A DNA stretch of 64,000 nucleotides, taken from Balanoglossus misakiensis. Lineage: Eukaryota; Animalia; Hemichordata. The DNA is taken from NCBI GenBank assembly GCA_040954595.2, contig CM082577.2, positions 12,841,903 to 12,905,902 of the forward strand, in the 5' to 3' direction. The notes beneath the pieces were generated by a model. The model worked only from the letters and a program-made list of their open reading frames with translations. It had not been told where the DNA came from and did not search any database. The number at the start of each line of letters is the position of its first letter. Positions within the stretch are counted from its first letter, which is position 1. The translations under genes were made by a program, and so were the position numbers. This document shows positions 1-64,000 of this stretch, in pieces.

Positions 1-49
1 AAACATTATGGATTTAGTGAAAACTGAAATGGCTACTTTTTCTTCAAAG

Positions 50-259
50 GTGGGTATCACAACTTTGTTATCATGGTCGGTAATAAATTGGACGGCTCCG
101 GGCAAGAATGCGTACGTAGGCAAAATAATGCATTTGTACCAGGTGGTGAATTGTCATTGGAGTGTACAGGGGGCGCTATCATAGGCAGATATGTAACTTT
201 CATCAAAGAGGGAAGAATACGAGCAACTTACCTTTGTGAATTACAAGTCTTTGGACAAG
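50..259 (+). CDS. Internal exon encoding the C-terminal part of an F-type lectin (fucolectin/FTP) domain; the gene starts before the window
   Basis: Acceptor tttttcttcaaAG ends at 49 and donor GTAAGT starts at 260, phase 1-1. Translation GYHNFVIMVGNKLDGSGQEC...LECTGGAIIGRYVTFIKEGRIRATYLCELQVFGQ fits the FTP pattern NF.I.VG...C...C...GRYV.....LCE..V.G. Confidence 0.75.
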
Positions 260-457
260 GTAAGTATCAATGGCATTTCTTGGGGGTCTTCGCAGATTTG
301 CACGGTATTAATTTGTTTATCTCGATTTACATCAACTATTTAACAACAAATAAAATAGAAATCGGACAATGTAACCATAATTACGTTGGAAATATACCCA
401 CGTTTTTAAAAAAAATTATCTGTGCTTATTTAAGCCTGAAGGGTTATATTAAAATAA

Positions 458-2573
458 TCTGTCTGTCTGTCTGTCTGTCTGGCTGGCTGTCTGTCTGTCT
501 GGCTGGCTGTCTGTCTGTCTGTCTGGATGGCTGGCTGGCTGTCTGGATGGATGGCTGGCTGTCTGTCGGTCTGGCTGGCTGTCTCTCTGTCTATCTGGCT
601 GGCTGGCTGGCTGTCTGTCTGGCTGGCTGGATGTCTGTCTGTCTGGATGGATGGATGGATGGCTGACTGGTTGTCTGTCTGTCTGGATGGATGGATGGAT
701 GTCTGGCTGGATGGCTGTCTGTCTGGATGGATGGATGGATGGCTGTCTGTCTGTCTGTCTATCTGGATGGATGGATGGATGGATGGATGGATGGCTGTCT
801 GGCTGGCTGGATGTCTGGCTGGCCGGCTGGATGTCTGGCTGGCCGACTGTCTGAATGGATGGATGGATGGATGGATGGCTGACTGGTTGTCTGTCTGTCT
901 GGATGGATGGATGGATGTCTGGCTGGATGGCTGTCTGTCTGGATGGATGGATGGGTGGCTGTCTGTCTGTCTATCTGGATGGATGGATGGATGGATGGAC
1001 GGATGGCTGGCTGTCTGTCTGTCTGGCTGGATGTCTGGCTGGCCGGCTGTCTGTCTGTCTGGATGGATGGATGGATGGATGGTTGTCTGTCTGTCTATCT
1101 GGATGGATGGATGGATGGATGGATGGCTTGCTGGCTGTCTGTCTGTCTGTCTGGCTGGCTGGCTGGCTGGCTGGCTGTCTGTCTGTCTGTCTGGATGGAT
1201 GGCTGGCTGTCTGGATGGATGGCTGGCTGTCTGTCGGTCTGGCTGGCTGGGTGTCTGTCTGTCTGCTTGGCTGGCTGTCTGTCTGGATGGATGGATGGAT
1301 GGATGGATGGATGGATGGATGGATGGATGGATGGCTGGCTGTCTGTCTGTCTGGATGGATGGATGGATGGCTGTCTGTCTGTCTGACTATCTGGATGGAT
1401 GGATGGCTGTCTGTCTGGCTGGCTGGCTAGCTGTCTGTCTGTCCGTCTGGCTGCCTGTCTGTCTGGATGGATGGATGGATGGATGGATGGATGGCTGTCT
1501 GTCTGTCTGTCTGGATGGATGGCTGGCTGGCTGTCTGGATGGCTGGCTGGCTGTCTGTCGGTCTGGCTGGCTTTCTGTCTGTCTGTCTGGATGGATGGAT
1601 GGATGGATGGATGGCTGTCTGTCTGTCTATCTATCTGGATGGATGGATGGCTGTCTGTCTGGCTGGCTGGCTAGCTGTCTGTCTGTCCGTCTGGCTGGCT
1701 GGCTGGTTGGCTGTCTGTCTGTCTGGATGGCTGGCTGGCTGTCTGGATGGATGGCTGGCTGTCTGTCTGTCGGTCTGGCTGGCTTTCTGTCTGTCTGTCT
1801 GGATGGATGGCTGTCTGGCGGTCTGTCTGTCTGTCTGTCTGTCTGGATGGATGGATGGATGGATGGATGGCTGTCTGTCTATCTGGATGGATGGATGGAT
1901 GGATGGATGGCTGTCTGTCTGTCTGTCTGTCTGTCTATCTGGATGGATGGATGGGTGGATGGCTGTCTGTCTGTCTATCTGTCTATCTGGATGGATTGCT
2001 GGATGGATGGATGGCTGGCTGTCTGTCTGTCTGTCTATCTGGATGGATGGATGGCTGGCTGTCTGTCTGTCTGGCTGGCTGTCTGGCTGGCTGGCTGTCT
2101 GTCTGGCTGGCTTGCTGTCTGGCTGGCTGGCTGTTTGAATGGATGGATGGATGGATGGATGGCTGTCTGTCTGTCTGGCTGGCTGTCTGGCTGGCCGTCT
2201 GGCTGTCTGTCTGTCTGGATAGATGGCTGGCTGTCTGTCTGGATGGCTGTCTGTCTGTCTGTTTTTCTGACTGGCTGGCTGGCTGGCTGTCTGGATGGAT
2301 AACTAGCTGTCTGTCTGTCAGTCTGTCTGACTGGCTGTCTGGCTGGCTGGCTGTCTGAATGGATGGATGGATGGATGGATGGCTGTCTGGCTGTCTGTCT
2401 GGCTGGCTGGTTGGCTGTTTGTTTGTCTGGCTGTTTGTGTGTACCTGCGTGAGTGCGTATGTATGTATGTATGTATGTATGTATGTATGTATGTATGTAT
2501 GTATGTATGTATGTATGTATGTATGTATGTATGTATGTATGTATGTATGTATGTATGTATGTATGTATGTATG
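458..2573. repeat. Complex tetranucleotide microsatellite (CTGT/CTGG/ATGG mosaic) followed by (TATG)n at ~2457-2573
   Basis: Directly visible. It produces the spurious [12 protein letters not shown] ORFs. Confidence 0.97.
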
Positions 2574-3129
2574 CGCAAACCTTTCAAATCATCTCTCCTT
2601 TATAGTCAACACTCTATGACGATTGTGTAAGTGTTTGCAGTGAGTGAATGCAAACCGAACAGTCAATTGTTTTTTGGCTAACCCATACTTCTCTGTTGTT
2701 TTATCATTTTCAGCTGATTGACAAAAACGCTAACCCTTCACCCGTGTTTACTTGAAGTCATGGACCTGGAAACCGAAAGTGGAACACGTGTGCCAAAAAT
2801 AAATTAATGTCAATCAATGTTAATCGATGGGATTTGTGAATTATAATGAACACAAAATGATTTTCTCTCTTGTCTGGCATTTTGTCGTGTTGCTTGAAGA
2901 AATTTATGCAACCCTTTTTTCGGAGTGGTGCAGCTACGAAATGAAACTTTTAAAGCAATACTGAAAGCATGGTTAGGTAACAAAGAAAGACACCTGTGAT
3001 TTGTGATTTCTCAAATTCTTTCTCTTCCTGGAAATCCTTATAACTTGACAATAAACTTATATCTAAGCAAGCATTTGACTGGTCATGCTGACTCATTGAT
3101 GATTCTCCAAAGCCACTGAAAGTTGTCTG

Positions 3130-3440
3130 GGATAAAAAACAACCCCTGCAGTAAAATTCAAACCAAACACTTTATTTGTCATACTTTGCCCGTCAAATTC
3201 GTACTCGAAATCAAGGGTATGAATATGTACTCCAGGGCTAAATAAAAAACACCCCATAATTGTAGTTAATGATAATGGAGAGTAGATGGATGGAAACCGT
3301 CCATCTGGACGAGACATTACATTTCACAAGACGTGCAGTCAATCTTCAGAATGTTTCCAAAGAAATACACCAGCGGTCACGTGCATTATTCTTAGTTATG
3401 ATTGGCAAAACTCGTCATGTGTTGAGTACTATAACGTGGG
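3130..3440 (+). pseudogene. Possible degenerate C-type-lectin relic (second copy at ~5817-6127)
   Basis: One frame reads RV*I..GLN...GE*MDG...CIILSYDWQNSSC, with stops at 3220 and 3283 where Trp is expected. Another frame reads NNPCSKIQTKHFIC. The similarity is weak. Confidence 0.3.
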
Positions 3441-3848
3441 ATCAGTTCAAAATCAAAATCTCGACCACGACGTAAAAACATATAGGATAACCGTTTTGCT
3501 TTGATTGGCTTTGCTCTTGAAGTGAAACAGAGAAAGGATTTATGTTGGAAGAGCAACAGTTCAATTCGATTCGGAAGTGTAATCGTTATTGCAAGATGAT
3601 TGACTGAAGAGACAGACATGCTCTGATTTCAACTACATTTAAATAATCAATTGCTTACTTCGATTGGATTACATATGACTTCAAAGATAAGAGTCCAATA
3701 CAATTCGTTCCATTCGACCTCGAGCAGTTGTCCCTGTAATTAGAGAGACTTCCATGTTCTTTAAAAAAACAGTGACAAACAGATAGAGACACAGATCGGC
3801 AAGACAGTCAGGAAGGTAGAATCTCATACAGACAAACAGGCAGACAAT

Positions 3849-4091
3849 CATACATACATACATACATACATACATACATACATACATACATACATACATA
3901 CATACATACATACATACATACATACATACATACATACATACATACATACATACATACATACATACATACATACACACATGCATACACACATGCATACACA
4001 CATACATACACACATACATACACACATGCATACACACATGCATACACACATGCATACAAACACACATACATACATACATACATACATACAT

Positions 4092-4153
<62 letters not shown>

Positions 4154-4235
4154 ACACATACACACACATACACACATACATACATACATACATACATACA
4201 TACATACATACATACATACATACATACATACATAC
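3849..4235. repeat. (CATA)n/(CA)n compound microsatellite (duplicate at ~6536-6924; remainder at 13522-13613)
   Basis: Directly visible; it is the insertion site of Gypsy element A. Confidence 0.97.
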
Positions 4236-4996
4236 TGTGATGCGGACCGTGCGAACCATTACACCTATTGCTTATCGACACATATAAAAGAAAGATTAGT
4301 CAGGCTTTGCCGTAGATGGCGCTGGGGCACCCAGTACTTGCATGCATAAAACTCCGGAATTGTGGGTAGGCTGGCTGAGACCGGACAAACGTGGCTGCCT
4401 CGTACACAATCGATCAATAGACTCGGAGGAAAACAGATCTAAAGACATAACAAACATTGTTTGAGAGCCATCGTACAACACACCATCATCCGCTGCCTCC
4501 CTCCCAGCAGTTTTGTATTGAGTGGTGAGCATTAAATCGTTGCTGTTTATTTCACAATCCAGTGTCGTCCCAGGCTGTCTGATTTACCCTATATAGAAAA
4601 TCCTGAGCGAACCGGCTAAACGTAACATTGGTGTCAGAAGTGGGATTTTCTATAATTTCGGACAAACTGAGATGATGGAGGATAGCCACGAAATTATGTT
4701 CAAGGGACAGGCTGGTGGTTTTGACAAACCCGCTGTGGATTCTGGTATGGGAGAAACATGTGACGCCACACAGTTGCTGCTTCCAGAGGTCACATTGATA
4801 GAGAGTGACATACAGCCAACTGATGTAGAAAGCGTCCAGCCTACCCACGCATCGGGGGTTGAGTTGCCCAAAGCTCCGACGGGACAGATTCTGTTGGACA
4901 TGTACGCAGACCAGAAACAAAGGTGGGATGATTTCATTGCTGCCCAGCAAGTGAGTCAAAGCCAGTCCAGTGATAGCATTAACAGTATGCGGGAAG
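4236..4996 (+). mobile_element. Duplicated 5' fragment of Gypsy element A: LTR (4236-4627), PBS (4629-4646) and truncated gag (4672-4996)
   Basis: Matches 6925-7685. The gag breaks into microsatellite after ...SMRE. Confidence 0.93.
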
Positions 4997-6798
4997 TCTG
5001 TCTGACTGGCTGTCTGGCTGGCTGGCTGTCTGAATGGATGGATGGATGGATGGATGGCTGTCTGGCTGTCTGTCTGGCTGGCTGGTTGGCTGTTTGTTTG
5101 TCTGGCTGTTTGTGTGTACCTGCGTGAGTGCGTATGTATGTATGTATGTATGTATGTATGTATGTATGTATGTATGTATGTATGTATGTATGTATGTATG
5201 TATGTATGTATGTATGTATGTATGTATGTATGTATGTATGTATGTATGTATGTATGCGCAAACCTTTCAAATCATCTCTTCTTTATAGTCAACACTCTAT
5301 GACGATTGTGTAAGTGTTTGCAGTGAGTGAATGCAAACCGAACAGTCAATTGTTTTTTGGCTAACCCATACTTCTCTGTTGTTTTATCATTTTCAGCTGA
5401 TTGACAAAAACGCTAACCCTTCACCCGTGTTTACTTGAAGTCATGGACCTGGAAACCGAAAGTGGAACACGTGTGCCAAAAATAAATTAATGTCAATCAA
5501 TGTTAATCGATGGGATTTGTGAATTATAATGAACACAAAATGATTTTCTCTCTTGTCTGGCATTTTGTCGTGTTGCTTGAAGAAATTTATGCAACCCTTT
5601 TTTCGGAGTGGTGCAGCTACGAAATGAAACTTTTAAAGCAATACTGAAAGCATGGTTAGGTAACAAAGAAAGACACCTGAAAAGAAATTGTGATTTCTCA
5701 AATTCTTTCTCTTCCTGGAAATCCTTATAACTTGACAATAAACTTATATCTAAGCAAGCATTTGACTGGTCATGCTGACTCATTGATGATTCTCCAAAGC
5801 CACTGAAAGTTGTCTGGGATAAAAAACAACCCCTGCAGTAAAATTCAAACCAAACACTTTATTTGTCATACTTTGCCCGTCAAATTCGTACTCGAAATCA
5901 AGGGTATGAATATGTACTCCAGGGCTAAATAAAAAACACCCCATAATTGTAGTTAATGATAATGGAGAGTAGATGGATGGAAACCGTCCATCTGGACGAG
6001 ACATTACATTTCACAAGACGTGCAGTCAATCTTCAGAATGTTTCCAAAGAAATACACCAGCGGTCACGTGCATTATTCTTAGTTATGATTGGCAAAACTC
6101 GTCATGTGTTGAGTACTATAACGTGGGATCAGTTCAAAATCAAAATCTCGACCACGACGTAAAAACATATAGGATAACCGTTTTGCTTTGATTGGCTTTG
6201 CTCTTGAAGTGAAACAGAGAAAGGATTTATGTTGGAAGAGCAACAGTTCAATTCGATTCGGAAGTGTAATCGTTATTGCAAGATGATTGACTGAAGAGAC
6301 AGACATGCTCTGATTTCAACTACATTTAAATAATCAATTGCTTACTTCGATTGGATTACATATGACTTCAAAGATAAGAGTCCAATACAATTCGTTCCAT
6401 TCGACCTCGAGCAGTTGTCCCTGTAATTAGAGAGACTTCCATGTTCTTTAAAAAAACAGTGACAAACAGATAGAGACACAGATCGGCAAGACAGTCAGGA
6501 AGGTAGAATCTCATACAGACAAACAGGCAGACAATCATACATACATACATACATACATACATACATACATACATACATACATACATACATACATACATAC
6601 ATACATACATACATACATACATACATACATACATACATACATACATACATACATACATACATACATACATACATACATACACACATGCATACACACATGC
6701 ATACACACATACATACACACATACATACACACATGCATACACACATGCATACACACATGCATACAAACACACATACATACATACATACATACATACAT

Positions 6799-6852
<54 letters not shown>

Positions 6853-6924
6853 ACACATACACACATACATACATACATACATACATACATACATACATAC
6901 ATACATACATACATACATACATAC

Positions 6925-7316
6925 TGTGATGCGGACCGTGCGAACCATTACACCTATTGCTTATCGACACATATAAAAGAAAGATTAGTCAGGCTTTGCC
7001 GTAGATGGCGCTGGGGCACCCAGTACTTGCATGCATAAAACTCCGGAATTGTGGGTAGGCTGGCTGAGACCGGACAAACGTGGCTGCCTCGTACACAATC
7101 GATCAATAGACTCGGAGGAAAACAGATCTAAAGACATAACAAACATTGTTTGAGAGCCATCGTACAACACACCATCATCCGCTGCCTCCCTCCCAGCAGT
7201 TTTGTATTGAGTGGTGAGCATTAAATCGTTGCTGTTTATTTCACAATCCAGTGTCGTCCCAGGCTGTCTGATTTACCCTATATAGAAAATCCTGAGCGAA
7301 CCGGCTAAACGTAACA
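6925..7316 (+). repeat. 5' LTR of element A
   Basis: TGTGATGC...CGTAACA, repeated at 4236 and 13130. Confidence 0.95.
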
Positions 7317-7317
7317 T

Positions 7318-7335
7318 TGGTGTCAGAAGTGGGAT
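7318..7335 (+). promoter_or_regulatory. Primer-binding site complementary to the tRNA-Leu (CAG/CAA type) 3' end
   Basis: TGGTGTCAGAAGTGGGAT is the reverse complement of ATCCCACTTCTGACACCA and lies 1 nt after the LTR. Confidence 0.9.
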
Positions 7336-7360
7336 TTTCTATAATTTCGGACAAACTGAG

Positions 7361-8971
7361 ATGATGGAGGATAGCCACGAAATTATGTTCAAGGGACAGG
7401 CTGGTGGTTTTGACAAACCCGCTGTGGATTCTGGTATGGGAGAAACATGTGACGCCACACAGTTGCTGCTTCCAGAGGTCACATTGATAGAGAGTGACAT
7501 ACAGCCAACTGATGTAGAAAGCGTCCAGCCTACCCACGCATCGGGGGTTGAGTTGCCCAAAGCTCCGACGGGACAGATTCTGTTGGACATGTACGCAGAC
7601 CAGAAACAAAGGTGGGATGATTTCATTGCTGCCCAGCAAGTGAGTCAAAGCCAGTCCAGTGATAGCATTAACAGTATGCGGGAAGATTTTACAAGCTATT
7701 TTCAGACAGTGTTAACATCACAACATGAAATGAGTAGAGGGATGAGCGAAGTAATACAGCGACATGAAGCCACAAATGCAAGAGTTGAAAAGACGGAGAA
7801 AAACATGCTTGCAGTGACAGCTACGGTACAAGAAATGAGAGATCAGATGAAGAGAATGAGTGATGAACAATTAAAGCTAAGGCAGGATGTCACCTTTAAT
7901 CAGGAGAGGGTTGAGAAAAGAATGTGTGGATTGGAGGAAACATTTGACGTTAAAGGGCCACAGCCTGCTATGGATCCTGAGTCCCAGGGGAAATATGGAC
8001 GTGCCATGCAACACACATCTACCCCATTGGTGATGGCGCCCTCTAGTGGCAGTCCCCAGTTCATGTCAAAGCCAATCCCCTTGGACATTTCTGCCCCAAG
8101 GCCGGTGGGTACTCCAATTCGCCAGGCTGAATCAGCACTTTGCAGCTCCTTTAATAATGCCAGCAAACCACTTCAGAGGCCAACGGCGTTCGATGGATCG
8201 ACCACATGGGAGGCGTATCAGGCGCAGTTCGAGCTGGTGGCACAGATGAATGGTTGGAATGAACACCAGCAAGCACTGTATCTGGCATCTAATCTTAAAG
8301 GACCTGCCCTAACCGTTTTAAGTAACCTACCTGGGCAGAAACGTCAAGACTACCAGTCCTTGGTGGCGGCATTGTCGGCTAGATATGGTACGGCGCACCA
8401 GACTGACCTCTCCCGTGTCCGTTTTAAGAATAGGGTGAAACGCAAGGGGGAAAGTCTACCTGAATTGGCTGGTGACATTGAGCGATTGGTAAGATTGGCA
8501 TATCCGACCATGTCTAGCGAATTACAGGATGACCTGGCGTGTGACCAGTTTGTTGATGCGGTGAATGACGACGATATGCGGCTACGCCTGAGACAAGCCA
8601 AACCGAAAAATCTTAGGAGAGCATTAGAGTTGGCATTGGAGTTGGAGTCCTTTTTGATCGCAAGTAAGACTAGGGGACGCAATACCCACAGTGATGACCT
8701 CGTACGAAGGACCTGCACCCCTGACAAAAGTGATTCCAATGTGGCAGCAGATCGTGATGAAACCGGCCAGTTATTTGGACACATTAGCCAGATGCTCCAA
8801 AAGGTAATGGACAAGCTGGAGGCTAGGCCCAGTGGACCAGTGCGTAGAAAGAGCCAGCCCTCGAAGGACAAGAAATGCTGGAATTGTGACCAGGTGGGCC
8901 ACTTTGCTAGAGACTGCCCAAAGGAAAAGCGTGATTCAGCGGTGCCAACAGCTGTTTCGGGAAACGAGTAG
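7361..8971 (+). CDS. gag: Gag of element A (536 aa)
   Basis: Coiled-coil region, capsid-like FDGSTTWEAY, and CCHC knuckle CWNCDQVGHFARDC. Confidence 0.93.
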   Translation: MMEDSHEIMFKGQAGGFDKPAVDSGMGETCDATQLLLPEVTLIESDIQPTDVESVQPTHASGVELPKAPTGQILLDMYADQKQRWDDFIAAQQVSQSQSSDSINSMREDFTSYFQTVLTSQHEMSRGMSEVIQRHEATNARVEKTEKNMLAVTATVQEMRDQMKRMSDEQLKLRQDVTFNQERVEKRMCGLEETFDVKGPQPAMDPESQGKYGRAMQHTSTPLVMAPSSGSPQFMSKPIPLDISAPRPVGTPIRQAESALCSSFNNASKPLQRPTAFDGSTTWEAYQAQFELVAQMNGWNEHQQALYLASNLKGPALTVLSNLPGQKRQDYQSLVAALSARYGTAHQTDLSRVRFKNRVKRKGESLPELAGDIERLVRLAYPTMSSELQDDLACDQFVDAVNDDDMRLRLRQAKPKNLRRALELALELESFLIASKTRGRNTHSDDLVRRTCTPDKSDSNVAADRDETGQLFGHISQMLQKVMDKLEARPSGPVRRKSQPSKDKKCWNCDQVGHFARDCPKEKRDSAVPTAVSGNE

Positions 8972-9026
8972 GAGCTGGGTTCGCGGGGCAGAACTCAGCT
9001 GGCATTATTGATAAGGACATTGCCCC
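8959..9026 (+). promoter_or_regulatory. -1 ribosomal frameshift signal: G GGA AAC plus predicted H-type pseudoknot
   Basis: Slippery site 8959-8965, 7-nt spacer, stem1 8973-8982/8991-9000, loop GGGGCA complementary to TGCCCC at 9021-9026. The protease is in the -1 frame and open from the site. Confidence 0.85.
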
Positions 9027-12000
9027 TGATGTTATCATTCGCGCAGGCCATGTGTCTGGACCTGACCTTACGCCCATAGTACGCGGTTTTGTTGATGGCG
9101 TTCCCTGTAAGATTGTGCTGGACACCGGGTCTGACGCGACTATCATAAAGACTGATGTACTTATGCGGCAGAGAAAGTTACCGCCAACAATCACACTTAC
9201 AGACAAGGTCTACATAAAGACAGCCTGCGATGGTACATCACCTGTGAAGGGACGTGGAGTACTGGCCATTCAACTTGGCAAAACCATTGTACACCATAAT
9301 GTCTGGGTAGCTGACATTTCAGATGATGTTCTCCTTGGCACTGATTTCTTCGCTCAGCACAACAGTACGCCAGACCTGATACACAGATGTTTGCGGATTG
9401 GTAATGAAGATGTCCCCTTTGATCAGCCAGCTAGGGCAGCAATGACTCAAGAGGAGTTCACTTCTTGCAGAGTGGTGGTCGATAGGAATGTCACTATTCC
9501 ACCTATGAGCGAAGCAATCATACAAGGCCGAATGACCGGACCTAAGCGGCACAGTGGCTGGGGATTGGTAGAACCTGGGAAGAGTTTCAGCTGTATATGG
9601 TGTTGTTGTTGGGAAGACTCTGGTTGATACCAGTGGCGATTGCGTTCCAGTACGGCTGATGAATGTAACTCAGCAAAGGAGAACACTGAGGAAAGGCAAT
9701 ACATTGGGATCTGTTGAGTCTGTCTGCAGTGTGGAGGCACCAGATGGAGGGTCTGTGCTGGTGGAGGACCCCGTTGCTGACAGGAACCAATCTAGGATGC
9801 CAGACTATTTAGAGGATCTATATCACCGAAGCTGCAATGGACTTTCTCGAGAACAATGTGATTCTTTGAGGAAATTCCTGAAAGAATTTCAGGATGTGTT
9901 CTCCAAGGGCAGTAAGGACCTTGGTAAAACAGATATCGTTGAGCACACAATACACACCGGAACCGCAGCACCTATCAGACAGCGACCAAGGAGACTGCCG
10001 CCCGTGAAACAAGCTGAAGCCTTGTCGGAGATTGACAAGATGTATGCAGAGGGAGTTATAGAGCCGTCAAAGAGCCCGTGGGCATCGCCTATCGTGTTAG
10101 TTAGAAAGAAAGACGGATCAACGCGTTTCTGTGTGGACTATAGGAGGTTAAACGAGGTTACCCGGAAGGACTCATACCCACTGCCCAGAATTGACGCAAC
10201 TCTTGATTCTCTAGCGGGCTCCTCCTGGTTTTCCACCCTGGATCTTAAGAGCGGGTACTGGCAGGTAGAAGTGGCTGAGGAAGATCGGGAGAAGACCAGT
10301 TTTACCGCAGGAAGTGGTTTGTGGCAGTTCGTTGTGTTGCCTTTCGGATTATGTAACGCGCCTGCCACGTTTGAGAGGCTGATGGAGCAGGTGCTGAGAG
10401 GTCTGCCATGGACTGTGGTTTTGGTCTATCTTGATGACATCATCGTGCACGGGAAGAGCTTCGATGAGGAGATGAGCCACTTGAAACAGGTCATGAGCCG
10501 TTTGCGGAAAGCTAGGCTGAAGCTCAGTCCCAAGAAGTGTGAGCTGTTCAGACGTCAAGTGGCTTTCCTAGGACATGTTGTAAGCGAAGCTGGTGTGGCG
10601 ACTGATGCGGAGAAGACGGAGGCAGTGTCCACATGGCCAACTCCATCCAATGTTAAGGAAGTCCGAGCATTCCTTGGGTTTTGTTCATATTACCGCAGGT
10701 TTGTGGCGTCATTTGCTGAAATAGCTAGACCCCTGCACCGACTCACACAGAAGGACCACAGGTTTTCTTGGACGGCAGATTGCGAGACGGCATTTAATGT
10801 CTTGAAGCAGAAGTTGACGTCCGCTCCAGTTCTTGGTTTCCCTCAGCCGGATGGACCCCTGATTGTCGACACAGATGCCAGTGAGGGTGCAATAGGGGCA
10901 GTCCTCTCCCAACGACAACAGGATGGAGAAGAGCGTGTGCTATCGTACTACAGCAGTGTGCTACATGGGCCTGAGCAGCGATACTGTGTTACTCGCAAAG
11001 AACTACTGGCTGTGGTTAAGGCGGTCGACCATTTCCACCACTATCTCTATGGCAGGAGGTTTACTGTGAGAACAGACCACTCAGCGCTACAATGGCTTAT
11101 GAAGTTTCGCAGTCCAGAGGGGCAGACAGCTAGGTGGCTCCAGAAACTCCAGGAGTATGACTTCCTTATCCAGCATAGGGCAGGACGGAGCCATCTCAAT
11201 GCTGACGGCCTGTCTCGCAGACCATGTGGAAACTCATGCAAATATTGTGATAGGCAAGAAGGACGTGAACAACAGAATGGGAGGTCGCTGAGACAGCTGC
11301 CTGAGAAACCGTACGGTGGGGGTGGGAGCTCTGTGGCCAGGAAGGTAGAAGCGAAACATGAGTCTCATGATGCTGACAAGGAGAAGAAATCAGACCTCCG
11401 TGAGGCCCAGTTAGAGGATCCTGATATCAGGCCGATCCTGTTGTGGATGGATAACTCAAGAGAGCGTCCCAAATGGAGTGTAGTATCCTCATATGGCCCC
11501 GCCACCAAAGCATACTGGTCGCAATGGGATTCTCTTGAACTGTCCCATGGTGTACTCTATCGCCGATGGGAGAAGCCAGAGGGTGGTATTATCCAGAGAC
11601 AACTGATACTACCCAAAGCCAGACAGCAAGAGGTTCTTGAGCAGTTGCACGATACCCCTACAGGAGGACATTGGTCTGTCAAGAAGATGTTGTCTCGCGT
11701 GAGAGATAGATTTTACTGGGTAGGGTGTCGACAGTCTGTGGAACTTTGGTGCAAGAAGTGTGAGCAGTGTGCCAGACGGAAAGGGCCATATCATAAGAAG
11801 CACGCGCCACTCGGCATATACAATGTGGGCGCGCCCATGGAAAGGTTGGCCATCGATGTCCTCGGTCCCCTTCCTGAGACGCCAAGAGGAAATCGGTTCA
11901 TTCTCATCGCCATGGACTACTTCAGCAAGTGGCCGGAGGCTTTTGCGATACCAAATCAGGAAGCAGTAACAGTAGCGAGGAAGGTAGTTGATGAGTTTGT

Positions 12001-12981
12001 GAGTCGTTTCGGTGTTCCTCTGGAATTACACTCTGACCAAGGCTGAAACTTCGAGGCAGCTGTGTTCCAGCAAATGTGCGGGCTTCTTGGGATACAAAAG
12101 ACGAGGACGACCCCACTGCACCCCCAGTCAGACGGAATGGTGGACGCTACAACAGGACCATTGAGAATCAGTTGGCGATATTTGTCGAGGACCACCAGGA
12201 AACTTGGGATGAACATCTGCCTCTCCTCCTGATGAGCTACAGAACTGCAGTCCATGAGACTACCGGTTTCACCCCGTCCATGATGATGCTGGGGAGAGAG
12301 ATGAAACTTCCAGTAGATCTGGTATATGGTCGTCCAGAGGAGGAAACTGAGTCTCATGGTGTGTATGTCGGAGTATTGCAAGACCGAATGCAAAATGTTC
12401 ACTCATTTGCCAGAGACAACATCAAGAGGAGCAGTGACAGAGTGAAGCGCCGATACGATACCAGGGCAGGGCAACCAAAGCTTCAACGAGGCGACGGTGT
12501 CTGGTTATATAACCCACAGCGTAAGAAAGGCCTTTCGCCGAAGCTCGCAAAACCATGGGAGGGCCCATATGGTGTCGTTGACTGCATAAACGATCTTGTG
12601 TATAGAATCCAGAGAGGGCCTCGTGCCAAACCAAAGATCGTCCATAGGGACCGACTGTGGAAGTACACAGGTGTCTGGAGAGCCGACTGGCTACAGCCTA
12701 ATGAGAGCAGAGGACCTGATGTCTGCATGGAGGAATTGCCTGCTGACGAAGCTGATATTAGTGGCAGCATTTCAGAGACCACACCGGATGGGCCCACGAC
12801 TGCACATCTGCAACCAGATGCTAACAACGCCTTGGAGGATTCTGGCATTGATGTGTCCGTTGAAGAGGACTCAAAACTTACCCATGCTTTGGAAGCAGAT
12901 GGGAGTGCTGTGAGGGCCGAAGGCATGCGTCGAAGTAGAAGACCACGGAAACCTCCAAGACGTCTCGTTGAGGAGCTGTAA
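8965..12981 (+). pseudogene. pol: Pol of element A (PR-RT-RNaseH-IN), disrupted
   Basis: Motifs LDTGS, YLDD, DTDAS and an HHCC/DDE integrase. Lesions are a frameshift at ~9575-9597, TGA at 12044 (SDQG*NFE) and a 1-nt deletion at ~12143. Confidence 0.92.
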
Positions 12982-13117
12982 AGGACATGCCTGATCAGGC
13001 GGTATTTGCCTTGTTGACAATCTTTTTTGGACCTACCAGAGTTTCATTGTTTATTACTTGTTCTGCTATTTCTAGTTGCTTGTTGTAATGTTATCTGGGG
13101 ACAGATAACTCTTTTTT

Positions 13118-13129
13118 AGGAGGGGGCAG
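13118..13129 (+). promoter_or_regulatory. Polypurine tract of element A
   Basis: AGGAGGGGGCAG directly before the 3' LTR. Confidence 0.85.
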
Positions 13130-13521
13130 TGTGATGCGGACCGTGCGAACCATTACACCTATTGCTTATCGACACATATAAAAGAAAGATTAGTCAGGCT
13201 TTGCCGTAGATGGCGCTGGGGCACCCAGTACTTGCATGCATAAAACTCCGGAATTGTGGGTAGGCTGGCTGAGACCGGACAAACGTGGCTGCCTCGTACA
13301 CAATCGATCAATAGACTCGGAGGAAAACAGATCTAAAGACATAACAAACATTGTTTGAGAGCCATCGTACAACACACCATCATCCGCTGCCTCCCTCCCA
13401 GCAGTTTTGTATTGAGTGGTGAGCATTAAATCGTTGCTGTTTATTTCACAATCCAGTGTCGTCCCAGGCTGTCTGATTTACCCTATATAGAAAATCCTGA
13501 GCGAACCGGCTAAACGTAACA
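13130..13521 (+). repeat. 3' LTR of element A
   Basis: Identical by eye to 6925-7316. Confidence 0.95.
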
Positions 13522-14286
13522 ATACATACATAGATACATACATACATACATACATACATACATACATACATACATACATACATACATACATACATACATA
13601 CATACATACATACGAGTTCGAAGTATTGCATCTCCATAAAACGTTTTAGTATTCTGGGAAAAGCAAAAACAAAGCAAACAACTTTGGTAGCACCATTAAC
13701 TTCATGAATACTCGCTGTTGCATAGAAATTGCGAACACAAAATGAAAAGTGCCCGTGAAACTAATTCCTTTTCTATTTTATTACCTTGTTACTATAGAAA
13801 CTCTAAAAGCTTTTTTTCACATTTGATAGAGCTATAGTTTCATGGCTATTAGGTTTCTCCCAATCGTTTAATTAGCCACTCTAGCAGTGTACTGTAACAT
13901 ATATACAGGCAACAATATGACAGCCGACTTATTTCAATGCGTGTGATTTTTTCTCCTACACCAGGTTGCTCAGACGGTCATTTTCCCCAAACATGCACTT
14001 TAAATACAAAAACATGTATTCAATGCATCGTTTGAAAGAATGACGTTAACGAATATCGTATTCATTCTCCGTCGTTGGCAGTAATTCAGTACCTATCGAT
14101 TATTGGCATTTGCCGTTGCCATGGAAGCAGGTGTCACCAATGACTGAGGTGTTAAAAGGGATTCTTGTAGCATTACATTAATATAAAAAGGAGAATTATA
14201 AGTATGGAATGCGACAAGTGGTGATTGCCTGACAGAGAAAGCTTTCTCTTGCCGATTTGGTTCTCATATGGAAGCACGAATCAAGC

Positions 14287-14904
14287 ATGTCTACAATGCA
14301 CATCTTCGCCAGGGCTTTCATTTTGCCTGCCCATCAACAAGATCTAACTTCCCCAGGAACTAGACGGGACAGGGCATATCCCGGAGCAAGGAGGAAATTC
14401 CGATCTGTCAGCCATTTCGAAAGATCGATTGATAAGCGTAAATCACTTATTATATGTGTGCTATTTGTCGGCGGGGCGCTGATAACCATTGGAATTACCG
14501 TCTTCATGGTGGGATACTCAATAAGCAATCGAACGTTACTTCCACTGACTGATATTAGCTCAGCTGGAGTTGTTGTGACTGCAAGCGGTGCTGTATTGAT
14601 CATTGTGCCGTGTGCTCTGATGGCATCAAGACGTTGCTGCACTACAAGCTCTGCAACCCCGCACTCGAAAATATTCCCGGTCATGGATACCCGAGGTACT
14701 AAAACGAAAAATGTTTCTGCTGCGGTGTCAAATACAAGCTTTAGGCCTAAAGCGGATTGTGTTAACCACGGTGGGGAGTACAGTAATCGTCCGTCGCAAG
14801 CATCGAACGCAAATGATCGAGCAAAGAGGAAAATCAGACAACCAGTCATAGAGGTACAATTCCTTTTGGAAGGCGCCTCAGCTCAGGGTTCAAACGGCAA
14901 CTGA
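14287..14904 (+). CDS. Uncharacterised two-transmembrane protein (~205 aa, single ORF)
   Basis: ATG at 14287. Two hydrophobic segments (LIICVLFVGGALITIGITVFMVGY; AGVVVTASGAVLIIVPCALMA) flanked by KRK and RRCC. Confidence 0.55.
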   Translation: MSTMHIFARAFILPAHQQDLTSPGTRRDRAYPGARRKFRSVSHFERSIDKRKSLIICVLFVGGALITIGITVFMVGYSISNRTLLPLTDISSAGVVVTASGAVLIIVPCALMASRRCCTTSSATPHSKIFPVMDTRGTKTKNVSAAVSNTSFRPKADCVNHGGEYSNRPSQASNANDRAKRKIRQPVIEVQFLLEGASAQGSNGN

Positions 14905-17183
14905 TAGGGATACTAAGACGCGGTCACTTTATCCATCGAGAAAAGAGAGGAATGATATCCACTTCACGTTGAGCTGGTCGCAAAGTTTGTGAACAGTGAA
15001 TGTTGTAAACAATATATATTGAACAGTGTCGAACGTTATTTTGAAAAGTAAGACATTCTGGATGTTTCTCAGCAAATAGTGTTTTAAGTAAATTAAGACC
15101 GTGATGTCGAGTAACGTTCCATGCAGGTACTTTGTCCCCTCATACAGATAATTGCTACTGGTCAAGGTCTCACTGAAATATCAATTTTTCTGTAGAGCCT
15201 GACTTATGAAGAACTAATAAATAACATCTTATTTTCATTGTTAACACAAGGCTTACGAGTGGACAGAACTTCAGTGGATGTTTCAAACATGTATCGTGAA
15301 AGTAAGAAACGCCTAAATATTTATGTTTAATTATTGCTTCAGCAATAGCTGTTACAAGCATTTTAAAACCATTACGACATTTATTTTGTATTTTGGTTCG
15401 TTTTAGAATTACAGACTGACTTAAACGGTTTCCCGTCAGATTGATGGTAAAACTGATTAATGTATATGTCTATGTCTTGGCAACATAAGTTCAGCTGCAA
15501 CAGGTCGTGCAGTGTTTTCAGTACATGAGAAACAGATTCATTTGACAGAATTGTAAATGTTGACCACGTGACCGTGAAAACGACCACAGCCAAGTATGTA
15601 CATGCAGCTGCGTTTCCCATCTCACCCCTTCCAAACATATAGTGTATTTTTTGTGTTGTCTATGAGTGCTATGCTATATTAATGATGCGATTTGTCAAGT
15701 ATAAAAGCGTGTATAGAATTTAAAAAAACACAATTTGTATAATCGTCAATTAAACTCACACATTTATAAAATAAATAGCTGCTATACGAAATCAATTAAA
15801 AATTTTCTTACAATTTTTTTTCCGTGGTACTCGTTGAACGTTTTATTCCGTTTTTGAAACATTTCTCCCTTATATGGTTCGTTCTGGGCCCACTGAATGT
15901 GTATAGCAATAGCCACGACAGACCAACGTCGAGTAAGTAAGGTTGATCATTTGCCTTAATTAAAAATGTTACAAATGGACTGTCACCTACATATTCTTAT
16001 AAATGGTGATTTGTTAAAACGTGGCTGACATCCCTTTGTAGCGCCCCCGATTAATCATACAACTCGTTTTATTTCAAGATTAAACGAAAGCAAATATCTG
16101 ACAGAATCTTTGATGTGCATAATAGCATGAGCAAATATCATAATATGCTGTTGCTATGTTACATAGCCTCGGCTTCAATATTTTCAAAACGGTCGACAAA
16201 CAATTGGAGTGATGTATGTCAACGTGTATATTATATACGTATGATCAACACTCTGCAGTATCAGAAATAAGAGGATTTTGAACGAAAAATGCAACGAAAG
16301 ACGATGACAAACACCTTTGCAATTTGTTCAACGACAGACAATTATCATCATACTGGCGAATAAGGTGTTTAATTGACCTTTGAGAAAATTGACCTGGACA
16401 GAATTAATGAGGAGAGGGCTGGCCATTTTCAACATGTCGAATCACGAAAAGGTGACAATCCTCAACTCCCTGCATGAAACATTATGACACCCTTGTAATA
16501 AAGTCAGTTCGATGATGATTGACAACCAGAGCAGTCAGTTAAACACCAGCGCTCCCTATCTACTTAAATTGCATAAAATCAAATCTACCAAACATTCACA
16601 TTCCCGAGCTCTGGATTAATTGACCCTTATAAAATCATATTTGACCTTTATACAGATCGTAACACTACCTAAACGGTATCTTCGACTTTGGGTCCCTGTT
16701 GTTGACACAACATCATCCAATATAGATACAAAAGTTTTTTTCCGCGCACTTCTAAGATATTGGCATATAAGCTCATGTGGGACATTAAAATAAAAAGACA
16801 AAACAGAATCCATCTAAAAGTTGTGTTCAACCGGACAGGCCTTTAATATGCAATAAGAATAGCTGACAGTAACTGAAGTAATTTATTCATAAATTCATTA
16901 CAAAATGTTTATTTCAAGAATATTTTGCAACGAAACACTACCTTCTACATAGTTATAAAACTAACATAAAATGTGTAAAATGTTTTTGCAGAACACGAGG
17001 CAACCACGTGATACAATACAGAAGAGAGAGTGGTTGATCCCCATTCATGAGTTAGTTAATGAGTTAGTTAATGTACTTATATACCTCTCCATTATGTATT
17101 GTACCGTGCATGTTTAAACATTCATGATCCGGGGCTAGTATAAGTTTCAGCGCGTTACTGTTCAACTACATCTCCAATCTAAA

Positions 17184-18202
17184 TGTAACGTTGGTATAAA
17201 GATGCACACAGACAATATAGCTGGAGTCATCAATACCGGTTCTTTTATTCCCTATTCCACATTCATAAGGCAAGGACAAAGAGGAAAACGAAAACCTGTG
17301 TACAGAAAGTACAGAAAACATCTGTATAAATAATACAGCCGCATGTCAACACTTTGTTACAATCAACTAGTAATCACATTTTCCGCTGAGAAACCCAAAT
17401 CACATGTAACTACAGGCAATACAACAACAAATTCAATATATATTGCTGCATCAGAGAGATGGCGTGCTGAGCAATGGGTAGACTGGATGACTACATCATT
17501 ACAGTTGCAGTATAACAATAAAAGAGATTTGTTGATGCTTTCCAATAATACACGAAACTCACCCTGACAGGATGCAACCTGTGTCTGTGGCTTTGTATAA
17601 TTCTCTGCACTGTCGCACTAAAACACCTGTTTAGATAGTAAACGGCAATGTAAGTGTCTCGCAAAACTACAGAGCCTTTCCGCCAGTACATGTAAACATA
17701 AAATCAAATTGATGTGGTTTCGCTAAAATGTATGCTGATGAAACTACCAAAAAATGCCTTTACCAATGGAATAGCTATGACTGGGGGTCATTTTATGAGA
17801 AGTATAAGACTCGGTTTTATGTCAACAATAACACGAAATATCAAAGTTTGCAAAAAATACTGCAGCGACAACGGTCGCAACTGAACAGTAAACACTTGTC
17901 TGTGCGTCGACCATCTGATGTGCACGTACGCTGGCATCAAACGATGTATACTAGAAACTTTCAAAAATTGTATGAAAAAGTATTCAAAAAAACTCCAAAT
18001 ATAACACGGGGACGCTTACCAAGCAGGGACTCATGCAGATCTACTACACGATGTGGCACAAGCGCTCGATTTTCTGATAAAATGACGAGCAACAATTTCA
18101 GTGGGCGCTCAAGAATCAGAGCATTCCCATTTTTGTGAAATGCGCATGCGCAAGCCAAATTGCGCCCTCAAACATATGAGTGGTCAAAATCGCAGCCTTA
18201 CA
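17184..18202 (-). repeat. 3' LTR of element B
   Basis: TGTAA...TTACA termini. PPT-like AGCAAGCAGGGAAGTG on the minus strand at 18203-18218. Confidence 0.95.
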
Positions 18203-18279
18203 CACTTCCCTGCTTGCTGGTTGATGTCCCAGCAACCATTTTCACAACAAGGTCATTTTCAAAATTTTAAAATACAATC

Positions 18280-21200
18280 TTAACAGTTCTGGGAATTTAA
18301 CAATTGTGTCATGAACAAATGAGACTGGACTAAGTTAGCTAGCATTTGTGGATCAAGTTTGGGTGGTGGGCTGGCACTAGCGTCACCAGAATTTGACTCG
18401 CTAATAGCCGACCGTGGTAAGTGATGCGGGTTAGGATGCAATCCAGCACTCGCCCTCGTTGATCGTCTCAACTGCGCGCACTCGCCATCTGTCAAAGGCT
18501 GTTGAGATTCCTCACCAGAATGTTCAGGCAAACCTGTCCTGCGGGTCTGTGGCAACTCTTCACGGGACATCACGGTATCATCCTGACATACTGTTCTAGG
18601 TTTGTCATCTTCTAACTCTGTGGAGATGTGGGTGGGTGCACTCTGCTCCTCTGGTTGACCAAGGATGTGACCCAAACTTTTGCTGTCTATACATAAGTCG
18701 TCGTCGGAATCACTATCACTGTCCTCTGTCTGTTCGTCCAGTGGCACTGTTTCCTGCTTACAGCTGTCATCCATTTCCATAATCATGTGTCTGGCATCTA
18801 GCAGCTCACGCCTATGCACAGTCCTCACTGACCTTTCCTTGTCGAAGGGTTGTATGACATAGGTGTGGCCTCCTGTTTCCAGCCTATTAATTACACGGTA
18901 TGGTTCGGAGTTCCACGCATCCTGTATCTTGTTCCTGCCTCTTATGGCTCTGTTCCTACAGAATACAGTTGTGCCCACAGGCAAATCAGTGTCCTCTGCC
19001 TTGGCATCATTTCTGTCACGTCTCCTTTTGGCTTCTCTCTCAGTATTTTGTGATGCTATCTCGAAAGCATCGTTCAGTCTCTTTTGGTGTTCCAAAACCC
19101 AATCATCCATCTGGCTGTCTGCGTCTGTACAAGCCTCCGTACCGAACAGGTGGTCAATTGGAAGGGTAGGTTCTCTCCCAAAAAAGAGGTAGTGTGGGGA
19201 ATACCCGGTGGATGAATGTGGCGTTATGTTATACGCGTAGACAATCTCCGGTAGGTATTCAGGCCACTTCCGTTTCTTCTCTGGAGGGAGGGTACGCAGC
19301 CTATCATGGAGGGTTCTGTTGTAACGTTCACATTGCCCATTTCCTTCTGGGTGATATGGGGTGGTGTGGCTCTTCCTCACGCCGTAAATCTGACACAACT
19401 CTTGTATTACCTTGCTTTCAAAATTGCGACCCTGGTCGCTATGGATCCGTTGCGGGACGCCAAATCTCACGAACCAGTCTCTAACAAGAGTACGGGCTAC
19501 GGTAACAGCTCTCTGATCCTTCGTTGGGATCGCCTGAGTGAACTTGGTGAATATGTCAGTGAGTACGAGAACATTCTCGGTGCCATTCGAGCTGGGTTCG
19601 AGTACGGTGAAGTCCATTGCGAGCACTTCCAGTGGTCTCGAAGCTGTTAGGGAGCCCATGGTGGGATGCAACCGCTTCCCTGCTTTGGCCAAAGTACACC
19701 GCTGGCAAGAACGACAATAGCTGGCAACGTCCGCTATCATACCTGGCCAGTAACACCTACTCCTGACCAAAGCAGTAGTTTTCTCTGCAGCCTGATGCCC
19801 AACTTCATCATGAACAGCGTTCAAAACCTTCTCCTTCAGAGTACTTGGCAGTATCAGCTGGGTGACCTCTCTCCCTGCATCATGCACGACTCGGTAAAGA
19901 ATGCCATCCTTCTCCCGTACCCTCTTCCAATTCCGCAGAAGCTTGCGAGCTTCCTTTGGTTCCTTCATCAGTTGACGATTGGTTGGGGGATGTTTGGAAT
20001 TCCAGTAGAACCACAATCTCCCAACAACATCGTCGGTGGACTGCATCAGTTTAAGGTCACTTTCCTGGATGGAGGGGAAGGTTGAACTCGCCCTCGGTTC
20101 TATCTTGCTTGACTTGGCCCTGACCTCATTGAGCAACACCTCGGCTGTCTTCTGTTCAGCTGCAGTACGGACAGTCTGGGGCACACAAGTGGACAATCTA
20201 GCGCTTGCAGTGTTCTTAGTAACCAAGTCCATGTTAGTTTCTTCCAGTCTAACACATCTTGCCTGATCAGTGTGTATTGTTTTACGACTCAATGCGTCAG
20301 CGTTCCCATTACTTCTGCCAGACCTGTACTTGACACTGAAGTTAAACTGCGCCAACTCGGCTGCCCATCTCGCCTCGGTCGCTCCTAGTTTGGCAGTGGT
20401 CAAGAGGTAACTCAACGGGTTATTGTCCGTGAAGACAGTAAATTCAGCACCAATAAGCAAGTCACGATATTTCTGGGTAATAGCCCAACGTAGCGCCAAC
20501 AGCTCAAGCTTCATGCTAGAGTAGTTCGACATATTTCGCTCATTAGGTTTCAAACTCCTGCTGGCGTAGCTGAGAACAACTACTCTATCCCCTTGCTTTT
20601 GGGATAATACAGCCCCTAGTCCATGATAGCTAGCGTCTGTCTCCAGGATAAAAGGCAACTTAAAGTCCGGATATCCTAATACAGGTGGCGAGACAAGAGC
20701 TTGCTTCAACGTGGAAAACGACGTCTCACATGACTCATCCCACAAATCAGTGATTGTCCTTTGGAGATTTAGCTTGTTCGCATGTGCTTTCTTTCGCCTT
20801 TTCTGACTTCCTGTGTCTTCTGGTTTCTTCAGTAAATTCTGCAGTGGAGCAGCTATTCTAGCATAACCTGGTATGAACCTTCTATAGTAGCTCGACAGGC
20901 CTAGAAAACCTCGCAACTCGCGTTCTGTCCGGGGTTTCGGCCAGTCTTGTACCGCCTTAACCTTCTCTGGCAGTGGAGCAGTACCATCGGCACTCACAAT
21001 ATGGCCTAGATAGTGGACTTTCTTGCGGAAGAGCTGGCACTTTTCCGGTTTCACTTTCAAATTCAGTCTGGTTAATCGTGACAGGACCATCTCAAGCCGT
21101 TCTAAAGTTTCCTTGAATGTCGAACCAAACACTAGTATATCATCTAGATATACGAGAAGGGTTTGAAAGTTTTGATCACCGAAAACCTTGTCCATCAGCT

Positions 21201-22707
21201 TCATAAATGTAGCTGGTGCTCCGGACAGTCCAAACGGCATCTTGACAAACTCGTAGTGGCCACCCGTGCCAGACAGAAAAGCTGTCTTCTCAATGTCTTT
21301 CTTGGCAACTGGTACCTGATGAAAGCCATGTGCCAGATCAAGACTACAAAAGTACTTCGCCCCGTTCAGCACATCCAGCGCTTCCTCTATTCTAGGTAGT
21401 GGGTATGCGTCTCTACGTGTCTTGGCATTCAGGGCCCGATAGTCTACACATAAGCGCAGCTTTCCACATTTCTTGCGTACCAAAACCACAGGGGAGGCAT
21501 ATGGACTGCTTGACTCTCTTATGATACCTGCATCCAATGATCTCTGGAGGTATTCCCTCACTTCGTCCCATTGGTGCGGTGGTACTCTCCGGTAGGGTAT
21601 CTTGACCGGAATGTCATCAGTAGTGGCTATTTCATGTTCAACCAGATCGCAGGATCCAATGTCATTTTCATGCCTGCTGAAAATTTGACAATACTTGCTC
21701 ACTACTTCATTTAAGTCATTCTGTTCTGCTTTGCTAAGCTCGCCAATATCCATCTTGGATACGATGTCCTTCACAATGGATGAAGTTGTCTCATCCTCAC
21801 AAGACAATCTCACTTGAACTGAGTTCTCATCAATCTGGTGAAATGTCACAGTCGGTTCCAAAGAAGCGGACCTAGCAACGCCGACCGGTGTACGGGGTTG
21901 CAAATAAACATCGGCATCGCTGAAATTGGCAATGCTCAGGGGAACTCTGCCGTCGCGACCAACAGACACGTATGACGCTCCAAGGGCCAGTCCATTTCGT
22001 AGCTCAGCCACATGGGTTCCATGTCTCTCTATTACGGCATAATGCACTTGTCCTTCAACAGCAGGCCGGACAGAGCCTTCGACAACGTTGATCGATCGAG
22101 CCGGGACTAAAATAGGCTTCCTACCAGCAACGCGAACAAGGTGCACATCAGGGGGTGTTGCAATTGTCTCTTGATTCACTGCCAGTGGCCTATACATTTC
22201 AACTGCATGTAAGAGTTTGATCTCACCATCGCTGGGTGATGATGACATCTTCTCGCGGTAGTCCTCACCGTATTTACAGACTAACCTCTGTCTAATATCT
22301 CGCAGTACATTAGATCCAATCACGCCCGGAACTCTCCTTTTTCGGGCTTCAACAGGGGTGTTGACGGGATCTCGCACCACTAGGAATCCAAGGCCATCAA
22401 ACTTAATGTTGAATACAGTCACAGAAAGCTCCACATACCCGCTGTAGGGGATTTCCAACCCTTGCGAAGCCGTGATTGTGATGCACGAAGACACATCTAC
22501 CAATTCCCCTTCCTGAGTCAAATGCTCCCTGAAGAATCGATCTGTTATAGTTGACACCTCTGCACCAGTATCAATCAAACACGTAGCCTCCACACCACCT
22601 AACTTCACCATGGCTGTTGGACAATCGCCAATTGCCTTGAGTATGATTGAGCCTCCATTAGTCACAGTCTCGCCTACCACATGGCTCGCGGTAGTAGGCT
22701 TGGCTAG
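18280..22707 (-). CDS. pol: Pol of element B (PR-RT-RNaseH-IN), expressed by -1 frameshift
   Basis: Uninterrupted 1466-aa ORF with IDTGA, YLDD, ETDAS, H..GH..C..C and SDQGRNFE. Confidence 0.96.
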   Translation of the reverse strand, partial: LAKPTTASHVVGETVTNGGSIILKAIGDCPTAMVKLGGVEATCLIDTGAEVSTITDRFFREHLTQEGELVDVSSCITITASQGLEIPYSGYVELSVTVFNIKFDGLGFLVVRDPVNTPVEARKRRVPGVIGSNVLRDIRQRLVCKYGEDYREKMSSSPSDGEIKLLHAVEMYRPLAVNQETIATPPDVHLVRVAGRKPILVPARSINVVEGSVRPAVEGQVHYAVIERHGTHVAELRNGLALGASYVSVGRDGRVPLSIANFSDADVYLQPRTPVGVARSASLEPTVTFHQIDENSVQVRLSCEDETTSSIVKDIVSKMDIGELSKAEQNDLNEVVSKYCQIFSRHENDIGSCDLVEHEIATTDDIPVKIPYRRVPPHQWDEVREYLQRSLDAGIIRESSSPYASPVVLVRKKCGKLRLCVDYRALNAKTRRDAYPLPRIEEALDVLNGAKYFCSLDLAHGFHQVPVAKKDIEKTAFLSGTGGHYEFVKMPFGLSGAPATFMKLMDKVFGDQNFQTLLVYLDDILVFGSTFKETLERLEMVLSRLTRLNLKVKPEKCQLFRKKVHYLGHIVSADGTAPLPEKVKAVQDWPKPRTERELRGFLGLSSYYRRFIPGYARIAAPLQNLLKKPEDTGSQKRRKKAHANKLNLQRTITDLWDESCETSFSTLKQALVSPPVLGYPDFKLPFILETDASYHGLGAVLSQKQGDRVVVLSYASRSLKPNERNMSNYSSMKLELLALRWAITQKYRDLLIGAEFTVFTDNNPLSYLLTTAKLGATEARWAAELAQFNFSVKYRSGRSNGNADALSRKTIHTDQARCVRLEETNMDLVTKNTASARLSTCVPQTVRTAAEQKTAEVLLNEVRAKSSKIEPRASSTFPSIQESDLKLMQSTDDVVGRLWFYWNSKHPPTNRQLMKEPKEARKLLRNWKRVREKDGILYRVVHDAGREVTQLILPSTLKEKVLNAVHDEVGHQAAEKTTALVRSRCYWPGMIADVASYCRSCQRCTLAKAGKRLHPTMGSLTASRPLEVLAMDFTVLEPSSNGTENVLVLTDIFTKFTQAIPTKDQRAVTVARTLVRDWFVRFGVPQRIHSDQGRNFESKVIQELCQIYGVRKSHTTPYHPEGNGQCERYNRTLHDRLRTLPPEKKRKWPEYLPEIVYAYNITPHSSTGYSPHYLFFGREPTLPIDHLFGTEACTDADSQMDDWVLEHQKRLNDAFEIASQNTEREAKRRRDRNDAKAEDTDLPVGTTVFCRNRAIRGRNKIQDAWNSEPYRVINRLETGGHTYVIQPFDKERSVRTVHRRELLDARHMIMEMDDSCKQETVPLDEQTEDSDSDSDDDLCIDSKSLGHILGQPEEQSAPTHISTELEDDKPRTVCQDDTVMSREELPQTRRTGLPEHSGEESQQPLTDGECAQLRRSTRASAGLHPNPHHLPRSAISESNSGDASASPPPKLDPQMLANLVQSHLFMTQLLNSQNC

Positions 22708-22713
22708 TTTAAC
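22649..22713 (-). promoter_or_regulatory. -1 frameshift signal: G TTA AAC plus predicted pseudoknot
   Basis: Heptamer at 22713-22707 just before the gag TAG, 7-nt spacer, stem GCCTACTAC/GTGGTAGGC, loop GAGCC complementary to GGCTC at 22653-22649. Pol is in the -1 frame. Confidence 0.8.
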
Positions 22714-23801
22714 TTCTGAGTCTTGCCTTCCTCAGTAGAAGCAGTAGTATTTCCGCTGCTCTGACTGGGTTTCTTAGGACAAACTCGGCTCATATGACCA
22801 ATAGCATCGCATCTCCAGCATCGTCTTTTACCATCTGCCGACACAGTAGGCTTTGATGTCTTTCTTTCGGTGTTTCTATTTTGTAACATTGCTGTTAACA
22901 GCTCCAACTGCTTTTGCTGGGCTGCAACTTGCTCACCTTGTTTGATTATCAAGGCGCGCAAATCTTCTTCTGCTGTTACTTCACAGAGAACGGCACCACG
23001 CTTTGTACGTGAACGCTTTTCGTTCCGTCCCATCAAGGCTATGACATGGTCTCTAGCGTCAAAGAAGGACAATTCAGGTTGGTCGGCATTCAAGCGTCTG
23101 AGTTCAGTCCGTATGTTGTCATCTAACACTGCCTCAGCCAGTCGATTCTTCAGTTGGCATTCCCTACCTGGTTCGAATGACGAATCCAACTGGATAATTC
23201 TATCATACAGATTCACCAGCTCTAGGGAACACGCTACTAAATCTTCACCATCCTTTTGGTGGTAAGCAAAAAAACGCTGTTGTAGTTGTGGCAGCGTATC
23301 ACCATCACCAAATACTTTCGTCAGTATGGAGAATATCTTGCCGGGATCTGAGCTTATGGTACTACCTCTACCCAATATTTCTCGTCGTGCTTTGCCAGAT
23401 AAGTTTTCAATCAAGAAAGCCGCTTGTTCATGACTGGTGAGACCTCTTGATGCAATTACGGCCTTTGCATCTTCGATCCAGTCCTCTATGGACAGTCCGG
23501 ATTCTCCTTTTCCGTCAAATCTATCAATCTTTCTGTTCGGTGACACATATACCATACGAGCAGGTGTATTTCTATTGGCATAGCCAGCAGATGACTCAAG
23601 TGTTGGAAAGGGTTGATCTCTCTCTGAAATCAGTCTCTTAACTTCCCTCTCCGCCTGTCTTGCATCAGCAACTGCTGTTGCAGCTTCGTTATCTTTACGA
23701 GCTACTTCTGTCTTTAAACTTGCTATGGTATCCCGTAGTCGCTTCACATCCTGTTCAGTGACCTCGACTTTCTTTACTGCAGGGCTGGCCATTGTGAACA
23801 T
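22704..23801 (-). CDS. gag: Gag of element B (365 aa)
   Basis: Capsid-like FDG...IEDWIED and CCHC knuckle CWRCDAIGHMSRVC. Confidence 0.93.
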   Translation of the reverse strand: MFTMASPAVKKVEVTEQDVKRLRDTIASLKTEVARKDNEAATAVADARQAEREVKRLISERDQPFPTLESSAGYANRNTPARMVYVSPNRKIDRFDGKGESGLSIEDWIEDAKAVIASRGLTSHEQAAFLIENLSGKARREILGRGSTISSDPGKIFSILTKVFGDGDTLPQLQQRFFAYHQKDGEDLVACSLELVNLYDRIIQLDSSFEPGRECQLKNRLAEAVLDDNIRTELRRLNADQPELSFFDARDHVIALMGRNEKRSRTKRGAVLCEVTAEEDLRALIIKQGEQVAAQQKQLELLTAMLQNRNTERKTSKPTVSADGKRRCWRCDAIGHMSRVCPKKPSQSSGNTTASTEEGKTQKLN

Positions 23802-23975
23802 ATGACACTTACTTTAAAACAGTTCTGTAAGTCTGCAACACAGCAACACTTCTTAACTGGCACTACACAGTTTGAAACAGTTCAGCAACACAGTAAAATA
23901 TCTTCCCATGCAACAGCACAGCACAGTCACATCTGAATACGGTCAGGGTCTTCAATGTGGAATGTCGATGAGGAA

Positions 23976-23993
23976 ATCCTGCCGACTACGCCA
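23976..23993 (-). promoter_or_regulatory. Primer-binding site complementary to the tRNA-Ser 3' end
   Basis: The plus strand reads ATCCTGCCGACTACGCCA, the tRNA-Ser 3' 18 nt including CCA, 2 nt from the LTR. Confidence 0.9.
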
Positions 23994-23995
23994 TG

Positions 23996-25014
23996 TGTAA
24001 CGTTGGTATAAAGATGCACACAGACAATATAGCTGGAGTCATCAATACCGGTTCTTTTATTCCCTATTCCACATTCATAAGGCAAGGACAAAGAGGAAAA
24101 CGAAAACCTGTGTACAGAAAGTACAGAAAACATCTGTATAAATAATACAGCCGCATGTCAACACTTTGTTACAATCAACTAGTAATCACATTTTCCGCTG
24201 AGAAACCCAAATCACATGTAACTACAGGCAATACAACAACAAATTCAATATATATTGCTGCATCAGAGAGATGGCGTGCTGAGCAATGGGTAGACTGGAT
24301 GACTACATCATTACAGTTGCAGTATAACAATAAAAGAGATTTGTTGATGCTTTCCAATAATACACGAAACTCACCCTGACAGGATGCAACCTGTGTCTGT
24401 GGCTTTGTATAATTCTCTGCACTGTCGCACTAAAACACCTGTTTAGATAGTAAACGGCAATGTAAGTGTCTCGCAAAACTACAGAGCCTTTCCGCCAGTA
24501 CATGTAAACATAAAATCAAATTGATGTGGTTTCGCTAAAATGTATGCTGATGAAACTACCAAAAAATGCCTTTACCAATGGAATAGCTATGACTGGGGGT
24601 CATTTTATGAGAAGTATAAGACTCGGTTTTATGTCAACAATAACACGAAATATCAAAGTTTGCAAAAAATACTGCAGCGACAACGGTCGCAACTGAACAG
24701 TAAACACTTGTCTGTGCGTCGACCATCTGATGTGCACGTACGCTGGCATCAAACGATGTATACTAGAAACTTTCAAAAATTGTATGAAAAAGTATTCAAA
24801 AAAACTCCAAATATAACACGGGGACGCTTACCAAGCAGGGACTCATGCAGATCTACTACACGATGTGGCACAAGCGCTCGATTTTCTGATAAAATGACGA
24901 GCAACAATTTCAGTGGGCGCTCAAGAATCAGAGCATTCCCATTTTTGTGAAATGCGCATGCGCAAGCCAAATTGCGCCCTCAAACATATGAGTGGTCAAA
25001 ATCGCAGCCTTACA
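23996..25014 (-). repeat. 5' LTR of element B
   Basis: Copy of 17184-18202. AATAAA on the minus strand at 24056-24061. Confidence 0.95.
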
Positions 25015-25026
25015 TAAACATGACAT

Positions 25027-27930
25027 TTACACCTTGGCCACCCTGTTGACTCGACTGTCTGATCTCAATTCCTGTTTGAGTTTCTCCCAGAAGAGCCTCC
25101 TGCCCATCTCATTCCTGGGCCACCTGATGTAGGTTTTTGTCAGTAAGATATTACGTAATATGCGAGGCATGACGTCATCAGGAACATCTTCCAGTGATAC
25201 CATTACTATGATGTCTCGCTTCTCTTCAAAGAGGCAACTCTGCGCCATTCTCATTTCAAAGTAACACCACTCGCTTTGCGCAAAATGCGGAGACAGGATC
25301 AACATCGTCTTGTGGCTGTTCTCTATACTGTCCAGAATGTTCTGGATGATATCGTTGCCGCCCATGAAATCCCGTTCATGAATACACAGTTTAAAGTTTG
25401 GCGGGTCGATATTCTCCAAATGGGGAACCAGGTCGTGAATAACCCAATCCCTGTCGTGTTCATTATAAACTACAAAGGCATCATACTGTTTCTCGGCCGG
25501 CTGGTCATCTTTATCAACTCGCCGATAACCTCCTCGTTTCAGTTTCATGAGGAAGTAACCGTAACGGATGTGCCAGTGAAATCGTTTGCAAAGTGCGACA
25601 CTTACTGAAACTAAAACAGTGACACCTAACAGCGGCAGTGAGATCATGAATGCTAAACTACATTCCAAGCCTAATTCGACCTCGTTCACGAACAAATTCT
25701 CTTTGCCTTCAGGTGACGCACATATCATTTGCTTCAGTTCACCGTAATCAGAATATGTCAACACTTGATCATCTTCCATCTGCCACTCACGAAATGCCTT
25801 CATTTTACAAGAGCAATCAAACGGATTCCCATAAATTTTCAGGGCTGCTAAGTTTGGCAACGATGTCAGCAGTTCTGGCGAGAAGACTGCAATTGAATTT
25901 TCAGATAGATCTAATATCTTCAGCTTTGTAAGTTTGTATGGCGTGCCGTCAATGTAAGATATTTTGTTGTTTGGCACTCTCAGTTCCTCAAGGTTGACAT
26001 AAACGTTCAAACTCGTAAAATTGATCTGGTTGAAATTGTTATTTGCCAGTTGGAGAACTTTGAGGGAATGGTGAGGCTGTAGCATTATCACGTCGGCATC
26101 AAGTATGACTGCTTCTGTTGGTCTGATAAATGCGACACCGTCTACAACAAGTATTTTAAGGTACTTTAGTTGAAGATTTCTCGGGAATACTTGACTGACA
26201 ACCAACTGGCTACCGAGAATGCGCAGAGTCTCAAGATGTTGAACGTCTTGGAGATTGAAGTCTTTGGTCCCCAGTGTACTTAGAGTGAGCTCGGTGAGAT
26301 TGGAGAGATTTTGGAATGGGTGCTCCTCTGTGCTTTCATAGTACAGTTTATTAGCATGGAGGAGGAGTGATGTCAGCGAGGAGAGGGTCACAAATGCCTT
26401 GTTTGGCACTACTTTCAGGTCATTAAAGGACAAGTCTAACATCCGCAAGCTTGACAGGTGATAAAACGCCCTCGGGTGTATGGAATAGAACTTGTTGTGA
26501 CTGAGGACGAGCGTGGCCAGTGAACGCAGGTTTGCGAGCGTGTTCCGGGGAATTTGTCCTGAATAGCGATTGTGACTGATGTCGAGATATCTCAGACTAG
26601 ACACTTGTAACATTGCCTCCGTTAGTTCCTGGAAATCTTCAAAATCATTTCCCCGTAATATCAAGGTTGTTAACTTAAGCAATCCCTGGAATGAAAGTGG
26701 GGGAAGAGAACTGGGCTTACAGTAACACATCTTCAAAGATACGAGTTGTGGCAACCAGAAAAATGAATCCTCTTCTATGGTATCTATTAGGTTATAAGAT
26801 ATGTCCAATTCAAGTAGGCTACTATTCGCTAGCCCCCGAAACAACATTTCTGTTATGTTGAATCTCTCCTCTGTTAATAGTATGTGGCCTAAGTGAAGAG
26901 TTTCAATTTTTGCCTTCAAAGTATCTTTAAACATATGGTCGAGCAACTGTATGCCAGTCAGTCCACCGACATCAATATATAGGAGTGCAACTTTGTCAAG
27001 ATTAATTACAAGCGGGAGTTGTCCTTGATGTGGCGGAGAATAGTTCCAAAAGACATTGATTCGAAATATGCTCAGGTTTGCATTGGACAAGTCAAATGTT
27101 GGTACCGACGGCCCGTCTACGGACACCAGATCCAAGGACACTTCCTTTAGCCGCGGAAAGCTGGAAAATCTAACACTACAATCGCCTGTCACGTGATACA
27201 TCTGCTTCACTGTCATCTTTTCAATGTTTACCAGCGGTTCGAAGGACTCCATTGGTATACATTTGGTCTGATAGAAATCCAAATAAATCACTTTAAGGTT
27301 TACCAGGTCTTGAAATGTTGATCTGGTAAAGTCTGTTACTGAAGGCGGTGAGAAGAAGTCCTCCAGGTGGAGTTCTTCTAATCTTTGAAGGCCACGAAAG
27401 AGTGACGACATTGTTTGATTCGAAATGGGTCTTCGTAAAAGGCGTCCACATATTTTAAGTACGGATAGCTTGCTGAGTCTGGCGAACGGTTCCTGCTGCA
27501 GGTCTTCGATATTTCCTGTGCGAATGGTGAGAACTTCTAGCTTTGTTAGATATGCAAATGTTCCCTTACCGAAGGTAATGTAGCCATTGCCGGTAAATTC
27601 CAAAGATCTGAGAGAGTGCAGTCCCTTGAATGCCTCGGCGTGAATGGAGAGATCACGTCCAAGGAACATGGTCAACTCCAGTAGTCCGTGAAGGGTTTCG
27701 AAGCAGCGCGGTGGAAAGTTGGCGATGTCATTGTGCGACAGGTCCAAGTGAGTCGCCGATGTTGGTAGGTTCCTGGGTACAGTCTTCATGTTCCGGTAGG
27801 TGCAGTCGACGCGTGTGTTGTTGTAAACCTTGCATGTCGGTTCGGATGCACACAAAGACACAGCACAGAACATTATCAACATGCATAGTGGAATAGCGCC
27901 GCTGATTACAAATCGAACGAGTTTCGCCAT
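25027..27930 (-). CDS. Toll-like receptor, single-cysteine-cluster type, intronless CDS (967 aa)
   Basis: Signal peptide, LRRNT, many LxxLxLxxN repeats, LRRCT NPFDCSC, a TM helix, and a TIR domain with YDAFVVY, LCIHERDF, SEWCYFE and FW. Confidence 0.97.
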   Translation of the reverse strand: MAKLVRFVISGAIPLCMLIMFCAVSLCASEPTCKVYNNTRVDCTYRNMKTVPRNLPTSATHLDLSHNDIANFPPRCFETLHGLLELTMFLGRDLSIHAEAFKGLHSLRSLEFTGNGYITFGKGTFAYLTKLEVLTIRTGNIEDLQQEPFARLSKLSVLKICGRLLRRPISNQTMSSLFRGLQRLEELHLEDFFSPPSVTDFTRSTFQDLVNLKVIYLDFYQTKCIPMESFEPLVNIEKMTVKQMYHVTGDCSVRFSSFPRLKEVSLDLVSVDGPSVPTFDLSNANLSIFRINVFWNYSPPHQGQLPLVINLDKVALLYIDVGGLTGIQLLDHMFKDTLKAKIETLHLGHILLTEERFNITEMLFRGLANSSLLELDISYNLIDTIEEDSFFWLPQLVSLKMCYCKPSSLPPLSFQGLLKLTTLILRGNDFEDFQELTEAMLQVSSLRYLDISHNRYSGQIPRNTLANLRSLATLVLSHNKFYSIHPRAFYHLSSLRMLDLSFNDLKVVPNKAFVTLSSLTSLLLHANKLYYESTEEHPFQNLSNLTELTLSTLGTKDFNLQDVQHLETLRILGSQLVVSQVFPRNLQLKYLKILVVDGVAFIRPTEAVILDADVIMLQPHHSLKVLQLANNNFNQINFTSLNVYVNLEELRVPNNKISYIDGTPYKLTKLKILDLSENSIAVFSPELLTSLPNLAALKIYGNPFDCSCKMKAFREWQMEDDQVLTYSDYGELKQMICASPEGKENLFVNEVELGLECSLAFMISLPLLGVTVLVSVSVALCKRFHWHIRYGYFLMKLKRGGYRRVDKDDQPAEKQYDAFVVYNEHDRDWVIHDLVPHLENIDPPNFKLCIHERDFMGGNDIIQNILDSIENSHKTMLILSPHFAQSEWCYFEMRMAQSCLFEEKRDIIVMVSLEDVPDDVMPRILRNILLTKTYIRWPRNEMGRRLFWEKLKQELRSDSRVNRVAKV

Positions 27931-28609
27931 TTTTGCCTCTACAAAAGTAGGGAGCCCAGTTCTCCTCTTGGTGCGGATGATAGTACAACTGTTTGTAGAT
28001 CTGGAAGTGTTGCCTCATTAATTTAAAGGGTTCTCAGATAACAGTCTGACCGTGTCAGCTTACTCACATACCGTTAGCATGCACGCCATCGAAACTACAC
28101 AAGAACATGCGAGTCTGCATCATAGCTTTTTAATCGGAAATGCTTAAATACTCGTATCGTGGCATTCCAATTGATGTCAAAGAGTAGGATATCAATTCAG
28201 TCATCCGTATAGATGAACAGAGAATAGTTCACATGTGGGTCCAAGCATGCAAATGGCGTTATTTTCACATCACTTATATTCACTGGCACGTGTACACATG
28301 TACTTGTCCGGTCCCAAGATAATGTCACATTTTGAAAGGTTCTGCCACACGTCTACTCTGTTGAATAAAAGAGAAGTCTGTTTTTTTTTGTCCTCAATGA
28401 CATTCAAGTCAGAATCCAAACGTATGTGACTCACGAGCATCACGAGCCTCGTATCATCCTGAACCACGTGCGTTCATGGCAACATCACTCAACATCTGTT
28501 TCTTTCAAAAGGTTTCGACAGCCATCCATGTTTTTTGTCATAGCTTTTATTGATTATAAATTACCCCCGCAACCTTCAGATTACGTCTGTAATTATGGTA
28601 AGTGTCTTA

Positions 28610-31600
28610 GCCACTGAAATTAACCTGTGGAATTTCTAATGGAAGCTGCTTCTTTGAAACAATTTAACACGGACACTCTATTTGTTCAAATGATTTAGGG
28701 GCCCCTGGCCGGCCCCATGTTTAATTTTAATTTTTCAGAATGTATAAATAGTATAGATACCGAAACAGTCGTATATTTTACTATCGTTTTAACATGCCTA
28801 ATAATAGCTTACATGTATATTATTATAATATGCTTGGTGTGAATCTAGCTTGCTGATTGGCTGGAGCCGGGGTTTATATTCTCGACAAGAAGACCTAGTA
28901 CATGTAGTACCTGGACCCTGAACAGTGAATAGTTTTTAAAAAAGTAACCGAAATAGAACACGTAGAAGAGAACGCACCTGAATAGAACGCACTTGCCACA
29001 TTCTATTGGCGGTGGCATAAAATCGCGTGACTTTAGAAATTCTAGAACGCGTTTGCACGAGCTCAGCTTGCGCGTTCTGGAACAGTGCGCGACGAGGCCC
29101 TTGAACTAGCATGAATTTTCCCCAACCAAACAACGGATTTGAAAAAATGAAATTGTTTATCTTTATCAAGCGAAATCATATTATAATGAGGTTATAAACG
29201 GTGCGCTCGGGTATTTGGTACGGATATAAGACCTCTCAGGTGAAAATTAGCATATTTGGGTGAAATAATCACCTCGCTACGCTCGGTGATTATTTCCCGC
29301 CAAATATGCTAATTTTCACCTGCGAGGTCTTATATCCGCAACCAAATACCCTCGCTAGCCGTTTATAACCTCTAATTATTTCATGGTAGGTAGTAAGTTG
29401 CTAAAACTAGAACTGGGTGCGGTGAGTCTCAACCGTCTGACAAACTCGGAACTAAGAACTCGCAACCAAGGAATCTCCTTGAGGAGAAAAATATATCATT
29501 CAATTGTCGAACCTTACATACGTCAGTCTATATAGTTAACTGTAACACGATGGCAGCAGCCGTTTGAATAACCATTGGCAAGGCTTTTGCTGCATTACAA
29601 TGTTGTAGGACAAAAACTAAGTGGGTTTGGCTGTGCCTTGGCGCGCATGAAAATCTGGCATGATCAGACTCTCAGAGGATGCGTATAAAAACAGCGATAA
29701 ATATGTTGGTCGGATGCATCTGTTTAATACCACAGGCCTAACAATGGCTATTTCCATGCATGGTTGGCATAGGAGCCACAGTAGCGAAACTTAAGTAGCT
29801 TAAAGGGTCTATGTCATGCCAGTACCAACAACACGTAAAATCACTCTTTGAGTGTTGAAGTCGCGGTATATATGTTGCCGTCTAGAATATCACCGGGTAC
29901 ACCAAAAGGTATTTCGACTTTAACAACAGAAAATAACAGTTTAATGAATTTCGTAATTGGCTGCTGACCTTTACCCTTTCATGAAATTTCTAGGCCCTTG
30001 TTCTTCAAAATAACACCACTTACTACTTTGGCGGAAACAAATAACCTCGGGGGGGGGGGGTCAAATATAAAAGTTACTGTGTTCCATCACTGAAGGCACA
30101 GTCTACTTAAGAGGGCTTTAAAAACTACTAACCAAATAATTAAATTCTCTATTTCCCATACAGTGGCGTGACGGACTTGCTTTACGAAACTATTTTCTTG
30201 AGTACAAATGTACAGACATACTAATTATGAAAGGACTCATCACATAGCAAAATCAATGCGCGTTTTAGGCTTCCGCCTTGTTTTCTCCGGTCTTGAGTCT
30301 CCTTGCGCATACAATTATACTTGTCAGTGAATATTACAGCATCTTGTGGCGACCAAGGTATCTGTATAGACAGTGAGTAAACTCTAGGCTACTTGATATT
30401 ATATGAACGATTTCTTCATAAATACTTTAGACCATTGACATATACTGCATTATGTGCAACACAATCCCATATGCTATATTTGTCACATTTCTCCGGGGTG
30501 TTAAGATGGATTGAATTATGGCTATGGCTGATTTAATTATGCTTGTTTGTTGATTTAATTATACTGACACAATCCTGAAAGCAATTATCTGACAGGTAAC
30601 AGTAAGAACCACTTTTGTCTCGCCCGCGTGGCAGTGGTGGTCTAAATGAGGGAAATGACTATTTTAGTATTGTGATGATTGGAAGCGAGGCCTATACATT
30701 TCGCAGTCTCTCGTGTGATTCGAATGCAGTTTCATACAAAACGTTTAATTTTTCTGTCTTTCGTTGCGGACCATGAGTACGATTTAAAGCTCTGAGGATT
30801 GAGTTATTCTCTGTCTTGGTATAGTGGTTATACGTCGCGTGTGTTTCGCATCAGCCTCCAGGCTTCGAGTTGTCTATATCCAGACTGCGGTGTGGAATCT
30901 AAAACACACTGCGGTCTGGATACCAAGCTACCCTTGTCTTTATTGCGTACGTTTGCAAGTACCATTATTAACTCAATGACGCCCAGATTAGCCAGTCCAA
31001 CACCAGCCCGATAATCTCTGAAGTACCATACGTAGTCACTCAGAAAATGAAAATGCATTTGCACAAGCAATTAATGCTAATTATTGTCCAACGATTAGCA
31101 ACGGCCGGGTCATTGCTCCGGCCAATCAGTAGTGTGTTTCGGCGAGAGTAGACTGTGTGTCTAGACCCTGTGTGTGAGTATATCTAAAACACACTGGAGT
31201 ATATGGATGCCAGACTAGGTATTCTCTTGATCCAGGACCCTCCCGGATCCACTCGCTCAGTTTTTGTCCTACAATGTTCTAATTTGCAGTGCATTGTACA
31301 TAGTTCGTGGAGTGATCATTTCAACTGCCGCTGCCATCGTGTGATAGCAAACCACTCAGACTAAAGTGTGTAAGGTCCGTTAAAGTATAATTTTTCCTGT
31401 AAACAGGAGACCCCTTGGTTGCGGTTCAGTGCTGAAGCTGTTGCAGCTCCGACCTTTGACAGACTTTCACGTACAGTTCAGCATGAAATCAATAAGCTAT
31501 TGTTAGGCCTTGGAAAGCCCTGAATAGTACAGTTTAAGACTGTTTTTGTATCCATACGGGTTTGTGTTTATACTTAGAAAAAAAAGTAAAATTAAACAGG

Positions 31601-31690
31601 GCCCGACGTCCGTTGGAAAATTTATAGGGCATTGTAAATGTCACACAGGAGCAGGCTTCTATGGAAAATGAATTTAATTAAACTTCCCAG
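28610..31690. repeat. Old degenerate inverted repeat (arms ~28610-29640 and ~31240-31690)
   Basis: Colinear reverse-complement blocks, e.g. TGTAGGACAAAAACT, CACGATGGCAGC, GCAACCAAGG, TAAGCTATT.TTAGGC and AAAATTAAACA. Confidence 0.65.
28812..29376. mobile_element. Probable non-autonomous insertion with a ~185-bp terminal hairpin (29188-29372)
   Basis: Long imperfect palindrome GAGGTTATAAACGG...CCGTTTATAACCTC. The segment is absent from the other arm of the surrounding inverted repeat. Boundaries are approximate. Confidence 0.6.
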
Positions 31691-32889
31691 TCCAGTGCTG
31701 CTTGTGGCCCAAAAGTTGGACTACTTTCTGCATACCAGTATTCTATAGCGCGTATTAATTTTGCTTACGTGACGCGTCTTTTGAGTGCTCATTTTATTTA
31801 TATACCGAATACAAATTCGCCACGAAGGTAAACACGAGCGAAGCTACATTCCATACATACAAATAGAGCATTGGTAAGCAGTTATTTTTTTAACTTTTTA
31901 GTATATAGAATGTTTGATGATTGAATACAGAAACGTTTTAAAGCTTTTATCTACAATACATTGTTGTTTCAGAACTAGACACCATTAGTATGAACGCATC
32001 GCGAAAGCATTATGATCCTGACCAGTGTGCTCAAACTCAAATGTGGTAACAAGTTGTGAAAACTCGCCATTCCTTTCCGTTTTGTGTAGTCTATTACTGC
32101 ACGTTGTCTGCCCATGCACGTGCCCGCGTGTACACTGTACTTCTTTGTGCTGTTGAGGTCATGAGGTTCGGTCTACCTCACGCATGCTACGTCTAACAGT
32201 TTTGTTGATGACTTGCATGCTTACTCCTGGGGTCAAAATCCGCGTTTCTCTTAAGCGACAGTCTTTAAATTCTGCCACCGTCCATCCACAAATGCACACG
32301 TTGGGTGCCATTGTTCTTGAACCATGTGAACGTTGTACTAAAATCGAACCCCCGCTCACCCCGATGGTTCTGCGCCATAAGCAAACTTTGCATTCTTGGC
32401 ATGTGCGGCTTGTCTGTGATCCGCACAGAGGCATTCTCAATACACGCGTTGTCACTTTACTTGGGGGCAATATTGTGAAACATCGACGGCCACGTATGTG
32501 TACTAGAAATTGACGTTGACTTCATATGTGGTTGGTACTCACTCCTATATAGTTGCTACCCTGTGAAGTTTGAATATGTGAGCCAGGAGCAAAAGTCTAA
32601 CCATGCATAAATCATATCAGCCTTCACAGTTCGTAACAGCCAGTGCTGCCTATTCATTATAACATCTCACCCGTACCTGGACTCCTTTTATGCTATTGTG
32701 GTCAGGTCGACCTCACAGTTTTGTAGGTAACCCGTCAGCCCAATAGAACAATTCGCCATAGCCTCTGCACATGAACTGTGCCGTTCAGAAGTTATTTTCG
32801 CAAGTGACGCTATGTATTCTGCGGCAGTGGGGCTACTTTCATCTGCACAGCAAGTGAAACACGGCAGGATTCTTCACATCACTTCACGT

Positions 32890-33340
32890 CTGGCTTGGCT
32901 TGCTTTGATCTGAGCTGGTTTGAAGTTTTTTGTTTAGTTTGGCTTGGCTTGCTTGGGTCTGGTCTCGTTTGGCTTTTGGTTTTGTTCGGTCTGGTCTGGA
33001 CTTGTTTTTTGTTGTTTTTTGGACTTGTTTGTTTTTTGGTCTAGTTTGTTCTGGTTTTGTCTGGTCTGGTTTGACTTGTTTTGGTCTGATGTGGTTTGGT
33101 TTGGTTTGGTTTGGTTTAGTTTGTTCTGGTTTGTTCTTGTCTGGTCTGGTTTCATTTTTTTGGTATTGCTTAGCTTGGCTTGGTTAGGTCTGGTCTCAGT
33201 TGACTTGGTTTGCAATTGGCTTTTGGTTTGGTTTGGTTTGGTTTGGTCTGGACTGGTTATGTCTTGTTGGTTTGGTATGGTTTGGTTTAGTTTTTTGGTT
33301 TGGTCTGATCAGGTTTGGCTTGGTTTGGACAGGTCTGGAG
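32890..33340. repeat. Degenerate pentanucleotide repeat (TTTGG/TCTGG)n
   Basis: Directly visible. Confidence 0.9.
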
Positions 33341-33578
33341 TTTTATCTGCCATTCAAAAATGCTTAACGCAAAGAAGTATATGTACGTATCTGTAGTTAA
33401 AAGATTTGTAGGACGCCAGTCTTCAGACGAACCCGGTTCACTTTTCTCATGTGCCATGAATTACCATGAATTCAACTGGCACTAGCAGGATTGGCCGCAC
33501 TACTGTGCCATTCGAATATTTCTAAATTCGTCCCAATTTGTCTATTGCAGCCGCAACGATAACAGCCAAACTCGAACA

Positions 33579-36500
33579 ATGAATATGAAGACGAGTACTT
33601 TCGTTCTCCTACTGGGCATTGCTCTCGTTATCTCGCTGTTCACCACTGACTGCGAGGCCTATTCCCGCAAAGGAAAGGTGGAGGCAGTTCGTGAAAAATT
33701 TCGCCGAAAAATCGCGTAAGTCATGTCGCTTGCAAATCGAATTCTAATACATTGAATTGCAGTGACGGTTGCTGTGTTTGGCTAGTTTGTTTTCTTCTTC
33801 AGTATGCATGCAATATGTGCAGAAACACAACAGCAAAAAAGAACTGGCCCATTAGCGTGTTTGGATAAAACCCACGGCAGAGATACCCAACGAAGTTGAT
33901 CAACATTGACCAGCGATTTCTGGCTACCTGAAACAGGTTTCGACTTCACGGTAGGGGTCAAATCATACTACATATAATAAGTACACTCTGGGTAAAAGGT
34001 CGACAACTCACTGTAGAAAGAGTTTGAAGAAATGACATGTTAACTTCCTTATAGTGCGGTATGGTATGTCATGAAAAACAGCTCCCGTAGGATTGTTGTG
34101 CTAAAATTGATTTTTTTGCTGTTTTGGCTTCTATGGGGACCCAACTATCCGAAAATGATGGGGTGCAATTTTAAGGGCCCCTCCATCATATTTTTCTGGG
34201 CGGGGGGTACTTCCGTTTTGTGGTATGATGTGTATTCCCGTTGGATTTTTGTGCGAAAATTGATTTTATTGCTGCTTTGGCTTCTATGGGGACCCAACTA
34301 CCCAAAAATGATGGGGTGCAATTTTTAGGGCCCCTCCATCATATTTTTCTTGGGGGGTACTTCCGTTTTGTGGTATGATATGTATTCCCGTAGGATTTTT
34401 GTGCTAAAATTGATTGTTTTTGCTGCTTTGGCTTCAATGGGGACCCAACTACCCGAAAATGATGGGGTGCAATTTTTAGGGCCCCTCCATCACTTTTTTT
34501 CTGGGAGGGTACTCCCGTTTTGGCCTCCCCGAAGATATTTATTCACATATCTACTCCATTTTCGTACAATTTTCTGCTAAAGATTTGTTTTGATGTTTTG
34601 ACTTAAATGGGCACCCACCTGGTCACAAAAGATCAATTTTAGGGCCCCTCTATTACATTTGTGGGAGGGGGGCACTTCCATTTCGACAATCTTAATGGTA
34701 TTTATTCACCTATTTCCTGTATTCTCGTAGGATTTTTTGCTGATAGTTATTTGTTTTGTTTGCTGTTTTGGTTTCAATGATGAATAAACACCCCCAAAAA
34801 GATGGAAATCAATTTGTTGGACCCCTCCATCACATTTTCTTGCAGGGGGAATACTTTAGTTTTAGCAGCCCTGGAGATATTTGTTCATTGATCTAACCTT
34901 CATAGTGTGACGTGTGTATTTATAAAGGATTTCTTCCAATTTCCGTTTTTTTGTTTCAACTTCTATGGGGACCTAACTGCTCAAAAATGAGGGAGGTCAA
35001 ATTTTAGGGCCCCTCCACATTTTGGGAATCTCAAATATTAGACGGTTTATGGGGTAAACATATCAGTTACCTACATTTGTATCAGTTGTCACATATACTA
35101 CAGCGCTGTCTTAGTTTTATAAATATACTTAGTTGAATTATGACTCTAACAAATCAACCACAAATATCTCTCTGATTTGGACTAATATACCTCCCCTCCA
35201 TAATATACCTCCCCTCACCTAGGACCGCCACCCAACTCATCACCACACTCATGTTTTCTATGGTTTACAAAAGTATAATATACTAGGCTATACCAAATAG
35301 TATAATATATTAGGGTCAATTAGTGAAAGTCTGTGTAGATGTGAACTTTTTCGTTAAGAGTTGTTTATTCTTTCGTAGCACAATCAATGTCTGAGATATT
35401 TAGCATTGTACTAAAATTCTCACCGATATCAGTCTGTGCAAAAACTCTGAAGTACGTTTTAGTTCAACACTTGTTTTTTTGGGTATTAAAACGATATTCA
35501 GTTGAACTCATTTCAAAGTTAAATACTGTCGTAAATAAAGCCTGTGAAGTACATGTCAGTTGAAGTATTGTCTATTTTAAAGCAGTATTTTCAAAATGTT
35601 CATGCCAATAGCGTAATAGTGCTGTAAAAAGCGCTTGAATTATGTCTTACTTCTAAAACTTGTTTTGGTAAACATTAACAATATCAAATTTGGCTCATTT
35701 TGTAGCTCAATACTACTGAAAATAAAACAAGTCTGTGAACTACATCTCAGTTTTATTACTAAATACATATTGGCTATTTTCTTAGCACCGTAAGCCGCGT
35801 TTTACGTTCCAGATCGATAGCTATTTGGACATTTTGCAATAAACTACAGAATTAATATGTCAGATAAAAACAAGATTTGCGTGATCTGTGAAAAGGGTGC
35901 CACCCCTTCATCACAATGAGGGATAAATCATACGCAACAAATTGTCCTGAACTTCCACCAATCGAAAAGAATGGATGGAAATCGGAGAATGGCGTGTTTT
36001 ATCCAGTAAAATGTCTTGCTCTCCCTGCACCAAAGCCAGTACTAGAGCTTATCAAATGTGGCTGCAAAGCAGGTTGTAGGGGACGTTGCAGTTGCTCAAA
36101 AAATGATTTACCATGTACTCCCCTCTGCAAATGCTATGGTGGAGACTGAAAACCAATTAAGGGAAAATGTTCTTGAAGATAACGACACTGACGATGAGTA
36201 GATCAAACAGAACTGGTTTTTGTGAAAATGATGATTGAGAATACCAAGATATCAGAAAAGAATCGTTATGCTTCTTGGGTTGTTTATTGCACCTTCCGTG
36301 GTAGGGAGGGTGCCTCAAGGGTTCATTTTATGAGATGGGACTGTAGCTCGGAAAATAAACTAAAATACACATTATGTACTTTATTATATATAAAGGAGTT
36401 TTAATTTACCTTGGTATACTAAATTTAGAATAAACGAAAAAATCTACGATTAAAAAACAACTGTTACAACGGGTTGGCGAAAACAAATATAGAGACCCCC

Positions 36501-38679
36501 CCCCCCCCCCCACCAAAAAAATGTGGTAAAGGGGTCCAACATTTTGCACACCATCACTTTTCGGCAGTCAGTCTGCATTCAAGCCAAAGGAGCAAACCAA
36601 ATTGCAAGAAATACCACGACAATACTAACCGTATAGTAAATAGGTGAACAAGTATCTTCAGGGTGGCCAAAACAGAAATGATTACCCCCCCCCCCCCCAA
36701 GACATGATGGAAGGTTCCAAAAATTTGGACCCACCTCATTTTAGTTCTGGTGGAGCCCCATTGAAACCAAAACATCAAAGAAAATAAAAATTTTCGCAAA
36801 ATATTCTATGAGAAGGGAGTAAATAGGCCAACAAACAACTTCGGAGTGGCCAAAATGGAAGTGCCCCCCCCCAAATAAAAAATGATGGAGGGGCCCTATA
36901 ATTTGCACCCTATTATTTTTGGCCAGGTGGGTCCCCTTCAAAGCAAAAACAACAAAAACAAATTAATTGTAGCCCAAATTCCCATGATAATAGAGTAAAT
37001 AGGCCAACGAACAACTTCGGAGTGGCCACAATTGAAGTGCCCCCCCCAAATAAAAAATGATGGAGGGGCCCTATAATTTGCACCCTATTATTTTTGGCCA
37101 GGTGGGTCCCCTCCAAAGCAAAAACAACAAAACCAAATTAAATGTAGCCCAAATTCCCATGATGATAGAGTAAATAGGTGAACAAATATCCTCGAATGTC
37201 CAATACAGAAGAGACCCCCCGAAAAAAAAATGATGGAGGGGCCCTAAAAATTGCACCCCATGATTTTTGGGTAGTTGGGTCCCCATTGAAGCCAAACAGC
37301 AAAAAAATCAATTTTAGCACAAAAATCCTACGAGAATACATATCATACCACAAAACGGAAGTACCCCCCCCAGAAAAATATGATGGACGGGCCCTTAAAA
37401 TTGCACCCCATCATTTTCGGGTAGTTGGGTCCCCATAGAAGCCAAAACAGCAAGAAAATCAATTTTAGCACAAAAATCCTACGGGAATACTCATCATACC
37501 ACACTATTAGGCCAAAATTTCTCTCTTTGTAGTTAGAATATAAAACTCATTCAAGTTTGACTGACCCAGTATCACTGTGGCTTCATTGGACTACCATTTC
37601 TTATAAATAGCAAAAATCGGCCATCCTGAAAGTGTGTTGAGCATGTGAGATTTTCATCACTCACCTAGGTAGCAAAAAGGTAGCGAGAATCAAAACCTCA
37701 CATCCGGTCTGCCAAATATATATACGATTATTAATTAAGGTGGCATTGCATGAAACCGTCAAGACTTTTTCAGAGGCCTATTTCTCATCAAAGACAAGGA
37801 AGCTGAGTTTTTGATATTTGTTTGAGTTGCAAATATTATCGATCCCCGGAAATGGTGGCGATTTTGGGTGAGAAAAAAAAACATTTTTTGATATTATGTC
37901 ATAAAATTTAAATTAGGTAAAAAAGTTGACCATGCATCATGTATCTTAATATGTCATTCGAAACTAGAGTACACGTGCAAAAAAACTGTAATTTTGTTTT
38001 GCGTTATCTGCTTCCATTGAGGAGTAACAGCGCTTGAAAGTTGGATTTTTAGTAAAATTTGATCAAATTCACGGTGAGTTGTATTAAATCAGAGTTTATT
38101 CCCGCCAGGGACACTTTATCGACTAACAATACCGTTTTGTTGGATGGGTCATACACAATCCCCTGTTAAAATTTGAGCAAATTCGGCCAATGCAGAGCGC
38201 AGCTATTGTAGTCTGAAGTTGTCAAGAGCAGCGAAAATGCAAACTGAGAAAAACGGCCATTTGCATTGTTGACACCTATTTGTTAAGCTGTGAACTCATT
38301 CAGAAAAGTGCTATTTTGGGGTGATTATGCACCATTCCGCCTAGACGTATTAGTCAGGATGTGGGTCAGTATTAGGCCTACCGATTTATGTAAAAAAGTA
38401 AAATTTGGCAAAAATCACAAGTTTTCATGCAATGCCACCTTAAGTAGTCAACGACCCCAGTACTGCTGATCTTGCTGAAAGCTCCATTCTGTAACTGTTC
38501 CCTGTGTTTTCAGTTTTGTTTTGAGTATCAATTTAATATGTGCATTATACCACAACTCTGCGGTGTCTTTTAAAATTCGCTTCCTCTTTGTCAACAGCGA
38601 CGAAGGAGAAAATGAAGTCAATTGGAGAGATATGAAGCTTGTGAACGACAAGAAAGACCGCAAATTTATTCAAGGATGA
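33579..38679 (+). CDS. Small secreted peptide precursor, two coding exons (33579-33715 and 38598-38679), 72 aa
   Basis: Translation MNMKTSTFVLLLGIALVISLFTTDCEA-YSRKGKVEAVREKFRRKIA-DEGENEVNWRDMKLVNDKKDRKFIQG*. GTAAGT donor and pyrimidine-rich CAG acceptor; the phase-2 join stays open. Exon 1 is more secure than exon 2. Confidence 0.65.
34052..37506 (+). mobile_element. Non-autonomous Academ-like DNA transposon with long TIRs built of tandem subrepeats
   Basis: TAGTG...CACTA termini, 3-bp TSD TTA, inverted arrays of ~150-180-bp units, and an internal transposase C-terminal fragment. Confidence 0.8.
35916..36201 (+). pseudogene. C-terminal Cys-rich zinc-finger fragment of an Academ-type transposase
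   Basis: LPP...GW......PAP..VLELIKCGCK..C.GRCSC.KNDLPCTPLCKC, then a stop and an acidic EDNDTDDE tail. Confidence 0.75.
37739..38439 (+). mobile_element. Non-autonomous Kolobok-like DNA transposon (701 bp)
   Basis: 17-bp TIR GGTGGCATTGCATGAAA and TTAA TSD. A second copy lies inverted at 58438-59967. Confidence 0.85.
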
Positions 38680-40488
38680 CACGGGAATTGACGAGACTTG
38701 ACCTTGACCCAGTTTAACGACCTTGCTGATCTCGATCATATGAAACGTTTATCAAGACGATTAATCACCTGTAATCATAGGAATAGACACTTAGCTCTCT
38801 ACTTTACCTATGCCTACACTTGCATGCATGATTATTACTATTCATAGACCTTGAAGAGTTCTGTTTTGGTTGAAATGCACTGCACGTTATCCAAGAATGC
38901 ATACGGCGACTAATATTTATCCATTTCACCATCAAACCTATAGAGCGGATGTACCTCTCACATTGTTGGTAGAATGAATACGAAGCAGTTAATATCGTAA
39001 ACTGCCAATAATGGCTACGTGAAATTTTAAAATCTCAGTTGCAGACGAAATGTCGCGACAATCACCCAATAGGTGATTTTAAGTTTTGTTGGTATGGGCA
39101 TGTCGTAGACCATTTAAAGCATGTACTCTGTAATCTTGAGATTGTAAAATTAAAGTTGATTTTTATCAAACAGGACGTTGGCTTTAAATTGACTCTTTTG
39201 GTCGAAAAATGACTTTTCATTAAAAACTACATATTGGTTCACAACAAGTGGTCATCTTCATCATCAATAAAACATATCTTGAATAGATCCAACGCCTTGT
39301 TATTCCTTTATCTTTATAGAAACGTGCACATCTCCAGAACCGTCGGATCCCTCAAATATGAAATTTGCCTTAAATGAGTATAATTTTCCCAAAAAGCGGT
39401 CAAATTTGTAAAAAAAAAAATGACCACCGATTTGGCAGTTTCGTCAATCCGTCTGATCAAAAGAATAACTTACATGACTGTATGATTCAAAACGGTTACA
39501 AGTACATATCCACTAGAAATGCAAATGAGGATAAATTTGATTTTGACTAAACTGACCACCAACAATACGGTTGGCTCGACTGGGGTTCAGGGTTTGGGGG
39601 GAATGGCTGGGGGTTATATCGGAGTGAACGTGAAACAGGGTCACTATGCAGAATACTCCCTAGCGAAGAAGGAAAATATACACACCTGTTGGATTTAGAC
39701 GGCTAAATTCGAAATTTTCTTCAAAATACACACATTGATATAAACAATCCACAATATTTCTCCCGTTAATAACCTTCAAATAATGAATCTGCCTCGATGT
39801 TTACAATTATGTTGATTATTTCTTGTAGTCAGTACTCGCTATCACTCCATATTCCCACTATGTTACGTGGCCCTACAGAGCTTTATCGGCATATGATAAA
39901 TGTTGAGACGACCCAAAACGGGCCAAACGATCACAGTCGGAAACGACCCATTTCATCAAGTAAACGACCTAAAACAATCACCTTGGGTATTCAGGGGTTA
40001 AATAAACTCCTAAATTCTAGAGAAACGCACCGAAAATACGGTGAAAACCAGCCAGACAGTTGATCATTGCAAATATCCTATATATGACATCAACGAGTTA
40101 AGGGGCCCCATATCGCCTTCCAGCTACACACCTGAAATAGAGTGTTACAATGAATTCTGCCTCCATAGTGTTTGTTGATATAAAATAAAGATCAATAAAG
40201 AATCTTGTTTGTCTTTATATTTGCTTGTTTCAGTAGTTTTCTGTTTACAAATTGCAGTAAATTATTAAGGCATATACACTGCAGTTGTGTGGTTCTGTTG
40301 AAGTATGTGAAAATCAAAATAAATTATAATGAGAAATAAATAACATTGAAAAATGCAGAGCATGAAAGGCGTTAAAACATGTAACAGAAATTATAAATGT
40401 ACAAACAATCATTTACCAACCAGCCAAGCAACCAACCAAACAACCTACCTACCTACCTAATAATACGTACATACCTACCTAATCTACC

Positions 40489-40740
<252 letters not shown>

Positions 40741-40838
40741 TTGTGTAAACATACATGTGTGTATAATCTTGTTATCTTGATTTGGTTTTCACTGAGAAAA
40801 GACGCGTGAATTATGATTAATTAATTTTTATTGGGTGT

Positions 40839-41971
40839 TTAAATCACACACATCGCACATGTTAATTCGTACCCATCTACATACGGTCCACATGGTAAGC
40901 CAGTGCCAACAGGACAACGGCTTTCGACGGAATACAGTCGACCAGCATTGACGGCGTCCACGGTGCTGGGTAACATTCTTCCTTCGATGTCCACGCAAAC
41001 GTTCTCGGTCGTTTGGTAGTCGTACTTGGCAGACATCAAGTAGCCGTGGTAAGCAATGTCCCACCCGGCGGGACAGTCGTTTCTAGCCGGGTGTAGTATC
41101 ACGTTGTTGTGGGACTCATCCAGGCAAACTGCACAAGAGACGTCGTTGTACAGGTTGGATGCGAAGGGACCGCTTGTTGTACGGTATTCGTTGTGATATA
41201 TGTAGCTTCTTTCCAGTTGAGAGCCACTCACAACAACGTTCATGTCATATATTGGTACTCCCGGCAAACACAGATAGTTTCCACCATTTCCAGTGTTGCT
41301 GAAGTATTTGGTGCCCATTATTCCTGAAATAAATACACTGGGGTTACACGTTTTCCATTAGGTATCGAACTTGCTATCCCGTTACTAGATACATTTTCAC
41401 CTGTGATACTCGTATTTTGCAGTAAAGGTGACTCTTTTGTGCCGTCCACGTACTCAGTGGGCAATAAGATCATAGGGTACACATAGCTGAATTTATTTCC
41501 ATGTAATTGTATTTGCAATACTTTATTTCCAGAATGTTTCCAAGTTGTGTCGATGAAATACGAGAGCAGGTACAAATCGAGCTGTGACCCGTAGATTTGC
41601 CTCAGGCTGGTCACATCGATTGATATTGAAAGTGCAGTTACAGCGCGCATATATCGGTATGGTTGGACTTCGAGAACGTATTCGTGTACCATTTTGTTTG
41701 TACTTGTTTTAAGTAAACGTTGGATTAATTTCAGATAGATAAACATTTTCTGTGCACCCCTTAGTGAAACTGAGTAAATATAACCCTTTCACCATCATGG
41801 TTTAGTCCAAATCCATTGTTTAATATGGTAACCCCGGGCCTTTAAAGAAGGAACTGGGGATAAAGGGTAAAGATTTAGTCTCAACATTACCATTATATAC
41901 TTTAGTCGTCGCGGTCGGGCATTCATTGTGACCCCATCTTGTGTACACAACGCCTGTGGTAACGGTCGCAG
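40839..41971 (-). CDS. Short-chain collagen C4 (spongin)-like C-terminal domain; last two exons (41891-41971 and 40839-41323), 5' exons not found
   Basis: VYTRWGHNECP...VYNG|IMG...GGNYLCLP...DVSCAVC...PARNDCPAGW..YHGYLM...VCVD...LPCGPY..GYELTCAMC*. Canonical phase-1 splice sites. Confidence 0.8.
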
Positions 41972-42036
41972 CTGTAGACAAAAAAAATAAGCCTAGTAAC
42001 TGCTAGAATACTTATGCTCGGCTTATTTCTATCAGT

Positions 42037-42505
42037 AACAAGCGGCCTAGCGGCCGATACAGCTCCTCCGTGCACGTGATACGTTGCATTATTATACATC
42101 TGGCAACGAGAACAATATAATTTTTCTTGCGCTGAAATCGCCGTACGGAACGGTTCGCACGGAACGCCCGTTCAGTACGTCGACAGTTTCAAGGCGCACT
42201 GTCAATGCAGACGGTTTCCAGACCCCCTCCAATGTAAACACAAACGAAAGATGGCTGCTCACTGTGTACTGTGTTTCAGCTGAGTGGTTACGATCAATTC
42301 TACCGGCGTTTTAAAATCCAAGTTATATGCAACACAAGAACTAACCGCGATGTAAGATGTTTAATAATAAGGCTGTTACGAAAACACCGTAAAGTATGCA
42401 AATCGGACCAGTGCTTTCTGAGATGAAGATTTTTAACCAAGTGCAGACAAAGGAGAGACGACGACCAATTACCCTAAATGTTAAGCTCCACGTCTGAGCT
42501 AAAAA
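42037..42505 (-). mobile_element. Helentron-associated (HINE/DINE-1-like) element
   Basis: The minus strand starts TTTTTAGCTC and ends GAGCT-GTAT, hairpin CGGCCGCTAGGCCG, then CTTGTT. Confidence 0.55.
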
Positions 42506-44488
42506 GACGATATCAAAGGTATACGGTCGCCGACAATCAGCATATTCCCATATATGACTGAAAAATCTTAGTATTCTAAAGAACATATGGTGGCGCTCTT
42601 TTTTTGCGTATGCCACCAACTGCAAATCTGCGATTGGCTAGATTTCAATTCGCCATGGTAACAGCCGTTCAATTTGCATAGGTTACCGTTTACACTTAGG
42701 CCTAAGCCGTAGTTTGAAGCTTGAAGTTGATATCAGATTGACGCCGCACGAACGAGCTTCGAAATGTTAACTGTAAGAAAGCCAAGTAGCTCAATTGATG
42801 CCAAATTTTAGAAGCAGTGACAAATTTAGGCGAATGAACGTGCTGTGGCGCCGTCCGAACTACACGGCTTGGTGGGCCGCAAACATATGCTTCCTGTTCG
42901 CAGATTAAGATTTTGGAATGTGATTATTACAAATAATATATATATTAAATATGGCGGCGGAGAAGTCTGACACTTTAGGTAGTCAAGGGGTTAAAAAGAA
43001 TTGCATTTTGTTAGGTTGTGTGCGTGTATGATTTTGTACATTTAGTCCGATGTAATTTATACATTTCTTTGTAACCTGCCAGGATTGGATACATACACGT
43101 ATATATTGAGAAATTTCTGTTTTGTAATAACCAGTACTGTCTCTTGCCATTGTAATAACCCGTAATTTCACTTGTCATTAATTCGTGGAGTTATAGTATT
43201 CTGAAAACAAATTGTTTGTGTTTGCCTTGGATTGCTCTGGATTATTCTGGTTGATATAAAGGCTTACATTTACTGTGCACTATGGTGCCTTTTCCCCACG
43301 AATTAAATAACAATTCATTACTGTACACTATGTATGTATGGCGTATTCCCCCTCCCCGCGAATCACAGGACTTCCCTCTTTCGCCGTTTTTGATGTTGCA
43401 AAATACGTTAACTGGACTGAACTTCGGAGTACTGGTCCAAGTGACCGCATACAGGTCTAGCGACACCGATCGTTTGGGAATCTTTTTTACCTTGACCTTT
43501 GTCAACTTGACCCGGATTTGAATTTTTTTCTATTGTCAGTCCTCCAGTGCTAAAAATACATGGCGTTGTTGTAGTATCGGAGTTGCCGATGAAGCGCGAG
43601 TATCGTTTTTAATAAAAGTGACCGGATACTGGTCTAGGGGGTGTAGTCATTAAGCCATGCAAACCAGGTACTGATCGATCAAGTGTCAATGATGTCGACA
43701 TCACACTGAATAAACCCAATTGACGAACTATATAAACCAATGTAAAATATCGACGAGAATTTTATGAAGTACAAGCTTTTCCGTGTCTCCTCCGTTGTAC
43801 ATGCGTTCATCTTGTATACATCGATCGTACACAGTTTTACTAAATGTCAATGACGTTGATCTAGACTACTACACGTGTATCGACACAGAAGGTCGGGTGC
43901 CGCTCCGTGCGTGAAAACTTCGCTTGTTATTGACAGCTAACATTTATCTAAAATTGCCAATGAGGGCTTGATCAAAGACAATAAGATGACAATGAAAACC
44001 GCTTTCCTGAATATCATCAATCAGATCAGAAAGACGGAGCAAAAACAGTGCACAAACACATTAAAACGTCGCGCGGCACTTGCAGTTGACTTCAGGTCAT
44101 CTGACTACTCATTAATATGCGCACGCATCTGATTGGTCACTTCAGTAAACTTTCAGCACCTTTGACCCTATATGAATATTAATGAGCTCTTCCATATATA
44201 GGGATCGGGCAGAGTGATTAACCGGGAGCAACAAGTTTAATATTAATTAATTCTATTTCATCTTGCGACAGTCATAAAAAATTAATTATAATTTCACGCA
44301 TTTCTTAACATATGTATAATTAATACAAGTGTGAAAACATCGAATGCATAAATGAAAGAACACGACACAGCGTCTCCATTTAGCACCTGGTCTCTCTTTG
44401 CAGTGGTTACAATTCTTTGCAAAACACACGTAATTTGTCAACATGTTCATATATAAAATGATCGCAGATTAGCCGCAAACTCGCAACC

Positions 44489-47400
44489 ATGGCTTACCTG
44501 AGAAGCTGTAAAAGGTTACAACATCGTCGTGAAGTACCTTTGAAGTTAACACTCGTCGCTTCATTGGTGATGTTGTCGATGACATTACTGCAGCAAGCAG
44601 GTGAGACACTACATTTGGGTTTTGTATGTTCAGAAAGTTTGAAGTTCCTCAAAACAGGAACTTATAATTATTATCATTGTTTCATGTATGATTGTAATAA
44701 AGACTAAATGTTTAATATCCAGATTGCATCAACGTATTCCATGTTTACGATCGGATGGGTCACGCTGAAGCCTACACGTTTTGTGAGCGATTGGGTCTCC
44801 GCCTTGTTAAAGATGACAGCGAAGAAAAACACACAGCTATACGAAAAACTTCAAAGAAACGAGGCATCGCAGGCTGGTATTCCTGGCTAGATGCTCGACT
44901 GAATGACAACGGAGACGTAGTCACCCGAGACGGGGAAATTTTGACCTACAAGCCATCGGTTGAAAGGATTGCAGGGCAGTGCCTCTCAATTAAGTGAGTT
45001 GAAGATTTTGTATTATATATTAAAACATGAAAAAAACAACGTAGCATAACATAAAGAAATCACATGGAATCATGTGCAGAGGCATGCCATATTCATAGTT
45101 ATATATCAGTTGAGACAGAATTGATTAAACTGTCAATGATATCCATGCAGATGTTACAATAGGCAATGTCTTCAGAACACAATTTTGGCAGTTGCGCACC
45201 GATACCTCGATTTTATGGGAAATTTTAATCGTCAACATTTACCTCATTTGTGTAGTATTAGACCAAGTTTACCTAATTCTCAATTGTCTCCGAGTCTTTA
45301 CCAAATTAAAGGGGAACTGTAGAAAACGTTTTATGTAGTTTGACAGATGTGCGGCCTGACAGGCATTAATGGGGTGAAACTTTAATGTACTTACATTCCA
45401 TTTTAATTCACAGAGATGGAAGCTGGGAATTTTTCCAGTGTTCGGAACCACGTCACCCTTTATGTGAAAATACAAGTAGGTTATAGTTTCATGAAGATTT
45501 TTGCAACTTTTACTCGATTTCGAATTTTTCGGGAAAGAAATGGCGTTGTTTTCTAATCTGCAGCATCTTTCGACTTAACTACCACATGGAATGATATGGT
45601 GGGTGCATACCAGCTATGTAAAAAGCTTGGGTTGCGTCTTCTAACTGACACCACTGACTGGAAAATCAAGCAGTACTGTGCGTCCCTTGGGTGCCGTCAA
45701 GCGCCTGCTCGAGGTGTGTGGATTGATGCTACCATCACGGCAGATGGCACTGTGAAGACAGGCAGTGGTTTGATATTGGAACACACGCATTTTGCTCCTG
45801 ACCAGCCACTCGATGCCGGATCGTGTATAAGAACCACGTGAGTCGTTGTCTGTTCACACTATTTTCCACTATGCCCAACAATATAGACATACTTTTATCA
45901 TTGCTTTCATGACTGTTAAGGCGTTGAAACTTCCGAGATTACATGGCAGTTCACTGATTTGAATATCTGTGTATTGTTACGTTTTCCTATCCCGAAGATT
46001 ACACTCTATTGTTAAAAATCACTTTGCACTGTTTCTGGTATTTTGTCAAGTTTATGTTTTATGTTTTGGTAACTAACTGTATCTGGGTTATCATCTGAAT
46101 TGCAAAGCACAATTTGAACATGATACTTTACAGCTAACGCTGATTGCAATATCATTCCGACCCCGGCCGTACAGCATAATAGACAGTGGATGTAGGAAAT
46201 GTATCAGAAACATGTCCATACAAATTTGACTCTTAAAATTCAAAGTACAGTAATTATTGTAGACATTGTAAACTTCAATAAGCGTTGAATAGTGAATCTT
46301 TATACAGGTGTACTGCGGCTACATGTTTATGGAAAACTGAACCTTGTAATACATACCTGTATGTTGTTTGCGAGGATAACGGTGAGTATTTGATGAATCT
46401 CGTTCATTAATTTTCCTTTTCCTACATGTTTGAATGCCTGTGTAGTTTTGTGGTATGAACACATATACACCTAATGCCACTAAAAACGGAACGTAGACAA
46501 ATGCATACGCGTACATTTATCCGCGTGGAAGGGAGTCACATTGGAAATATCCAAATGTATAATGGACCATTAATTTTTTGCTTTCGGTAAATGGATAATT
46601 GAAATAAAAGTTGTATTAATCATCAACGTGTTCGTGGCGTAACCAGATGAGATAATGCACGCAAATAATATATGGACGCAAATAATTGAAATTCGGCGTA
46701 TTGCCTTGCACATTTGATTTCCACGTACGTTAAATTGTCTGCTTTTAGTGCCTTGTCTACACCAATTGATAAAATGACAGAACTTCATGACCTCTGCGCG
46801 CGACCTGTGCAGTACGGATGTTATTTTCATGAGTGATAAGGTGTATTCTTCTGAGTATTTTTATGAGCGACAGCGAGTAAAAGTACTCCTAAACTTCGCA
46901 AGTTCGAGAGTTAGTATGCACATAATAAATAACGCATGAAATTACTATCACATATGACTACCATAAGCCGAAAACGGAAAGGAAATGATTAAACATGTTC
47001 CTTCAGGAAATGGATGAATTGAAACAAAAGTTGTAATAACCAGGGGAGATTTTGTTGAAGTACATTTTGTTGGATTTTATAGAAGTTTGGCATTGACTGG
47101 AAAGGTGTCTTCCGGGGAAAACGTTATATTCAGTATTACTTTAAATCGTAATTGTCTTTAAATTGATGAAATAAAATTCAAACTTTGCCATCTGTCACAT
47201 TATCTTCCCTTTACATTTGCAACATCCAGATGATGACTTACTTCTTCTGCGGGAGAGGTTGGTCAAGATAAGTGACGATGAATTCAGAACAGCAGATGTG
47301 GTAAGAAAGGATCCAATCATTTGAGACTGATGTAATGCACTGTATTGTATAAAGCCACAAGTTAGTGAAATCCACTTTTTGACAACTAATGCTACGTTCT

Positions 47401-50400
47401 AAATTAATTTCACATAATGCTTTAAGCCACATACTATGTAATTGTCTTTACACGTATATTAAATGTCTCTATGTGATATAACTCTATTGTGACAACTAAA
47501 GCTTCATGCTAAATAATGCTACGCACGGCTGTAAAGCCACATACAAAATAATTGTCTTTTCTCTTTCCAGGGTATTAGTGTAATTGACAAGTTGGGCACT
47601 GTAACCTCTGACCTTTTAAATAAAAGTGTCATATTTGAAGGAAGAATTCTATTTGCAAAAGGTATGGTGATATTTGTTGTTTAAATCAAGATGATTCTGT
47701 GACATCTGTATCCTCCACATATCATCCAATGATGTAAAACGATATTGGTGTCAGGCGCAGAAAAAATATCACCTTGCAATTATAAAGCTTACCGAAAATG
47801 CGTCAACCACAGTTCGTTTGTTTCCACAAATCATGCAAATTATTGTTGGCCGTCAAATATCTTACATTTAGCTTAGAGAAACTTCGAGCATTGGACGTGG
47901 CCAAGTTTTGAATGATACGCTGAATTAGAAGTGGAAGAAAATAATAGTCCGGTCCCCTGCCCGTTAGAGTAGCGCAGCCAACGGTGGGATTGGGGCAGGG
48001 GACCAGACTAAAGGATCGGACTCCATTGTCTCGTCATCATTTTTCCAAATGGATTCAAGAAATGAAATTCATTCAATAACCTTCGGGCATTGGTGTAAGG
48101 CCGAGAAATACAGTCAGACAGAGTGAGGTAGTTTTAAATGCCAGTGTTTACCTATTTCAGAAACACTGAATGTCATGCAAAAAGTGATAGACAGAATGCA
48201 GTCCCTAATTGACGCCAATCCGAACCAGAGGCTGAATCCCGGGCAGGCAAATCACCTGACAAAGAAAATAACGAAAGCATTCGACCAGTTATCAATGTTT
48301 ATACTGAACGAGACTACTTGTGGGCATGGACCAATCATCGCGAGAACTTCTTCTCTTGTTCTACATCTGGAAAAGAACTTTGTGCCCTACTTGAGCAACG
48401 TCACCATAATGATAGGAGATGGGAGTGGATTCAGTATTCCACCTGCAGACAGTATGTTTCCACAATTGTCGCGGGACACAGTCTTGAACAGAATGGTCCG
48501 TATGCAACTTCGATAACAATAAGAAAAAATATCACGTTTATTTATATCAATCATTACTCTATTCTTGTATATGGATATTTGTATAACTATTTGCTGCCAT
48601 TTAACTTTAATGTCACGTCCTGGGTGGCTGTTACTTATATATGTGTTGTGTCATGAACCCGTTGTCATTTTCTTTTACAATATAAGACCATAAACAAAGT
48701 ATCTTTGGTTTAATGTAGAATTCTGGTGTTGTCATAATGCATTCTGGTGCTCGGGGAATAATTTAAGTAAGTCTTTTTTTAGATATTTCGTTTCGGTGGG
48801 AACCCTCATGGGTTGGCAAATAGGACTCATGGCTTCACTACCGATATACTGTCCCTGGAATTCAGAGATGGAGATGGTAATGAGATCAAAGGTTGGTTTT
48901 CATTAAGGCCATCACCTGTTAACTTTGCACCATTTAAACCGGAAATGGCGAAATCCTTTACCTAGAAACCCAGTGACATACTTATAGAAACATACCATCT
49001 TGGATGGCAGAAGTCGATTAATAACTGATTTGTGAATTTAGTTTTGACATCAGTGTAAATTATCACGGAAAATGTTGCTTTTCAGTGAAACATGCATCAG
49101 AGGATCTCGGTGTATGGCTTGGAAATCATCAGACACCTTTTAATGAAAGCATCGTCAGGGGATTATACGTGGAAAGGGAAGGAGTCACTCACTATGCATT
49201 GACAGTAACGGTAATCTTCACATACTATATAAAGTTCACTTATCATTGCATTTTTTTCTGATCTTGTCTGTAACATATTTCTATTTGATCATCTATCATT
49301 ATAGAATGATAAATAATTTGCGTCATTGTTACTTAGGTATCGCTACAGCGATACGCAGATTCCGGTTACCAGCCTTTGGCTTTAATATCAATTTCCTTGA
49401 CATCATTTACAGTGGACATGGCCATAAGTTTCGATTTATCTATAGTTGTTTGACCTGTAAGTTAAGGTACTCTGAAATGGCTAAACAAGACATTGGTGCC
49501 ATTTCAAAAACAGTGTTATCGTTTACCTCACAAACTTCATTGTGTTAACTTTATCTCAATTTCGTATTTTTTTTCGTCGTAGGCGCTATCGGCCTACTCT
49601 GCATTTCAAATCATCGTGGAAGCATCAGTGCCTGTCTTCGAGACTACTACAGCATACGTGTCACTGGAAAGACTTGACGCCGTCGGTGGCCACAGTGGTT
49701 CCCATTATGTAACTGAGTTGGTATTTGCAGGGTGTACAGCATCCATATTTCTACCAGAAGCAAAGGTCACCAGGACGGGCTTGTATTATATAGTCTTTGA
49801 CCTTACCAGTGGTAAGATTGTAGTATTGTTTTTTGATGTTTATGTCACTGTAACATTAAAATATCTACATGTACATATTATAGTATGTAATGCCACGATC
49901 TTGTGATTTCATTAAAGCATAAAGAGCTGCCACTTTTTGCATTTTTTCGTGATTTTTACCTCGTGTGATGATAGCAAGGTAGTGTTTCGCCACTTTTGTG
50001 TCTATCTGTCTGTCTGTCTGTCTGTTAGGGCGACATTTCATCAAAGGCTAATCAGAATACGATCACCTCTATTGCACAGGTTTTATATGCAAATGGAGAG
50101 AACTGGTTACTTTTTGTGGGTGTCATATTAAGCTAAATAAATACATTGCCATTATAAAGTATGTTACAAGTTCTAGTGAAAATAGCGTAATTACCGGCAC
50201 GTTGCCACAAAATCCCCAATTCAATGTTTCTCTGTTGGATTGACTCACATATTGGCGGACATTTTGAATTTAAAATATTAGAAAATATTCCATCGTGACC
50301 CCTGTTTCACTACTATAAAGATACTTCAGTTAATTTTTAGCTCTGCTGTCACTTGTTTCAGCCGAGCTGTAGCAGTAGGTTGATAAGTGTCCGTCCGTCG

Positions 50401-52201
50401 TCCGTCCGTCCGTCCGTCCGTCAATCGTCTGTCAACTTTTGGTATTTCAGTCTTCTTCTTTAAAACAACTTGGCATATTAAGCTGAAATTTGGTTGGAAT
50501 GTGTGATATGGTGCCCCTACCTGATTTTGTTAATTTGGATTTGATCGGGTCATGAATATGCAAATAAGACCTAAAAATAGATTTTTTTAATCTAAAATCT
50601 TCTTCTCCATAACTACATGTACGATGGAGCTCAAATTTAGTAGGAATGTGTGTTATGGTGCCCCTACCTGATTTTAATAATTTGGATATGATCGGGTCAT
50701 GAATATGCACATTAGATCTAAAAATAGATTTTTTGGTAAACATCTTCTTCTCCCTAACTACATGTACGATGGAGCTGAAATTTGGTAGGACTGTGTGTTA
50801 TGGTGCCCCTACCTGATTTTAATAATTTGGATATGATGGGGTCATAAATATGCAAATTAGATCTAAAAATAGAATGTTGGGTAACAAATCTTCTTCTCCC
50901 TAACTACATGTACGATGGCGCTGAAATTTGGTAGGAATGTGTGTTATGGTGCCCCTACCTCAGTACCTGATTTTGTTACTTGGAATTTTGATGGGGTCAT
51001 GAATATGCAAATTAGAACCTTGGTGCTTCCTTTTGATGTTGTTCTTTAGGATTCAATTCTTTCTTTCTTTAGCACAATGAATCAAGCTGAATTTGGATAA
51101 TAATTGTGATGTCTATGTTTGGTTTTGTACAATAGAATGCAATTGTTATCATTAAAACCTAGGGTATTCATATCATTGCCCAGGTTACTCTGTTAAAGTC
51201 AGCAGAGCTCTTTTGACCGATAGGTCACTTGTTCATGAAATAGGTTTAAGAAACCGAAGTTAGTTCTCTTATTCTTTTTCTCTACAGCCCACGGGGTTGA
51301 CATCAAGGTCCTCACTACTCAACACAGATGTAGCTACTTTGATGAGACTAACTGGCAAAATGATGGTTGTAAGGTATGAACGCTTCTTCCAATTTTGCAA
51401 TAATTGGTATGCTCCCTGTACTTACAAGCGATGAAACTAAAGACAAGTGACTATTGGTGTGATTTTAGCGGATACTGCGGATAACTATGAAACAGAAACT
51501 TAAAATGCAGAAGGTACTGCACCTTACGATTAATGCTGACACGTGGAAACTACTTTTAACTCAATTAGCACTGATGTTAGTCTAGAATCTATCCGTTCGT
51601 AGTCGCATTCACCCTACTACCGTCTAGGACCGCAGAACCAAAATCTAGTAAGGCCATAAAAATGGTAATTTGAATGTGAATAGTCTCCAACTGAGCAGTC
51701 TGACGTCAGAGAAGTCAATCACTTACGTTGACCGACTACTGATTGGCCGTGAGGTGATGACGTTGAATGTTAATTATGTTTACAATGTAGCTCCGCCCCG
51801 AATGATACATAATCATGATCACGTGGTGACGCTTGACGTCAGATTGCTCAGTTGGAGACTATTCACATTCAAATTACCATTTTTATGGCCTTACTAGATT
51901 TTGGTTCTGCGGTCCTAGACGGTAGTAGGGTGAATGCGACTACATGTACGAACGGATAGATTCTAGACTACACTGATGTATGTGAGAACGCTTTTCCATT
52001 ATACATTATAGCTGGGACGTAAGCCAAGTGTTTGATCTTGTTTCACTTGCAGAGAAACGCCCACTGCTGTGTCAGTATGTATTTGTTCTGCTTGTTATCT
52101 TGCAGGTGTCACCAAAATCCGACTTCAATTCTACCCTGTGTCTGTGTAATCACCTGACTGTTTTCAGTGCAATGGTGGGAGTTGTTCAATCTGATGGATG
52201 A
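44489..52201 (+). CDS. Copy A: signal peptide + 2 C-type lectin domains + polycystin-1-like GAIN/GPS domain, no TM region; 13 exons, 644 aa
   Basis: Exons 44489-44600, 44723-44993, 45414-45475, 45564-45837, 46308-46381, 47230-47300, 47571-47661, 48161-48495, 48783-48891, 49086-49210, 49583-49811, 51288-51373, 52106-52201. All introns are GT-AG with consistent phases, total 1935 nt. GPS reads CSYFDETNWQNDGCKV...TLCLCNHLTVF. Confidence 0.85.
50334..51233 (+). mobile_element. Helentron-associated (HINE/DINE-1-like) element with ~4 internal ~146-bp tandem repeats
   Basis: Starts with TTTTT, sub-TIRs AGCTCTGCTG (50339)/CAGCAGAGCT (51200), a (GTCC)n tract, a 3' hairpin TGACC-GATA-GGTCA and CTTGTT. 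An older similar relic starts at ~49953. Confidence 0.8.
51578..51970. mobile_element. Foldback MITE (393 bp), TAG...CTA termini, 9-bp TSD
   Basis: ~130-bp near-perfect TIRs and TSD CACTGATGT at 51569-51577 and 51971-51979. An AcademH-like assignment is inference. Confidence 0.88.
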
Positions 52202-53640
52202 TGCCACGTTTAATACAGGGCGTCCGTTTGGTCTACAGAACTGACAAATTAAGCTTATGAAACGAGTTCTAAACTATTAAACCACGATCGTGACGTCACA
52301 CTATTCAATAGACAAGTCATTCACTGAGAGAACCTCTGTCTCACACAAAACCACAGGTTGAAAACCAAGTCCCGGGTAGTTCTAGAACTACCTCCGGGGG
52401 TTCTAGAACTGCCGCAGGACTCAGTCTCACCTGTCGTAACAAAAATACAAATAAACAAAGCTTTATTTGCATAATTACATTTACTTCTATACCTGTATTC
52501 AAAGGACATTTCATTTGAATAGAGTAATTGTTATGTTAATTGAAAGCGAACTGGATATGCGACAGTCTCCGGATCATTTCATTCAATGCTTCACATTCAC
52601 AGTTTTGTCTACTGACGTACAAAGCTAATGCCTTGGTGGCTCTCGAGAGTCTTCATAACATGATAAAGTATAAAATAGACAAAAATCAATTCACCAGAAA
52701 CAAACTAACGTTGCAATAAATTCACTAAAAATTTCTAGAAAATTATACTAAATCACATTATCCCCAGATTTGCTTGTATTACTCTAACCCGATGCTTCAC
52801 TTCGATTTTGCTTCACTACCGACAAGTAACAAGGTTGGCTGTTTTAGGCCTACTGTTTAACAAAACCCGCGTACCTTGCAAAATTCTGCTTACTTTTTGT
52901 TGCTGTACACCAGATGTGCGTTTGTAATGACGGACGGCTTCATTTCGGTATCAAGTCTTTTAGCAGATGAGTTACTCACCAATATCGCTACCATACAGAC
53001 GCGTTGCCGCTGTGGCTCGTAGAGAGCGGCTCGTTCAAAAACCAGGGAGGCCAATACACAGACGGGCAGTAGTACCATGTAGAGCATTGTGACCCGGTTT
53101 TTGCTTTACCAACATGTAGTCGCTTGTTTTCGCAGATGATATAGATCGGAACTACATGTATCTTCAGATCGATTTCATGGACATTTGAAGGAAAATAAAC
53201 TAAAAACGTGAGACTTACATGTAGGCCTACTGCATTTGGCCTAGAAAATTTTCGCGTAAGCTTACCATGTGCACGCAAAACCCCAATAGCTGTATCCCTT
53301 CCCATAATACACTACGTATCACACCTGTAAAGTTGAATTTGATGCAAATTGAAGTTTGAAATTAGCATATCACTCCGACACGTAAGCATGAACATTTAGA
53401 GTAACACCTGTCAAGCGTGAGCGATCTTGTAAGGCCCAGCAGGGCGGTCTAGAACTACCTGCCCACGACATGATTCATTTATAGAAAGAGGGGTGGCCAA
53501 CCAAATTTCACAGCCAGCAATGAAGAATAAGCCTCTTTTGATAAGCTTTTGTTCGTTCCTTTTATTGAATCGTTGTGTAAAACGACGTCTTTATGGTATA
53601 CAAAGCTCCAATGGTGACAATGTCTGTGGGGGATCGTGGT

Positions 53641-53759
53641 TTAAGTTAGAGAACCACCTCCCCCTCAGTGGTTCTTGGTTTCCAATCGCCTCGGGCATGC
53701 GGCCCTCGGCGATTCGAAACCAAGAACCACCTCAGGGTCGGTGGTTCTCTATTACTTAA
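53641..53759. repeat. ~120-bp imperfect hairpin, probably the end of a non-autonomous element
   Basis: AGAGAACCACC...GTGGTTCTTGGTTTC / GAAACCAAGAACCAC...GGTGGTTCTCT. Confidence 0.7.
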
Positions 53760-53896
53760 CGTACCATTCAAAATGTATTCGTGTTTTTAAATTTATTTAA
53801 TATAAACTTTATGAAGTTTTGGCAATATATTTTGGTGATAATGCCTTAACTGTGAAAAGAATAGGTGCCAAAAAATTGTCCGAAAGAGAAGCGTTA

Positions 53897-55432
53897 GGGA
53901 CTGTCCAGAATTTACTTCCAGGGGAGGGGGGCACTCACTTTCCCCAAGAAAAATTAGGGGGGGGGGCAGACGTAAAAATCACAGTCCTTTATAGGGGGGG
54001 GGGGCATGTAAAAACCCTCACAATCTCAGTATTTGCCCAGAAGTACTGATTTATAAGAAACAAACCACCATGGCTACCTGGATGACAGATGAACTCCACA
54101 AGTGTATTAAATCTTCATAGGCTGGAATTTCCGGTAATTTTTACGGTGGGTTATTTTGTATATCTACTACAGTTTATTGTTCTACTCTGTGAAGCATAAT
54201 AAAATGTCCAACTTATTTGGCCTGCCAGCACATACCATATATGTACGGTGAACAGTCAGCGTTGTTACTGTTGATAAAACTGAGCTTAATTCAAGTCCAG
54301 ACAAGTTTTAAAGAATTAGACTTTTTTGACAATCTATTTACTTTTATATGACAAAAGATACCAGCAGCTAGTGATAAATTAATTTCTTTGCAGTCTGAAT
54401 CGTGCTTGTCTACAATTTTTGTGAGGCTCAACACAGTCGAATTTGCAATTTCTGTCTCAATGAAAAGATATTAATGGCACCCTGCTTTCTGGTAATATTA
54501 AACTTAAAGAGACATTAGATTTAACTTTTGTCAATTTTAATCTGTATGTTTTAGTCCTCTGTGTCAAGTGCACATTCGTGGTCCACTCCTCAGAGTATGC
54601 TCATGTGTAACTGAAAATATTCTGCCTGTGATGTACCTATTGTTTTGATTATAGTACAAACACATAAAATTATATTGTTTTGTGCCAGCCAAAATTGTAA
54701 AAAAAAGTTTTGAAAAAACATAAAATTGTGCATGACTACATTATTTTTTAATTTACCCATTGAAAAACAAGAAACATTTCATTTATGTTTTTGCCAAAAC
54801 TTGCAGAATCTTTTGAAAATACTGTACAGGACACAATCTCATATTTAATTTGAATTTTCTAAAAAAAACACTTGATTGTTGATTGTTAAAAGGAGAAAGT
54901 AAAATGTGAAATTGTTAAACAATTGATTATTGTCAATTTCCTGAAACTGTCACACATAACCCATTTAAAAATGGTGTATTGAAAATATAAATCAAATACT
55001 ATGTCACTCTGCTTGATATTGTTGATACAACGATCATAATTGTATATTTTCCTTTGAAAAACCTCTGATGCAAAAGTGCTGACGCAGCGTTTTTTGACAT
55101 GGCTTATACACAACTTAAGTGTGTGATGTAGTGGACATAGGAGGAAGTTTTGTCATAATTAATTTATTTTCAGAAAATTACAATCTTATGACCACTTAAC
55201 TTGTCTCTTGATTGTTCTTGCAAAGGGTGATGAACTTGTCTTGTCAGACTGTATGTGCTGTAGTCTGTAAGCATGCATGTATTTATGAGGGGGCCATGGA
55301 AAAACAAGAAATTTAAGGGGGGCCACAGGTTTCCTCCACAATTTACTAGGGGGGGGGGGGTCATGGAAAAAAATCACCAGGAAAATAAGAATTCCTCCAG
55401 CCCCACCCTGGAAGTAAATTCTGGACAGTCCC
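53897..55432. mobile_element. Non-autonomous PIF/Harbinger-like DNA transposon (1536 bp)
   Basis: Perfect 27-bp TIR GGGACTGTCCAGAATTTACTTCCAGGG, TTA on both flanks, no ORF. Confidence 0.85.
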
Positions 55433-56128
55433 TTAGGTTGAGTGCGTCTATGATTGATTTGTTTATATAGTACGATGTAATTGATACATTTATTTGTAAT
55501 CTGCCAGAATAGGATATATACATGTAAACATTGATCAATATTTCTGTTTTGTAATAACCAGTACTGTCACTTGCCATTGTAATAACCCGTAATTTCACTT
55601 GTCATTTATTCGTGGAGTTATAGTATTCTAAAAAAAATTGTATGTGTTTGCCATGGATTGCTTTGGATTATTCTGGTTGACATTAAAGCGTACACTTACT
55701 GTACACTGTGTATGTATGGCGTCTCACCCCTCCCCACGAATCACATGACATCCCTCTTTCGCCGTTTCTTTTTTGCAAAAAAAAAAACTGGACTGAACTT
55801 TCCTTTGAGAAGAAATAAACCACAGAAGTTACAAGTAATCATAACCAGCACCAACAACTACTTAAACGTTTATTTGTAAATGTGTCCTAATACTGACCAC
55901 AAAAATGGTTAATAAACAATAACAGGCAAAGAAAACGGTTTATACTCTCTGTGTGTCTTGGTTAGAATTCTTAATCAGAGCATTTTGTCAGTTTGTGATG
56001 AGAAATGGCTAAAGTGTGTAACCTTTGATATATATACTACGGAATCACGTGTTTCAAATACAAATACCATTCAGAACAATGGACGTTATTCATTGGTGCA
56101 TATGGCCAGGGAATTACACTATTCAAGT

Positions 56129-56528
56129 TAGTCTCGGTTACCCAGACCCCTCTGCTTCTTCCTTTGGGCAATCCAGAAAGAGGGTCTGGGAATACACCAT
56201 AGAAAAATCTCCGGGCAAAGATGGCCGACTCGAGGCAAAACCGATGTATGATGGTCAACATTCATGACATTTGATATTATGATATGACGATATTATAAAA
56301 CTCTTTACCAAACTTCTCTCTCTCTCTCTCTCTGTTCAATTCGTGGACAGTTTTAGAAGGTCCAGCACTTCTCGGCATGTTTTTTTATGTTTGAGGCTGC
56401 AACCATCATGCATGGCCTTTGCCTCGAGTCGGCCATCTTTGCCCGGAGATCTTTATATGGTATTTCCCCAGACCCTCTTTCTGGAGGGCCCAACGGAAGA
56501 AGCAGAGGGGTCTGGGTAACCGATACTA
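56129..56528. mobile_element. Foldback MITE (400 bp), TAG...CTA termini, degenerate 9-bp TSD
   Basis: ~125-bp imperfect TIRs; flanks TATTCAAGT and TATCCTAGT. Confidence 0.8.
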
Positions 56529-57411
56529 TATCCTAGTGTTCTAGTGGATGAGGTCAGGCTTTGTTATAAATTCTCTAGGAGGGAAATACAACGTTTTCAT
56601 TTTATTTTGTATTTTTCAAAGGTGGCGGCCATATTCCTCAGCGGCAAAACTTTTTTATTTTATCTGGTTAAAACGGATGTTGGTAGATTTTGCAGATACT
56701 TTCTTACCATATGTGCTGTGTTGAATTCTAAAGAGCGTGTATGTATCTTCACCAACATTTCCCACAACAGAAATAAATCATCATCCGAATAATGCAAATT
56801 GAGATGGCATGGTAGGCTGTAGAATATTACAAATTGCATTTCTAGAACTACAAAGTTTGAGAATAAGATATGTTGCCATAAATAAATTAAAGCCACTCTT
56901 TCATTATCTACTTCAGATCTCCATACCTGTAGGTTAACCTCTCGGCATCCGCATTGTGGCATTCGTGGAAAATGCACTGAAGGGAAGAAATTAAATATAT
57001 CTCACATGCGCACTCAAGTGAAATGCATATTTGCGAGACAATATGCCGAATTTCTATTTTTGTATCCAACCGACGTTTTATACAAGATCCCCACACGAAC
57101 GCTTTAATGATTAATACCACTTTTGTGTATTTATCGATTAACCGGGAGCAACATGTTAAATATTAATTAATTCCATTTAATCTTGTGACATTCATAAAAA
57201 AAAATAATTTTTAATGTCACGCATTTCTTAACATGTGTATAATAATTACAAGTGTGAAAACATCTAACGCATAAATGAAAGAACACGACACAGCGTCTCC
57301 ATTTAGCACCTGGTCTCTCTCTGCAGTGGTTACAATTCTTTGCAAAACACACATAATGTGTCAAGATGTTCATATATAAAATGATCGCAGATTAGTCGCA
57401 AACTCGCAACC

Positions 57412-60400
57412 ATGGCTTACCTGAGAAGCTGTAAAAGGTTACAATATTGTCGTGAAATACCTTTGAAGTTAACACTCGTCGCTACATTGGTGATGTTGTC
57501 GATGACATTACTGCAGCAAGCAGGTGAGACACTACATTTGGGTTTTGTATGTTCAGAAAGTTTGAAGTTCCTCAAAACAGGAACTTATAATTCTTATCAT
57601 TGTTTCACGTATGATTGTAATAAGACTAAAGGTTTAATATCCAGATTGCATCAAAGTTTTCCATGTTTACGATCGGATGGGTCACGCTGAAGCCTACACG
57701 TTTTGTGAGCGATTGGGTCTTCGCCTCGTTAAAGATGACAGCGAAGAAAAACAAACAGCTATAGTAAAAACTTTAAAGGAACGACGCATCGCTCACTGGT
57801 ATTTCTGGCTAGATGCTCGACTGAATGACAACGGAGACGTAGTCACACGAGACGGGGAAATTTTGACCCCCAAGCCATCGCGTGAAGTTTATGGTGGGGA
57901 GTGCCTCTCAATGAAGTGAGTTGACGATTATGTATTACATATTTAAAAAAAAAACGTTTTTGTGGTCATTATAAGATATCTTAACATAAAGCAATTACAT
58001 GGAATCATGTGCAGAGGCATGCCATATTCATAGTTAGATATCAGTTGAGACAGGATTGATTGACATTTTAATGATATCCATGCAGATATTACAATAGGCA
58101 ATGTCTTCAGAACACAATTTTGGCAGTTGCGCACCGATACCTCGATTTTATGGGAAATTTTAACCGTCAACATTTACCTCATTTGTGTAGTATTATACCA
58201 ACTTGAAGTTTACCTAATTCTCAATTGTCTCCGAGTCTTAACCAAAATAAAAGGGAACTGTACAGTAGAAAACGATTTATGTAGTTTGACAGATGTGCGG
58301 CCTGACAGGCGTTAATTGGGTGAAACTTTAACGTACTTACATTCCATTTTAATTCACAGAAATGGAAGCTGGATATTTTTCCTGTGTTCGCGACGAATTC
58401 ACCCTTTATGTGAAAATACAAGTAGGTTATAGTTTAAGGTGGCATTGCATGAAAACTTGTGATTTTTGCCAGATTTTACTTTTTTACATAAATCGGTAGG
58501 CCTAATATTGACCCACATCCTGACTAATACGTCTTAGCGGAAATGGTGCATAATCACCCCAAAATAGCACTTCTCTAAATGAGTTCACAGCTTAACAAAT
58601 AGTTGTCAACAATGCAAATGGCCGTTTTTCTCAGTTTGCATTTTCGCTGTATTATCGTCATATCAGAATACTGAAATACTGGCTAAAATTGCTCAAAACT
58701 AGACCAGGTAGTATCTTGTCAACTTGTTATAAAGTACAATATGATAGAGCAGAAAAAAATATGCATTGTTGGGCACTACAGGTAAAACAACTGTTATGTA
58801 ATATGGGTTTTTCAGAAGTGTGGATGCAACAGGGAGTCTCAAATGAAAATATTTTTTTTAAATTTTTCAGAGAGAGATGTAAGGATGTACAAATGCAAAT
58901 TATCATGTGCGATGTTAAATCCATCCCTAAATTATTCACGTATAGTCGTTTCAAAGTTAGCCCACACATGGAGGAATATTTGTGTATTATTCAACACAGG
59001 GGCTTTAGAGCAGCACTGACCCGTTTTCGTTTATCAAGTCATACCTTGCGTATAGAACAGTGCAGATGGGAAAGGATAAAACCCCCAAGATCAGAAAGAA
59101 CATGTCTCATTTGTAATAAGGGGCAAATTGAAGATGAGTATCACATGTGTTTTATCTGCCCAGCTTATACAGATTTGCGAGAAAAATTCATCCCAAGCTT
59201 TTTCCTAAATCCTCCTGTAGAATATAAGTTTCACAAGCTCATGTCAACAAATAACAAATATTTATTACACCAATTGAGTAAATACATTCTCCTTGCTTTC
59301 CAAAAGAGAGATAAATTGTTACAAGGGTAGACACGATAAATGCTTTGATGGCATGACATATTATTGTATTTCTACTTTGTATTTAAAGGGCCAATCGGCC
59401 ATATATATACTGAATAAACATATTCAATTCAATTCATTTTTGCTGCTCTTGACAACTTCAGACGAAAATAGCTTCGCTCTGCGTTGGCCGAATTTGCTCA
59501 AATTTTATAACTGGGGATTGTGTATGACCCATCCAACAAAACGGTATTTTTGTTAGTCGATAAAGTGTCCCTGGCGGGAATAAACTCTGATTCAATACAA
59601 CTCACCGTGAATTTGATCAAATTTTACTGGAAATCTAACTTTCAAACGCTGTTACTCCTCAATGGAAGCAGATAACGCAAAACAAAATTACCGTTTTTTG
59701 CACGTGTACTCTAGTTTCGAATGACATATTAAGATGCATGATGCATGGTCAACTTTTTTACCTAATTTAAATTTAATGACATAATATCAAAAGATGTTTT
59801 TTTTCACCCAAAATCGCCACCATTTCCGGGGATCAAAATATTTGCAACTCAAACAAAAGTTCAAAAACTCAGCTTCCAGAATATATATGGTTTATGGGGG
59901 TTTTAACGTTGTCTTTGATGAGAAATAGGCCTCTGAAAAAGTCTCGACGGTTTCGTGCAATGCCACCTTAATGAAGGTTTTTGCAACTTTTACTCGATTT
60001 CGAATTTTACGGGAGGAAAGAAATAGCGTTGTTTTCTAATCTGCAGCATCTTTCGACCTAACTACCACAATGATTGATATGGTGGGTGCATACCAGCTAT
60101 GTGAAAAGCTTGGGTTGCGTCTTCTAACTGACACCACTGACTGGAAAATCAAGCAGTACTGTGCGTCCCTTCAGTGCAGCCGTCAAATGCCTGGATGGGG
60201 TGTATGGATTGATGCTACCATCACGGCAGATGGTACTGTGAAGACGGGCAGCGGTTTGATATTGGAACACACGCATTTTGCTCCCAACCAGCCTCTCGAT
60301 GCCGGATCGTGTATTAGAACCACGTGAGTCATTGTCTGTTCACGCTATTTTCCACTATGTCCAACAATATAGACATACTTTTATCATTGCTTTCATGACC

Positions 60401-63400
60401 TTAACTGTTAACGCGTTGTTGGAACTTCCGAGATTACGTGACAGTTCACTGATTTGAATATCTGTGTATTGTTACGTTTTCCTATCCCAAAGATTACACT
60501 CTATTGTTAAAAATCACTTTGCAATGTTTCTGGTATTTTGTCAAGTTTATGTTTTATGTTTTGATAACTAACTGTATCTGCTTTATCGTCTGACCAACCC
60601 CGGCCGTACAGCATAATAGACAGTGCATGTAGGAAATTTATCAGAACCGTGTACATTACCAAATTTGACTCTTAAAATTCAACGTACAGTAATTATTGTA
60701 GACATTGTAAACTTCAATAAGCGTTGAATAGTGAATCTTTACACATGCAGGTGCACTACCGCTACATGTTTATGGAAAACTAGACCTTGTATAAAATACA
60801 TGGGTGTTGCTTGCGAGGATAACGGTAAGTATTTGATAAATCTCGTTCATTAATGTTGCTTTTCCTATATATTTTACTGTCTGTGTAGTTTTGTGGTATG
60901 AACACATATACACCTAATGCCACTAAAAACGGAATGTAGACAAATGCATACGCGTACATTTATCCGCTTGAAATGGAGTCACATTGGAAATATCCAAATG
61001 TATAATGGACCATTAATTGTTTGCTTTCGGTAAATGGATAATTGAAATAAAAGTTGCATTAATCATGGACGTGTTTGTGTCGTAACCAGATGAGATAATT
61101 CACGTATATATGGACACAATTAATTGAAATTCGGTGTATTCTCTTGCACATTTGATTTCCATGTACGTCAAATGGTCTGCTTTTAATGTCTTGTCTACAC
61201 CAATGGATAATGCTAAAGTGCTTAACCCAGCATAAGGGGGCTCCGAAGTACATCTCGATATGGTCACATTTTATTACTCTCACACTTTTGTCACCTCTCA
61301 CATTATCTGCACTTTTCATTTGCAACATCCAGATGATGACTTACTTCTGATGCGGGAGAGGTTGGTCAAGATAAGTGACGATGAATTCAGAACAGCAGAT
61401 GAGGTAAGAAAGGTTCCAATCATTTGAGACTGATGTAATACACTGTATTGTATGCTACGTCCTAAATTAATTTCACATAATGCTAAAAGCCACATACTAT
61501 GTAATTGTCTTTACACGTGTATTAAAGGGCACTATGTGATATGACTATTTTGTGACAACTGAAGCTTCATACTAAATAATTCTACATAAGGCTATAAAGC
61601 CACGTACTAAATAATTGTCTTTTCTTTTAAATTTTCAGGGTATTAGTGTAATTGACAAGTTGAACACTGTAACATCTGACCTTTCAAATGAAAGTGTCAT
61701 ATTTGAAGGAAGAATTATATTTGCAAAAGGTATTATGACATTTGTTGTTTAAATCAAGATGATTCTGTGACATCTGTATCCATCATTTTCGATATCAACC
61801 AATGATGTAAAAACGATATTGGTATCAGACACACAAAAAATAGCACCATGCAATCATAAAGCTTACCGAAAATGCGTCAACTACAGTTCGTTTGTTTCCA
61901 CAAATCATGCTTAGAGAAACTTCGAGCATTGGACGTGTCCAAGTTTTGAATGATACGCTGAATTAGAAGTAGGATACGATAGTCTGGTCCCCTGTCCTAT
62001 AGCGTAGCGCAGCCAGCGGTGGGATTGGGGCAGGGGACCAGACTAAAGGATCGGACTCCATTGTCTCGTCATCATATTTCCAAATGGATTCAAGAAATGA
62101 AATTCATTCAATAACCTTCGGGCATTGGTGTAAGGCCGAGAAATACAGTCAGACAGAGTGAGGTAGTTTTAAATGCCAGTGTTTACCTATTTCAGAAACA
62201 CTGAATGTCATGCAAAAAGTGACAGACAGAATGCAGTCCCTAATTGACGCCAATCCGAACCAGAGGCTGAATCCCGGGCAGGCAAATCACCTGACAAAGA
62301 AAATAACAAAAGTATTCCACCAGTTATCAATGTTTATACTGAACGAGACTACTTGTGGGCATGGACCAATCATCGCGAGAACTCCTTCTCTTGTTCTACA
62401 TCTGGAAAAGAACTTTGTGCCCTACTTGAGCAACGTCACCATAATGATTGGAGATGGAAGTGGATTCAATATTCCACCTGCAGACAGTATGTTTCCACAA
62501 TTTTCGCGGGACACAGTCTTGAACAGAATGGTCCGTATGCAACTTCGATAACAATAAGACAAAATATCACGTTTCTTTATATCAATCATTACTCTATTCT
62601 TGTATATGGATATTTGCATAACTATTTGCCGCCAGTTAACTTTAATGTGATGTCCTGGGAGGCTGTCAGTTTTATATGTGTTATGTCATGGCACCCATTG
62701 TCATTTTCGTTTACAAATAAGACCATAAACATTTCTTGTAAGTATAATCTATGGTTTAATGTAGAATTCTGTTGTTGTCATAATGCGTTCTGGTGCTCGG
62801 GGAATAATTTAAGTAAGTCTTTTTTTTACACTTAGATTTTCCGTTTCGGTGGGAACCCCCATGGGTTGGCAAATAGGATTCATGGCTTCACTACCGATAT
62901 ACTGACCCTGGAATTCAGAGATGGAGATGGTAATGAGATCAAAGGTTGGTTTTCATTAAGGCCATCAGTGATATCCTTACATTCGCATGGAACTCTCAAT
63001 TTTTTTACCTGTTAACGTTGCACCATTTAAACCGGAAATGGCGAATTCCTTGACCTAGAAACCCAGTGACATACTTATAGAAACATACCATCTTGGATGG
63101 CAGAAGTCGATTAATAACCGATTTGTGAAGTTAGTTTTGACATCAGTGTAAATTATCACGGAAAATGTTCCTTTTCAGTGAAACATGCATCAGAGGATCT
63201 CGGTGTATGGCTTGGAAATCATCAGACACCTTTTAATGAAAGCATCGTCAGGGGATTATACGTGGAAAGGGAAGGAGTCACTCACTATGCATTGACAGTA
63301 ACGGTAATCTTCACATACTATATAAAGTTCACTGATCATTGCATTTTTTCTGATCTTGTCTGTAACATATTGCCATTTGATCATCTATCATTATAGAATG

Positions 63401-63830
63401 ATAAATAATTTGCGTCATTGTTACATAGGTATCGCTACAGCGATACGCAGATTCCGTTTACCAGCCTTCGGCTTTAATATCAATTTCCTCGACATCATTT
63501 ACAGTGGACATGGCCATAAATTTCGATTTATCTATAGTTGTTTGACCTATAAGTTAAGACACTCTGAAAAGGGTATACAAGATATTTTTTTGTTGTTGTA
63601 GGCGCTATCGGCCTACTCTGCATTTCAAATCATCGTGGAAGCATCAGTGCCTGTCTTCGAGACTACTACAGCATACGTGTCGCTGGAAAGACTTGACGCC
63701 GTCGGTGGCCACAGTGGTTTTCATTATGTAACTGAGTTGGTATTTGCAGGGTGTACAGCATCCATATTTCTACCAGAAGCAAAGGTCACAAGGACGGGCT
63801 TGTATTACATAGTCTTTGACCTTACCAGTG
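57412..63830 (+). CDS. Copy B of the 2xCTL-GAIN gene; exons 1-11, continues beyond the window
   Basis: Exons 57412-57523, 57645-57915, 58360-58421, 60047-60323, 60751-60824, 61333-61403, 61639-61729, 62196-62530, 62836-62944, 63179-63303, 63602-63830. Same lengths and phases as copy A (exon 4 is 3 nt longer) and the frame is open. Confidence 0.85.
58438..59967 (-). mobile_element. Kolobok-like element (second copy) in intron 3 of copy B, with a nested LINE
   Basis: Same TIRs and TTAA TSD as 37739-38439. The empty site is in the paralogue at ~45480-45498. Confidence 0.88.
58650..59434 (+). mobile_element. 5'-truncated non-LTR retrotransposon (RTEX-like C-terminus)
   Basis: LTRFRLSSHTLRIE...RTCLIC...IEDEYH...CPAY, AATAAA and an (ATTCA)n tail, 11-bp TSD CATTTTCGCTG/CATTTTTGCTG. 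Confidence 0.85.
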
Positions 63831-64000
63831 GTAAGATTGTGGTATTGTTTTTTGATGTCACATTCAAAAATCAACATGTACATATTATAGTATGTTCTGC
63901 CACGATCTTGTGATTTCATTCAAGCATAAAGAGCTGCCACGTTTCGCATTTTTTCGTTATTTTTACCTCGTGTGATGATTGCAGGGTAGTGTTTCGCCAC

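Follow-up and report, generated by a model that had tools for sequence, protein, structure and literature searches.

Within the 64-kb window (the whole stretch of DNA analysed), a gene of 13 exons occupies positions 44489-52201 of the forward strand. We rebuilt its exon model independently and arrived at the same exon number and length as the initial annotation: GT..AG ends are present in 12 of 12 introns, and the coding sequence of 1935 nt is an open frame for 644 amino acids and a stop. Exon 1 (44489-44600) carries the start codon in the context ACCATGG, followed by a basic n-region and a hydrophobic core, which constitute a predicted signal peptide. The bulk of two successive C-type-lectin-like domains is encoded by exons 2 (44723-44993) and 4 (45564-45837), and these domains are closed by exon 3 (45414-45475), placed by a phase-consistent search and showing a W..C......CE pattern, and by exon 5 (46308-46381), respectively. 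A GAIN-like region begins with a helical part in exons 6 (47230-47300) and 7 (47571-47661) and extends through exons 8 (48161-48495), 9 (48783-48891), 10 (49086-49210) and 11 (49583-49811), and the two halves of the GPS motif lie in exons 12 (51288-51373) and 13 (52106-52201). A Toll-like receptor gene adjoins the lectin-GAIN gene, and Pfam matched none of three further ORFs in the window.

The model aligns colinearly to the RefSeq protein XP_070568693.1 (P0123) of Ptychodera flava, with 47% identity over residues 268-630 (E 2e-105), 39% over residues 9-274 and no gap at any exon junction. Exon 2 aligns to the Lectin_C domain of P0123 and exon 4 to both P0123 and P0146, and exons 3, 5-7 and 9-11 are colinear with P0123. 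The donor of exon 8, ATG|GTCCGT, is weak, yet the same colinearity confirms it. The GPS block is far better kept in this alignment than the remainder of the chain.

The initial annotation had described two C-type lectin domains. The first retains a weak Pfam Lectin_C match (exon 2 alone, 17.9 bits, E 0.005, cut-off 22.6), whereas the second, in exon 4, has no Pfam match of its own and meets solved-structure sequences only by chance. Its assignment comes from the Cys/Trp pattern and from alignment to relatives that carry Lectin_C: the domain of P0123 aligned to the lectin-like part scores 39.8 bits, and P0146 has two Lectin_C stretches. The Ca2+/sugar-binding motifs of C-type-lectin-like domains are EPN or QPD, and WND. 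By eye, neither EPN nor WND is present in either domain, and the second domain has PDQP at the equivalent place.

Exon 13 is translated as VSPKSDFNSTLCLCNHLTVFSAMVGVVQSDG followed by the stop codon, and the C-terminus of the protein reads CLCNHL|TVFSAMVGVVQSDG and then ends. The codons for His, Leu and Thr lie at 52151-52159, the predicted cut falls between codons 52154-52156 and 52157-52159, and the resulting tail of 14 residues (52157-52198) is terminated by the stop codon at 52199-52201, in the same exon as the GPS. The reading of exon 13 bears out the earlier description of a complete GPS motif followed by 14 amino acids and a stop. Four Cys and the conserved Trp are present (C..W...GC in exon 12, C.CNHL|TVF in exon 13), as are the consensus residues for self-cleavage at HL|T. 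With only half the motif, exon 13 scores 20.5 bits against Pfam GPS (E 7e-4, cut-off 22.5), and its closest match among solved-structure sequences is the GPS of ADGRG6 (E 0.0054); exon 12 has none among these sequences. In a 19-residue hydrophobicity scan, only one segment of the protein is strongly hydrophobic (1.91, at residue 16), and the best value after residue 40 is 1.56.

The expected fold of about 320 residues, a helical subdomain A and a beta-sandwich subdomain B embedding the GPS, was tested on the relatives P0153 and P0149, to which residues 317-636 of the 644-aa model are 29% and 32% identical. In the AlphaFold model of P0153, block-mean pLDDT values of the GAIN part range from 63 to 94 and are mostly at least 80, and adhesion-GPCR GAIN structures account for 12 of the top 13 Foldseek matches against the PDB. 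The model of P0149 has a mean pLDDT of 85.8, and GAIN structures make up its top eight matches (8 of 8). Compared with solved structures, the predicted models of both relatives thus adopt the GAIN fold, at modest TM-scores of 0.34-0.59. By its 29-47% identity to relatives, the 644-aa protein probably shares it. Placement of the tail inside the fold is predicted for P0149, whose seven tail residues make up the final strand of the model (354-358; pLDDT 70 in the last block), but not for P0153, whose 18 tail residues are left unplaced (pLDDT<50).

An exhaustive HMMER search with exon 8 as query (E<=1e-3) returned 36 proteins. Thirty relatives were traced to their sources: 27 to RefSeq models of P. 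flava, one to Glandiceps talaboti and two to short contigs. Members in P. flava are spread over several chromosomes. Two of the 36, P0141 (a bacterial repeat protein, eight short stretches) and P0154 (six short stretches, no family features), are probably chance matches, and the Pfam scan was made on the other 34. Blastp of the spliced 644-aa model against the family gave E-values down to 3e-104, with alignments reaching residues 630-636; P0150 lacks a middle segment. No matches came from word-index protein searches, whether the query was exon 8 or exon 13 extended by nine intron codons, and the ESM Atlas returned only noise for exon 8 (IS66 transposases at 0.84, with recognition below the usual level).

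Pfam found heads of the types HYR, Lectin_C, F5/8C, Pentaxin, SUEL, PAN, SRCR or NHL in the 34 relatives, and 7tm_2, PLAT, PKD_channel or REJ in none of them. The GPS was detected in 14 of 34, always at the extreme C-terminus and above cut-off in 6 of the 14. In all 15 relatives with a visible GPS the chain ends 0-23 residues past HL, and in 8 of these [T/S]xF is kept after HL. The gene models of the relatives all lack a membrane part, and those of two other acorn worms, P. flava and Glandiceps talaboti, end likewise. The earlier proposal of a GAIN/GPS module with no membrane part behind it is thereby supported, and the GPS-then-stop proteins that it suggested seeking in related genomes were found. 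Orthologues continuing into TM domains, which would have marked a one-off truncation, were looked for and none occurred among the 34 by Pfam. We found no description of such animal proteins in the literature; the relatives are known only as uncharacterised RefSeq models.

The 3′ end of the gene still rests on gene models and one contig, and here the most serious alternative arises. The model may be incomplete: the mRNA, or a major isoform, may splice from ATG|GTGGGA or from a shared downstream site to TM exons situated past the whole array of copies, the arrangement of gene clusters that combine variable heads with a constant tail, and so yield an ordinary membrane receptor. The donor-like GTGGGA (52175-52180) follows an ATG codon in phase 0, and since the weak GTCCGT is used at exon 8, weakness alone does not exclude it. 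The array continues off the window, and the GAIN domains analysed by Araç et al. 2012 all directly precede a TM helix, according to the accessible part of that paper (PMC3321182). Furthermore, 6 of 15 P. flava models stop 0-1 residue past HL (HL*, HLT*, HLK*) and resemble cut-off models. The GAIN fold should not tolerate such a stop, so some P. flava models may be 3′-shortened; if they are, the family-wide lack of TM segments could partly reflect annotation habit.

Several observations stand against such a continuation. A TM-family domain occurs in 0 of 34 relatives, and in several relatives the tail has the common [T/S]xF and continues in frame after it, for example TTFAEDK and TTFTEDK in two paralogues. 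A second copy of the gene (copy B; the gene at 44489-52201 is copy A) has an ATG and a signal peptide of its own, 5.2 kb further on, and the interval 52201-57400 contains no convincing TM or PLAT exon and no phase-0 TM exon of any quality, as the initial annotation had held. Nor is there a multi-TM ORF anywhere in the 64-kb window, simple repeats set aside. A TM mini-exon candidate at 54089 (36 hydrophobic codons, then a stop) was rejected for its poor acceptor pyrimidine tract and its position in repeat DNA.

One contig of run X3 (depth 2.9, RNA-like) joins copy-B exon 11, at its end, with exon 12 and then with exon 13, each time where the model predicts it and with GT..AG ends at the 12-13 joint, and extends through the weak donor for 17 nt, up to 52191. 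The kind of run X3 is only guessed ('DNA?'), the three runs all come from one sample, and none that contains the gene is on record as RNA. The spliced contig is about 95% like copy A and therefore derives from copy B or another copy; its final 97 nt are unplaced, and that copy's end is therefore also not visible. Splicing from ATG|GTGGGA to TM exons, the outcome that the initial annotation named as fatal to its proposal, is thus opposed by a contig that reads through, but one of low depth and from another copy. A further X3 joint, 52178->53796 (depth 4.6), was rejected as a splice, as it has GA..TA ends and lands in AT-rich DNA without an AG; we read it as diverged downstream sequence of another copy, and as mRNA its frame would meet a stop after two codons. 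Taken together, we judge a membrane receptor with a missing 3′ part unlikely.

Downstream of the stop codon, ATTAAA at 52276-52281 (75 nt past the stop) is a candidate poly(A) signal. The AATAAA noted earlier is indeed present, at 52450-52455, but it is part of a 1.5-kb insertion (52282-53773) missing from another copy in the DNA runs (joint 52281->53774 in X1 and X2), and ATTAAA is nearer. The insertion is repeat-like by contig depth, with contigs of depth ~2000 covering 52363-52846. Intron 12 holds a hairpin element (51599-51943; 110-nt arms, 99% complementary) that is absent from other copies (joints 51549-51572 -> 51971-52016).

Copy B begins at 57412, where the next paralogue had been placed, and its exons 1-11 (57412-63830, forward strand) form an open frame with AG/GT kept in 11 of 11 exons; the remainder, GPS exons included, lies beyond the window, and the array runs off its end. 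This second tandem copy is kept open by selection. At the intron rate about 15 indels would be expected between copies A and B, and three gap openings are seen, all frame-keeping; the probability that 102 random changes introduce no stop is 0.02. In the GAIN part dN/dS is 0.40 (15 of 26 changes non-synonymous, P=0.02), and in the lectin part it is 0.79 (P=0.24).

These values bear on the idea that a former receptor gene lost its membrane exons and that both copies are its decaying remains, encoding a functionless protein. The relaxed ratio of the lectin part would fit such decay, as would the lack of any RNA run on record that contains the gene and the transposon-rich locus, with insertions right after the stop and in copy B intron 3. 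However, neutrality would carry a 98% chance of a stop together with the expected indels, whereas both copies are open with their splice sites kept, the GAIN part is constrained, and the same architecture recurs in a different genus, where identity is 47% and the GPS block is almost unchanged. We regard decay as highly improbable. In another reading, the N-terminal hydrophobic segment would be an uncleaved signal anchor: the protein would be a membrane protein of type II, its GAIN domain would form the outward-facing free terminus, and self-cleavage would set loose just the 14-mer. The long, basic n-region and the unfavourable Gln at -3 of the most probable cleavage site, LQQA|DC, fit this reading, but it is hardly credible given the ordinary, cleavable-looking signal peptides of relatives such as P0126, P0143, P0148 and P0153.

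On the basis of these results, we favour, with a probability of roughly 0.6, the view that the 644-aa protein is secreted without a membrane anchor and belongs to an acorn-worm family whose members join differing recognition heads to a GAIN domain at the C-terminus. The family itself is likely real, lineage-specific and made up of secreted proteins with GAIN as their last domain. The features of the model are secretory (one N-terminal hydrophobic core, seven N-x-S/T sites and 20 Cys), and the protein would enter the secretory path. Its GAIN domain would fold around the tail as the last strand and cut itself at HL|T, and the 14-mer would remain attached non-covalently. Extracellular targets, either glycan or microbial/matrix, would be bound by the lectin-like heads, which change fast, and the GAIN domain would act as a stable stalk or a module for interactions, not as a trigger for a receptor in its own chain.

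Because the chain ends 14 residues past the cut, the tethered-agonist logic has no receptor in cis. The initial annotation had imagined a decoy ectodomain, or a lectin-gated cage delivering a Stachel peptide in trans; both are pure conjecture. Extended to the family, the idea would be of secreted, self-cutting proteins with interchangeable heads and a caged Stachel-like peptide, the HL-ending members having an empty Stachel groove. These proteins could supply other cells' receptors, of the adhesion-GPCR or polycystin type, with an agonist peptide, or trap the agonist that such receptors expose. We consider this improbable; if true, it would amount to a diffusible form of tethered-agonist signalling.

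The GAIN domain is a hallmark of adhesion GPCRs and polycystins, and to our knowledge the working rule of the field is that it always directly precedes a membrane helix, with cleavage and force presenting the receptor of that chain with its tethered agonist. A conserved, expanded family of secreted proteins with GAIN as their free C-terminus would mean that the domain is useful in itself: it could be a scaffold, hold a small peptide like a latch, or pair with receptors in trans. With a natural GAIN protein that is small and soluble, cleavage and strand release could be studied free of a membrane, and the family adds fast-evolving, lineage-specific lectins to a deuterostome group with little-studied immune and matrix repertoires.

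Among known proteins, P0123, uncharacterised and listed as 'serine-rich adhesin for platelets-like isoform X2', likewise has a signal peptide, two lectin-like domains, a GAIN-like region and a terminal GPS whose block is nearly identical to that of the 644-aa protein. In P0123, however, four HYR repeats separate the lectins from the GAIN region, and the model ends HLK* with no tail. The best structural matches of the two modelled relatives are the solved adhesion-GPCR GAIN domains (ADGRL1 4dlq, ADGRB3 4dlo, ADGRB2 8oek, ADGRG6 6v55 and CD97 8ikj). Adhesion GPCRs share with the 644-aa protein a GPS with four Cys, a Trp and HL|T followed by TxF, and variable adhesion domains in front. In these class B2 receptors, however, a 7TM part (Pfam 7tm_2) follows GAIN, whereas here the stop codon comes 14 residues past the cut and no TM helix directly follows.

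The 'polycystin-1-like' label of the initial annotation gained no support: no REJ, PKD or PLAT domain was found, the nearest solved folds being those of adhesion-GPCR GAIN domains, and such wording occurs only in NCBI automatic names, four relatives being called polycystin-1-like or REJ-like. REJ was found neither at E<=0.01 in the 34 relatives nor at E<=1 in exons 2, 4 and 8-13. In the accessible text of Gunaratne et al. 2007 (PMC1934368), sea urchin SpREJ1-3 combine lectin domains, REJ, a GPS and 1-11 TM segments, and SpREJ10 has neither TM nor GPS. As far as that text goes, the PKD1/REJ family, chiefly SpREJ1-3, shares with our family the ambulacrarian lineage, fast-evolving C-type lectin heads, the GPS and tandem or expanded families. 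In contrast, the REJ module, PLAT and TM occur in 0 of 34 relatives, the TM1, PLAT/LH2 and 1-11 TM segments typical of polycystin-1/REJ proteins are absent from window and relatives alike, and the 644-aa protein, unlike SpREJ10 as portrayed there, keeps a GPS without TM.

Two further systems are comparable through those parts of their descriptions available to us. Microbial GAIN-like (MAIN) domains provide a self-cleaving fold outside the GPCR context (Brogan and Rudner, bioRxiv 2026, 10.64898/2026.05.12.724683) and, likened here by description, are also fused to varied adhesion or enzyme domains; unlike them, the 644-aa protein has no anchor after the cut. Shed or N-terminus-only forms of adhesion GPCRs, for which trans or 7TM-independent signalling is described (Pharmacol Rev 2026, PMC13197933), are likewise soluble GAIN ectodomains, there acting on other cells. 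Those forms arise by shedding or splicing from full receptor genes, whereas the 644-aa gene would itself encode the ectodomain and a short post-cleavage strand only.

Independent reconstruction of gene A (44489-52201, plus strand) from stop-to-stop frames and a search for phase-consistent GT/AG sites yielded 13 exons, with 12 of 12 introns bounded by GT..AG, and an open frame of 1935 nt encoding 644 residues, the length given in the initial annotation. The spliced model aligns with many relatives across the whole GAIN part, where identity to P0123 (Ptychodera flava XP_070568693.1) is 47% (E 3e-104); identities are 43% for P0126 and P0131, 32-33% for P0136, P0125 and P0149, and 29% for P0153. 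Both lectin domains align with P0123 at 39% identity, with zero gaps at exon junctions, and this gap-free colinearity confirms the model with its 13 exons, the weak donor GTCCGT of exon 8 included. Conservation between the two proteins is much higher in the GPS block than in the remaining protein, and P0123 carries four HYR repeats, whereas gene A has none.

The C..W...GC half of the GPS is encoded by exon 12, while exon 13 (52106-52201) translates to VSPKSDFNSTLCLCNHLTVFSAMVGVVQSDG, followed by TGA. Pfam was run exon by exon: exon 13 scored 20.5 bits (E 7e-4) against GPS and exon 2 scored 17.9 bits against Lectin_C, below the respective cut-offs of 22.5 and 22.6. When exon 13 was compared with the sequences of solved structures, the GPS of ADGRG6 matched best (E 0.0054); in it, ...CLCNHLTHFGILMDV pairs with ...CLCNHLTVFSAMVGV.

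The stop codon of gene A shares exon 13 with the GPS. A membrane-bound product would call for a splice from gene A to membrane exons that has escaped detection, and the donor-like ATG|GTGGGA at 52175, in phase 0, offers a starting point; we regard such a splice as rather unlikely. A search of 52201-57400 for phase-0 acceptors with hydrophobic frames returned one poor candidate only, at 54089, and when hydrophobicity was scanned in all six frames across the whole window, no multi-TM frame emerged except in simple repeats, in agreement with the previously reported lack of TM exons before 57412. Gene A is contained in no run recorded as RNA. Of three runs from a single sample, the small run X3, whose kind was guessed as 'DNA?', provided a 301-nt contig (depth 2.9) with two joints: one links 63829, the end of exon 11 in the tandem copy B, with 51287, and the other, which has GT..AG ends, links 51371 with 52104. 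Both coincide exactly with the joints predicted for exons 11-12-13. The contig has 4 differing positions per exon relative to copy A and therefore derives from copy B or another copy. It reaches 52191 and so passes the weak donor by 17 nt without splicing there, its last 97 nt being unplaced. A further X3 joint, 52178 to 53796, was rejected as a splice; it has no splice-site ends, lands in AT-rich DNA and is read as the diverged flank of another copy. The AATAAA noted earlier is present at 52450-52455, but lies inside an insertion (52282-53773) that another copy lacks according to the DNA runs X1 and X2, and much of which is high-copy DNA. An ATTAAA occurs at 52276-52281, 75 nt past the stop.

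Intron 12 harbours a MITE-like hairpin with arms at 51599-51708 and 51834-51943 (110 nt each, 99% complementary), which is absent from other copies. In an X3 contig, 10 of the 12 listed changes are A>G and fall on both arms, a pattern resembling ADAR-type hyper-editing of a transcript from the plus strand. These changes and the spliced contig jointly suggest that X3 is RNA-derived.

Whether relatives continue into TM domains bears on the same splice. Word-index protein searches found no relatives of gene A; exhaustive searching of 1.84 billion representatives by HMMER, with the 111 aa of exon 8 as query, retrieved 36 proteins at E<=1e-3, 7 of them at E<=1e-10. The 30 that were looked up comprise 27 P. 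flava RefSeq XP models, one Glandiceps talaboti model and two short contigs; the P. flava genes are spread over several chromosomes, with 8 on one 35.9-Mb chromosome. Most are named 'uncharacterized', the other names being 'polycystin-1-like protein 2 or 3' (three), 'sperm receptor for egg jelly-like' and 'hyalin-like' (one each). A Pfam scan covered 34 of the 36, P0141 and P0154 being excluded as likely chance hits. The N-terminal heads include HYR, Lectin_C, F5/8 type C, Pentaxin, SUEL lectin, PAN, SRCR and NHL domains, and GPS was detected in 14 proteins (6 above the cut-off), always at the extreme C terminus. None of the 34 contains 7tm_2, PLAT, PKD_channel or REJ, and each of the 15 relatives in which a GPS is visible terminates 0-23 residues past HL, the residues preceding the predicted cut (HL|T).

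The endings of these models, in which a full stop denotes the end of the gene model, are diverse. Two end in 'HL.' (P0152 has a degenerate motif, 'RRL.'), three in 'HLT.' or 'QLT.' and one in 'HLK.'; single models end in 'TVFSV.', 'TAFATREN.', 'STFTITN.', 'TTFAEDKYAVGLQ.', 'TTFVAMAEQEHVMSLPLR.' and 'TTFTEDKIFHNVEYVLSKNLRNL.', two close copies that carry NYAT instead of NHLT end in 'TAFTSPTV.', and two models have the degenerate endings 'HLLPDPTP.' and 'KGLPT.'. Past HL, eight relatives retain [T/S]xF, with which the last GAIN strand begins, and TTFxEDK is common to two paralogues; the gene A tail, TVFSAMVGVVQSDG, is consistent with the [T/S]xF pattern. Six P. flava RefSeq models (P0123, P0126, P0131, P0152, P0156 and P0157) end 0-1 residue past HL, exactly at the would-be cleavage site, which is odd because the GAIN fold requires the post-HL strand. 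The six are either truncated models or natural 'pre-cleaved' ectodomains in which loss of the last strand is tolerated or used.

Structures were predicted with family alignments for two relatives, P0153 (687 aa) and P0149 (359 aa). The pentraxin head of P0153 was poorly modelled; its GAIN part (~300-670; block-mean pLDDT 63-94, mostly >=80) is predicted to fold into four long helices and then a beta sandwich, and its 18-residue tail is unplaced (pLDDT <50). In Foldseek searches against the PDB, adhesion-GPCR GAIN structures accounted for 12 of its 13 top matches (E 4e-7 to 5e-4), the GAIN matches including 4dlq, 8vti, 4dlo, 6v55, 8oek, 8hc0, 8ikj, 8vy2, 5kvm, 9mqr and 7qu8. P0149 is essentially GAIN only (mean pLDDT 85.8, pTM 0.82), and all 8 of its top matches were GAIN structures (E 9e-8 to 4e-5, TM 0.34-0.59). 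On the basis of these matches, the models assign the family region to the GAIN fold. In the P0149 model, strand HTVCLC and turn NHLS lead into the tail TFTIT, which forms the last strand (354-358; pLDDT 70 in the last block); completion of the fold by the short tail is thus predicted for P0149 and not for P0153, one of the two models.

Copy B begins at 57412, where a paralogue had been reported, and leaves the window after exon 11 (63830); the tandem units of copies A and B start at ~43011 and ~55433. Its AG and GT sites are kept at 11 of 11 visible exons and its frame is open, with one 3-nt insertion and one compensated -2/+2 change relative to copy A. The introns differ by 5.8%, with 24 gap openings over 2794 aligned nt. 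At this rate ~15 indels would be expected in 1753 exon nt, whereas 3 gap openings were observed, all frame-keeping; in simulations, the frame stayed stop-free after 102 random substitutions in only 2% of trials. The dN/dS ratio is 0.66 overall, 0.40 in the GAIN part (15 of 26 changes non-synonymous versus 77% expected, one-sided P=0.02) and 0.79 in the signal peptide and lectin part (P=0.24). Between the two copies, the lectin heads are fast-changing and the GAIN part is constrained. Indel deficit, stop-free frame and dN/dS argue that copies A and B are kept by selection, and that they represent a decaying remnant is very unlikely.

The gene A protein has 7 N-x-S/T sites and 20 Cys. After the start codon (ACCATGG context) come a basic stretch and then a hydrophobic core of 17 residues; this N-terminal segment is the sole strongly hydrophobic window, and we give hardly any credence to its being a signal anchor.

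The window (G+C ~40%) is eukaryotic DNA with many transposons and simple repeats. A single-exon Toll-like receptor gene (25030-27930, minus strand; LRRs, TM and TIR, assigned from Pfam families of its relatives) lies 16 kb from gene A; its best relative by far is P. flava TLR4 (46% identical across 97% of the query), other matches covering more than half of the query being <=30% identical. This affinity and the species distribution of the gene A family suggest that the window comes from a hemichordate, an acorn worm that is neither P. flava nor G. talaboti. Gag-pol-like frames of 1483 and 369 aa (18280-23813, minus strand), with protease, reverse transcriptase and integrase motifs recognized by eye, are flanked by two identical 141-codon frames (17713-18138 and 24525-24950), probably the LTRs of a Ty3/gypsy-type element; a second gag-pol-like element occupies 7286-12981 on the plus strand. 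Intron 3 measures 88 nt in copy A and 1625 nt in copy B, where it holds an insertion of ~1.5 kb (58433-59970) absent from copy A. Its 244-codon frame (58596-59330) has no Pfam match, and X3 contigs on it reach a depth of 184-274, indicating that the insertion is high-copy; it is possibly transcribed. Long simple or satellite-like repeats (1-2600, 3680-4350, 6370-7040 and 40400-40820) yield frames such as (WMDG/CLSV)n and (YIHT)n, and the start of the window shows strong GC and AT skew. A Cys-rich 172-codon frame without a Pfam match (40842-41357, minus strand) lies 3 kb upstream of gene A and may belong, as an exon, to an unrelated gene.

We propose, with a probability of about 0.6, that gene A encodes a secreted member of a lineage-specific family that is expanding in tandem and combines a variable recognition head with a terminal GAIN domain. 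In analogy to GAIN domains of solved structure, the post-HL strand would sit inside the GAIN sandwich; the domain would cut itself at HL|T and the 14-mer would stay bound. The most economical guess is that the free GAIN domain, placed behind lectin heads that evolve fast, serves as a stable stalk or as an interaction module, and we would guess at a use in extracellular recognition in immunity or matrix, the Toll-like receptor neighbour being only a hint. The decoy or peptide-cage functions put forward in the initial annotation appear distinctly improbable.

Anchor-free GAIN proteins of this family exist in databases as uncharacterized models and are undescribed as far as our literature search reaches, which returned no paper on anchor-free animal GAIN proteins. 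According to Araç et al. 2012 (PMC3321182), all GAIN domains analysed there immediately precede the first TM helix, and a 2025 holozoan GPCR survey handles GAIN-7TM as a module (PMC12716839). Sea urchin REJ proteins are described as having 1-11 TM segments, SpREJ10 being the only TM-less member and also devoid of a GPS; positive selection acts on the lectin domains of the REJ proteins (PMC1934368). Adhesion GPCRs are known to act in soluble or N-terminus-only form as well, and these forms originate from receptor genes (PMC13197933); microbial GAIN-like domains are reported to be tethered to the cell envelope (10.64898/2026.05.12.724683).

Follow-up and report, generated by a model that had tools for sequence, protein, structure and literature searches.

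Two tandem genes, the lectin-encoding exons of which differ strikingly between copies that are otherwise much alike, raise the question of what kind of protein they encode and what has driven the two apart. Both lie in the 64,000-nucleotide stretch of Balanoglossus misakiensis DNA analysed here (the window). Read from the N terminus, copies A and B encode a predicted signal peptide followed by a pair of C-type lectin-like domains (CTLDs) and then a GAIN domain (Table 1). In the copy A protein (644 residues), the GAIN domain begins about 25 residues past CTLD2. The signal peptide was assigned by hydropathy, without use of a predictor, the copy A exon 1 product presenting a peak of 2.25 at residues 20-34.

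Table 1. Features of the tandem genes and their surroundings, in window coordinates. P0002 is Ptychodera flava XP_070568693.1.
Feature	Position	Strand	Remarks
Upstream non-coding block	43011..43424	.	duplicated at 55433-55800; marks start of tandem unit
Copy A	44489..52201	+	
Copy A exon 1	44489..44600	+	start codon, predicted signal peptide
Copy A CTLD1	44723..45475	+	exon 2, 44723-44993; exon 3, 45414-45475; collinear with P0002
Copy A CTLD2	45564..46381	+	exon 4, 45564-45837; exon 5, 46308-46381
Copy A GAIN, exons 6-13	47230..52201	+	47% identity to P0002 over 364 residues
Copy A exons 6-9	47230-47300, 47571-47661, 48161-48495, 48783-48891	+	
Copy A exons 10-13	49086-49210, 49583-49811, 51288-51373, 52106-52201	+	
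Copy A last exon	52106..52201	+	GPS with HL/T, then 14 residues and stop codon
Copy B	57412 to window end	+	
Copy B exon 1	57412..57523	+	
Copy B CTLD1	57645..58421	+	exon 2, 57645-57915; exon 3, 58360-58421
Copy B CTLD1 variable patches	about 57761-57811, 57866-57904, 58361-58405	+	
Insertion in copy B intron 3	58434..59971	.	TTAA-flanked; 21-nt terminal inverted repeats
Copy B CTLD2	60047..60824	+	exon 4, 60047-60323 (one codon extra); exon 5, 60751-60824
Copy B CTLD2 variable patches	about 60169-60207, 60779-60814	+	
Copy B GAIN, exons 6-11	61333..63830	+	exons 12-13 would fall past window end

One contig of run X3 joins copy A exons 12 and 13; downstream of the latter, AATAAA is found at 52450 and 52715. 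The insertion in copy B intron 3 is not present in copy A, and contains an ORF (58596-59327) without a Pfam match, which we take to be LINE-like. We discarded a possible exon at 49337-49457, given that its phases misfit and that P0002 aligns gap-free over exons 10-11. That A and B represent uncollapsed alleles is unlikely in light of the 6.5% intron divergence, the many indels, the gene-sized unit and the unshared flanks. An intronless Toll-like receptor ORF is found 16 kb upstream, offering weak context.

The CTLDs were recognized by a WLDA/WIDA motif and conserved cysteines. When exon 2 was considered alone, Lectin_C was matched with E values of 0.005 (copy A) and 6e-4 (copy B), both under the curated cut-off, while copy A exon 4 alone gave no Pfam match; in relatives, Lectin_C was matched by P0002 (E 8e-10) and by two stretches of P0025 (E 1e-13). 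In calcium-dependent carbohydrate-recognition domains, the long loop bears an EPN or QPD motif and beta4 a WND motif (PMC7618208). These motifs are absent from both CTLDs of both copies, with CTLD2 presenting QPL and WKT, such that any binding would be expected to proceed without calcium site II.

The family GAIN profile matched copy A with an E value of 4e-110. The fold itself was seen in the model of a relative, P0010 (43% identical; pLDDT 86), for which the top four Foldseek matches are GAIN domains and the top seven VIA matches are GAIN-bearing chains, the best being GPR126 (Z 17.8, rmsd 3.3, 215 aligned residues). Assignment to the PKD1 type comes from a profile match to polycystin-1-like P0051; in a 17-sequence test set, the family profile matched a mollusc polycystin-1-like GAIN domain in two stretches (E 2e-13). 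Moreover, beta-sandwich matches at about residues 201-321 of the P0010 model agree with the extra sandwich described in PMC11697300. ESM Atlas matches were all under 0.9, and a PDB sequence search with P0025 matched its NHL part alone.

Searches returned 36 matches; those that carry names come from acorn worms and differ in the binding domains at their N termini (CTL, HYR, F5/8, SRCR, SUEL, PAN and pentraxin). In a tree that excludes the 10 of 37 rows with fewer than 200 GAIN residues, the closest relative, P0002, and its paralogues branch as sister to the two copies (support 96/93). Like copy A, these proteins present two CTLDs, a GAIN domain and an end just past the GPS, with P0002 being 39% identical in the CTLDs and 47% in the GAIN domain. 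P0002 differs in having four HYR domains inserted after the CTLDs and ahead of GAIN, and it ends in HLK; only automatic names are assigned. Of 920 entries, a search with the P0002 CTLD region found two, namely, P0002 itself and an isoform, and hence no replicate paralogue set.

When copies A and B were compared, 36 of 227 residues were found to differ in the CTLD exons, as opposed to 15 of 320 in GAIN exons 6-11, and the contrast in non-synonymous change lies far beyond chance (Fisher p 5e-9). The region highlighted in an earlier, sequence-only reading of this DNA (57645-60824) corresponds exactly to copy B exons 2-5, the partners of which are copy A exons 2-5 (44723-46381), and all five peptide pairs quoted there are present. 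As that reading proposed, the variable patches are more divergent than introns (18-31% of bases, as compared to 5.9%, i.e., 40/677, for intron within 100 nt), and exons 10 and 11 are about one residue apart (0/42 and 1/76, respectively). The observation as a whole stands, with qualifications. Core cysteines and tryptophans are kept at 13 of 13 CTLD cysteines and six of seven copy A tryptophans, but W157 is lost and W198 gained. Likewise, near-identity of the GAIN domain describes exons 8-11 (9/266 residues differing) but not exons 6-7 (6/54). CTLD divergence is patchy, a large part of each domain being nearly constant. The five patches were chosen by eye, after the fact, and clustering of changed CTLD residues was significant at one of four window sizes (30 codons, p 0.005).

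The reading that we favour, with moderate confidence, is that these genes encode secreted, anchorless proteins comprising two lectin-like heads, partly under positive selection, and a conserved polycystin-type GAIN stalk. The signal peptide would export the protein. The changed residues, as placed by motif, would fall in the alpha2-beta2 segment, the long loop, beta4 and the beta4-beta5 loop, corresponding to the CTLD ligand face, such that copies A and B would recognise different partners. These would most likely be the surfaces of microbes or other non-self material met in mucus or body fluid, with the constant GAIN domain serving as a structural or effector-docking stalk.

The same selection and anatomy could instead serve recognition of a gamete or egg-coat molecule, with the proteins being secreted analogues of sea-urchin REJ1-3. 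The tandem CTLDs and polycystin-type GAIN domain of copy A would suit such a role, and SpREJ1-3 combine CRDs with a GPS, those CRDs being reported as positively selected (PMC1934368). Yet SpREJ genes are single-copy and, apart from SpREJ10, membrane-anchored, whereas divergence here is between tandem copies of a single genome, and the family to which they belong exchanges binding domains of many kinds. A gamete partner is rather unlikely.

Positive selection on the heads of the putative secreted proteins was considered using two sequences, copies A and B, and our own grid-fitted site model, with kappa fixed. The sequence-only reading, which ascribed lectin divergence to diversifying selection, had taken a dN/dS of at most 1 in these exons as evidence to the contrary, and averages over exons 2-5 do fall below that limit (dN 0.105, dS 0.128; ratio 0.82). 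Averaging, however, masks a minority of fast sites. At the site level, some 14% of CTLD codons were placed at omega far above 1 (2dL 25.7, p about 1e-5), with the same model giving p of at least 0.82 for GAIN. In CTLD1, 2dL was 17-22, a value reached in none of 300 null simulations, and pN (0.119) exceeded intron divergence (0.065; p 0.003); CTLD2 alone was not significant (p 0.07-0.18). Changed CTLD codons differ at positions 1, 2 and 3 in 23, 24 and nine cases, respectively, and 19 of 50 are multi-hit; the intron figure is 13 of 180 (p 5e-7). For the CTLDs, 6.6 such codons were expected; intron doublets show no excess (13 vs 12.5). With doublet mutations set at 23% of changes, the site test weakens to p 0.04. 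In another sample, one contig carries a third residue at codon 121. Contigs of that sample are sparser over the CTLD1 patches.

Relaxed surface loops, together with gene conversion among many paralogues that makes GAIN and introns uniform while bringing older segments into the CTLDs, would yield such divergence without positive selection. The average ratio fits this explanation, as do the many variant contigs in the other sample, the heterogeneous intron divergence (p 0.009) and a stretch of 148 nt of intron flanking exon 8 that is identical between the copies (p 0.006). Synonymous divergence is, moreover, raised in the CTLDs (0.118, against an intron value of 0.065, p 0.015; CTLD2 pS 0.15), a sign that some segments are older or were imported, and for CTLD2, a 'fast but neutral' class does better than selection by about 1 log unit. 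For CTLD1, however, the selection model is ahead of the fast-neutral one by 3.7-4.5 log units. Furthermore, the post hoc patches hold some 42 non-synonymous and six synonymous differences, and synonymous change is not enriched near changed codons (6/51 vs 8/85 sites). An explanation without selection is unlikely; a minority of head codons, mainly in CTLD1, were likely driven apart by positive selection. The proposal of diversifying selection on the lectins is accordingly retained at the site level in CTLD1, but not for CTLD2 on its own.

Gene conversion had also been raised as a possible reason for the similarity of the GAIN exons. Synonymous divergence in GAIN (0.053) is, however, comparable to that of introns (0.065; p 0.57), with pN at 0.022, which speaks against conversion in this role. 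Intron divergence is lower near exons 8-11 than near the CTLD exons (3.4% vs 5.9%, p 0.048). GAIN conservation mainly reflects purifying selection, with some local homogenisation likely around exons 8-11.

Absent from the earlier reading is the point that the copy A product extends only 14 residues beyond the site of GPS cleavage (CLCNHLTVFS; GPS profile E 7e-4). The post-GPS part of PKD1/REJ-type proteins (transmembrane segments, PLAT and channel domain) was not found there, nor was REJ; no adhesion-GPCR 7TM follows GAIN in copy A or in relatives scanned, and the window contains no match to a polycystin C-terminal or membrane part (best E 1.9). PLAT, REJ, channel and 7TM Pfam domains were found in none of 34 relatives scanned. 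Fifteen of the matches reach the GPS and all 15 end there, 3-26 residues after CxC, with HL[TS] in eight; 19 of 34 relatives stop before the GPS, suggesting that some annotation models are partial. When longer proteins were searched by words from exon 8, none of 53 candidates proved to match. A search for long transmembrane-bearing relatives, limited to lengths of 1706-4870, matched 16 of 7979 scored entries; one was a polycystin and the other 15 had no relation to GAIN, a weak negative. The 'constant autoproteolytic module' of the sequence-only reading calls for revision: copy A does carry HL/T, yet no more than 14 residues come after it, and among the 15 relatives, nine either have no triad or terminate there. 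Autoproteolysis would release a peptide of at most 14 residues, and cleavage appears to be dispensable in this family.

Conceivably, the free ectodomain or the 14-residue tail acts in trans on a membrane polycystin, as agonist or exchangeable docked head. The PC-1/PC-2 channel is activated by a soluble fragment from the N terminus of PC-1 (PMC7728438), and PC1 by stalk peptides (PMC9672506); in addition, several relatives end at the cleavage site, which would leave the groove of the last strand empty. Still, the tails are not conserved in length (3-26 residues) or sequence, and no polycystin membrane-part exon was found within the window. Such action is quite improbable. Similarly doubtful is a split polycystin receptor in acorn worms, with the GAIN stalks of a large family of ectodomain-only genes docking in trans on the exposed stalk strand of a shared membrane polycystin; were this so, it would offer a modular receptor repertoire with exchangeable, positively selected heads. 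Finally, it is very unlikely that the hydrophobic stretch at the N terminus serves as an anchor and stays uncleaved (as in a type II membrane lectin) or that the ends lacking a transmembrane part are annotation artefacts: copy A does have a 19-residue basic leader, Gln at position -3 relative to the probable cleavage site and a possible donor inside exon 13, with an X3 contig departing from the window after 52191, but several relatives have short, classical-looking signal peptides (by eye), the X3 contig reads through the donor, and every GPS-reaching relative ends there.

Recent papers describe GAIN domains as confined to adhesion GPCRs and PKD1-like proteins (PMC9672506, PMC11697300). A GPS-terminated multigene family would represent a third, membrane-free use of GAIN. 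No ectodomain-only multigene family was found in the literature searched, although gene-family listings for hemichordate genomes may include the present one. Members ending at or before the cleavage site would provide natural tests of GAIN folding and function without the tethered strand, and the selected lectin-like heads offer hemichordates a tangible candidate for diversified recognition. Taken by itself, the selection pattern is nothing unusual for a lectin family, and the sea-urchin REJ proteins present a close precedent.

FREPs and CREPs, secreted invertebrate lectins of a multigene family, likewise carry a variable recognition domain on a constant module; the layout is similar, the domains differ and no homology is implied. 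SpREJ1-3, of the PKD1 family, share with the copies a signal peptide, C-type lectin domains and a GPS (PMC1934368), whereas copy A lacks REJ and transmembrane parts and is shorter (644 vs 1450-2681 residues). SpREJ10, the only member without transmembrane segments, also lacks the GPS, which the acorn-worm family keeps. PKD1L2/PKD1L3 and polycystin-1 present the same CTL and GAIN ectodomain, to which they add the PLAT domain, 11 transmembrane segments and channel part not found in copy A. Soluble N-terminal fragments of adhesion GPCRs are also GAIN-bearing ectodomains without 7TM and arise by cleavage or from alternative transcripts (PMC6667449, PMC13197933). Those fragments are, however, products of receptor genes, whereas here, whole genes end at the GPS.

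Comparison of the window with itself revealed a tandem duplication, in which the stretch at ~43.0-50.0 kb recurs at 55.4-64.0 kb with a match of roughly 90%. Copy A comprises 13 exons separated by GT-AG introns of consistent phase and encodes 644 residues; exons 1-11 of copy B match these, and any remainder would fall outside the window, whose end cuts the copy. The copy A model is supported by alignment with P0002, a Ptychodera flava protein (XP_070568693.1; 39% over the lectin part, 47% over 364 GAIN residues, ungapped where exons 10 and 11 meet). A low-depth contig from X3, a run not recorded as RNA, also supports it by joining exon 12 to exon 13. No exon for a polycystin membrane part was found within the 64-kb window. 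Neighboring features are listed together with the layout of the protein.

Features of copies A and B and of the surrounding window
Feature	Position	Strand	Remarks
Copy A	44489-52201		
Copy B	57412 to window end		
Predicted signal peptide	N-terminal, before CTLD1		
CTLD1 (C-type lectin-like domain)	exons 2-3		
CTLD2	exons 4-5		
GAIN	exons 6-13		in copy A, GPS with HL|T, then 14 residues and stop
CTLD2 exon 4, latter half	45716-46311 (codons 200-241 in copy A)		purely synonymous differences abundant (pS about 0.2-0.29), one residue change; looks like an older segment
Open frame, intron 10	49337-49457		4/4 differences between copies synonymous; ruled out as exon, phases unsuitable
Exon 6-like remnant with flank	56645-56812	-	inverted, diverged, upstream of copy B; perhaps an older paralogue relic
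TTAA-flanked inverted-repeat element	58434-59971 (copy B intron 3)		nested ORF fragment; presumably Kolobok-like and LINE-like, respectively
Inverted sister copy of the above	37731-38443		lacks the nested piece
Cys-rich ORF	40842-41357	-	no Pfam match; we take it to resemble short-chain collagen C4-like proteins
Toll-like receptor ORF	25030-28014	-	intronless, 995 aa, LRRs and TIR domain
LTR retrotransposon	17184-25014		adjoins Toll-like receptor ORF; identical 1019-bp terminal repeats, hence recently inserted; long gag-like and pol ORFs on minus strand
Second element	6925-13521		identical 392-bp end repeats; long ORFs, retrotransposon-like by eye; within simple repeats
Tandem duplication	2320-7685		2.7-kb
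ORF	28-663	+	weak match (E 0.004) to F5/8-type region of related protein P0034; may belong to another lectin gene as an exon

The sequence-only reading had described strongly diversified lectin exons beside nearly identical GAIN exons, and had taken this as diversifying selection. The peptides it quoted were all found, its coordinates correspond to copy B exons 2-5, and the pattern itself was borne out. The CTLD exons differ at 36/227 residues plus one inserted codon, as opposed to 15/320 residues in exons 6-11 (9/266 in exons 8-11; 1/118 in exons 10-11), while all 13 cysteines are common to both copies. Introns are indeed more alike (194/2973 aligned bases differ, 6.5%) than the diversified patches (18-31%), and diverge evenly around CTLD and GAIN exons (6.7 vs. 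6.3%, p 0.66).

As for selection, this is absent from domain averages and present in site-level signals. Across both CTLDs dN/dS is 0.82; CTLD1 gave 1.46 (not significant) and CTLD2 0.49. At the site level, pN in CTLD1 (0.119) is higher than the divergence of the introns (p 0.003). Two or three differences were seen in 19 of the 50 changed CTLD codons (6.6 expected), as compared to 13/180 intron triplets. Because adjacent intron mismatches are not in excess (13 vs. 12.5), such multi-hit codons do not reflect a mutational habit of the locus. A codon mixture model (our own implementation, comparing A and B only; the omega value is imprecise) prefers a class of ~14% of CTLD codons with omega near 12 (2dL 25.7, p 3e-6; reached in 0/300 null simulations); 2dL falls to 16.9 with 8% doublets and to 6.4 (p 0.04) with 23%. 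The same model found no fast class in GAIN (p >= 0.82). The signal of diversifying selection is firm in CTLD1. Taken alone, CTLD2 gives no significant signal; there a fast-neutral class has a slight advantage in fit, and synonymous sites show high divergence (0.15). Among the rows listed for one other sample of one study, one contig encodes Asp at codon 121, as opposed to Ala and Gly here, and at least three different strings are inserted at one place in intron 9, indicating that more copies or alleles exist.

Could a conversion tract explain GAIN similarity instead? Not as the main cause, since synonymous divergence in exons 6-11 (0.053) is like that of introns (p 0.57) while pN is low (0.022), which reflects purifying selection. 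Locally, conversion probably contributes, given that intron divergence is heterogeneous (p 0.009), that a 148-nt intron run beside exon 8 is identical (p 0.006), and that exon 8-11 flanks (21/612 bases differ) are more alike than CTLD exon flanks (40/677; p 0.048).

Motif mapping, using the CTLD anatomy outlined in PMC7618208, placed the changed residues at the alpha2 end and alpha2-beta2 loop, in the long loop (EPN-equivalent position), in beta4 (WND-equivalent position), as well as in beta5 and the loop leading to it from beta4. According to that paper, the long loop is the variable part giving specificity and the upper lobe the commonest protein-binding surface. As neither copy contains EPN, QPD or WND motifs in its CTLDs, "lectin" denotes the fold here and not established sugar binding.

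Searching 1.84 billion proteins with exon 8 returned 36 representatives, of which two, unrelated repeat proteins, were rejected; 27 of 30 entries looked up are from P. flava and one is from Glandiceps talaboti, which makes an enteropneust the likely source of the window. Fifteen relatives reach the GPS cysteines and all end 3-26 residues beyond, nine of these lacking HL[TS] or terminating at it. The other 19 end before the GPS and may be partial models. Scanning of these 34 detected no PLAT, REJ, channel or 7TM domains; at their N-termini, CTL, HYR, F5/8, SRCR, SUEL, PAN and pentraxin domains occur, among others. The family GAIN profile hits a polycystin-1-like GAIN, and the predicted structure of one relative, P0010 (pLDDT 86), resembles GAIN structures. 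In a tree (27/37 rows kept), P0002 forms the sister lineage of copies A and B (support 96/93). Two genes have probably been merged in the annotation of P0025 (P. flava), which runs NHL repeats, a signal-like stretch and CTLD-CTLD-GAIN together.

Most likely, these genes encode secreted recognition proteins, whose heads would diverge toward changing partners while purifying selection would maintain a constant stalk. Multicopy organization, swapping among recognition modules and, weakly, the Toll-like receptor gene 16 kb away point to a possible immune or mucus role; by analogy to the REJ precedent, a gamete role could be envisaged.

The contrast between lectin and GAIN exons is real, and the selection reading is correct for CTLD1 at the site level and has a precedent; the anchorless GAIN family is the less expected result. 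According to PMC9672506 and PMC11697300, GAIN is restricted to two groups, adhesion GPCRs and PKD1-like proteins, and soluble ectodomains are known as receptor-gene products (PMC6667449, PMC13197933 and PMC7728438). The accessible sections of PMC12716839, PMC13554239, PMC5521101 and PMC4890752 do not describe the family, nor was any description of a secreted GPS-terminated family found in searches of the open-access literature. A close precedent is offered by the sea-urchin PKD1-family proteins SpREJ1-3, whose CRDs are reported to be under positive selection (PMC1934368); the SpREJ genes, however, each occur as a single copy and encode anchored proteins with REJ, and the exception to anchoring, SpREJ10, lacks both TM and GPS, whereas the present family keeps the GPS in those members that reach it.
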